Assembly (NCBI GenBank): GCA_001938485.1
Contig: MQRK01186667.1
Span: 3,118-61,294, forward strand
Length of the DNA: 58,177 nt
Direction: 5' to 3'
From: Girardia tigrina
Taxonomy: Eukaryota
A program made the translations under genes and the position numbers. The notes under the pieces are model-generated. The model ran no database searches, was not told where the DNA came from, and was given only the letters and a program-made list of their open reading frames with translations. The first letter of the stretch is position 1. Each line of letters starts with the position of its first letter. This document shows, piece after piece, positions 1 to 58,177 of this stretch.

Positions 1-160
1 CGACAAGAAAGCAAAGTCCAATCAACTTTATTTTTTCAGAATCAGTACATGACATCAAAGTAAATCATTTCTCAATGTATGAGCCGTGTACATCAACACA
101 CTTGCGCCAGCGAGCAACACACTCAGAGAACATATTTTTGTAAAAAGTTTTGTAAAAAAT
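1..160 (-). mobile_element. mariner transposase C-terminal fragment
   Basis: A minus-strand frame not in the ORF track reads KTFYKNMFSECVARWRKCVDVHGSYIEK* (stop at 65-67). This matches the typical mariner C-terminus (F Y..G...L..RW.KC....G.Y.EK). Confidence 0.7.
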
Positions 161-1339
161 CCCCTTCTCAATAAAGAATTAACACTCATTAGTTTGGAAA
201 GTGATTCGGTCCTCGTTGATTGGTCCTTTATGTTGATTGAAGATGGTCGATTAATCAATTAAAGTTGGCCATAACACTACCCTCTGGTATTGTAGATTGG
301 AGCAGATATGGTGTATATTATATGGTGTGTATTTACCAAGAATCGAAAAACCACACCAAAAAAAGGTTTTGACTGTTTTTTAGTTGGTGTGGGTGTTTGG
401 TAGTGAGTAATTGCATGCGAAAAAAAGGAATTTTCACTGTAAATATGTCTGGGTTAAAATGAAAAAAATATGTTTTTTGAGTCAATAGAATGTGTGATAT
501 GAATTATGTGTGTGTAAATAAAAAAATAATGAATGTAAAAAATGTTTTAATAAATTAATAATAAATTAATTATGTGCATAAAAGTAAATGAGGTTTAAAA
601 AATGTTTTTATTTATTTGTCTTTAATGAAATTTCGATCCCTAATGGTTGTGTAAGCAAATTGTGCACAGTTGTGGGATGGGGCATTTGTTAAATGCATAT
701 GGGTGGTAGGAAAATTATAAAATTTAACTCACCAAGGTGGGAATGTTCCCGAGATGGCCGTTCGACTCATTGGGATAAAAATTTTACGTATTTTCTTTTG
801 CCGTCAGAGTTTTTGATTTGTCCACGTTCTCTTTTGCTTATTAAAAATTGTCTTTTAATTAGTCACATCGAGCGTGTTTTAGATGTGTACAACGATATTT
901 TTGAAATGCAACATTTCGAATTTTTTCAACAATATGCAACCGATACCTCCTCAGTCAAAGAACAAAAATTATTTATTTCTTCAGTATTCATCTTTATTAA
1001 AGGTAAGTTCATTTCTAAATTCAATTTTGCTCTTTAAATTCTTATTTAATATAATTTTTTATCACAATTAAAATTTCAACTCTTTGAACTACAACTTGCC
1101 TCAACAATGATTCACAATTTCAAATTCAACCTCAGGACCACAATTTTAAATTCAATTTCCCTTTTGGTGTGTTTGTTCAGCTTCTTCTTTTCAGAAAACT
1201 CCTTGTAGCATCTTTCTACTGGACATTGGTGACATTTTCCTCTCTCTTTGATCAGCCTAGGTACAGTTGTTCTTGTCCTATTGAGTGTTCTTTATCAAAT
1301 TAAAGAGTTTATGTATGTTTCCCTCGATACAGTAGGGTT

Positions 1340-1720
1340 TCTGCGAATGATGCGGTTAATGAAATCTCCATATACCCTATCATCCCCAAAAAGCCACTGT
1401 ATGTCCACTTAAAGCCATTCCGAGATTGATTGCTTTTTTCTCCCACTGATCCTTTTCCCCATCTGTATGTATCCCTTCCAGATTCGTTTGATTACCTCCT
1501 ACTCCTCTGAAGTTTACGTCTTACGGTGGAAAGTAAGCCTTTTACTAGCTATAATATCCATGAGATATGGGAGTCAAATGTCCAGGATGTCCATATAGAT
1601 CTTTTCAATCTTGTGTTTCTTCTTTACTATTCTCGTGCCTACGTTATGAGAGATATTCAACTTCTTAATGTTCTTGTCCACATTCTCCAGCTTTTACAGC
1701 CGTCCTAGACTACGGCTCTT
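1340..1720 (-). mobile_element. RTE-clade non-LTR retrotransposon 3' fragment (degenerate)
   Basis: Minus-strand pieces read xGCKSW, DIIASKRLTFH and IWKGYIQMGKRISGRKK..EWL*VDIQWLFG. These resemble the RTE ORF C-terminal motifs (YGCESW / II..RRL...GH / GKR.RGR....W). Confidence 0.5.
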
Positions 1721-2683
1721 TAATGTACGAGTTTTTACACAGTGCGAATTAAATTTATAAACCAGATTAGCTTTCAATCACCACAAAGGAAGCGTTAAAC
1801 TCTGGATGTATTTAAATCCACTTTAAAACCCTATATACTCTTGTCAATATTTGTCTTCAATTATTTTAATCCTTCAGAATTTGTAATTTGATTATTTGCA
1901 TGTGCTCTACAATGTTTTCTTCATTTAATCCTTGCTAAACCTGAATTAGTATACATAATTTGTACAAACCTTATTTCGTACTAACCTTAATATTTCTCAA
2001 ACATATAGATTACAAAATTTAATTTCTTTTTCATAAACATTCTTTAAGATAGTTTTTGCGACATTATTTATCAGACATCAAAACCTTTCACAAACGTTCT
2101 AAAGTGAAACAGTAAAGCTGTCACAATTTTGAATATTTTTATTTAATATTGTGATAAATAAATCATTTTTAAATTTGAATATTTAACTATTTTTTAACTA
2201 TATATTTTTAATTATTGTATTTGTATAAAAAAATTATATTTTATGTAAAAAAAATATTTATATCTCCTTTTAAGTATGTCTATTAATTATAATAGTAAGA
2301 AACATGTGTTTGTTTATTATGATAGTAAAAATTAACATCTTATTGATATTATATTAGTGTTTAATTCTTATATTCTAATATTTTGGTGTTATTTTATTTA
2401 ACAAAACTTTTTTCTTTTACAGTCGCTTATTGCTTGCAAAAATCATAAATTTTAAGTGACAGCTTTTATGAAAAGGTTGTGGAAAAACTCCAAGACATTC
2501 TCCAGGCCGGAAGTTTAGATGTCAAGATTTATCATATAGATTGTATACCAAATTCTTACTTTCTTCAATTTTCTTTGAAATTGAAAATTCAACATTTTGA
2601 AAACAATTTATTAATTTAAATTATTTTTCAAAATCTTTTAAATAAATTTTAAATTATCTTAGTTTAATATAATATGTAATATA

Positions 2684-3971
2684 CTTAGGCTGTCCCACAA
2701 GTCCTCAGGTGGCCTTTAAAAACACACTAATATTTTACCAAATTTAACTAAATTTGGACTGAATATTATTCAGACTCTCATAAATACTGTGTTAAAATTT
2801 CAAAGCATAAAATTAAATTAATTAAATTAAAATTAATTTTAAAAAAGAAAAGCGTACGTCCTTCGACGATTCATCAAGAAGTGGCAGGCCGTCATTAATA
2901 GACGATGAAAAGATTAAAGCAGTCAAAGAAATGATTGATGAAGCTCTAAATACGTCTTTGCGTTATATTGAAAATGAACTTTCTTTAGGCAAAAATACAG
3001 TCCACAAAATTTTGCGTGAAAAACTTCATTACAAAAAAGTTTGCTCTGTTTGGATCCCTCACAAACTTTCTGCTGCTAATAAACAACAACACATTAACAC
3101 TGCAAAGCATATACGCCATGTAATTTCACAGATTGGTGATGAAGCATATTCCAACATAGCGATCGAGGATGAGACATGGGTCTTTTTCCAAGGTAGAGGA
3201 AAGAAAGAAGATCACAAAGTTTGGATTCCTTCTAATGCTGTTCCACCAAGAGTAATAAAGCCATCACCAATGATAGATAAAATATCTCTTGTTTTCGTAA
3301 CCTTTACCTGCAACAAACGTTTTAATGTAAAAGCACTGCCATATGGTACCAAGATTGATTCCGAGACGTATATGAACTTTGTAAAATGGTAAAAATGGCG
3401 GAAACTTAGATCTAACAGCATCAAGCTAAAGAAACTTAAGTGGTGGCATGATAATACAAGACCTCATTCTAGCAAAGAAACAACTCTTTTTTTTGAAAGA
3501 AGAAAAATTGAAAAATTTATCAATCGCCCTATAGTCCAGATTTTAATCTGTGTGACAGATTCTTGTTTTCAAAAATGAAGAAAAGTTTTAAAAATCATGT
3601 TTTCAAATCACATGAAGAAATTGAAGAAGCTTGTAAATTCTTTTTTAATTCTTTATCAACAGATACATTAAAAAATCAACTAGATAAACTTTTTAACTAT
3701 TGTCAGTTGGTTATTGACAACAATGGTGAATATGTTGTTGCTTAAGAAATTTTTAAAATATTTTTTTTAAATAAATTTTCAAATTCACTGCATCAAATTT
3801 TTTTGTTTGTTAATAATATTATTTTTTTTGGTAAGTTTCAAATTTTATGCTTTGAAATTTTAACAGAGTATTTATGACAGTCTGAATAACATTCAGTCCA
3901 AATTTGGATAAATTTGGTAAAATATTAGTGTGTTTTTAAAGGCCACCTGAGGACTTTTGGGACAGTCTAAG
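2684..3971 (+). mobile_element. mariner (DD34D) element with about 131-bp terminal inverted repeats, defective
   Basis: TIRs at 2684-2814 and 3841-3971 (CTTAGGCTGTCCC...), flanked by TA. Transposase motifs SGRP, WIPHKL, DETW, HDNTRPH and YSPDFNLCD give 34-residue D-D spacing after one frameshift. It carries a stop and lacks the N-terminus. Confidence 0.92.
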
Positions 3972-4019
3972 TATATTCATATTTGAAGAGCTCTTTTATG
4001 ATATTTGAATCAATGTTTT

Positions 4020-4332
4020 TGTTATGGGAACTCACACATTGATTATAATTTTGTTAGATGTGTAATTATGATCATCCTTAAGATAATTTGTAGTTGAGCT
4101 TTTAGTCGTTGACATCGTTTGAAAACATTATTATTTTTTGTCCGATCATCTTAACTATTTTGACACCTGAAGAATCCGTAAAAATATATAAAAATAAATA
4201 ATAAGCATTTAATCTAAATTTAAATCAAATTAGTTTGAATTAACATATTATTTATCCATCTGAGTAGGAAAGACAATCCAAAATCAACACAACATCCAAA
4301 CACAAAAATCAACATTCCAAGTAATTTTTACA
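4020..4332 (-). mobile_element. solo LTR (TGTGAGG family), 313 bp
   Basis: TG...CA termini and a perfect 5-bp TSD GTTTT (4015-4019 / 4333-4337). Its 3' end GTGTGAGTTCCCATAACA matches the LTR end at 57990, and it has the conserved TCCTACTCAGATG box. Confidence 0.85.
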
Positions 4333-4509
4333 GTTTTTATCCTCAGACGTAATGCACTCAATAAATTCATGACCTAATACAGAATTAATTTAAGCCTCCG
4401 AAAAAACAATAGTTGGGATACAAACACTGTATGCGAAAATTTTTTTCCGGTTTTTTTATTATTCAAAGATTGGACAGAAGCATGCTGCTATAAAATGAAA
4501 GATGATATA

Positions 4510-5010
4510 TATGAGGAATATTTTAAATTGTTTGAATGTGTAAATGTATGAATGTGGTATGTTGATTTAAGTATGTTGAATTTAGAATGGTGATTCTCCC
4601 ACCCAGATGGAAATTGGTATTTTTTATTAAGTTTAAAGTGATTGACTATTCGAACATAATTAAAATAATCATTTTAAAAGTTCCTATCTTTAATTTCAGA
4701 ATTAAAATTAAGATTAATAAATTTTAGTAAAATTTAAATTAAATGCATTTTTAATAATTTGATGTCATTTTTATTATTTTGGGATTTATTGAAAAATGAT
4801 AAAAATTATTATTTTTAATTAATATTTTTTAGTGGTTAAATATTTTAAAAAATAATTTAGAAAAAATTTTCGAATAATCATGATTAAAAACAGAAATAAG
4901 GAAACCAATTAGAACGATGGCAAACGATGAAAGACCTTCTGAGAGTCATTATGACTCTAAATGTAATTGCAATAAAGATTTAAACGAGACTTGTTTAAAT
5001 GTTCTTAATA
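4510..5010 (+). mobile_element. solo LTR (TGTGAGG family), 501 bp
   Basis: Runs TATGAGGAATATTT...GTTCTTAATA with TSD ATATA/ATATG, and is colinear with 13332-13861. Confidence 0.85.
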
Positions 5011-5126
5011 ATATGCAAAAGTTTTTCTTCGAAAAGATTGAAAAACTCCAGGAAAGAATACAAAAACACAATATGATGAATAAGAGTATCGTGGAAGCAT
5101 TATTATTAAACTGTTGTGATGAAATA

Positions 5127-6373
5127 TTAGATTGTTGCGAAAGGAATACAGATTTTTAATTTTTTATATTTACCACAATGTTATACGACTAAAGCATGTA
5201 TGATGTTATGAATTGTATGTCATTTGAAAGCTTACTTTATATTCTTTCAGATATATTTGTCTAAAACTTATTATAATGTTTCTTTTGATAATAATTTTAA
5301 TTACAGATGTCAAAACATGATTTTCGCAACATTTATTTCTACGAGTTCAAGCTAAAGTGTAATGTAGCTCAAACCGCTCGACATATCAACGAAGTTTGGG
5401 GCAAGGAAAGTGTCAACGAATGTATGGTACAGCGCTGGTAATATCAGCTTGATCGGTGAGCCTCATGACAGTCACCCATCGTCGATTGACAACGATAAAT
5501 TGAAGGAGCTGGTGGAAGCCGATCCACGCACAACTGTTCGAGCACTCGCAGAAGAACTTAAGGTTGATCTCTCAACCGTCGCCCGGCACTTGAAGCAAAC
5601 TAAAAAGTCAAAAAAGCTCGATAAGTGGGTGCCTCACGAATTGAACGAAAGTCCAAAAAATCAACGTTTTGAGGTGTCTTCTGCGCTTCTTCTGTTAACA
5701 AGAACGACCCGTTTCTCGATTGGTTTGTAACATGTGATGAGATGTGGATTCTCTACGACAATTGGTGACGTTCGGCACAATGATTGGACAACGATGACGC
5801 TCCTCACAACTTTTCGAAACTGAAACTCAACCAAAAGAAGGTTCTAGTGACTGTTTGGGGGTCTGCAGCCGGTCTCATCCATCACAACTTTCTGAATACG
5901 GGTGAAACTATCACCGCAAAGAAAAACTGCCAGCAAATTGACAAAATACATCATGAGCTGTGCCCAAGATTGATCAATATGAAGGAGCTAATTCTCATCC
6001 ACGACAAAGCCCGGCCACACAACGTAAAACCGAACCTACAAAAGCTAAACAAATTGGGCTATGAAACTCTGCCTCATCCACCCTACTCACCGGACTTCTC
6101 ACCAACCGATTGCCATTTTTTCAAGCATCTAGACAACTTCCTCCAGGAAAAATGCTTCAAAAACCAAGAAGACATCAAAGACGCCTTTAACTATTTCATC
6201 ACATCCAGAACTCAGGAGTTCTTCACAAGGGGCATCAATAATGTTGTTTCTCGTTGGGAAAAATATATTGATTCTGTTGGTTTTTATTTCGATTAATAAA
6301 GTTTATTCTGTACTGAGTTACATTTATTTAAAGTTTATGTTCAAAAACCTACATTGCTTTTGTCACAACCTAA
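5127..6373 (+). mobile_element. mariner element (cecropia/Hsmar1-like), defective
   Basis: Degenerate TIRs TTAGATTGTTGCGAAAGG / rc TTAGGTTGTGACAAAAGC. The transposase starts at ATG 5307 (MSKHDFRNIYFYEFKL) and has WVPHEL, TCDEMW, HDKARPH and YSPDFSPTD motifs, with frameshifts and stops. Confidence 0.92.
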
Positions 6374-6556
6374 GAGATATAAAGAAAGTTATTTGATTGA
6401 ATAATTCGAAAAGAGTTGAAGAAATAAAAGAGAAAATTGATGCAGTACATAATGTTATAAAGGTGTTACAAGGGTACCACGTTAGTTGTGATTATTAATT
6501 TGTTTAAGTATTCTAAAAAGATTGTAAATAATAAATAAAATCTACTTGTTGATATC

Positions 6557-7504
6557 ATGAATCCTGAAGTTAAATCTGGAGATTTAACTGGTGACCATGC
6601 TGGTGTTCCAATAAATGTTTTGAGGCTTCCTAAACTAGAACTGCCATCAATCTTTAAGGAAATCCTCGAGAAGAAAATGAAGGAGTACAATGGAGTGGAT
6701 TCTGAAGAAGGTCAAATATGGTATAGAGACATATGCCAATGCTCAGAATTATTTGAATTAACATTCTCGGAAATGTGTAACTATTTGTTGATAGTAGAAG
6801 CAAAAATTCTTTGGGGCAATGCAACAGAAGAGGGTAAGAAACCAATGTCAGATATGGAATCCAAAAATTGGTTCCAGAAAACATTTATAAAGAAAGTACC
6901 GCTGTTGGAAGAATTGGACAAATTAAGCCAAATTTATCAAGGTGAGATTGAAAGATTCTTAACATTCGAATTAATGGTTCGAAAAACAATTGAAAATTTT
7001 AGGAAACACAACGATGAAGAAATTTTGAATGAACTTTTGAAAAAGCGGATGAAATCTCAAGTTCTGAAGGATCGATTTGTTTTCAAACTAAACATGTCGG
7101 TGGACGAAATGAGAGCGGAAGCTAAGATTTATGAGGACAACATATCAAAAGAAGAAAGAAATGATGTTTTAGCAGTCAAAACATCGTATGCAGAAATGGC
7201 AAAGAAAGACAAACATCAAGTTAGAAGATATAAGAATCCTGAACATAGAAGAAATACAGCTCGATTGAATGAAACAAACGATAGACAACCTATATCTAGA
7301 ACGGAACGTAGAATACCATCGGAAAGATTTAATAAAATTAATGAGAAAGGATCCAGTAGAATGTCAGAAGATAAACAACAATATAAAAAAAAACCAGGGC
7401 ACATGTTGAGGACGACTACGGCCCGAATCATGGTGCGGATGTACTCATGTACCAACCGGGCACTTTTGCTCTTTGATAAAAAAAAATCAAAGAAAAAAAC
7501 ATGA
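6557..7504 (+). CDS. Ty3/gypsy retrotransposon Gag-like protein (315 aa, no pol downstream)
   Basis: Long open frame with a gag capsid pattern (Y.G......W ... A...W ... F...F ... L..I.QG..E.F..F). A PBS-like TGGTGACC lies at 6589 near the ORF start. Homology is by eye only. Confidence 0.65.
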   Translation: MNPEVKSGDLTGDHAGVPINVLRLPKLELPSIFKEILEKKMKEYNGVDSEEGQIWYRDICQCSELFELTFSEMCNYLLIVEAKILWGNATEEGKKPMSDMESKNWFQKTFIKKVPLLEELDKLSQIYQGEIERFLTFELMVRKTIENFRKHNDEEILNELLKKRMKSQVLKDRFVFKLNMSVDEMRAEAKIYEDNISKEERNDVLAVKTSYAEMAKKDKHQVRRYKNPEHRRNTARLNETNDRQPISRTERRIPSERFNKINEKGSSRMSEDKQQYKKKPGHMLRTTTARIMVRMYSCTNRALLLFDKKKSKKKT

Positions 7505-8346
7505 GCAACAAATTGTTTATTCATTATCAAATTATAACTATTTGAATTTCTTGTAATAATGTCTACAAACTTCATTCTTTATAACCGAATAAATTAATGT
7601 AAGAAAATGAATTATGAGAAACGTGAATTACTATTGCCGTCTGTTATTGATACCAAGAATAGTATTGAAAAATCTACGTATGCTGCAAAGTAATAATTTT
7701 TGGAAAACTTTTCACAGTAGTCGTCGAAAAAATGAGTGAACATTTGTTCATCTGAGTTTTGTCACCAAGGAATAAATTATTGTAAACTCAATATGAATTT
7801 TTAATAAAGCATTCTGTTAGGATTAGTTTTAAATGATTATTTTAATTAACTATTTTTTGAATCAAAAGAAAATAATGTGAGTCTATTCTGTGAAAAAATT
7901 TATAAATGAAAAAAATATAAATTTATTAAAACTTGCAATTGACAAAAACTAAAGACAAGGTGTACTCAAATAATCTGCTATTACAAGGAAACAATGTCAA
8001 TATTTGAAAATGCCACATGTTACAAAATTATTAAAGAAAAAAATCAAATGATTTTAAAAATTTAATATATAAACATTATTATTAATAATTAATTCTACAG
8101 TTATGTTTATAAATAAATATTAATAAGATTTTGTAACTAGGATTTAATATAAATATACAATTATGAACAATTATTAGAGTAAACAAAAAGTTCTTTCCAC
8201 TTTTTTAATTCTTTAGTATAATTGTTTTTTTATTAGAGAAATATATTTTATATTTGTTTATTAAATACTATTTTAAGGGTCTATTATAATACATGTTACA
8301 AATTGGGATCAATTGTTTATTGATATTTTCAACCTCTAGAAACATC

Positions 8347-8750
8347 ATGAAAAAATAGAAATTCTAATTTTTGACCCATTATTGGAAACCAGGTATTAAT
8401 CCAGCGGCCGCTATAAAAATGATATACAAAGTTGGTAGTGAAAATGAGTTCTTGAATTGTACAGTGCGAAATTGGTTTTAAATGTTTATGGCGGNNNNNN
8501 NNNNNNNNNNNNNCACCTTCCCGCCGAGCTTTGACAGTGAATTAAGAAGCAATATTTGAAGCCATCGAAACATATCCATTAACAAGCACTAGTAAATTGT
8601 CTTTTTAACATAAGTTTCATCAACAATAAGGGTTCAGCATCTTCCTGACACTGAAAGGGTCATTAAGTATTACTGAGAGATGATTTATCAATTGAATGAA
8701 ATTCAAGCTCAACCACAGAAAGAGACCAGGCAAAAAATAATTCGAATTTT
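8347..8750 (+). mobile_element. mariner transposase N-terminal fragment
   Basis: Reads FLTHYWKPGINPAAAIKMIYKV...TVRNWF and EAIETYPLTSTSKLS, homologous to the mariner at 32825-33007. Confidence 0.7.
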
Positions 8751-9530
8751 GGCCTGATTTTTAAAACAAATTATCAAAAATTTTAACTAATTTTATATTT
8801 ACGTATTCAATAGACAAAATATAAAGCAATTAAAAATATCCAGAGTAACAATGTTAAGTCATTGTCAAATTATTACTATTTGAATTTATTGTAATCATGG
8901 CTTGTTTTGCTATAAATTTTATTTTGAATGATTGTTACACCCTAGAAAGGGAGGAAAATGAAATATACAATGAAGACATGAAATATAAAGCAATAGTTTG
9001 GGATTTGATAAATTTGGTCCAAGAAACTATTGCCTATTGTTCTGAACAATCAAACCTTAATAAAAATCTTGCAGAAACAAAGTCCATTTAAAATGTACCA
9101 TTAATTGTTGAACCACTCTATGCTATTTTAACTGACGGCATTCTACACTATCAGAAAAATATTGTATCAATAAATAGTCGAAATCTATTGTAGAATATCG
9201 TAGAAATGAGCTGCAATAACGCTGAATATATGAATGAAATAATGAAAACTGTTAAAATTTCCAACGACGAATGAAAAAAGAAAGAAAGAGGCATATGTTG
9301 GCAAATAAAAGAAATTAAATATAAATTTGAAAATAACAAATCACAACGTGGTGATAAAGAAAAACAATTTTTTCACGTGGCCGTTTCTGATTGGCATAAT
9401 TGTTATGACATTTATTTTGTGATCAATTTTTTCACAAAAAAAAGGTCGTCCCATGCTCTGGCATTGGGGTGATTGAGATGGTTTCTTTGCAAACATCAAA
9501 AAGCGATGAAAATTTTGGAGAGTGTGAAAG

Positions 9531-10330
9531 AGTGATACCTCACTTTCGTAGGGCGGAGTGTGTTGGATATTTTTTCATGTGTGTATTTCTTGTACTTTTA
9601 TATATTTGGGAATGTACAGTTTTTTTTATTGTCTGTTGTTTTTTTTGTGATTTATTTTTGGTAAGGCGTTGTCCTATACAATTGACTTAAATCGTAGTGC
9701 AGACGAGGAAAAGATTTTCCAAACGAACAAAAAAAAGAATAAAAGATATTTCAAAAAAATCAATAAATCTCTGATTTACAATGAATTATGATGGCTCACT
9801 CAACTTTGATCATGTCTTTACAATTTGACTCAACTATTGAGCACAATATGTCAATCGTGTGTGTTTCTGTAGTCAGGATGGAAGCAGAATTTTTAAACAG
9901 CGTTATAATACTGCCACTGTCAGAAGCTGTTGTGTTCACAATTACTCAATAATCACGAGGGCTTATTGTGTACATTGCCCGCTTTTACGGTTCTATAATG
10001 ATTGTAACATTGACACGACGAATAGACGAGCGATAGAATATGCAAATGATGAGCTCTTAACAATCGAGTATGAATGGAGTTTTAAAAATCATCGACGAAC
10101 AAACCCAACTGAAACACCACAGAAAATAGTTGGAAAATCAGAGACAAAAATGAGATAAATCAGATTATCTAATTTCTGAGGCTCTGTGTTGAGAATATTA
10201 TCGACATTGCAACTGTGTTTCTTCAGTTTCTCCACGACTGCTGCGGTGATCTCGTCCTTCGTCTAGCTTGAAAGCAGCAGATTCAATAACACATGGTGTC
10301 GGAACGTCTAAAATGCTCTAATCACAGACT
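9531..10330 (+). repeat. dispersed repeat family B, copy 1 (LTR-like, (T)GTGATACCTCA start)
   Basis: Shares GTGATACCTCA, a GT-rich tract and AGCGTTATAATACTG in the same order with the minus strand of 30860-31394. The right boundary is uncertain. Confidence 0.55.
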
Positions 10331-10520
10331 TATATCATCACAATCAAAAGTTAAATTGCACATTTTATCATGAGCAAATTTCAAATATGACTTTTCAACA
10401 CAAATGACTTTTCATTATTTTTAATTGAAAAATATCTTAAAAAAAATGTTTTTAGAAAATATTTTCAATCGCTACATTCAGTTTCAAATTTTGTCAATAA
10501 AATATTAGAATTTCAAAAAA

Positions 10521-11025
10521 ATGGAGAACGTTCCGATAATTAACTTTAATGATATTATGTTTTATGATTTATGTATTAAAAAGCAATCAATAAATAAATT
10601 GATGAATTTTTGGCAAGAATTACTTACCGCTGAATTAGCAAGTGTGAATATTAATTCCATGTACGTTTTTTTTGATTCAAGAATTAAATGTTTTTATCAG
10701 TTATTTTTTTTCGATTCAAGTTTTTATTCTAATTGTTAATAGTCTTACTATTTGATAATAAATTAGTCTAACTCTATATATCTCTATATTGAGTTAGGTT
10801 AGTTTTAGTATTTTGTTCTAAAGTAAAAATAGAAATTTGTCAATTCACGCAAATATCTATTTTTACAGAGAGTATGACGACGTAATCGGGATAAGATAGG
10901 CCAATAGATCTGTTAAATTATTCAATTTTGTCCATAGTTCCGGAGATTCTGATGACTATGGTTTTACAGAGCGTGAATTGAGGCTTGAATATTTGAGAGC
11001 TTTTCTGTGTTTATCATGGAATCCT
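10521..11025 (+). pseudogene. MIOS (GATOR2 WD40 subunit)-like 5' exon fragments, decayed
   Basis: After a TTTTACAG acceptor (10868) the frame reads DVIGIR*ANRSVKL...DDYGFTERELRLEYLRAFLCLSWNP, resembling MIOS LAVGQANGRVVL...GKEFVPKHARQCNTLAWNP. Upstream ORF 10521 (DIMFYDL...TAELASVN) weakly resembles the preceding MIOS segment. There is an in-frame TAG. Confidence 0.45.
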
Positions 11026-11044
11026 GGAATAAGAATGCTTAGGC

Positions 11045-11345
11045 TCAAGTTTTTGATAACCATGCCTGCCGTAAGAAATGGTGATGAAAATTGGCATAAA
11101 ACTCGACAGTGAAGAGTACAAGTTGTAAGTGAATGGTTTGTTGAAGTGTATTATGAGAAATTTGCTGCCGGCGGGCAGCACGCTCCTTCAGATGATCCGC
11201 ATCCATTTGCCGAGTATTACGATTTCCAAGAAATATCGGACCAATCGTCTCTTAGAGAGACCTCTAGACGATGTGGTCGTCATAAAGATGAAGAACTGTG
11301 ACCCAAACGGGCATTTGGTGATGTATGTCAGCAAAATAGTTCAAA
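11045..11345 (+). pseudogene. EEF2: elongation factor 2 internal fragment, decayed
   Basis: Reads [42 protein letters not shown]...KYR...L..PLDD......NCDPNGHLVMYVSKIV. This matches eEF2 [43 protein letters not shown]...CDPKGPLMMYISKMV. It has a stop and is truncated at both ends. Confidence 0.85.
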
Positions 11346-11459
11346 CTCTGTGTGAGATACCGTTGTATTTTTCACAACTACCCTGGGAACTCCCCCCCCC
11401 CGACGACACCATGTTTTAGTTTCTTACCATGTTTAAATATTTCATACTTGACAACCTTA
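11346..11459 (-). mobile_element. isolated mariner terminus
   Basis: Reverse complement begins TAAGGTTGTCAAGTATGAAA, matching the TIR at 15672, and is flanked by TA. Confidence 0.6.
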
Positions 11460-11463
11460 TATA

Positions 11464-12796
11464 TTGGGTTGGCCAAAATGTCATTGTGTTTTTGAGTACG
11501 TCCTAATAAAAAGCTTGAAAATATAAAACAATGTGATAAAATTTAAATTCAATTATATATTCTGAAACCTTAATTTTCAGACTATGTTTATACAAAATAT
11601 TAATTTATTTTCTTTTAATTTATTACTTTACCGTCAATTCGAAATGGAAAATCAAAATGAGCATATTCGTCATGTTTGTTGCATTATTTTCGCAAAGGGA
11701 AAACCGCTGTGCAAGCTCATAAGAAGATATGTTTTGTATATGGTAGTGACTCCTTAAAACTTCGACAGTGTCAATACTGGTTTTCTAAATTTCGTTCTGA
11801 AAAATTTCATCTGAAAGATGCACCACGCTCCGGTCGACCAGTTGAAGTTGATGGCGACAAAATAACAACACTAATCAAATCTAATCCACATATGACGACA
11901 AGAGAAGTTGCAGAGACTCTGGAAATATCAAAATCAAGTGTTGGAAGTCATTTAAAGAAACTTGGATTCGTCAGTAAACTCGATATGAGGTTACCACATG
12001 AACTCAAAGAAATTCATTTGGTGAAACTTATAGACATTTGCGATTCCCTTTTGAAGCGAGAACAAAGTGATCCATTTTTGAAGCGCTTGATTACGGGTGA
12101 CGAAAAATGGATTGTTTACAACAANNNNNNNNNNNNNNNNNNNNNNNNNNNNNNNNNNNNNNNNNNNNNNNNNNGTGGAGCGCCGACGATCATGGACAAA
12201 ACGTGGTGAGCCTGCCAAAACGATCCCAAAAGCAGAAATTCACCAAAAGAAGGTTATGCTTTCCGTCTGGTGGGATTTTAAAGGAATTGTGTTTTTTCAA
12301 CTCCTTCCGAGGATTGAAACCATCAATTCAGACAGATATTGTGGTCAGCTGGAGAAATTGGCTCATTCAATTCAAAAGGAACGTCCTGAATTGGCAAATC
12401 GAAAAGGACTTGTAATTCAGCATGATAACGCAAGACCGCATACAAGTTTGACCACTCGCCAGAAACTCTTATCACTGGGTTGGGAGGTTTTGCCGCACCC
12501 ACCGTATTCTCCAGACTTGGCCTCATCGGATTTTCTCTTATTTAGATCACTACAGAATTCCTTAAACAGAAAAATATTCGCCAGTGATGATGACATCAAA
12601 TCGTTCCTAGACGGTTTTTTTGCTGACAAAGTCAAAGTTTTTTTTATGAATTAAAAATAATGAAGCTACCGGAAAGGTGGAAGAAAGTGATTGAAAATAA
12701 TGGACAGTATATCGTGTAAAAATATTTGTGCATCCATGTCATTTTTTGATAATAAATATTGTAGTAAAAAACGCAATGACTTTTTGCTCAACCCAA
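11464..12796 (+). mobile_element. mariner element (mellifera-type), near full length, frameshifted, assembly gap inside
   Basis: TIRs TTGGGTTGGCCAAAATGTCATTG / CAATGACTTTTTGCTCAACCCAA with TA flanks. The transposase starts MENQNEHIRH (11644) and has TGDEKW, HDNARPH and YSPDLASSD. Confidence 0.95.
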
Positions 12797-13331
12797 TAAA
12801 ACAAAATAATTATATCCCAATATCATGTATTAAAAAAAGTCATTAATAAAGTTTGGAGAAAAATGTGAATTCTGAAATTTCGGATAATGAAAATAGCATA
12901 AACGCTACTAAAGGAAACAGTGAAATTTATTTGAAATTTATACGAACAAGGTTTATAATTTTAAGATTCTCTATAACTTTGTATTCACAATTTTTATTCA
13001 TTACTTTTAATATTTGTTAATAAATAATGTTCAGTTTCTTTGGGGTCAATTCTGTATATTAGCTTCAATTGATCGTGATATTTTCCATTACGATTAACAT
13101 GTAAATTACTATTATTCAAATTTTTTAAGTATCATTAATGAAGAAAGATATTTAATTTTCCTTTCAATCTAATTAAGGGCTATAAAAATATATTTTTAAA
13201 GGAAAAATAAAATAATTTTCATTACAGTTCCCCATGGCTAAACTTAAGGATGTATACAGATAGAAAATAAAAATATAACGTTTTATATTTCTGCAGTACA
13301 AATTTATTGTTTTGCTTTTTATCATAACTCG

Positions 13332-13861
13332 TGTGAGGAATATTTTATATTGTTTGAATGTATTGATCTTGTAAATTGATTTGAGTATGTTGAACTTAGA
13401 ATGTTTATTCTCCAACCCAGATGAAAATTGGTACTTTTTAATATTTATAGTGATTGACTATAATTAAATTAAAATAAAAAATAATTAAAATAATAATTTG
13501 ATAAGTTTATATTTTTAAAATTAACAATTAAAATTAAGTTTAATATTTCTTTTAAAAACAAAAAGAAAAGAATTTAATTAGATTTAAATGAAATTCATTT
13601 TAAACAATTTTATTAAATTTTTATTATTATTTGGGTTTTTATTAAGAAATGGTATAAATTATCATTTTTAATTAATATTTTTGGAAATTAATTTTTTTCA
13701 AAAGATTTTTAAAAATTGTTTTAATAATCATGATTAAAAATAGAAATAATAAATACAATTAAAACTTATGACTTATGAGGAAAGATCTTCCGAGAGTTTT
13801 GATGACTCTAATTGTGATAATAATAAAAATTCAAATGAGAATTGTCTCAATGTTCTTAACA
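13332..13861 (+). mobile_element. solo LTR (TGTGAGG family), 530 bp
   Basis: Runs TGTGAGGAATATTT...GTTCTTAACA with a perfect TSD ACTCG (13327-13331 / 13862-13866). Confidence 0.92.
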
Positions 13862-14399
13862 ACTCGAAAATATTTTTTTATAAATAGTTATTGTATTATG
13901 CATTATATTATCAGAATATAAATTGCAAAAATTTAATAAATAAACATTCTCTGCAAACGCAAGGAATACAATTTTCCCTGAATAAAATTTTATTTGATTT
14001 TTGGGACTTTCAGATTTCTTATCAAATTATAATTTGAATAAAAATTAATTTTTGGAAATTATATTCTAAATAAATGAAAACGTAATTTGAGATTTTTGTA
14101 TACACAAAACATCTTTTTATAGCTCATTTTTAAATTAAATTGTTTTCCAAAGACATTACACATTTTTTTTCATTTATATTTTAGTTACAACAAAAACATT
14201 TTCTCTTTCAATTATTTCGAAAAATAATAATAAAAATTAATTAAGAATAATATGCTTAATTTCGTAATAAAGGGAAAACATAAAATAAAATTTTATTTAA
14301 AATTCCCATATATATATATTTATTTATTTACATTTAATTATTCAAAAAAATATTGGATAATAATAGCAAAATGTTTCAAATTTAATTAAAATTTTTTGT

Positions 14400-15240
14400 A
14401 TTTGAAAAACTTGTGCTCTTCAAGAGATATGTAGATGACATCTTTTTTAGTTTACAAAAACCAATCCCTTATAGAATCATTCTTAAAATGTTTTAATGAT
14501 CTTCAACCTAATATTAAATTTTCTTTCAGAATCGTAAACTTATTTTTCGTGACATATTTGTGACTAGGATTAATGGGAAATATCAAACTAAATTATACAG
14601 AAAGTCAACAAATACAACTCTCAACACAACACTTAAGAGCATTTACGAAGAAAAATATAGAGGGCATAATATTTTCAATTTTGAAATATTCTTCGTTTTA
14701 ATATTCTTAGAGGATGATTGAGATACAACATATACACAAACAAATAGATATATCACAACATTAGGGACATTGAATGAATTATGTTCATACGGAGTAAGAA
14801 AGTATTTAATGAAGAAAATATTTGAGAGCACAAACAAATAATCAAATTGCATATTATGAATGATTTAAATCATTTAGAAAGAGTATTTGTAAGAAAATTG
14901 GTAGTTTAAATATGATTTAATGGCATCAAAAGGATAAGGATTCCTCTTCGAAAAAAATCAAAAACAATTTATAGATTGAAAGCTAATCTCAGTGTAAAAA
15001 TTGTTACATTGGAGAAATAAATCGTCATCACAAAACCCGGATTAGTGAGTCTTCGCAATCAAGTCGATCGAGTAAGGTTCTTTATCATTGGTTACAGTGT
15101 AAAAATATAATCTCTTCTGTTTCAAAGGACGAGTTTTCTGTTTTACAGAAGGATATTGATTCCAATTATGAGAGACAGTTTTGTGAATCTCTACTAATAA
15201 GACACTACAACCCACTAATAAAAAATCAAAATGGACAAAA
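14400..15240 (+). mobile_element. Penelope-like retroelement fragment (RT + GIY-YIG endonuclease)
   Basis: RT part reads FKRYVDDIFLV...FNDLQPNIKF...YQTKLYRKSTNT. GIY-YIG part reads TIYRL...CKNCYIGEINRHHKTRISE...FSVL...CESLLIRHYNPLIKNQ. Confidence 0.8.
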
Positions 15241-15671
15241 TAAATCAGTTTCAAGCTTAAAATATTTAATTAAGTATCAAAAAATTTTGCCATTATTATT
15301 CAATAATATCTTGTATAATTAAAAAGAAATAAATAAATCATTCTACTAAAACTAATATTTTTTCGAAGATTGGACATGGAGTTCCTATCTAGAAGAACAG
15401 TGCAGTCTTAAGTAATGGATCATTGTCTTAATATTATTGTTAGTCTTAAATTCTAACTATCTTTCATTTGAATAATATAAAAGCTAAAATTCCTCGTTGT
15501 TTAAAATCTTTCTTAATAAATGTTGTTTTTATTTTCTACATTCCATACTTGGGTTTTTTGTAAATATAATTATTTTTGTTATTTGCTTTCTTTCTTTTGT
15601 TAAATAGTCTGTATTTAGATCGAATCTTGAAAATATTCACTTGAATTTATTAAATACAGTATAAAATAATA

Positions 15672-16300
15672 TTAGGTTGTCAAGTATAAAATTTGTAGGC
15701 ATGATTACAGTAAATTCAAACAGTTACAATTTGACAATGACTAAACATGCTGTGGCTCAGTTTTTTATTTGATTGCTACATTTCTTGGCTATTAAATACA
15801 CCAATAAACATTAATTAAAATTATTGATTACTTTCTATTAATAATCAGTATTTTAAAAAATCAAAAAAATGAAATAAGAGCATTGGAATGCTTGTTTGAT
15901 GATGCTTTCTAGTTATAAATGTGATCACGTTTGAATCAAGTCGTCACTTGATTTGCAAAGGCAAACCTATAAAGAGAATTGGAAACGTTCAGCAAGCTGA
16001 ATGAATACAAATGAATCACAAAAACAAAATTCAGAGCATACTTTTCATCAAAAGAGGCAGATGGTGAGTGTTTGAAAGTCAGCCACAGGTGTGATCCTTT
16101 CTTTAAGTTTCCACATCATATCTTTCAATTGGTGGCAGAAGACATCTGCTTTAATCGACGAACCAGGTTTAAAGAAGTAATGAAGACAGCCATGTTTGGT
16201 AAATAGGTGTACTTCAATCTTGCTCCACGATACTGCAAAACCACATATTGCGCTTAAGACAATGATAAAACAACAACAACTTTTTGATAGGAAAAAATTG
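15672..16300 (+). mobile_element. degenerate mariner with internal 86-bp inversion
   Basis: Left TIR TTAGGTTGTCAAGTA after TA. Reads HQKRQMVSV*KSATGVI, then inverted HYFFKPG...KLKE, then RQPCLVNR..ILLHDTAKPH. Confidence 0.75.
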
Positions 16301-17289
16301 AAGATTGTTATCACAATTTTATGTTTCTCACGAAAGTTTCCTTATACATTGATTTTTTTAATACACCGTAGAAATTTTGCATTTGACGAAATAAGTTAAT
16401 GTAATATATTAGATATTTTGATTTCAATTTTATTAATAATATAATACTGCCTTTACAATTGAGTGTTACAAAAGTCAATTTACTTGTCCACCGCCATACC
16501 TTTCTAAAACAGCAGGCTCAGTAGTAGCAGATTTGAAAACAAAATAACGTAAAAGGGTCAAAGTTGAAAACAATTTGCAAAATTTTCTCTCCTGATAGTA
16601 GAACCTCATTTTAATGATTTAATGAAAACCCCATAATGAAATATTATATTTTTTAATTTTTTTTACATTAGACATTTTGTCGTTCTAATGATATAAAATT
16701 TTTCTATCTTCCCTTAAATTTCTCCTTGAAGAGTAACTACCCTAGTCTAAATAATAATTAAAGGAATTTTCCTTTTTTAATTACTGGAGATATCGAAAAG
16801 AAAATTTTTATTATTGTTCTTATTATAATTTTTATTACTATTTGATTTCCTAATCTTAAATATCTTCTTTAAAATTCTGTTTATGGCTAATTAAAATAGC
16901 AAAATTGATTCTTGGGTTTTTTAATCTTTCAGTTTCTTCGTCAATTACCATAAAATGTCACATTGACATTCCAAAAAATTATTTATGCTCGTTAAAACTT
17001 ATATGTTGTTCAATCAAATAGTTAATATTTGTTCGGACAAATCAGTATAATTGTGCAAAAATAAGCACAAATATCAAAGAATCCATCAAAACTAATTATT
17101 GTCAATGGGCGACTTAAAAAGTTGTCGTCCCGGTTATCAACAACTAAATATTCAATTGCAAACAGTTGATGCTAAACCACATCGGCTAAGACAGTTTTAT
17201 TGAAATCCAAGATAATTTTTAACAATTTTATAAAACAGCAAATAAAAACATTTAAAATAGTAAAATAAAACACAAATCTTTTAAAAGAT

Positions 17290-18225
17290 CTACATAACGG
17301 TTTCTCGAACAAATTTACTATTGTCATCGGCCAACGACAAATGCTGATATCGGGAATCACCAAGATACCCCGTCACGCTGACTGATCCGACATTCGACGT
17401 CGTATTTCTAAGAAAATAGTTTGTTTTACAACGGAATTGGAAAAGTTTTTGTAAATTCTGTCTGAATCTTAAACCACAAATACAATAAATAAAAAAGTTA
17501 AGAAATGAATTCAAAACTGTTAAGATATCGACCAAAGATCGAATGGCCGTACTTATACAACTTGAGTTACGTCTCATATTTTGCATGATTATTTGCCAGA
17601 CACATCCCGGAGATTCAGTTACAATAAAAACTCCAATTACAACAACAAGCATTTTCGTTTCATGAGTTCTTCTTATGGATCCTGTTTGGTTATTAATAAG
17701 AGTCTGTCGACGTTTTGAAGCTTTGATAACACTTAGAGTGAGAAGAGTATTAAAGATAATAAGCAAAATCATGGGACCGACAATATTTACAATGGTAAAT
17801 AAAATACTTCCATAAATCAAATGATAAAGTCGACTGAGATCGGGATTTGTAACCATTGCGGTGTAGTTGTGATATGAGACCGATTTCCATTCCCAAGTTC
17901 TTGGTATGTTATATAATAGAGCTATTACAACTACGATTAATGAATAAATCTTCGCTCGTTTTGGATTACTTCTTGAATGGGCTCGAAAAGGACGATATAC
18001 AACAACAAATCTATCGATGGCCACCACAACAGCAATCCAGTTTCTTCCACACCGGCAGACATTTCCAAGATACCAAGCTGGTTTCATTATTAGTAATTTA
18101 AGTTCATTTATATCCGAATACAATTCGTCATCACAAATGTAATAAATTCCGTCAATAAGAATAATATAATAAATTGAAAGAATGAGAAACATTATGTCAT
18201 CTGAAGAAAATAAAAATAACTTCAA
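17290..18225 (-). CDS. rhodopsin-class peptide GPCR (FMRFamide/sex-peptide-receptor-like), main exon TM2-TM7 plus C-tail
   Basis: Intact 311-codon frame with six hydrophobic helices, AIDRFVVVYRP (DRY motif), YNIPR.WE, TKMLVVV..VF...E.P and NSFLNFFIYC...RFR. TM1 (GN motif) is absent. A polypyrimidine-TTCAG acceptor suggests the exon really starts at 18200. Confidence 0.88.
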   Translation of the reverse strand: MKLFLFSSDDIMFLILSIYYIILIDGIYYICDDELYSDINELKLLIMKPAWYLGNVCRCGRNWIAVVVAIDRFVVVYRPFRAHSRSNPKRAKIYSLIVVVIALLYNIPRTWEWKSVSYHNYTAMVTNPDLSRLYHLIYGSILFTIVNIVGPMILLIIFNTLLTLSVIKASKRRQTLINNQTGSIRRTHETKMLVVVIGVFIVTESPGCVWQIIMQNMRRNSSCISTAIRSLVDILTVLNSFLNFFIYCICGLRFRQNLQKLFQFRCKTNYFLRNTTSNVGSVSVTGYLGDSRYQHLSLADDNSKFVRETVM

Positions 18226-19204
18226 AAAGGTTTTTATTATATTTATATATTTTTACATTTATAAGTAAACCAATATAATGAAAGAAGTATATAGATGTTA
18301 ATGTAACAAAAATTAAAATTAAATTAAAATTTTAAGAAAAGTAGATAAATGAATTAAACAAATAACTTAAAAAATCGATGTAAAAAATTTAAAAAATAAT
18401 TAAAAATGTTTAAAATTATAATCAAACACGCAATCAAGTTTATTAAATGTTTTTAAATGTTTCGAAATACATTTTGGCGGATTTTCTGTTATACTATGTC
18501 TAAAAAGTACATAATTGTTGGTAATTACATCTGAAGATGAAGTAAAATCCGCCGTACTGCAACGTGTAAAATTTTATTACATTTAGTAGCGTTTTTGATG
18601 AAAAAAAAGTTTAGTATTAATTTATCATCAAAATGTTCGCCACTTGAAAGGGGGTCTCCCTCGAATTGAAGATTTAGAGTGTAACCTCAGAACGTATAAC
18701 TCTTACCATTTTGAAATTCAAAGCAATTGTCACATGCCAAAACTGATCATAAGTCCCAACCACTAAAAATTAAATATCTTTGTCCCCTGATAATCCCGTC
18801 TAGAAATAGCATGTCTTAAGGGGAATAGATTATAGGTTGTCCTACTTTACCGTAACTGACTGGCATTTCAGTAAAATCATTTTAGCCTAGAGACAACATT
18901 TAACCCAATCTAGTTTTTTACGAACACTACTTGTAAGTATCTTCGACTGGCTGACAAGCAGACCCTGACTTGATACATACTTTTCAGTACACTTTTTCAT
19001 ATTTAACTGTAACCAAATCATAAGTTGAGAGATCATGAGAATCTCGAATTTTAGCATTTTTTAGTACAGAATGCAAATTTAATGTTTTTAATGTATTTTC
19101 TACTAATAAAACGCCCTAGAAGCTATCATACTGCAGAGTTAAAATACAATTTAAAAGCAATAAATTTTAGCCACTTTTTTGTTTTGTAAGAATTATATAT
19201 ATTC

Positions 19205-19500
19205 ATGATCTCATGTCCCCTGCCACACATCAAAAGAGGTAAAGCGGTTGATGACAGACGAATGCTTGGTGATTCTGCCATGACCGGACATGAATACAAT
19301 AGAAATGCTATTGAACGTTCTGAAGAACAAGTTGCGTCAGAAAACAAGTACAAACAGATATGAATGAAATACTAAACATCTGTGTGTATGACGATGAGGT
19401 CTCCAGACAATTCACGGAAACTGCGCAAAAATTGGTGACATGAATGCCTGATCGAATAAGGGCTCAGATTAAAGCAAAAGATAGCCATACCACATTCTAA
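19205..19500 (+). mobile_element. Tc1-like transposase C-terminal fragment
   Basis: Reads PCHTSKEVKRLM...ILP*PDMNTIE (SPDxNPIE motif) and KLVT*MPDRIRAQIKAKDSHTTF*. Confidence 0.7.
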
Positions 19501-21300
19501 AGACGCTGTTGCATGCTTTGTGCTGTGTTTTTGTTAATTTATGCAGTTAAATACATGTTGTTTGCTGTAGTAGTCTCATGTGCAATATAGTGGTGAATTT
19601 ATATGGCGTCCAGATTAATATACTCCCTAAAATTAATTTAATTTAGTTTATATATTTAAATATAATTAATTTACTGAATATTTGCAAAATTGGAAAAATT
19701 TATACGTTTAAAAATATCAAATATTTTTTTAACATAATTTGAATGAAATTAAAATATCAGTTTCGATATCACATATGTAAATGAAAGGAAAACTAAAAAG
19801 AGTCATTTTATTCTATTTTATTTCTTTAGTAAATTAAAAAAATTAAGTTTAGTACTTTCATGCAAACTTTTTACTTTTTATAAGCTTCTTCTGTAAAATG
19901 TCTTCTTGTGAAAGTTAAACCTCCGCTCATCAGACAAGGAATCTGAATCAAAACACAAATGTATAAAATTATATACCATGCTTTTCTAGTTAGAAATTTG
20001 CTGCCAGTAATATTTAATTTAGGATTCATGCGTAAACATATGCCATATTTTTTAGTAAATCTGTTTATAATAATTAATATCTTTTTCTAGATTTTGATAA
20101 TTAAAACCACTAGATCATAGTATCTTAGTAATATTAAAAGGAATTAAAAATACATTTACGTTAATAGATTTTTCATGTGCATTAACGTAAATGTTTATTA
20201 AAAAATATTATCAAAAGAAATAATTAAAAACAAGAAAAAAAAATTACAAATATCTAAATGGAAAATATACTGAAATTAATCGGAAATATTTATATATTTT
20301 TAATAAAATATCATTCTTTTTTATTAATAATTGTTGGGATCGTTCATAAAATATAAAATTTTTGAATCTTATGAAATTATTAAATAAACAATTACATTCC
20401 GTAAAATATTGTTATAAATATGTTAAAAAATAGATTTTCAGAAATTTAATATAAAAAATTAATTGAAGTAAGAAATAAAATAAATTTTACGGTAGGGTTA
20501 TTAAAAGATTTATGTAAAGATTTATTATAAAGTAAAAAAAGTTAATTTCAAATTTGATGAAAATATTTATTTGAAATAAAATAAAAGTAATTTAAGTTTG
20601 ATATTCTATTTGCAAAACTAAACTATTTTTTGTAACTTTTAAATCAAAGTAAATTAAAAATGTGGTTATAATTTTTTTTTGGAAAATGTAATTATAATTT
20701 TTATTGGGAATTAAAATTGGAATTAAAAAATAATTGAAAACCATTAAATTGACTTAAATAAAAAAATGCGAATTTAATTTTTTGGAAAATGTAATTGAGA
20801 AACAGGTAAATTTAAATGTACCATAAAATTGAAAAATTAATAAAAGACACAACAAAATTTTTGACAAAATTTTAATTCACTATAATTTTTATTAAAGAAA
20901 ATATAAATTTTTAACTTGTAAAAAAATATACAAACCATATTTTTATTTATAATGGTTGTGTAAAAAGAAAGTAAAAAAGTTCCTCAAAAAATATTTGTTT
21001 AAAAAATTCAAATTGTCATAGAATAATAATAAATTACACTAAAATTTGAATTTGCTGTTTTTTTTTACGTTAAAATACGTTTAAAATAGAAAAATTGCAA
21101 TTTTTGAGATTGGCAGAAATAATAATGAAATTTAATAATATTTTTAAAATGTTTTAAACGTTTTCACAACCGAGCGCTTAAAAAGTTAATGAAATTGAAG
21201 ATTACAAAGATTACTTCTTTGTGGTCGGAGTTACGAAGTATGTAGCTCCTATCGTGGATTTTGTCTATGATTGTATATGGACCTTATTTAAGATCTTTCA

Positions 21301-22005
21301 GTAAAAACCGATAGAAAACGTCGTCAATTTGATATATCGTATTTTCCGAATAAAGTGATCACTTGGCGACAAAAACATGAATTTCAAATCAAAACTCTGC
21401 AAAATGAGCTGATTTACACGAATGTGTCGAAAGCGGAAATCATAAGCAAAGACAATTCGAAAGACGCTTTTCAAATGACGAATATTTTGGAGATTTGTAA
21501 AATTATATTGAAGAAAGGAGAGCTCCAATTGACGGAGAAAAAGTGACAATTTGTGATGGATAATTTAATTAAAGATGTCGCAAAACTTCTGACTAGTGAA
21601 ACGTTGAATCCGAGTACAAAACTATGCTTTCCACCGGGTGTGATAAAGAAAATGATTCACGATTGTCACATCAATTTAAAACCGAATAAATCCGCAAAAC
21701 AACAATCTCTCAACGTTATTCGAATGTTGATAAAGAAATTGAATGTTCCGATCAATGTCGTTCTTTTATCTGTCAACATTACTGCGACAAAAAAAATTTA
21801 TTCAATCAAACGAGAATTATTGAGTTATTGTGAAAATATTTTCTCAGAGGTGCACGATTTAAAGATGGAGGCGATTTTCGAACCGGAAAATTATGATTTA
21901 TTCAAAGAAAATTTTGAAACGAAATGCACAATTGAATTACACGAAAAATGCAACAACATTGGGCTCATTTGTGTCGTGCTTGTGCTAAAAAAATTGAAGC
22001 ACTAG
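21301..22005 (+). pseudogene. SBDS: ribosome maturation factor SBDS/Sdo1, nearly complete, intronless, one in-frame TGA
   Basis: Reads RRQFDISYFPNKVITWR...IYTNVSK.....D...AF......ICK.IL.KGELQLTEKK*QFVMDNLIKDVA......LNP.T...P...I......H...KPNKSAKQQSL.VI. All three SBDS domains are colinear. The TGA at 21544-21546 sits at a conserved Arg position, and no start codon is present in frame. Confidence 0.85.
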
Positions 22006-22059
22006 TCACTACAGATTTTTGTGAACCTGTTTTAAAGACTTTGATAAGTTACAGCTGTC

Positions 22060-23000
22060 TCAGTATTCTTGAATATTTAAAAAATCACCACTTTTTTTCT
22101 TTAAAAATGGAAAAATGATCTTCCAGAATTTGTCTACTATTTCAAAAAAAGTTTGTCTATTATTGAATAACATTAGGTATGAAGAATACCAACATTTAAC
22201 TCCGAGTACCAACAATACTTTGGAGAGTTTTAACCGATATATCAAGGAAGAGGAAAATTTACGTGAACGATTACCTCTCTTGTTTGCTCGTCGTTTTTTT
22301 GAGATGGTTGCCAATTTGTCGAAAGCTTATGAACGAGATATGAAGATATTTGTGACATCTCCTACTATCTCATTAAGTGTTTGGACCAGTCCTTATCAAT
22401 GCACAAAGACTGACAAAGTTTTGATGTCTGAAGATCTGGATACAACAGTCGAATATTTCGTTCCATCTGGAAATATAAACCAACTTGCAAAAAGTGTTAT
22501 TGGCGAAAAAACTTTACACTGTTTGAGCAATTTAAAAAACGTGTTTTTAATGTTTGGAAAATCACATTTCTTAAAGAAAAAGCATGGCAAGATTGAGTAT
22601 GCAACTGTCCAGCATTTTTCAAAATTATATCTACAAGAATGTTGTTGGCATTTCAATTAGAACCGATCTTTGTAAACCGCCTGCTGCTGCTAAAATGTAC
22701 CGATTGGAGAAAATCTGAAGCGTGGCAGACAAATCAATTCTAAAAAGGCTTTAATTTTTTAATAAAGGATAAAACATAATCTTTGTATTTTGATTCATTA
22801 ACTTTGTATTTTTTAATTAAAATGTTGTATTTTGTACTTAGAATTAGGCATTTTTTTATTTATCTTTTTTTATTTTTTTACTTAGCTTTTCATATTATAT
22901 TACATAGTGTTTAATTTTTTTACTTAGCGAAGATAAATTTTTTACTTAGAATTTTTTGAATAAAATACTTAGCTTTTTAATAAAAAATACATAGCGTTTT
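22060..23000 (+). mobile_element. MULE/Mutator-like transposase C-terminal part with SWIM finger and repetitive 3' tail
   Basis: Reads TPSTNNTLESFNRYIKE, then a frameshifted CNCPAFFK.YI(C)K(H)VVG SWIM finger and a VPIG..KRGR...KKAL AT-hook-like tail. TTTTACTTAG repeats follow at 22830-22980. Confidence 0.75.
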
Positions 23001-23141
23001 AATAATTATACACAGTGGTTAAATTTTTCTGTATATATACACGAATATATATATNNNNNNNNNNNNNNNNNNNNNNNNNNNNNNNNNNNNNNNNNNNNNN
23101 NNNNTTATACACAGTGGTTAAATTTTTCTGTATATATACAC

Positions 23142-23184
<43 letters not shown>

Positions 23185-25819
23185 TAAAGATATAAATTAC
23201 AAAAAAATAAATATAATTTAAATTTAAAAAAAATAATTTTTTTAATTTTGATCGTTTTATGAACAAAAAATTATCCGAGGAGTCATTGAAGCAATATTGA
23301 GGTCAGTATGTATCAATTATTTTTTGTTTAGAAATGAATGAAATGACGCGTTATGATTGGTCTACCAACCAGAGTGAACCATGGGCCAGATATTTGAAAT
23401 CATGACTCTTCATTTTATTTGAAATTCTAAGTGAAATTGTTTCAAACATTTAATTGTAAATTTATCGAGCATTAAATTGAAATTTTGTCAAATTCTGATT
23501 GAAATTTGTTGTCGAAACAGTAATTATTTAAAAATTTAATTTAACGTTATTTGCTAAATATTTGAAATTTTGTCAAACATTGGTTTATTAAAAAAAATTT
23601 ATCGAACAGTTATTTTTAAATTTTGTATTTATAATTTTACTAAATCAGATATATAAATAAATACCATTCAATGAGCGCATATCAAATCTCTAAAATAAAA
23701 TATACCTAGCCCGAACACAAATTCTAAGAATAAAAAATTCAATTCTGCCACTCAATCGCTACCACCTTCCAGTCTTCGGACAACTTAAAGATCGGGCGGA
23801 ACATGAAAATTAAAAATTTATATGTTTAAAATATTTTTCACACATTAATAATTAGAATTAATTGAGAAAAATTTGCAAAAATCTTTTAAACATCCAATAA
23901 ATTTAGAAAATTTTATTCATTCTTATCTATATTTCTTTGATTCTTATTTTAATAACATAAAATTTTAATAACTTTTTAAGTATTTTTTGAGCAAAATGAT
24001 ACATATTTTTTCTAGAGTTTTATATTATAGATACCAATCTCCCTCAGCCATACTCTTTAAATCTTTTTTATATGTAGTACAAATCCGTAAATAATGTACA
24101 TATTTATCCTTCATGTAAAAATGAAGAGAAGGTCACTTCAACAAACATCTTTTCCTCTCATTTTTATTGCCTCTGCAAAACAAGATATAATATTATTTTG
24201 CTTGAAAGATGATCTTCAAGACTTCAAATGTTAGTCAATATATTATTACTCCCATTCAAAAAGTTTTAAAGTATATCATCATTCCCAATTGCAGTTCAAA
24301 ATATTATTTTAATAAATTAACTCCAATATTTTTATTATAAAATTTTATGTTAATATTTTTGTTAAAATCCATATTTTTAACAGAATTAATATTAATACGA
24401 GATATTCTAAATTAAAAATCAATTTTCGTATTGTAAAGAATGGGATTTTACTTCCAAAATTCAATGTCTAAGAAAATTTATTTTTTGTCAGTTTATGACA
24501 TTTAATAATTTATTTATTTTAATAAGTAAACCGTTTCTTTACAGTCAAAATATTTTCTGAAAAAATCATATTTATTTAAAAAAACATAATAAAATAAATA
24601 TTAAACATTAAATATATAAAGTTTTTAAATAGAAAAAAAGAAAATAAGAAACTCCAATTTTTAACAGGAAATAAAATTTCGTTATAGTCAATATGTAAAC
24701 GTTTTGTTCAAATAATTTTCTTACATTCATTTTATTATAAAAATACTTTTTTGTTTAAATTATTTGTAATTTTACAACTTATTTTATATTGGAATTAGGT
24801 TTATTTTACAATCACTAAATTTTTAATAATAATGTATTAAAGACATAAGAAGCTGATCCAGGGAGTATTGTTGTATCCTTAAATGATCTGAAATAAACAG
24901 GACCTTATTCGACCTACTCAAAATTCTTATCAGAATAAAATGACATTTTTTATCTTGTTTAACACTTTTTTAATAAATAATTTCCCCGTTTAAAAATAAC
25001 TTTGCTGAGTTAATAATATTAATTAATTTTAATATTTGAAACACCTTCATTAACAAGAGTGAACGTACAAAAATATATAAATATTAAACGGAAATGACAA
25101 AGAAACCAATATAACCTCGTTTTGCGCAGATTCTGAAGAGGAATCCCCATTTGCCTATGATAGACCGGCGACACTATTGTCGTAGTCAAATGCTGATTTG
25201 AATATGTTACAATGGAAGAAGTTACACAACTATGAGACCCCTTTGACTAACCACTCTCAAATTAAGAATTATAAAATTTGATGGAAGAATTAGATCTTTC
25301 TAAAGAAAAGGAAGATGAGAAAGAAGCCCTATAAACGGGTAAAATAACTGCAATTTCTTATTCTTTAGAAAAGTGGACGGAATACATCTGTGAAATCAAT
25401 CAAGCGAATGTTTTAAAAAGCATTACAGCTGCAGTTTGGCCCTAAGTCATGATTCTACAAGAAAGGAAGCAAACATTCAAAGTAAATGAAATTGGATTAT
25501 GTTTTTCAAAAACATGTGATGACAGTAAAATAAAATAAACTTTTGAATATATAACTACAGTGTAGAATATTAAAGTATAATCAAATTTTAATTTCTGCTA
25601 AGAACACAGTACAACATTTATTATGACAACAGTTCTTTAAGATCAAGAATACCAAAAATTGATCTGAGAATTAAGAAAAAAGGTAGTAATTGCATCAGAA
25701 AATTTCTAATTTTTATCGACCAGGAAAGATTTAAAAGAACGAAATTTTTAAATGTGATTACTTTACTCGACAGCACTAACTTAATTAAGTTTAAGAGTTT
25801 GCTGAAAAGTTACATTTTT

Positions 25820-26130
25820 CTATATATACTGTAACGACTCTATGTTTTCTCGAAGTGATTCATTCTTGTTTGAATTCTGATTGATTAGAACATATCTAGG
25901 AACGATTAACATTTGCAAAACAAGTTCATCCTTTTGTTTGTAGTAGCGACTGAATACTGATAATCGAAGGTTACTCCTGGTCAGTTTGTTTATAGAATGT
26001 ATCGTCTCTTTGTCATCGGAATATACTCGTCTCACTTGTCTAATGCAAAAGAAAGCATCATTAGTATACGAGTTGCATTTTTGATATGGATCTCTTTGTG
26101 CTCTTTTTGAATGAATTGATTTTCGTTTCA
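25820..26130 (-). mobile_element. possible gypsy pol fragment (RNaseH-integrase linker)
   Basis: AQRDP...LVLQMLIVP resembles the Q..DP ... QL.VP segment preceding the integrase HHCC. Weak. Confidence 0.35.
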
Positions 26131-26296
26131 GGGTTGATAAAAGTAATAATGATCATGAAGATGGCGATCGAACCATCTTGACATCGTGAAGTTCACTGGT
26201 AAACAATCGAACTTCTAACTTCAGAAAATGTTAGATTATGTATGTCTGTTAGATATTTCATTGATCGATTTATAATGCAATTATATTAATCGTGAC

Positions 26297-27330
26297 TGTG
26301 AGGAAAATTAACTTATTTATTAACATTTACATTAAATTATCATATTGTATATATATATATTAAATTGTAATTTGGATCCAGATTAATTTTATAAACTCCT
26401 GATTTGTTTTAATATTGTGTTTTAGCACAAATTTGAATATTAATAAATTTTGCGATATTTTGTGTGATTATTTTTATAATGGAAAGTACTTACATGGCGA
26501 CGACACCAAGTGCCATAAATAACATGGCGCCTCAAATGTATAATGGAGATGGAGATCTAGAACCGTTTATCACAGATTGTCAGTCATTTTTTGAGGTTTC
26601 ACAAATCAGTGAGACGTTTCAACCATTGGTGGGTAAAGCATTTATACACCGTGATTTGCTTGCCACGTATGAAAACGTGGACAGTAAGATTTTAATTTCG
26701 TTGACAGACTCAGGAAAGCATTCAAAAGACCAACGTCTCTGATTCAAGATCTGCAAGAAATAATCAACTACAGGAAAGGCAAAGATTCAGCGATTATATA
26801 TTGCAATAAAATTGAAAAGATGGTTGACCGAATCCTCAATCATAAATGAACCAAACCAGAATTAATGTAATATTTTTTGAAACATTGTGTGGATGATATA
26901 GATGGGAAAAAACAAATCTATATGGAAGAAGCGAAATCCCAAGAAACAATCAAAACAGTGATCGAAAAAATGGACAATATTAAGAAGGAAGTCCAAGCGG
27001 GAAAAATCGCAAATATCCATCGACCGAAGACATTCGCAAATGTTCTTAAAGAGAGAGCAGCATTCCCAATTCAAACAAATCAACAAAGGAAAATCTCAGA
27101 AACAAGAAATTTCAACAAGCAAATGTCAGTGAGACAAAATTACGATGGAAACAGTCGGAATACAGTGATATGTTATGGGTGCCAAAAAAGTGGTCACGTT
27201 CGCCGAGATTGCCCCAATAATATTAAGATTTGTTATGACTGCAAAGGTGAAGAAGAGAATGTCCCTACTTGAAGTGTTCAGTGTGTAAGTTTCAAGGTCA
27301 TTTGGCTTATTATTACTTCAGAAAAGGTTT
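26297..27330 (+). mobile_element. Ty3/gypsy 5' LTR (26297-26494) + PBS + degenerate gag with CCHC knuckles
   Basis: Runs TGTGAGGAA...CTTACA, then TGGCGACGA (PBS, tRNA-Ser(GCT)-like 3' end). The gag reads PQMYNGDGDLEPFITDC and has knuckles CYGCQKSGHVRRDC, CYDCK.. and CSVCKFQGH, with a frameshift and stops. Confidence 0.85.
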
Positions 27331-27644
27331 TCAAACAACCCAATCGAGCCAAAACAATTGGAATAATAACAGAAGACATCGAATGGTTCAACGATCAGTG
27401 GCCGGGCATGATGACGCAGATGGATCATAAATCGAAGAGTTGAAAACGGATAGATAAAAAGAATAAATGGATTGTCAATTTCTGTAAAAATATCAAGTGT
27501 GTGAATGCAATTGAGTCTAGTGATGAGATTATCAGTAAATTAAAATTTATATCAATCGTCGAATTCCACTTTGTCCAATTGATTAAATGTATATCGTTTC
27601 ACCATTTAAATAATAAAAATCTCCTAGTTAAACTATTAACCTAA

Positions 27645-27762
27645 CTATTTTTGAAAAATTATGATGTAAATAAGGATGGTTTCGTCGATTTTGTTGAATT
27701 CATTTGATACATTGAAACTCATGAAGATTGAATAAAGCAATTAGCTTTGATGATATCAAGGT
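27645..27762 (+). pseudogene. EF-hand fragment of calcium-binding mitochondrial carrier (SCaMC/SLC25A24-like), decayed
   Basis: Reads YDVNKDGFVDFVEFI*YIETHED*IKQLA versus SCaMC [29 protein letters not shown]. There are two in-frame TGA. Confidence 0.6.
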
Positions 27763-28019
27763 AATATTCCTTCGTCAAATATTTTTATAACAAACGAGGA
27801 AACAGAGAAATTAGTTTACTGAGTTGATAAAGACACTGATACCTTAGACAAGATCGTTCACTACTGGCACCAAGAACAGGATCACTTTAACCCTGAGTTC
27901 TGTAAGACAGTTATTCATTTCACTGAACATTGTCTTCGAGAGAGGCACATCTATAAGTTTACCTGAAGCATCTCTACAGATATCCATCAAATAAATAAAA
28001 ATAATTATTGTTTAAAAAA

Positions 28020-29070
28020 TATTCATGTCATTGTCCCACCTCTATTTCTCAAATTTCTTTGTCTCTTTTTATAAAAATAATATCAATACGTCTAAATATT
28101 TTTTTTCAATATAATCAGCTTATTATCTGAAAAAATAATTTCTAGAAATCTGATCTGATATGGTAATCGGCTCTTTTATTCAGCAATAATATTTCTGAAA
28201 GACAACCCAGAAATTAGATTCAAACTATTCAGATATAAATTATTATCAAAATTAGGACCCTTTATGACACTTCTCAAATTTAATGTTTTTTATCCTTTAC
28301 TCGCATCAATTGATATTGATAGTTATTATCTTTTGAAATAATTCCGCCAATTATTTTAGAAAAGAACAATAATATCTGTATTTTATTATTATTTTTATTT
28401 ATTAAACTAAAATTAATCGACAATTAATGTATAGTTTAAAATGTCCTTTTTGTCATATGAAACTTTAATACCATAAAATACTATATATAAGCTTCCCTCA
28501 TATGACTTTTTATAAATACACAATTATTATATATACCACATTATCTTATTCAGAGTCAAATTCTGGTAGGATTATGCTCATTTCCTAACGCTAATTTTAT
28601 ACGTTTTCAGTTTTTATCCCTACTTATCAAGTTCCATAAAATATTGTTTTTATCAAGTAGACATGACGATGCGATCATTAAATTTCTTTAGACTTAACTT
28701 ATGTTGAATGAATCTTGAATATTTCCACACTTATTATATTTTCTGAAAATGGTCTAAAATAGTTTGCAGGACTGATTGAAATCTTTAGTGCGATGTCCAA
28801 ATTTTTCATACTTGAATCTTGTTTTATCATGGTGTTTACAACATCTTTACCATTCAAAGATTGTCACCCAGAGCTTGACTCTAAAGAAAAGTCAAAATGG
28901 TCTAATTACAAATTATAGAACCCCCTTCTCCATGTTCTATCAGAAACTGTACCTTCAGCAAACATTATTAATAAATTACTACATAATTTTGTAGTCTTTC
29001 TGCCTTGTTGAAAGTTCTAAAATTACAGTATCAAAAATGAAATTTGTCGGTACGCATGAGTCCACTATCG
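28020..29070 (-). mobile_element. highly degenerate mariner
   Basis: Reads NFQQG...MFAEGTVSDRTWRRGF...FDFSLESSSG*QS...IKQD (mariner HTH region). Downstream remnants are weak. Confidence 0.55.
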
Positions 29071-29148
29071 TTTCACACAAAAGACTAGCGTTACTGAATT
29101 TATTTTAGTTAATTTGCTGTGTTATATTCGGGCTTGTTAGTCTCGGTG

Positions 29149-29204
29149 GTTTGGTCAATTTGATTGATTAGGTCGATTCGATCGATTTGATCGACTTTAT
29201 CGGT
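29149..29204 (+). repeat. six degenerate 9-bp tandem units (TTGRTCGAT-like)
   Basis: ttggtcaat ttgattgat taggtcgat tcgatcgat ttgatcgac tttatcggt. Confidence 0.6.
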
Positions 29205-29779
29205 TCTCTCTCAAGAATAACAACTCGGACAGACTTTTTGTTGGTTTTTTAAGTTTTGTATTTTTGGTTTTTTAAGTTTATAATTGGATTCATGTAAATT
29301 GACGGTAATGAATAAAAACGATTCAATTGGAGAAAAATATATTTTCAATAAATCTAAATAATTCTACTTTTTTTAAAAAAAACTCTAAAACTAAAATTCT
29401 ACAAATTTAAACAAAGTATTTTTAATAAAAGTTGAATGTATAATATACAATAAAAATTTAATAATAAAAAATTACAAAAATTAATAAAAATCTATAAGAT
29501 AAGCTCGACACAACAATAAGAATTAATATATTCAAAAAGACAGAATAAAGAAAAACAGTTTTGTTTTTAATGACCAAAGATTCAAAAAATTCGTCCTTAG
29601 AGTTTGATTATTTAAAATCATAAATTATAGAACTTATAAAAAAATAACTGAATGAAGGCTAAGATTCATGTTGTGCAAAGGTATAGATTTTTCTAAACAA
29701 AATTTAGATGTATTCGTTTAATGTATTGATTCTAAAAAATAATTATAACAATAAATAAATAAATTTCGGTTGTCAATTT

Positions 29780-30400
29780 TGCTTGTTTACTTGTAGATAC
29801 AATCTGCAAGTATCAATTTATGGGAAATATTTTTCTTACATCAGAGGGATTTCTATGTACTTTCGCTAACCTACTTATACAAATACACATATATCTGTGT
29901 TAACAGAATTTTGTAAAACATACTACAATAAAAAATTATAGATATACTGATAAAAATAAAATATTGAGTTCAGTGTACGCTATTTTTGCGAAATATAATT
30001 CTGTTTCTATCGTGAATTTACTTTTAGAAAGGTTCTATTATGAATTCATATCTGAAAATAAATTTGTTTCCTTGACATTCTTGTCACTAGGATGAATCGA
30101 TGTCAAACCGAATGATATGGAAAGACAACAGAGACCGGTATCTAAAAAACACAACACAGCTTTTGTAAGGGAAATATAAAGGGTTAGGAACCGCAAATTA
30201 CTGTTTAAATATTCTTAGAAGACTCTTGAAAGAAGAGTTATGCACAAAAGCACTTGTTAAGAAAGAATAAAAATAAGAAAACGTTGAAAAACAAAAACAA
30301 ATAATTAAAATACCCTTACATTCCAAGCAATTAACAAGAGTATCTGCCAGATTATTGATACGAACAAAGTAGTTGTGAAAAAAAATTCTGAATGTTGTAA
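29780..30400 (+). mobile_element. Penelope-like RT fragment, degenerate
   Basis: Reads FLDILVTRMNRCQTE*YGKTTETG (PLE thumb motif FLD..V.R.....T..YRK.T.TG), plus upstream TFANL and YRY remnants. Confidence 0.65.
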
Positions 30401-30859
30401 GTTTGTTGCTTGTATGATTGGGGACTCTCCTACTCAAATTGGATTGATATGTTATTGATTAATTATTTAAATCTAAATGAGATTAATTTTTAAATACTAA
30501 TTAATTAAAAAGTTTTATAATTAAAATTTTGAATTTCTTTTAGTAAAATGATTTATACTTGTAAAAATAGAGATTTGAATGTGTAGACAAATCTCTATTT
30601 TTACTAGGAAATAAAAATTGTCCAAAAATGCAAAATTAGCCTAACTCGAAATATATTAAGTAATCGTGTTAGATTAATTTAATGTTAATAGAAACGAAAT
30701 AACTAATATCAAAAAAAATAATAATAAACAAGATAACACTTTTAATTAAAAATAAAGCAAATTACGTACAACGGTAATTACCATCATAATTTAAAAGTCC
30801 AAATTAATTTTTATCGATTTTCGATTTAGGTTAATATTAATAATAATAATATTAATAAT

Positions 30860-31394
30860 AATCGGCGCAATCCGACAGATTGTCTTTGTCGTCTTCTTGG
30901 TCGATCAATTGTTAAATGTTATTGGGAATCCTCAACGGAAGACCATTTAGTATTTTCTTATATTGTGGAAATTTGTGAAAAATCATATCATCAGAATTGC
31001 TTTTCACTGATAGTTGTAATGAGCTTTTGAGACATCTCGACAGTATTATAACGCTTTTCTTCATATAATCACTAATCTGAGTTGCGTTTAATGCTTTTAT
31101 TTATGAATTCTTTCGGTCTTTGCATTACAATTAATAAACACGACTGTTGTAGTTAAAAATTGTGGTAAAATAAATAAATACACAATACAATCTTCTTTCT
31201 TTTTTTAAAAGGAATGATAAAATAAAAATAATAAAACAATTAACCTACAAGCACGTACATGAATTATAATACAGATACAAAAAAATGACCGCACAACAAC
31301 AAAAAACATGCACATTCCAAATAAGTAAAGGAAAAGACCTACACAGACCAAAAAAACAACAAACACCATCCCTGTACAAAGATGAGGTATCACA
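30860..31394 (-). repeat. dispersed repeat family B, copy 2 (LTR-like)
   Basis: Begins TGTGATACCTCA and is colinear with 9531-10330. A possible TSD ACACT (31395-31399 / 30736-30740) would extend it to 30741. Confidence 0.55.
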
Positions 31395-32396
31395 ACACTT
31401 ATTAAATTAATATAATTTAAAAAATAATCTTTATTTTAAAATTTTTATCCAATAAAATTTTGAAAAATTAAAAGTTAGTATTATTTTCATCTGATTAATT
31501 AAATCAAAGATATATATATATATATATATATATCAATAAAATAAAAATATAAACCAAAGTATTAAATGTTTTATAGGAGATCAGTAAGAAATAATTTATT
31601 TAGTTTCAAGTTATTTTTCCTAGATAATAAATTAACAAAATTTGCTAAAAGAGGCTGTCCCCTGAAAATAACAAAAATATAGAAAGAACTATTAATTAAA
31701 TAATTGAATTGTTTTTACAACAAAATTTTGGACTCGTTTTCGAAATTGTGTTTATTATTGTTTTTTTGATTTTTTTTCTTGTCAAAAGAAAATGTTTTTC
31801 TTTGAATGTCGAATTTTTATTTTTAACACGATACACTTTACACTTATAATATTTTTTTTCGTTTAAGGATAACTTTATTAAAAATATTACATTTTTAAAA
31901 AAAATATGTTGATATTTTACATTTTAAAATTTAGTTATCCGTTTTTTTTCTAATTATTAGATTCGAATATACCTTAAAAGGTATTTTTGTTAATGAAAAA
32001 CCCTGCATTTTAAAGTAATTTGATAAATCAACCGCCTTGTTGGTTAAAAACTAAAACTTCAATTTTAAATCCGGTTATCTATGCAACTAAACTTTGTATT
32101 GCGTGAAACACACCAAAGACTGATATCTGATCAATGTGACATTTCAGATTTATCACCCTGTTAAGTGTGTTTATTGAAATCTATCACTTTGCGGATACAT
32201 TCCATGACTTTTGTAACTATTTATGTTATGTTTTAAATATAGGTTTTCATTCTAATATTGAAATTCATTTTATACACAAAATATATAATATGTTACATAT
32301 AGTATATATATATAATGATGAATGCAATATGTTGACATGATGAATGCATAATAATAACTACATGGTTATGGTTACTTTTTGAACTGTTGATTAATA

Positions 32397-33192
32397 TTAG
32401 AGTGAACCAAAAGTTTTCGTATTTTTTATTAAAATTTTAAACATAATTTTACAAAAAATAAAAAGCATTTTAGTTTCAAAGTAAAGACCATTTGAATCTA
32501 TAGCTTGAACCCATCTATGGGCAAGTTGTGCGATCCCGCTGCAGTACCAATCCTTGTTCTTAGAAGCGAAGAACTGGTGACACCCATGTTTGTTTGGCTT
32601 TTTATCGCAAGTTACAATTCGACGAATGAAACGGTCATCGCGAATTTTCAAGCAATTTTCGACAAGTTTCGACATCGTCTATTGACCTTGCCAAGAGCGT
32701 GAAGGTGTCGTACAATGGATGTTTGAGGAATATCGAGTTCGGCCGACAATCTGCGAGTACTTATTGACGGATTTGTCTCGATGGCTGAACGAATTGCTCC
32801 GGAATCTACGGTGATAGGTCGGCCTTAACGTGCATTGTCTCCGAGGTCAATGTCGCCTTTGTTGAACCTTTGGAACCAATTTTGTGCAGTACGATTTGAG
32901 ACCACATTATCACCTTCAACTTCGCATATCTTCTTTGTTGCTGCAGTTGCGTTTAAGCCGTGTTTCCAGTAATGACGTAAAAGAACACGAGTTAAAAAAT
33001 TTTCCATGATTTTTCTAAAAGACCATAAAAATTATATTAACGACATATTAGAAGTTTTAATATATATTGTGATAGAGCAGTTCAAGAGCTTTAAAAACAT
33101 ATAATTAATGTATATAAAATATCTTTATTTGGTAATAAGAAACAATTGAACAAAAAGATGTAGAAAATACGAAGACTTTTGGTTCACCCTAT
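32397..33192 (-). mobile_element. internally deleted mariner (796 bp)
   Basis: TIRs TTAGAGTGAACCAAAAG / CTTTTGGTTCACCCTAT with TA flanks. The N-terminus MENFLTRVLLRHYWK...NWFQRF and IVTCD is joined directly to the C-terminal FFASK..WY..GI..L..RW. Confidence 0.9.
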
Positions 33193-33289
33193 TATTATAT
33201 TATATTTAAGGTTTATAAGGTAATTTGATGACTGATATATTTTACGATGATCTTTAAGGTAATGGCGACGGTTGACAAGGTTTTTGAAG

Positions 33290-33730
33290 TTATTTGATTG
33301 GTTGTTTAGGTGATTTCAAATTTTGCTAAGTGATCAGAAGCACTGCCAAGGTATAAGGAACCAATCAGAAGCGTTGTCAGGGCAATCGGAATCGTTGCTA
33401 AGGTGATCAGAACCAAAGTTATGGAAATCGGAACCGTTGCTTTGGAACCGGAAAGCAATCAGAAGCGTTTCTAAGTTGATCGAGACCGTTGCTATGGAAA
33501 TAGAAACCGTTGATAGGTGAATCAGAACCGTTGCTATGGAACCGGGAACCTTGCAGAAGCTTCTCTGCCTAGGCCGATGTTATCGCCACCGTTGCTACGG
33601 ATCCGGAAACCAATTAAAAGCGTTGCAAAGGAAATCGCGACCGTTACCATGGTGACTACGACCGTTGCCATACTAAACGCGACTGTTGCTATGGTACCCG
33701 TTGTTGTGGTAACCGTTTTCATGGTAACGG
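33290..33730. promoter_or_regulatory. 21-bp-period minisatellite made of RFX X-box-like palindromes with CCAAT boxes
   Basis: About 15 14-mers such as GTTACCATGGTGAC (33643), GTTGCTATGGAAAT (33488), GTTGCTAAGGTGAT (33394) and GTTTTCATGGTAAC (33715). CCAATCAG lies at 33361, GCAATCAG at 33455 and CCAATT at 33610. Regulatory function is inferred, not shown. Confidence 0.6.
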
Positions 33731-33859
33731 AGACCCCATCGGGGGTTTTTCTCTTACTAGAGTTGCAATGTCTCTTGTAAAGGAAGTAATTTCAAAAATT
33801 TATAATAATTGAAATTTTTTTGTGTGTGGTTTCTCTACGAATGTTTGTATATTATTATA

Positions 33860-36800
33860 GTCGTATGTTAGGTTGTTGCTATATTGTGCGTTTTTGTTTT
33901 TTTCTATAATTGTAGGTTTTTTTGTTATGCCAGTTAGTTTTTCTAATTGTGATTTCTTGTTTTTTTTCGTTTGGTCGTATTCTGAGTGCTAATAGTGTCT
34001 CATTAAGATTGTTGAGCCAGTTTTTGTCGTCTCCTTTTGTTCTGATTGTTTCTTTTAAAGTTGTGTGAAATCTTTCTATCTTGCCATTGGATTGGGGATT
34101 GTATGGCGTTGTTCGTTGTTTGCTTATATTGTATTTCTTACACAATGTTTTAAACAGTTCAGATTCAAATTTTGAACCCTGGTCGCTGATTATGTGTTTT
34201 GGTGGACCAAATCTAGTTATCCATTCGTTTTCAATTTTATTAGCTACTGTTTCAGCGGATATATTTTTTAATGGAATTGCTTCTATCCAGTGCGTTTTAC
34301 GATCTATTGGTGTTAGTATGTATTTATAGTTTTTGTTTGGGGTTAACGGTCCTACCAAGTCTTTGTAGATCGTTTCCATTTTATCACTGTCTGGATAATC
34401 TATGAATTCTAGTCTTGTTTTTATTGTTATTTTGTTTAGATTACATGTTATACATTTGTTTATAAAGTTTTTTGTCTTTTCTCATGTTTGACCATATTGC
34501 TTGAGTGTGTATTATTTGGTGAGTGGTTTTGTGTCCGTAATGGCCCATATTATGTATTCTTATAATACATTCCTCTTGTAAATCTTTTGATATGAGAGGT
34601 CTCAAATTGCCGTTGATACTATTATCATAGTATATTCCTTCCATTTGTATAATCTTTATGGATTTATGTTTTTTTGTTTCTTTTGTGATGTCTTCTTGTT
34701 TATTTCTGAGTTTTTTTATTGATATTTTTGGTTTGAATATTATCTGGTTGATGTTAGCTCTTGATAGGTAGTCTGCAACTATGTTCGACTTTCCAGATAT
34801 ATATAATATTTCACATTGGAATTGTGATATATAATTATGTATAGTGTAAAATATCTATTTTCTATCAAGTCTTTAAAGTGTTTGATGCTGTTGTGTATAG
34901 CTAAAAGTTCTCGGTCATATGTTGAGTATTTGATTTCTGGTGTTTTTAATTTTTGTGAATAGAAACATAATGGTCTTTGTTTGTTGTCGATCTTTTGTTC
35001 TAACACTGCTCAGATTTCTATGTTTGAAGCGTCGGTTGTTAGAATTAGTTCACTGTTTTCTTGTAGCATTTCTAGTTCTGTTATTTTATTTATTTCTTCT
35101 TTTACTTTTTTTGAATTGTTTTTCAAGTAGATCCTTTCATTTAATTGTTTCTAATTTAGTTTTATTTTTTATTTCTTTACTGAAGTCAGCTAGTAGTTCA
35201 AAACAATGAAGGATGCATTGGTGATAAAAGTTTATCATCCTTATAAATCTTCTGATTTCTCTAACGTTTTTCGGTTTTTCAAGTTTCGTTATGTTGAATA
35301 TCTTTTCCGGAATCGGTTCTATTTGTTTTTGACTAATTAGGTAGCCTAGGAATGATATTTTTTCTTTTAGGAATTCGCATTTTTTTGTGTTTATTTTTAG
35401 TCCGTTTTGTCTAATACTTGGAAAACGTTTTCAATATCGCATAAGTTCTCTTTTTCGTTCTTGCTTCCTATTAGTATGTCATCTAAGTATATGACGGTGT
35501 TTCTGGTGTTCATGAATATATTATTCATTGTGCGTTGAAAAGTGGCAGCTGTGTTTTTCAATCCGAAAGGCATCCCGTGTAGTCCGAATGGAGTTGTTAT
35601 GCGGTTTTCTTAATATCTTCTTTGTTCATTGGAATTTGTTGATAGGCTTTTTCAAGATATACTTTGCTGAATATTTTGGCCTGGTTGAGTCTTGTGGTTA
35701 TGTCTTTGATGAGTGGAAGCGGGTATGAATCATTAATGGTGATAGCGTTAAGTTGCCTATAATCACCGCAGCATCTCCATTCACCATTTGCTTTTTTTTA
35801 TCATCATGAGTGCTGAAGACCAGTTTGATTTCGCTGGAGTTATGATTTTTTTTCCAGTAATTCTTTGAAGATTTTCCTTGCTGCCTCGAACTTTTCTGGT
35901 GTGAGTTGTCTTGTTTTAGCATGTATTGTCAGTCCGTTTGTGATAATTGCATGTTCCACTTTCAGTTTTGTTTCTATCGTGTTTATTTTCTGTGATATAT
36001 CTGGGTATTTTGCCAGTATTTCTTTAAGTTTTGGATTTCTTGTTGTTTTTTTCTTCTTTTCCTTCGTTTTTGATTTGTGAGTAATTGTTTTGTTTAATTA
36101 TGTGGTCATTAAGTGTAAGTATTTTGATATATTTTGTCTTTTGGATATATTTTCCTGAATTATGAAATGTTCTTGATTTGAATATTTTATTAATTTTGTT
36201 GTATGGTATTGTTGTGTTTCTTCTGTATTTTAGGTTGGTTGTGTTTGTTTTGTTGTGTATATTTGTTGAGTTTGTTTTTTGGAATAGATTTTTTGTGTTT
36301 TGTTTGTTGTGTATATATGTTGTGCTTGTTTTGTTGTATAGGTTTGTTGTGTTTGATTTGTATATTTTAATGTTTTTAAAATGGATTTCTCTTTTGTCTA
36401 GTATGTTTATTGTGCCTATTCTGTTTGTTTTTATGCTGTGTAAATTGATGTCTGTTTCGTTTTCTAGATTATTATTATTTCGTTCTTGTTTCCTATTAGT
36501 ATATTGTATCGTGAATGTCGTTTGGATTTCACCTATCCTTGGTGCTGAGGATGGTGACTGGTTTGGTTTAAATTATGAAAGTAGCATTGACTTTCACAGC
36601 GGTATGCTTGATCCCCAAATTTTTCGTGGTACCAGCAAAGATTATTTTTATTGTCAATTGGTCTAATGTTCGAATTCCATTTTTTATTATTCATTTTTTG
36701 CTTGTGATCCCCTCTGTCTGTAATAATGTTGAAGTTGCTTTTTCTGTTTTCTAAATTTTTTAACTGAGTGTTGAATTTTTCAAGTTGTTTGTTTATTTCT

Positions 36801-37177
36801 GTTATTATATTTTGGTTTTCGTTGATTTCATTATTGCTTTTGTTATGGATGTGGTTTATTTCGAGGTTTGTTTCTGCATAAAATCTGTCTGCGAGTGCTG
36901 TTAGTTCTTCTGCAGAATCTGTTATTGTTGTTGTTGCTAATTGAATTCTAATGTTGTCTGGTAATGATCTTAAAAAGAATGTTTTCGTGAATTCTGAATT
37001 TTCCTCTATTTGATTGAGTTTTTGTTTTAGGGATTTGTATAATTCCGAGGGTTTACGGTCACTTAAATGAGTGTCTTCTATGCAATCGTTTAGTATGTTT
37101 ATTTTTGTATTTGTGAATTTTTCGCAGAGTGCTTTCTTAAATATTTCCAGGGGATTTTTAATTGTTAATTTTCTCAT
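33860..37177 (-). mobile_element. Ty3/gypsy CsRn1-clade retrotransposon internal region (gag, RT, RNaseH, integrase), degenerate
   Basis: Gag 36533-37177 has the CHCC motif C-X2-H-X9-C-X3-C (CWYHEKFGDQAYRCESQC). RT reads GEWRCCGDYRQLN and YLDD (about 35480), RNaseH TDAS...YSTYDRELLAI, and integrase H..GH.G, DLVGPL, SDQGS.FES, PQSNGKIERFH. Confidence 0.92.
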
Positions 37178-37455
37178 AACAATAATTCAAACGAAAATCG
37201 TCTCAATATTCTGAAAACTTATTTCGACACTTTCATTATAATATATCAATTGTTATGAATTTAAACATTTTTTATTTTTATACGAGTATTTGATTTTTAT
37301 TGATTTTCCTATAAAAATCATTTTTAATTTTTAAACGTTTTGTATTTATTTCATTTTAAAAATTTTCAAATTTAAAAAAAATGATAAGTTAATTAGGAGA
37401 AGTGTAACTTTAAACTAACTCATCGTAATTATACATTGATGTTTGAATTAACGTG

Positions 37456-37873
37456 TGATTATGTATTTAAACAAATTAAGAATGTTAATGTTTCCGACAA
37501 TTTGAATTGTCCCTGTGACAATTCCTAAGAATCATTTCGTAGTTAAACATTTTTCTATATTAATAAAATAAATTTATTTTCAAACTACTTACAAATTTTA
37601 ATTATTGATTTGGTTATATTATATTATATTTTCATTAAAAAATTTATGAATTTTAAATATTTTTAATTGCAATTTTAAATTGCAAATAAATTATAATTCA
37701 AATAAATTATTGATCAAATTTAAATTATTAATTATTATGTTGTAATAAATAGTGTACGATCAATCTTAATATTATAAATATTTTAAATATCCATTATCAT
37801 CTGCGTAAAAAATACAAATCCAAAACAACGTACTGAACAGAACATAAAAAACAATATAAAAACAATCCTCGCA
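37456..37873 (-). mobile_element. solo LTR (TGTGAGG family), diverged, 418 bp
   Basis: Reverse complement starts TGCGAGGATTG. It has the CAGATG box and the family core CAATTTGAATTGTCC..GACAAT. TSD is ACGTG/AAGTG. Confidence 0.65.
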
Positions 37874-39702
37874 AAGTGAATCAAATATATGTGATGTGAA
37901 TTTTTTACAAAAACTATGCCTTATGCAAAGAAAATCAAATTTATAAACAGATTAGCTTGTAGTCCACAAATCGCTTTCGATTTATTTGACACGACACTTT
38001 GAACTTTTTAGAGATTATCAAGAATCATTAAAAATTTGAAAAAATAGTCTATAATGAAATTAAGATTAGAAGAAGAATATCGTCGTCATCGTCGAGTCAA
38101 AACCTCGTAAGTGACAATTTTTCACATTTTCATTTTAATACTTGAAACGGTATAGAAAAACAATGTTTTCATGGTGTAAAAGTTTCATACGAGCAGGCTG
38201 AGACAATGGTATCAAAATTCATTACTTTTAAAACCTCCTATGTTATGTCTTTACTTACTAGTCTTTAGTTTTTATTGATTTCTGACAAATCTTTATATTT
38301 GTACTTACGAGGTATTGACTCGACGGCGACCATATGTAATTTAATCTTATTTAATCCTTATATTTATATATTAAATTTATATTAAATTTATACATGATAC
38401 TAATTACAATATGTATAGCATAATGAAACAATACATAAGTAAACGAAATTTAAAAATATATTGAAAATTGGTTTGTAAATTTATTGGTTTTTTATTTTTG
38501 TTGAGTGGTTCATTGAGAGCATAGCTTATATGTATTTTATAGTGATATGTAATATTTTCTAAAACCTTTTTGATAATTTATATTAATAAAATAATAGACG
38601 TATAAAATATTTTAAAATAATTAAATAAATAACAATACTTAATAAAGATTAATTAACTTTCTATAAAGGTTTACTAGGGTACAAAATGTACATCTTTCGA
38701 ATCAAAGGGTCCAGTATAAAAAGAGTTTCCAAAATCTTAAAAGCCCTTTGTGAAAAGTTCATTTAATTGTTAGGATATTAATTTTGAAAATTTAGAAGTA
38801 CTGATTTTGCAATTTAAAATAAAAAAATTATTTACATTTTGCATTTGATTTTGTTGAATCCAGTTTTGAAATTCTTGAAAAATAAATTAAAGTACAAAAT
38901 CGACTTTTTTGAAAACAGTCTAAGTTGGAAATAAGCGTTTATTTTGGAAAATATGTAAAAAATATATTTATAAATTAAAAGCAAGTAAATTTAGAATTTA
39001 ATTTATCCGTTGATCATTGAACCATTTCTTCTACAAATGAGGCATAAATGTATCCTTGCATTGCTCTGGTGAAGACTCAAAAAATTAGACTTGATTTGAA
39101 TTTTATGGTTTCATTCTTGCAGAAAACTTCTTAGCCCAATTCACTTAAATTTGTTGATTTTCAAATGAACCTGATTGAAGATATAGTTTGTATCATAAAT
39201 GATGGTAGCAATGATATTATATACCTTGGAAAACAAGTGTTATGTATTCGGATATTGTATCGAGGACCATGTTTTATGTATTTTTGTCTATTTTAGTCTT
39301 GATATCTTTTGTTTTTCTTTTGTTAAAAAATTTTTTGTTTAAGCCTTGACAAAAATCCTAGATTTATATTTTATACAAATCGTACAAATAGTTCAGTTTC
39401 AGACTAATTTATTTAAAGTGACTTTTGGGGCAGAGTAGTGTAAAGAAAATAACAAGTTTCGAGATAACAATCCCATTGTACGCAGCATGTATTGAAACTA
39501 ACATATTATATTGGATTATATGAAAATCAAAATATTTTAATAATAAATCATTGGATTAAAAAGAATTTATTTCATTTTTTTTAAAAATTAAGCAAAAATA
39601 CAGTAACAGTGATCAATCCTTTACTAGTAAATTCAACAAAATCAAAAGTGGGTCAGAGACCGACTAAACCTAAATAATGAAAATAATGATTATACTCTAA
39701 TA

Positions 39703-40754
39703 TTAGGTTGGTCGAAAAATAATGGCGGTTTTTGAGCTTTATACTTTTTTTATCTACTTTGATATGTATATAAGTTTAAATGCATTAGTGTTAGATAGTA
39801 TTTGAAATCTTATGCTTAGTTGTATATTCCTATAGCCATTATTAACATATTGCTGTTATATTTTAGAATATTTACGGTGCTAAATTAATAATGGAAAAAA
39901 TTAAAATTCGAGCAATTTTCTTGTACGAATTTAAACTGGNNNNNNNNNNNNNNNNNNNNNNNNNNNNNNNNNNNNNNNNNNNNNNNNNNNNNNNNNNNNN
40001 NNNNNNNNNNNNNNNNNNNNNNNNNNNNNNNNNNNNNNNNNNNNNNNNNNNNNNNNNNNNNNNNNNNNNNNNNNNNNNNNNNNNNNNNNNNNNNNNNNNN
40101 NNNNNNNNNNNNNNNNNNNNNNNNNNNNNNNNNNNNNNNNNNNNNNNNNNNNNNNNNNNNNNNNNNNNNNNNNNNNNNNNNNNNNNNNNNNNNNNNNNNN
40201 NNNNNNNNNNNNNNNNNNNNNNNNNNNNNNNNNNNNNNNNNNNNNNNNNNNNNNNNNNNNNNNNNNNNNNNNNNNNNNNNNNNNNNNNNNNNNNNNNNNN
40301 NNNNNNNNNNNNNNNNNNNNNNNNNNNNNNNNNNNNNNNNNTTGTCCGGGATTGGTCAATCGAAAAAGTCCCATCCTTCTTCATGATAACGCTAGACCTC
40401 ATATTTCAAAAGTGACTCTTCAAAAGCTTAATGAGTTTGGCTATGAAATCCTGCTTCATCCACCATATTCACCAGACCTCTTGCCAACGGACTTCTACTT
40501 TTTCAGGCATTTGTACAACTTCCTACGTGAAAAAATTTTCAAAAATCAAAATGATGCTCAAAATGCCTTCCAAGAATTCGTCGCTTCGAGAACCGATGCA
40601 TTTTANGCTGATGGAATAAAACAACTTGTTTCTCGTTGGCAAAAATGTATTGATGCCAACGGTTCATACTTTGATTAATAAACTTTTGTTTCTGTGAATT
40701 TGCACGTCTTTGAAGTTTGTGTCCCAAACCGCCATTATTTTTCGACCAATCTAA
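39703..40754 (+). mobile_element. mariner element (cecropia-type), middle in assembly gap
   Basis: TIRs TTAGGTTGGTCGAAAAATAATGGCGG with TA flanks. Reads MEKIKIRAIFLYEFKL...HDNARPH...YSPDLLPTD...RWQKCIDANGSYFD. Confidence 0.93.
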
Positions 40755-41319
40755 TATATGAATAATAAATTAGGTCAGATACCAAATTTTTCAAAACCGA
40801 TGAATTTATTGGCCACTTTTAGTCGCAAGCCGTCCGTTTTGACAAAACTATGTGCTGATTATCAGAACTTTGCTTCAGCTGAAATCAGCACTATATTCGA
40901 ATATTTTAAGAAGAGAGTAACCGTAGTTACTTTTTAAATATTTTATAATTTGAATTTTGTACTTTATGATTTCATATACATGGATTTTATTAAATCCTTT
41001 GTAGTGGGATTTAAATTGAATTACTATTATGTATCTAAATAGTCAGAAAAAATATAATCTTATTACAAATTATACTAATAAGTATTAAATCAATCCACAT
41101 CAAGTCTTGATGTTTATCACGAATATGTATTCCTACGTTCTCTACTGGGAAAAAAAGAAATAAGCTGTCAAAATTTTCTTATTTTAAAAATAATAGGCCT
41201 TAAATTATACAAATCTGTTGTTATATGTGTTTAACATATATTATAGTGCATTCAAAATCCAATTAATTCACTTAGAATAAAACAATGTAACTTGCATTTT
41301 GATAATTGTTCTAAAGTTG

Positions 41320-41980
41320 GATTATCAAATGATGGCACCACTGCTCGGAGAGTGTTTCAGCAGACATCCGTGTCAGCAGATATTTTGATTATTGATTAAG
41401 TTCTTCTGAAAGGGCTTCATATTGTACTTCCCACTGTGTCTTTTGGATTCAATATTGATTCCCAAAAGTTCAAAACTTTTGGATGGCAGACAGATACTTT
41501 GTTTGTACAACTCTATCTTTTGTATCTTTTGCTTCACACTTTCCAAAAGTTCCTCATTACATAATTGATTATTTTACTCCTCTATTGGGTATGAGGTTTG
41601 ATGGTACTCAAGAAGTTTCAAAGAAATACTTTAGGAAATACAGAGAATATTTTACAAGAAAATGTCGACGGTTAAAGACTAATCTAGATTTACTTAATCA
41701 TCTATTGTGCACATCAGATCTTTATATTCAAGCATTTCGCAAGCCACCTTCCACGAAAAAGCAACTCATTCTATCAGGTGTTATACCCTTACTGAAAAAT
41801 AATCTCACTGACGCTATATAACTCAGTAAGAGTATGTTTTTGTAATAATATGTTTCAAAGTCTCTTGTTTTGTATCCAGATTGTTAATTCTATCAAAATT
41901 TGTTATTAAAACATTTGATTTGCTTGTTTCTTCCTAACTTTTGGGTTTTGGCTTGAAAATTGATATTTATCTCAAGTGTG
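41320..41980 (+). mobile_element. Transib transposase C-terminal fragment with 3' terminus
   Basis: Reads SNDGTTARRVF...F.ID.QKF and TQEVSKKYFRKYREYFTRKCRRLKTNLDLLNHLLCTSDLYI (Transib NDGNTARRFF / EEAQEA.NK....RE...RK.SR...N.D....LL.SSDP). It ends ...CTCAAGTGTG (CAC terminus). Confidence 0.8.
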
Positions 41981-43526
41981 GTATGGAACATTATTTTTCC
42001 TGACACTGTATCATCAGTTGCTGTGGTCAAATGTACCTTAGATAGTAATTAAATGCTATGAAAATTGGCAAATAAGATTTGCTTTAAGAATAAACAAAGG
42101 TTTGATATAGTGTAAATTGGGTAAGTGTGCACATAACTACATGTTGCTATGTGGTTTTCGGTTACCGTATCAACCGTTAATCAAGCCATTAAAATCACAT
42201 GATTTGTTTTTAATCGAAACAGGGGGATGGTACTTCTGGCGGAATGGGATACTTTACGAATTGGTAGCTATTATTTTTGTAATTCTAAACTCATATCTGA
42301 CCCTCTGTGCATTGACAGCTATCAATTGTCGTTAGAGAAAACGAAATGTTTACTATACCGTCCCGTACTTTAACGAGTAACTGAGACATATGATAGAGAT
42401 TACAATTGACAGGTTACCAAAATCTAATCTTTTAGATGAAACATCCATCAAACTTTTTTTTAAAAATAATTTGAAAAATTGGCGTTCAAAATAATAATTT
42501 TAAAAGCCATAATTTTTTGAAATTAAAATAAAAAATAAATAAAATCTTTACCTAAAATATTTTACAAATAATAATAAATAATATGTTCATTTAAAATATT
42601 TTTTTTCACAAAAAGATATTCGTCAATTGATTAAACTTAACATTTAATAAAATTAACTTGTACAAGCAGTAAATGTCAGTCAACAACGTCTACACTCTTT
42701 CAACACTTTTTTTATCATTTTATATTTTATTTTATATTAATTCCGTTCGATGTCTTTCAATTTTAATAAGAAATTCATTTAAGATTAAATAATATATTTT
42801 AATGATAATTAAATATTTGTCAACTTATACCTCTTAATGATTATTAATTGAAAACAAATAATTATTATTATTTACAATATATTATTTTGAAAATTGTCAA
42901 CCCATTTAAGATATATTTTTTTAATTTCAATGCGACACAAAAAATTATTTATTAATTGTAAATTATTTGTTATTCAAATGAATGTCACTTATTCAAATAA
43001 AATATTATGGAAAATATTTGTCTTTACCTAAATAAAGATTGAAAAGGTTTCAAAAAATTCTAATGGAAACCTGTTGACATAGTTTAACTAAAATATTATT
43101 ATATTTATCAAAAGTCCTGAACTTATATTGTCATATTTTAATTTCGGTATACAAAATTTTTTTAATTTTTTAGTATTCATTTTGTACTCATAAATATATA
43201 AATATGATGTTAGGAGAAGAATTAAAAAATTCTCCTAATTGTCTTTCAAAAAGCAAATTCCTATTATAAAAGAAAAAGAAATACATCAGCTTAGAAACTC
43301 CGAATGGGTCTTTCAGGTCCCTATTGAGATTGTTTTCCCAAAATTCGAATGAAACTGCCCGTAAAAAAAGAGAGTTTCTGAATCGCGTGCAAGCAGCCAC
43401 AAAACAACGGCCAACATTCAGTTAGAGTAATTTTGTCATCGAATTGGTTAATAGAACATGGAATACAAAAATGATAAACCCCACTTCCGCAACATCGCCT
43501 TTGCGCTCACTCTGCTAACTGTATGA

Positions 43527-43681
43527 TATTATAAATAACACTAACACGAATTTGGAAACTTTTATTATTTTAGAAAGTTGATTTCTCCTCCGGACAATTG
43601 ATAACAAGACTTTTGTTAGTTTACATAACTCAATTGATTTTTTATTTTCATTACAAATTATGTGACTTTTAGAATTCAATT

Positions 43682-43720
<39 letters not shown>

Positions 43721-44035
43721 ATATATATATATANNNNNNNNNNNNNNNNNNNNNNNNNNNNNNNNNNNNNNNNNNNNNNNNNNTTATAAATTTTATTAGT
43801 TAAAATTAAAATAAATTTTTATTATTTTTATATATACTAAATTTATAAATTTCTTTAAAAATTGAAAATAGATTGTGCAAACCATGTAATTTTGAAAGTG
43901 ATTTTAAAATTTAAAATAAATTAAAAATACATTTAAATATTAAAAATCAGCTTAAAATAAATTACTTTCAAGTAATAAAAATTAAAATATTGGCAGCCAT
44001 CTGGTTAGGAGAGAAAAATCTTAAATCAACATACA
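43527..44035 (-). mobile_element. 5'-truncated LTR (TGTGAGG family) containing (TA)n and a gap
   Basis: CCATCTGGTTAGGAGAG box at about 43997-44013 and a family core near 43580. The 5' terminus is missing. Confidence 0.55.
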
Positions 44036-44380
44036 ATCGTCAGTTGTGAGGTTTTTTCAGGACAATACTATGTAATGTATTGATTTTTAAAAACTTTTGT
44101 ATAATTTGTGTAAACATGGTTTTAAATGTTTCATTATTAATGCCTCAATAACTGTCCACTTATTATATGTTCGAGAATCAAAAGAAAATAGCGCGAGAAT
44201 TATTTTCTTTCTCTTGATTCTTTCAGGTTTTTAATTGTGGAAAAATAAAGAAAGAAAATTAGTGTTTTTCAATTGTTAAAAGAAAGAATGAAATGTTATT
44301 ATTGTAAATTATTTTATTTTTAAAGAAAAATAAAGTAATGTAAAATTAAATATAAAAAGAATTGTTCGGATGTTTGTTAA

Positions 44381-44816
44381 TATTAAGAACACCAATTTGA
44401 CTTTTCACATTTTATTCACACAACAATTTTGATTGTCCTTAAGACAATCTTTGTCAAAGCTTTCGTACGATTACATTCTAAACTAAAGTGATTAATGAAT
44501 TAATTCTTATTATTTTTAGCAAACGGATACATAAATAATTTATTAAAATATTCACTCAAAACTTATTGGATACAAATTAAAATGATTATAAATTATTTAA
44601 AAAATATTAATTTGATTTATTTATTAAAATTGTAAAAATTAATTAACGTATTTAAAATTTTAAAATTATTTGAAATTAAAAATGAATTTAAACATTACAT
44701 ATTTTTAGATAATAAGAATTCCAATATTAATCATCATCTGAGTAGGAGAGACACAATTATAAATCAACATGCAACAATCAAATACAAAAAATCAAACATT
44801 CAAAATATTCCTCACA
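44381..44816 (-). mobile_element. solo LTR (TGTGAGG family), 436 bp
   Basis: Reverse complement runs TGTGAGGAATATTTT...GTTCTTAATA with a perfect TSD GTTAA (44376-44380 / 44817-44821). Confidence 0.9.
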
Positions 44817-45998
44817 GTTAAAAAAAATAAGTTTTAGTTTAAAAAGATTGTACCATGAAAATTTTAGAGTGAAAATAAAGATTTGGCAGACATTGTTGAG
44901 TTTTTCTTTTGAAATGAAATTAATTATCTCATCAAGTTGATTGATTATTTGATGAAAAAATAATAAAAGAAGTATGAAAAAGATGATTGGTGATTTAATC
45001 CAAGAAGTCGAATTTATAAATTTAAGAAATCAGTGTTATGTTACAAGATGAAACGATATCCGTAAATGAATTAATGACAATGGAATATTGTTTTGACATT
45101 ATAATTCTTATTTTTTGCAATTTATGAGAACGGGAGATTAGTAATTGATTATAATGATTCATCGTTGACGCCAAAAACAGGAACCATGATGGCAATGAGC
45201 AGAACCACGCAACTGCGCTAGCTCGGCGATTATTATCTATATAAAACTTTTGCTTAATGACTAAAATTTTTATTCTTCTTCTTATTATTATTAGGGTTCT
45301 AAAGTGAAACAAGTAACACAAATGCTTGTGTTGTAAGATTAGAGTCAAACAGTTTTTGTGAATGTGGTTTAAATCAAACTTTTTCAATCAGTTTAAAAAA
45401 ATCGCTTTAACATGTTTATCGATTAAAAAAAATAAAATATTTAGAATAGCTATTATAAAAAAATAAAATAAAATAAATCATTATTTTATTTGACATAAGT
45501 CGTCTCTTTACAGGAACACTTTCGGCATAATTTTCATAATTTTATAGAGACAGAGCTATGGCACTAAATTTTGATCAAATACCCGCAAAATCTTAAAATT
45601 AATATTTTTAATCAACTCTTTACTAAACCAGGAAACCGTAAATAAAGAAATTAAACTATAAGTATAAAATATATAGTTTTCTAGACACATTTAAACTTTT
45701 AATAAAAATAGAAGTCATAACTACAGTGACTTTTAAAGTCTTCTCTCTTCAAAAAATATTTTGGAATGTAAAATAAATGTTATATGTATTTAAGGGATGC
45801 AAATACATATAATTAATTACTTCTTATGAAATAATTTATTAAATAACATAAACATACATAAATAAAGTAAAATAAAATAAATTAAAATAAAGATGAATAG
45901 ACTTTTTGTTTAAAAAAAAGCTTTAATTTTATTTGAAAATTTTTTCAATATTTATTTGGGTGATTTTTATTTTCTTTCTTCTTAAATCTGTACAAATA

Positions 45999-46281
45999 TT
46001 AGGTGTACAAATATGAAAGTTTGTTTCACTTTGTTTAATATTATTCCATTAATAAACGTTTTTCTATAATCTGTTTGTATCTGTAATGTAGAGTGTTTTA
46101 TACGCTATCTAATACTTTTTGAATTTTTTAAAAAAATGCAGCACATAAAATTTTATTGTAATTTTGCAGTTGACCACCGAAACTCCAACAAAAGGGCATT
46201 TGCATAAAGTTCTTTTATTCATGTTTAACATGAAGAAAAGTACCATTGATTCTCAAAAATGATGGCTGGAGTACATGGCAA

Positions 46282-46321
<40 letters not shown>

Positions 46322-47262
46322 TGCCAGAGCTCGTCAGAAATGGTTTAAGTGATTCCGAGAAGGATAGTTTGATCTGAGCAACAAAGACCGCGGTAGACAA
46401 CCAAAGCAGTTTAAAGACAATGAAATGCAAGCCTTAATTGATGAAGATGATGCCCAAACGCAAAAACAGTTTGCTGATGCGTTAGGTGTGACTCACTTAA
46501 CAATTCCAAATAGCTTGCATGACATGGGCAAGATTCAAAAAGAAAGACAATAAGTGCCGCATGAATTGATTGAAAAGAAAATCGAAGAACAACGTGTTAA
46601 CGTGTGCTTGATTGGCAGCAACGCAAGTCATTCAAGCATCAAATTATCATTAGTGATGAAAAGTACATTTATTTCGATAATGCAAAAATGGACAAATCCA
46701 GGAAAGAAGATAAAGTATAAAATCCATAAAGTTTAAAAAATGGACAAATCCAGGAAAGGCGATAAAGTATAAAATCCATGGAAAAAAAGTGCTGCTCTGC
46801 ATATGGTGGGATCAGAAGGGCATTTTGTATCATGAACTTCTGGAATCTGATAAAACTGTTACGGCGGCTCGTTCTAGAGAGCAATAAATCGATTTGAACA
46901 GAGAAGTTACCACCAAACGACAGGAATGAACCCCAAGACACGAGTGCCCGATATTACTTCATGACAATGCGAGACCTCGTGTTGCAAAACCGGTTAAAAA
47001 TACAATAAAAAACTGGACTATGAAATCTTACCTCACCCCCTTACTTTCCTGACATTATTTTATCAGATTATCACTTATTTCGATCAATGGCTCACGGATT
47101 TACGGGACAGAAGTTCACAAAACACGAAGAAGTGCGAAAATTGCTCGATAAATAGATTGCATTGAAACAAATGAAATTCTTTTTTGATGGAATCTATAAA
47201 TTACCAATAAATTGAAATAATGTTGTAAATAAACGTTTAAACTTTCATTTGTGTATACCTAA
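45999..47262 (+). mobile_element. mariner element (mauritiana/Mos1-like TIR), degenerate
   Basis: TIRs TTAGGTGTACAAATATGAAAG / CTTTCATTTGTGTATACCTAA with TA flanks. Motifs VPHEL, SDEKYIYFDN, HDNARP and FPDI..SDYHLF are present. A (TA)n expansion lies at 46284-46320. Confidence 0.9.
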
Positions 47263-47559
47263 TAATATGTCACATTTTTCACTTTTTATTTTCCTTACTC
47301 TAACAAAATCTTTCTCTCTTTCTTTTATCTTCAGACTACTTGTGAAAAGGTGTTCAAATTTTTTAAATTTTCAAAGAACTAATCATGATTATTGAAAAGA
47401 AATTTGTGTTCCGAAAGTATTTTCTAAAAACAATATTTTTAAAAGAGCAATAAAATGAAATATTTTTTTAATTTGTACATATTAAGTATTTGCATCTCAT
47501 AAAAGTATAATTATACATGTTTTTTCTCTTTTTATGCGATAAATGTGTTCCACAGAAAA

Positions 47560-47900
47560 GCCGCGCAAAAACCCGTATAAAAATACCAATGAAGTGGCAA
47601 TCTTTTAGATTATTCTTAAACCTTTTAAAAATATAAAGATCACTAGTAGCTAAATCAGGATTGTATCGCGAATGTTGCAAATGTTTGAAGCCACATTTTT
47701 CCACTGTCGTTTTTGTCAGTGAACCGTGTGATTTTAAGCGTTGTCGAGAAGGGGTCAAAGAGATACACCTTCTAATTAGCGGCATAGTTTTCAAACTTGA
47801 CTGAGTAACCATTAAAATCATTGATAATTCATTTTTATTGTGAATAAAATAAATTTCAATAATTCCAAGACTGTCCTGAAACATTATTAACATTGATTTT
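47560..47900 (-). mobile_element. mariner catalytic-domain fragment
   Basis: Reads CGFKHLQHSRYNPDLATSDLYIFKRFKNNLK (YSPDLAPSD motif). Confidence 0.65.
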
Positions 47901-48130
47901 GATTACTTTTTGATTACAGGTGTTCACTTAGTTCGATTGTGTCTTATATTTACAATCATAGAAAAGTTACTTTACAATATAAAATTGCAAAGTACACTTA
48001 TTATTTGTTGATTTAAAATCTATAGAAATTTTGGTATAGATTGTATTGACAGTAGAAAAAAGTTTTTTAATTTTATAAAAAAATTGATATCAATGATGTA
48101 ATTGTTTTACTAATTTTCATAAGAATGATA

Positions 48131-48879
48131 CAGGGTTTTACCTCTCACTTTGTAATAGAGGAGACGTCATTTCGTAATTGAAGAAACGTCATTTCATAAT
48201 AATATTCATTGACAAAGTGGGTTTTAATGTGATAATGAGGAATAAGATTGGGCGCTCATTGAAAGGAACACCTGCTAGTTATATTGTGCTAGGTATGAGA
48301 TCTAAGAATTTTTCAGTCTGTTGTGCTATGAATAAGCATAGTATTTTAAAATATGTGGTTTAATTTAAGCCCTTTGAAAACAGAAGTTTTGGCATATTTA
48401 TTAGGCAGTTTTTGAAGAAATTTTAGCTCACAAAGCTGTAATAGTAATGGATAACGTATCTTTCCATAAGCATACCAAATCAAAGAAATTTTTAACGATT
48501 CAAGTTTTTCTTCCACCATACTCTCCGTTCTTGAATCATACAGAGAATATTTTTGCAAAGTGGAAATTACTAGTTGCAGAATCTCGTCCTTATAATGAAG
48601 AGCAATTTTTGAATAATATGAGAAATGTTGCTAGCCTAATAAGTGAGGTGAATTGCAATGGTTATTATAACAATATAATGAAATTTTCGCCAAAATTATT
48701 GATGGAAACTAAATAAAAATTTTCTATCAAGTATTGTGACTTTTTCATTTTATGTTGAAATTTTATGCAGTTTATAAATGAATAATTTAACTTTATTTTT
48801 TGTTTTTTTATTACGAAATGACGTTTCCTCAATTACGAAATCACATTTCCTCAGTCACGAAATGAGAGGTTAAACCCTG
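48131..48879 (+). mobile_element. Tc1/IS630-like (DDE) element, internally deleted, about 70-bp TIRs with 21-bp internal repeats
   Basis: TA-CAGGGTTT...AAACCCTG-TA termini, with repeated GAGGAAACGTCATTTCGTAAT units in both ends. Reads IFIDKVGFN, MDNVSFHK and FLPPYSPFLNHTE. Confidence 0.85.
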
Positions 48880-48976
48880 TAAAAGTGGAAATACAAATTT
48901 CAATATTTTTAATAATGTACGATGGTAAGTGAAGTGTACCCGCGTCTCTGAATAATGAAGGAAAGGAGATACGGGT

Positions 48977-49517
48977 TATTAAGAACACTAATATGGCTTT
49001 TCACAAATTTATTTTCATAACAATTTCAATTGTCTTTGGGACAATCCTCAGCAAAGCTATTCTTTGAAAGCTAATTTGACATCTCGTTAAATTGATAATT
49101 TTTTATTAATGTCTTGTTAATAAGCAATTATTCAAACAAATTTTCATTTTAAATAACTTTCAGATTTTATTTTTATAAATTCTACTTTTATAATTTTGTT
49201 AATAATTAATTTAATTTTAAAATAATTTTCTTTAACAAAAAACATATATTTATTGAATTTAAAAATAAGCTAAAAATTATTTACTTAAATAAAATTATTT
49301 AATATTTAAATTTTAAACGATTTAATATTTCTAAAGTTTTTTTAATATATTATGTTGAAATTTAAAATGCAAACTATGCTCAAATAAATATTCATCGCGA
49401 ACATCTAAAATATGAATTTTCAATCTGCCTGGGAGAAGCACATTTCCAAATACTAAACTCAACATACAAAATTCAACATACCAATTTCAATATACCAAAT
49501 TTAAAATATTCCTCACA
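48977..49517 (-). mobile_element. solo LTR (TGTGAGG family), 541 bp
   Basis: Reverse complement runs TGTGAGGAATATTTT...GTTCTTAATA with TSD CGGGT/TGGGT. Confidence 0.85.
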
Positions 49518-49532
49518 TGGGTAATTATATAC

Positions 49533-49701
49533 TTAACCTTTACCGGTGGCATACCACCATAAGCACGGTCTTTATAGAGATGGCCACTACCTCTCTTGAT
49601 TGGAGTTGATTGTGCTCGATGACGCGCTGATTTGACTTGCTGAGTAGCGCTCGTCTTGCGCTAATTCACTGTGTTGTGTGGCTCTATCGATCCACAGCAC
49701 A
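49533..49701 (+). mobile_element. piggyBac-like left end (putative)
   Basis: TTAA followed by CCTTTACCGGTGG, a GC-richer stretch and an imperfect subterminal palindrome at 49670-49701. No partner end or transposase was found. Confidence 0.4.
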
Positions 49702-50344
49702 ATAAAAATCAAAAAGCAAGGAAATTCGAATTTATGTATTTTCTAATTACAAAAAGATGTGCGGTAAAACGAATTGTTTTTTTATCAGCAATTCTAATCA
49801 GTTTTTTTGAGTTGCGTCTTGTGAACTTATTTTTTATAAATATGAGTATTAGATTTTAGTATATAGATACATTTTTAAATATTAATATTTAATTTTTTTG
49901 TCACTACAATAAGAAAACGTTGAGATTTTATAGGATGAAGTTCTTAAAATAGAGAACAATAAATAATTTCTCCAAAAAGCGGACTATTAAGATCATATAA
50001 AAGAAAATAATTTTTTATTACTTACTTATAATGAAAATTATACAATATTAGAATCATGAAATTGAGCAGAAAATGGAATTTGGAGGTTTAAAAAAATTTT
50101 AAAATTCATATATTTTCATATATTATGAAAATGGAAGTAAAGAAGAAAAATCAGTTTTCCAAATTTCAAAAATGATTGTTATAAATATTTCAGAATAAAA
50201 ACAATATTCCTTTCAACTAAACGATTTTTATCTAAAGAAAATTTCTAACAGATATTTTATGCAAAATAATATTTATGAGAAAATGATTGTATTGACTGAT
50301 TAGATCGTTAAAAATTTTTAATTAAACATATTAAATATATTCTC

Positions 50345-50500
50345 TCGATATTTCCCATTCATTCTAATGACAAGAATGTCAAGAAAAGAAAGTTTGTTAT
50401 TTACTTACGATTCTGTAGTATATTTTATATAAGGATGTAGACCATTCTAGAATGTTAAGAATGGTTCAATAATGGATACGTTTCACAAAACAAAAAAGAT
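50345..50500 (-). mobile_element. Penelope-like RT fragment
   Basis: Reads IIEPFLTF*NGLHPYIKYTTES*VNNKLSFLDILVIRMNGKY, homologous to 14460-14590. Confidence 0.75.
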
Positions 50501-51292
50501 GATTTTATCCTCAAGAGACTTCATAAAAATATAAAAAATATTTTTAATTTTTTCATACTTAATATCCAATAAATTTTTAAAAGATTTAATAAAATCTCCC
50601 ATTAATTAATATTTTATTCTTATACATAACATTATAATTGCTGATGTTGAAAAATAAATAACGAAATTCATTTCAAAAATATAAAATTAGCGTTCACAAG
50701 TCCCAATAATATGTATTTAATTTCAAAAATAAAGTATACAAAATAAATAGAAATAGAAAATGAAAAACAAATGTAAATAATGTCACTTATTTTAGACAGA
50801 ATTTTTCAATTCTTTGAACAGAAAGTTGTGTTCGAAACTGATTCTTTTGCTTTAATCCCCAAATGTAAAGCTAAGTTTTTTTTATAATCTTCATTGCATT
50901 TTGACAAAACAGAAATCTGACAGTGATTTGTTCTGGGCTTGAAACAGGAAAATCATTAAATTTTGCCAGAAGGAATTTATTTTAATCCCGCCTCTATCTA
51001 CAATGGTCATAAGGATTTCTTTGTTGATCAACATTAAACAGCAGTATTATTAACCGAATATATTTTACCAAGGTATAAGTATATATTCTTTATATAAAAA
51101 GTTTATTTATAAAAATGATCATATACAATGAATATAATGATGACTGTTCGGAATTAATATTCGAATCAGTATAATATTTATATTATCATTATTTATATTT
51201 TTTCATCTACATTCAAGAAAAATTCAAATCGACTTTATAATATTTGAATGACAATTTATGATAATTTCATTGCTAATTTAATTGCCTTTGCA

Positions 51293-51333
<41 letters not shown>

Positions 51334-51569
51334 TGTAAGGTAGAGTATGTATGCTGGAAATAAAATATAATTAATTGAAAAATTTGTTTAAACACAAAAA
51401 TTATGTGTAGGCTAAATGTTGTTACACTGCTGAACTAATAACTTATAATTATAAATGATAATCCATTATTGGCACCACCAAATCCACCATATTTGTTTAG
51501 CCGAATGATTTAAATTAAATCATTAAAAATATTTAACTAACCTTTTCTTTTATATTTTTTTTGTAAAAA

Positions 51570-53731
51570 GTTTTATGTAGTCAAAGAACTCAACCCAGAA
51601 ATGATAACAGGAGTTGACTTTTTGGACAAATTTGGAATAAAACTAGAGAAAGAAACTATAGATTCAGGTGATATATGGATGATTAGAAATAGTCCAACAG
51701 ATGATGACAGACTAAAGAGAATTAATGAAATATTTAACACCAAAGTCTAAAACCAACTAATGGGACTATTAACAGAATATAAATCAATATTCATGGCTGA
51801 CAAGTTGGATGTTGGGAAAACTTCCTTAACGAAACACAAAATAGAAACTCGAGGAGAACCAGTCTTAGTGAAGCTTTATCGACTACCACAACATTTTGAA
51901 GAGAAACTAGATAATGTCATTAGAAATTTTAAAGAAAACGGTATAATTGAAAAGTGTAATTCTCCATGGAACTTCCCTCTGGTGTGTGTATGGAAAAAAG
52001 AAAAAGAAGACATCCGAGTATGTGTCGATTTTCGACAGTTAAATAAAATTATGGTAAGACCAGCATTTCCCATGCCAAATGTGGATGACATGCTAAACCC
52101 GTTGAATAGAGCAAAATATTTTAGTACAATCGATCTGGGAAATGCATATTATCAGGTTGAATTAGAAGAAGAATCAATGATTAAAACTGCGTTTTCAACA
52201 AAGAATGGTCAATATTGTTTTAAAAGAATGCCTTTTGGAATTGCAGCGGATCCAGCTACCTTTCAAGAATTAATGGTGAAAGTTCTACGAGATTTGAATT
52301 GGAAAGAAGCAGTCGTATATTTGGATGATATTTTGATTTTTGCAAAATTTTTCCCAGGCCGGTGCTATCACAGAAGAACATCTTCAAAGAATACATAACG
52401 TTTTTAGAAAATTAAAGAATCCGGCTTGAGAATAAATACAGAGAAATGTCAATTCCTAGTAGAAAAAACTAAATTTTTAGGATATAAAGAAAGAAGGTAT
52501 TGAGACAGATAAAACAAAGATTGATGCAATTAGAAAATTTCAAAACCCATCATGTATCAAACATTTAAGAAGCTTTTTGGGTTTGACAAATTACTACAGG
52601 AAATTCATAAAGGATTACGCCAGTTATGCAAAGGTTTTAGAAGGCTTTTGTGGTAAGAGCAAGGATAAAAAACTGATTTGGACTGAAGAATGTGATGAAG
52701 CTTTCCAAAAATTAAAAGAAAGAATGATAAAGACACCAATTTTGGTATACCCTGATTTTTCAAAAGACTTTTTACTCGATACAGATGCAAGTTTTGATAC
52801 TATCACAGAAAGACATATGTGGAAGAGAAAGAGTAATTGCATATAGTTCCCATAAAATGAATAAACATGAACTGAGTTATTGCATTACAAGGAAAGAACT
52901 ACTTGCAATTTATTATTTCACTCAACATTTTAAACATTTTTTGTATGGGAAAAAATTTTTGTTACGAACGGATCATAATGAAGATATCAGAAAAGGGAAA
53001 ACAAGGAAATGGACACTAAAAATGACATCGTAGCAACTCAGGACAATAAATACGGGATCCCAATAGAAAAACGAACAGATTTTGTTGAATAGATGCACAA
53101 GCTGTTATGCCATGCTGGTAGTAAAATAGTCTATAACTATCTTTGAGAAGATTTCGACATGGAAAATATGAGGAATTTCATTAAAGAAATAGTCCAAAGT
53201 TGTTTAAATTGTCAAAAAAGAAAGACATTAACTACGAAAACAAAAGAAAAACATATAAAATTGTCGGCAGATGAACCATTCCAGAAAAAATACATGGACT
53301 TCTGTGGACCATTCAAAAGAAACAAAAACGGATATCAATACGTACTGCCGATTGTAGACCAATTCAGTAGATATATTAGCCTGAATGCAGTTCGTAGAGT
53401 GATATTGGACAGATGGATATGGAAATTTGGACCTCCAAAAGAAATCCATGTTGATAGAGGAAAAACATTTGAATCGGCTTTGTTCAAAGATACAGTTAAA
53501 AGGTTCAAAGTCGAGATAATCTATTCAAGTCCATATCATCATAATACAAATGGGATAGTGGAAAGACAATTTCGAACAATCAGAGATGCTATAAATATTA
53601 GAATGAAGGATGCAAACCGCAGAGATTGGACAGAACTTTTGTCGGAAATAGAATTTCTGTTGAATAGTACAGTTCAAGCTACAGATTTCAGAGTTCAGAG
53701 CAACAGATTTTCATTTATTGAAAATAATTAG
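51570..53731 (+). mobile_element. Ty3/gypsy pol (protease tail, RT, RNaseH, integrase), degenerate
   Basis: Reads ITGVDFLDKFG, RVCVDFRQLN, KTAF, MPFG, YLDD, LDTDAS, RKELLAI, RTDH, H..LCHAG...C..C, DFCGP, VDRGKTFES and HHNTNGIVERQF, with frameshifts and stops. Confidence 0.93.
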
Positions 53732-54590
53732 TTTGAACTCAGAAAAATGTTGATCAAGAGAGATGTCAAATAGTGAATGTGCTTGTGGTATTAATAAATG
53801 TTGTAAATCTCATATTGATGTTGTTAATAATATCTTTGTATTAGAATATGGTAGTCAAAAAGAAAAAAAGATTAATAACTTTAAAATTTTAGAAATCAGT
53901 TTTTAAACAGTTACCTATAGCAATACGTTTATGTTTAGTTGTACTAAATAAAACTGTTTTTAATTTTCTTTAAATTCGAACTATAACAGATAGCTATATA
54001 AATAATGATTCATTTAGAACGATTTTATTTAAATTATATACTCTTATTTTTGGAACAACATTGACTATTTTTGACGGTCCTTGATAGTGCGTATAAGCGA
54101 AGATTTTATATATTTTGGGTAAAAAACCAATATGAACGGAAACCTAAGCATGAATACAATTTACTGAAAAAAAGATACTGAAATATTGTGTACCTCATAA
54201 AATACTTAGACTTGAGAAAACGTTTTAATCAAAAATTATTTAGGTTCTACTGAAATGTAATAAGATTTAGGTATAGAGTTAGCATAAAGTAACAATTTCA
54301 AAATGTTATTGGTTAATTAATTGTAACGAAAAATGTTTGCATTAATTTGAATTTAAATTTATGTACAATTTATCACTTGAGAACTGAATATTACCTGTTC
54401 AGCTTTATTATAAAAATTAAAGTGCCATCGCTGCTTTGTGACAGTTTATTGATAGGCTTATCGGAAAAGGTTTTGACTTTTCATGGCCTACCAGAAGTCC
54501 AGACCTATATTCATAAAAAGAGAATTGAGCAAGCATTTTATTAAATCCAAAAGATATGCTCCACACTGTTGCGTATGACGTTATTTAACT

Positions 54591-54825
54591 TCTACATTTG
54601 TATATAGATGAAGACAATAGAAATTTGTTTACCCATTTGACTTCATAAATTCCTATTTTTACCATTTTTTTCTTAGCTTGGTTTCTTGTCTGTCTGTCTG
54701 GAACAAATCTTGCGATTGATTTTTTTGACCACTTTCAGTCATCCAATTGAGCTGAATTTTTTTATACAGGCTTGCTTCCGATGACAATACAATATTTTAA
54801 AACATTTACTTTACGGATGTACGGA
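54591..54825 (+). mobile_element. Helitron-like non-autonomous 5' region
   Basis: TC start, (GTCT)n microsatellite, AGCTGAA.TTT and CCGA.GACAAT motifs shared in order with 56290-56400. Confidence 0.45.
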
Positions 54826-55029
54826 AAAAATTAATAAATTGAACAAATATAGTGAAAATCAAGTGATAATTAAGTGTAGAAATATTAAAATTAGGTTTAA
54901 AAATTATTTTGAAATAAAACTTGCTTTTATTAAAATAAAACTTTGTTATTTTGGTTTTATTATCATTTATGTTATTCGAAATCAATTGAAAGATTTGAAT
55001 TCCTAAATGATAACTAAAAATAGTTAAAT

Positions 55030-55390
55030 AATATTATTAATAAAAAAATTTTTTTATAAAATCAACCACGTTTTTCAAGCATTGCCAATGAACTAAAAAG
55101 AGGAAAATAATTTTTTTTCTAGACATGTGCGAAATTTTATACCTAACCAAAAACGTGGGACATAGAAATGATCGATTGTTACTAAAAAGCAGTAAAGAGG
55201 AAATAGCAGTNNNNNNNNNNNNNNNNNNNNNNNNNNNNNNNNNNNNNNNNNNNNNNNNNNGCCCCACGTTTTTGGTTAGGTATAAAATTTCTCACATGTC
55301 TAGAAAAAAAATTATTTTCCTCTTTTTAGTGCATTGGTAATGCTTGAAAAACGTGGTTGTTTTTATAAAAAATTTTTTAATAATAATATT
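55030..55390. repeat. about 130-bp inverted repeat (MITE/foldback-like) around an assembly gap
   Basis: 55030-55160 is the reverse complement of 55261-55390 with a few mismatches. Confidence 0.75.
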
Positions 55391-56209
55391 TTAATATCAC
55401 ATTATTATTTATTCGTAATTGCTATAACTTGAGTTTTTGTTATTTCATGCTGCGTTGAAATTGTTATGTTACTTTATGCTAATCTTGTACAATATTTAAG
55501 CTCATATTACAACATTGAAGATGAATGTAAATAATAATTCGATTTGTATAACCTATTTTTAAAAGAAATATAATTCTTAGTGATTGTAATATGTAACAAA
55601 AGAGTCAATACTATATTATATTAAAATCAATAGCTTTTAAATTAGATAGTATAATAGAAATAATATAAAGTTAAAATATATTAAAGTAAAATATGAGGCA
55701 ACAAATATTCACTAACATGCTATAATTGACGCTTAAAACTGATTGAAAAAGTGGGCATAGTTGTGAACTTTATTGGAAGTGATTGACTATGCCGAGAAGA
55801 ACAGAAATATGTTTTAAAAAATTCTTTAGAATTCTTTTTATTAATCTTATTATTTTATTTACTATTTCATTAAGATTTTAGTAATAAAAAATTACGCTGG
55901 CACTATTCTCTTAATTTGATGTAGCTACAAAGTCATTTTAATAGTTTTAAACAATGTTCTCCAACCTAGTTTTTAACAATCAAATTGGTATAAGAGTTCG
56001 TAGGGATTTTCGAGAAAGAATATGGTGATGGAGGATGCAGTTTCTAGCGGCTTTTTCAGAAACGAGTCTCAACTTAAACCTACTTTCTTTTAGCGTTTTC
56101 GAAAAGATAAATCATGATTCATCTCCAATAGCTAAATTATTCTAGAGCAGAGTAATCTCGTGTTACTTGTTGAGAAAATAAAAGAAAGATCAAGATTAAG
56201 AAGTAAAGT

Positions 56210-56749
56210 ACTAATATATTAATACTAAGAAGAAGAGAGAATTTTAAAATGATTTCCTATACATATTTTACTACGTTTTAATTAACTTCACTTGTTGTCG
56301 ATCTGTCGGTCTGTCCGGGAAAAATCTTTCAACTCAAAGCTGAAATTTTCAGAGTAAATCAAAACCCGAAGACAATGCATGAAAAAAAATTTTTTCAAGT
56401 TGATCTGACATGTCTAAGTTGTCATTTTTGCAAAAAACCACTTACGATAATCTACAAATTTATACACTGTATTAAATAGAAATCTTTTCGTTTATTTTCA
56501 TGAATGAAATTAAAACTCTATCAAATTTCCAAATAATTTTATTTTGGACATTGAAATTTTTTCAAAATTTTTTTTTCAATTAATTTTTTCGTACATTTTA
56601 TACAAACATATATATATATATATATGGCCATAATCAATGGTTTTACATTTCAGATATTATAAAACACATAAAAAAATATAAATATATATATATATATATN
56701 NNNNNNNNNNNNNNNNNNNNNNNNNNNNNNNNNNNNNNNNNNNNNNNNN

Positions 56750-56796
<47 letters not shown>

Positions 56797-57133
56797 CATT
56801 CGGATCGATTTTGGCAGAGATTGTATACATCGCATTGATCCACGAACTGTTGAGTTTCCGGTACTGCAACGTTATGGCGATATACAACGAAGAATGTTGC
56901 CACTTATTCCGTGCTACGCTTGCACTACTCACAAAATGCAAGGATGTACTGTAGACCATGCTGTTGTCTATCTTGGCTCTAAATTCTTCGTGAAAGGACA
57001 GGCATATGTTGCACTCAGTAGAGTTCGCTCACTAGAAGGATTACGGATTCAGGAATTGCAATGTTCAAAGCTTTCTGGAAAAACTCCTAGTAACGAAGAG
57101 GCCATGGTAGAAATGCAACGAATGCGTCAATAA
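56210..57133 (+). mobile_element. Helitron/Helentron remnant with PIF1-like helicase C-terminus (56795-57133)
   Basis: Reads [48 protein letters not shown] (PIF1 motifs V/VI). The upstream GTCT-type region is shared with 54591-54825. Confidence 0.75.
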
Positions 57134-57433
57134 CAACAGCTACATTATTAACCTTTTTGACTTAATTTAATTTTTGTTTTTCTTTATAAGTGTCTAAGCG
57201 TTACTCGGAACTGTCCCTTGTCTTTGTTTGAGTTTTATATTTGTTTAAGTGTTTGTGTGTGTTGTCCATGACTATGGGTCTATAATGAGTAAGATGCGTC
57301 ATATATGTAGTTTACACTACAATCAGCCTATCATACTCAAAATACGTTGTCTCACCTCCATGTGGTTAGGCCTAGAATTCTAAATACTTGTATTTTAGTA
57401 AACAAGTAGACAACGTTCAAATGTTAATAATAT

Positions 57434-57990
57434 TGTGAGGAATATTTGGTATATGGATGTTTTTGTGTAGTTTTTGTATGTTTAAATGTTGTATGTTGAT
57501 TTGGGATTGTGCCTCGCCTAACCAGATGGATTGTCAATATTTAATTTTTATAGTCTGAAACTAATTTATTTAAAATTAGATTTAATATTCAAATTTTTAG
57601 TTTTTATTATTGTACTTTTTAAATAATTTTAAAGATTTTATTTTTGTAAATTTTTATATAATTGAAATCAAATTAATGTTTAAAAATAACTATAAAAATA
57701 TTTTATTTCAGCCAATAAAATTTAAAGTAAATATTTTTAAATAAAATATTTTTCTCAAGTTAGTTCAGATTATAATGAGAGATANNNNNNNNNNNNNNNN
57801 NNNNNNNNNNNNNNNNNNNNNNNNNNNNNNNNNNNNNNNNNNNNNNNNNNNNNNNNNNNNNNNNNNNNNNNNNNNNNNNNNAAAAATTGATTGATGGAAT
57901 CTAGTGAAAGCCTTACTGTTGATCATCATAAAGATGATAAAAATTGTGAATATAATAAATGTTCTGACAAATGTGTGAGTTCTCTTAACA
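57434..57990 (+). mobile_element. 5' LTR of a TGTGAGG-family gypsy element
   Basis: Runs TGTGAGGAATATTT...GTGAGTTCTCTTAACA and is followed immediately by PBS TGGCGACT (tRNA-Arg-like 3' end). Confidence 0.88.
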
Positions 57991-58177
57991 TGGCGACTTC
58001 CCACCACGTGACTCCGAACATCAAAGGTCCAAAAACATTCGATGGATCCGAGCACAATTTAGAAGAATTCCTGATAAGTTTTAACAGGTATTCAAAGATT
58101 ATGGGATTATCAGAGGAGAGAAAAATCCTACTGGTAACACCCTACCTGAATCCAGATGCGATTCTGAGATACGAGAA
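57990..58177 (+). CDS. Ty3/gypsy Gag N-terminus (runs off window)
   Basis: Open frame MATSHHVTPNIKGPKTFDGSEHNLEEFLISFNRYSKIMGLSEERKILLVTPYLNPDAILRYE, a typical P..F.G....EF...F..Y......L...A gag start. Confidence 0.8.
   Translation, partial: MATSHHVTPNIKGPKTFDGSEHNLEEFLISFNRYSKIMGLSEERKILLVTPYLNPDAILRYE

Follow-up and report, generated by a model that had tools for sequence, protein, structure and literature searches.

Whether a tandem series of RFX-like sites in the DNA of Girardia tigrina is a regulatory platform or a by-product of transposon evolution, and which mobile element carries it, is the question raised by the locus considered here. The stretch analyzed, 58,177 nucleotides in length and referred to below as the window, is AT-rich animal DNA full of transposon remnants; the GC content of the array is 46%, compared with about 28% for the window. 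The initial annotation had described the array as a helically phased set of RFX and CCAAT boxes, borne by a transposable element and acting as a candidate ciliary or germline enhancer cassette. On the evidence of its sequence, the array is a real but ordinary-looking transposon-internal minisatellite whose RFX-like unit is modestly significant. The coordinates of the features discussed are collected in Table 1.

Table 1. Features of the array and of its surroundings in the window
Feature	Position	Strand	Remarks
Open reading frame of a GPCR	17290-18252	-	5 matches; best named match Schmidtea mediterranea GCR070, 41% identity
Mariner-type remnant	32392-33197	-	37-nt TIRs (32392-32428, 33161-33197), 89% complementary; abuts array
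Left continuation of array	33208-33297	+	Strongly decayed; slots at 33211, 33250, and 33271
Third CCAAT core	33295-33303	-	Core at 33297; opposite orientation; absent from the initial annotation
Core minisatellite	33298-33728	+	21-bp units with RFX-like half-site; 94-bp repeat; last part two 15-bp steps
CCAAT box with good flanks	33359-33370	+	Exact core at 33361
Equivalent CCAAT slot	33455	+	Core broken (GCAAT)
Equivalent CCAAT slot	33610	+	Core intact, weak 3' flank
Only exact published X-box in window	33643-33656	+	6 of 7 palindromic pairs
GC-rich hairpin, candidate Helitron-type terminator	33733-33746	+	5-bp perfect stem, 4-nt loop, 10 nt before CTAG
CTAG, candidate Helitron 3' terminus	33757-33760	+	Agrees with CTRR; at end of integrase similarity
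Broken gypsy-type LTR retrotransposon body	33758-37186	-	Gag-like part, RT, RNase H, integrase; stops and frameshifts

Layout of the repeat and likeness to the RFX motif

Inspection of the locus revealed a decayed 21-bp minisatellite with a 94-bp higher-order unit, extending from about 33210 to 33728. Each of the 15 starts listed in the initial annotation carries a 14-mer beginning with GTT, and all of them fall in one repeat register. The higher-order unit of about 94 bp was also confirmed: it is composed of steps of 31 + 21 + 21 + 21 bp, starts at 33333, 33427, and 33582, and shows 60-69% identity between units over 94 bp, and a shortened unit of 61 bp begins at 33521. The description of most spacings as 21 bp was accurate for 7 of the 14, the others being 31, 31, 42, 61, 72, 15, and 15 bp. 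The array reaches farther to the left than had been proposed, with decayed slots as far as 33211. Profile scores at the three slots of this left continuation were, from left to right, 5.8, 7.1, and 11.3, and scores above 5 were found at 0.07% of the positions outside the array. Further decayed slots lie at 33321, 33342, and 33415. Tandem Repeats Finder detected only the best part of the array (33485-33554, period 21), and neither profile nor repeat comparison revealed a second copy in the 58-kb window.

The quality of the boxes was assessed by scoring consensus patterns instead of PWMs. Against the pattern given in the initial annotation, GTTNCYATGGHRAY, 12 of the 15 14-bp boxes matched with at most two mismatches and 6 with at most one, while only 2 were exact; against the full palindrome, GTTRCCATGGYAAC, none was exact and 3 had at most two mismatches. 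The boxes had been called near-palindromes, a term that does not suit most of them: the median palindromy was 3 of 7 pairs (range 1-6), and most boxes consist of one good half-site. With the published X-box pattern, GTNRCC N0-3 RGYAAC (PMC10530576), one box of the 15 was exact and 4 were within one mismatch, whereas those at 33467 and 33622 had three mismatches. Sites within one mismatch of this pattern numbered 4 in the array compared with 6 in the other 57.7 kb.

The monomer site GTTRCY was found 10 times in the array, compared with an expectation of 0.34 per 445 bp. Because the copies within a tandem array cannot be counted as independent, significance was tested on the repeat unit. A majority unit was derived from 14 register-defined slots and differs from the X-box by one mismatch. 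This proximity was equalled by 37 of 4000 shuffles, and the observed counts were reached in 1-3 of 600 column permutations. The comparison with shuffled units proposed in the initial annotation, performed here with a consensus and not a PWM, came out in favor of a resemblance beyond shuffles. The RFX-like character of the unit thus appears real but modest, for a motif that was picked post hoc. Agreement with the X-box rises toward the hairpin to the right of the array (rho = -0.64, P = 0.002, 21 slots); on the 15 previously listed sites alone the gradient was not significant (P = 0.09).

Outside the array, an isolated X-box-like site with one mismatch (42161-42174) lies 18 bp from a second RFX half-site, the pair occupying 42143-42174. 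It was the only strong profile match outside the array (score 22.8; next 11.7) and is without a hairpin-CTAG nearby. It may represent either a promoter element of the host or a piece of the family to which the array belongs.

CCAAT slots, helical phase, and conservation

The 31-bp steps had been attributed to inserts of CCGGAAA plus (C/G)CAAT. CCAAT was found to be exact at 33361 and 33610, but the slot at 33455 reads GCAAT, and the array has CCGGAA at just two places, 33448 and 33603. In a fourth slot, at 33549, the motif is gone. The three CCAAT cores of the array compare with 1.04 expected (P = 0.087), which does not establish an enrichment, and 2 of the 7 well-flanked CCAAT boxes of the window lie inside the array, as judged by their flank pattern. 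Comparison of the 10-bp insert with the 3' part of the unit gave matches at 6, 7, 3, and 4 of 10 positions, and owing to this resemblance the CCAAT slot may have arisen as a side effect of partial duplication.

The slot-C boxes at 33394, 33488, and 33643 all have perfect half-sites and, on the minus strand, lie ahead of the ATTGG slot, with 47 bp separating the start of the box from the end of ATTGG (motif ends as defined here). For human MHC class II X-Y modules, in which RFX is the upstream partner, a length of 47-49 bp is reported (PMC4381081). Both the order and the distance would place the array within the range of these modules, although the definition of motif ends used in that paper may differ. 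With boxes every 21 bp and a 5-bp window, the chance of such geometry is about 1 in 4; one of the three CCAAT slots in the 47-bp geometry is broken, and no CRE/X2 half-site (TGACG or CGTCA) was found in 33190-33780. The half-site-to-Y distance in HLA-DRA is 25 nt, equal to that of the array, and CIITA is a vertebrate cofactor. The MHC-II-like geometry, if meaningful, would suggest RFX5/7-type rather than ciliary factors, and neither cilia nor sperm, because the NF-Y partner in the cited papers is RFX5: cooperation of RFX with NF-Y is described there for RFX5 and not for the ciliogenic RFX factors (PMC4889920, PMC2278383, PMC7866136). For planarians, rfx7 and nf-ya genes are named in PMC9522251.

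Helical phasing was central to the enhancer proposal. At 10.4 bp per turn, 13 of the 15 sites lie within about 55 degrees, and the phase coherence R was 0.81; at helical periods of 10.5 and 10.6 bp, R was 0.54 and 0.16, respectively. The 15-bp steps, which are situated among the best boxes, are 4.5 bp out of phase. The phasing that is present rests on a few inherited length events, namely the unit length, the 10-bp insert, a 33-bp loss, a 1-bp loss, and the 15-bp steps. With so few independent events, and with an outcome that varies with the helical period assumed, phasing was not upheld as a designed feature.

Majority agreement was 0.74 for box columns and 0.71 for spacer columns (P = 0.40; 14 register-defined units of one copy). 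Within the array, box and spacer thus do not differ significantly in conservation, an outcome that the initial annotation had itself named as speaking against its interpretation. Differences between equivalent slots amounted to 34/114 in the 5' half-site, 41/114 in the 3' half, 17/38 in the center, and 51/133 in the spacers, which suggests at most a slight trend toward lower divergence of the 5' half-site than of the spacers.

A hairpin-CTAG end meets a broken integrase

To the right of the array a hairpin is followed by CTAG, and the integrase of the neighboring gypsy-type element breaks at that CTAG. Canonical (HLE1) Helitrons end in CTRR, with a hairpin about 10-12 nt ahead of the 3' end (PMC11417382), and the 3' end of Helraiser has a 19-bp palindrome 11 nt from the terminus (PMC4778049). 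The arrangement of hairpin, 10 nt, and CTRR was found at this site alone on both strands of the 58-kb window. Controls yielded 1 match in 10 shuffled windows and 1 in 1000 local shuffles, with scan criteria that were fixed after the site had been seen. The folding z-score of the hairpin was about -2, and 7 of 200 shuffles folded as well; terminal signals of Helitrons are known to yield many false positives (PMC11417382). The base after CTAG is A, not the T usual for a Helitron, a departure from insertion between A and T; in Helraiser, 46 of 1751 targets were non-AT (PMC4778049). The CTAG at 33757-33760 doubles as integrase codons and may be gypsy-derived. No Helitron 5' end, expected to read TC and to continue TA-rich, was found in 20000-33300, where neither of 2 candidates follows an A and the mariner interrupts the left edge. 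The search for a TIR partner of the right end in 15000-33300 returned only 12 AT-rich matches (10 of 12 positions), which were taken as chance, and Rfam gave no match in 32000-34200 at E values up to 0.5.

A PIF1/UvrD-like helicase C-terminal fragment was observed at 56780-57133 (plus strand), beside an assembly gap. It had no Pfam match, and its Atlas look-alikes at 0.93-0.95 include UvrD_C_2 clusters. The fragment is possibly part of an autonomous Helitron-like element and would be compatible with Helitrons in the source genome.

Relatives of the gypsy element with 85 and 65% identity were found, and similarity of the integrase to the more distant of these (P0007) extends to 33809. For the next integrase block, the highest-scoring 13-residue match is at 33796-33758, the place expected for it; its score was equalled by 0.47% of background positions, which makes it weak on its own. 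Beyond 33758 no integrase frame continues (scores of -2.8 to -23.7 compared with 17.9 for P0007), and profiles from 55 of 70 homologues (41 of 70 for tails) found no remainder of the integrase tail above background in 25000-33760. The break is followed by a purine run of 10 nt and then by C rather than TG, and the minus strand is 49% A in the integrase but 26% A in the array. No primer-binding site and no polypurine tract with TG was found for the element, and no second LTR in 36900-41000, the pair test being weak given that the gypsy 5' part is lost; for the same reason an LTR origin of the array is only weakened by these results. A 27-bp (9-codon) tandem repeat was observed at 36167-36382, in the portion of the gypsy body that separates the gag-like region from RT and in which no protease similarity was detected.

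To the left, the sequence beyond the mariner (32300-32392) contains a TA-rich stretch, a duplicated 12-mer, and a weak unit-like word at 32331 (score 2.2); that it is the 5' part of the array-bearing element is possible but unsupported. The GPCR open reading frame is 15.0 kb from the array, as had been noted previously, and an SBDS-like broken open reading frame, a gag remnant, and the mariner intervene; no link between array and GPCR was found within the window. The SBDS-like frame (about 21190-22005, plus strand) is intronless, has an in-frame stop just before 21547, and contains Pfam SBDS domain II. Its relatives are 86-94% identical, one of them of 248 amino acids, and it looks like a divergent retrocopy or pseudogene. 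More mariner/Tc1-type remnants and gypsy fragments were seen at 2671-3983, 5368-6296, 11661-12654, 39693-40764, 26437-27272, and 51751-53731. Near-identical sequences flank N gaps at 23006-23153 and 55030-55390 (49 bp direct, 100%; 130 bp inverted, 95%) and are likely assembly artefacts.

Origin of the array and comparison with known systems

That the array is borne by a transposable element, as the initial annotation held, is supported: it is non-coding, lies in transposon debris, and is very probably inside a mobile element. The reading preferred here, to which a probability of roughly 0.55 is assigned, is that the array is the 3'-subterminal internal minisatellite of a non-autonomous HLE1 Helitron that lies on the plus strand and ends at 33733-33760. 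One RFX-like site would have been amplified as a 21-mer, and a partial duplication of 10 bp from the 3' half of the unit, a plausible but unproven event, would have given rise to the CCAAT slot along with the 31-bp step. The 94-mer would then have been amplified again and would have decayed, fastest away from the terminus. At the junction, a deletion joining the CTAG of the element to a CTAG inside the integrase would account for both the A after CTAG and the absent gypsy 3' end. The mariner would have landed later at the left edge of the array. The 10 good half-sites can probably bind RFX monomers, and the Helitron family may at one time have relied on them to express itself; the present copy looks like unselected debris and not like a maintained enhancer.

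The position of the array directly 3' of the integrase can also be explained if the gypsy element itself supplied it: the array would then be U3 enhancer sequence from that element's 3' LTR, joined to the integrase through an internal deletion, and would drive transcription on the minus strand toward the CCAAT core at 33297 and a word resembling TATA close to 33215. The minus-strand order of box and then ATTGG is the sense direction of gypsy, a purine run does follow the integrase break, and repeated CCAAT modules have been described in LTRs (PMC4889920). Such an origin is nevertheless unlikely: the integrase is cut before its end and its tail was not recovered in 25000-33760, the purine run leads into C, neither second LTR (36900-41000) nor primer-binding site was found (the LTR pair search having little power with the gypsy 5' part lost), and the hairpin-CTAG at the junction would be left as coincidence. 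A selected, helically phased RFX/NF-Y platform driving the element or neighboring genes in ciliated or germ cells would fit the resemblance of the unit to the X-box beyond shuffles, the alignment of most sites at 10.4 bp per turn, the perfect half-sites and MHC-II-like distance of the slot-C boxes, the mention of planarian rfx7 and nf-ya genes (PMC9522251), and the slightly fewer differences in 5' half-sites than in spacers. It is made rather improbable by the lack of a significant difference in conservation between box and spacer, the broken and lost CCAAT slots, the frequency with which a box falls in the 5-bp window by chance, the lack of CRE/X2 half-sites, the collapse of phase coherence at slightly longer helical periods, and the placement of the GPCR gene 15 kb off behind other transposon remnants.

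Boxes without excess conservation would equally be expected of a neutral minisatellite, in any carrier, whose seed was like an RFX motif by chance; the P value of about 0.01 applies to one post hoc motif, and many factor motifs could have been matched. In prokaryotic genomes, 11 unrelated loci share the 21-bp-spaced pattern, implying that such repeats arise without RFX. None of these loci resembles the end of the array-bearing element, 6 of the 11 had no blastn match to the array at E values up to 1, and the best prokaryotic match was 53 nt at 77%; a bacterial promoter scan (3 sites compared with 1.8 expected) was uninformative. Chance seeding is a doubtful account of four boxes within one mismatch of the X-box, one of them exact, set against the 6 in the rest of the window, and of an array holding 2 of 7 well-flanked CCAAT boxes. 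A 7-residue protein repeat as the source of the 21-bp period, to which several frames open for 37-87 codons might point, is largely refuted: 3 of the 14 spacings (31, 61, and 31 bp) cannot be divided by three, nor can the 94-bp unit, stops occur in every frame, and the 87-residue frame (one of six frames) had no match among 1.84 billion representatives.

Among known systems, Caenorhabditis Helitrons contain dense clusters of heat-shock elements, mostly of 1-10 sites and some of more than 100 (PMC6927752), and the likeness lies in a dense tandem cluster of one factor's site inside a Helitron. They are documented by HSF-1 ChIP and nearby-gene effects over many copies, whereas the array is RFX-like and described as one copy from sequence alone. 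With HLE1 elements (Helraiser/Helibat, Heli1Xen1; PMC11417382, PMC4778049, PMC12001565) the array element shares the 3' hairpin about 10 nt before CTAG, and with non-autonomous ones also the lack of coding capacity and an internal minisatellite, which in Heli2Xen has a 166-bp unit (PMC12001565). It differs from HLE1 elements in that no 5' TC was found, the 3' flank is A and not T, and the stem is shorter than the 19-bp palindrome of Helraiser. The MHC class II X-Y module (RFX5 with NF-Y; PMC4381081) also has one strong half-site, and its arrangement of an RFX site followed by an inverted CCAAT would correspond to the 47-bp geometry of the array by the motif ends used here, whereas the array lacks X2/CRE, has a second RFX-like site in the spacer, and is tandemly repeated. 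Ciliary X-box promoters (RFX/DAF-19; PMC10530576) have in common with it GTTRCY, here 10 times, and the exact palindromic X-box, here once. Ciliary X-boxes are, however, enriched near transcription starts (PMC10530576), in contrast to the tandem, mostly half-site boxes of the array in transposon debris, and no ciliary gene was identified near the array in the window.

Factor motifs are generally abundant in transposons (PMC8896005), and in Xenopus a single Helitron locus is described as having RFX2 ChIP signal over its 5' part (PMC12001565). RFX does not occur in the main text of PMC5494522 or PMC8896005, and no RFX-site array in a Helitron was found in the open-access literature. The RFX identity of a Helitron-borne site may be new, and the repeat family of the array may already be catalogued in Repbase or Dfam.

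Transposon-borne arrays of factor sites are a known route to rewired gene networks, and Helitrons are established carriers. By analogy, a flatworm Helitron family might bear tandem MHC-II-like RFX/NF-Y modules beside its 3' terminus, bound by RFX5/7-type factors, and scatter RFX-responsive enhancers, a scenario that we regard as quite unlikely; circularization of the element, in which its 3' end is joined to its 5' end, would bring the modules to a position upstream of its transposase promoter. If this were true, the partnership of RFX with NF-Y would be far older than vertebrate MHC-II, and the family would parallel, for RFX, the Helitrons with heat-shock elements in Caenorhabditis. As one decayed copy, the array has its value as a lead. 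For Schmidtea species, both ATAC and ChIP data are available (PMC11410931), and if the family proved abundant and bound, it would provide a ready test of mobile DNA feeding RFX networks in planarians.
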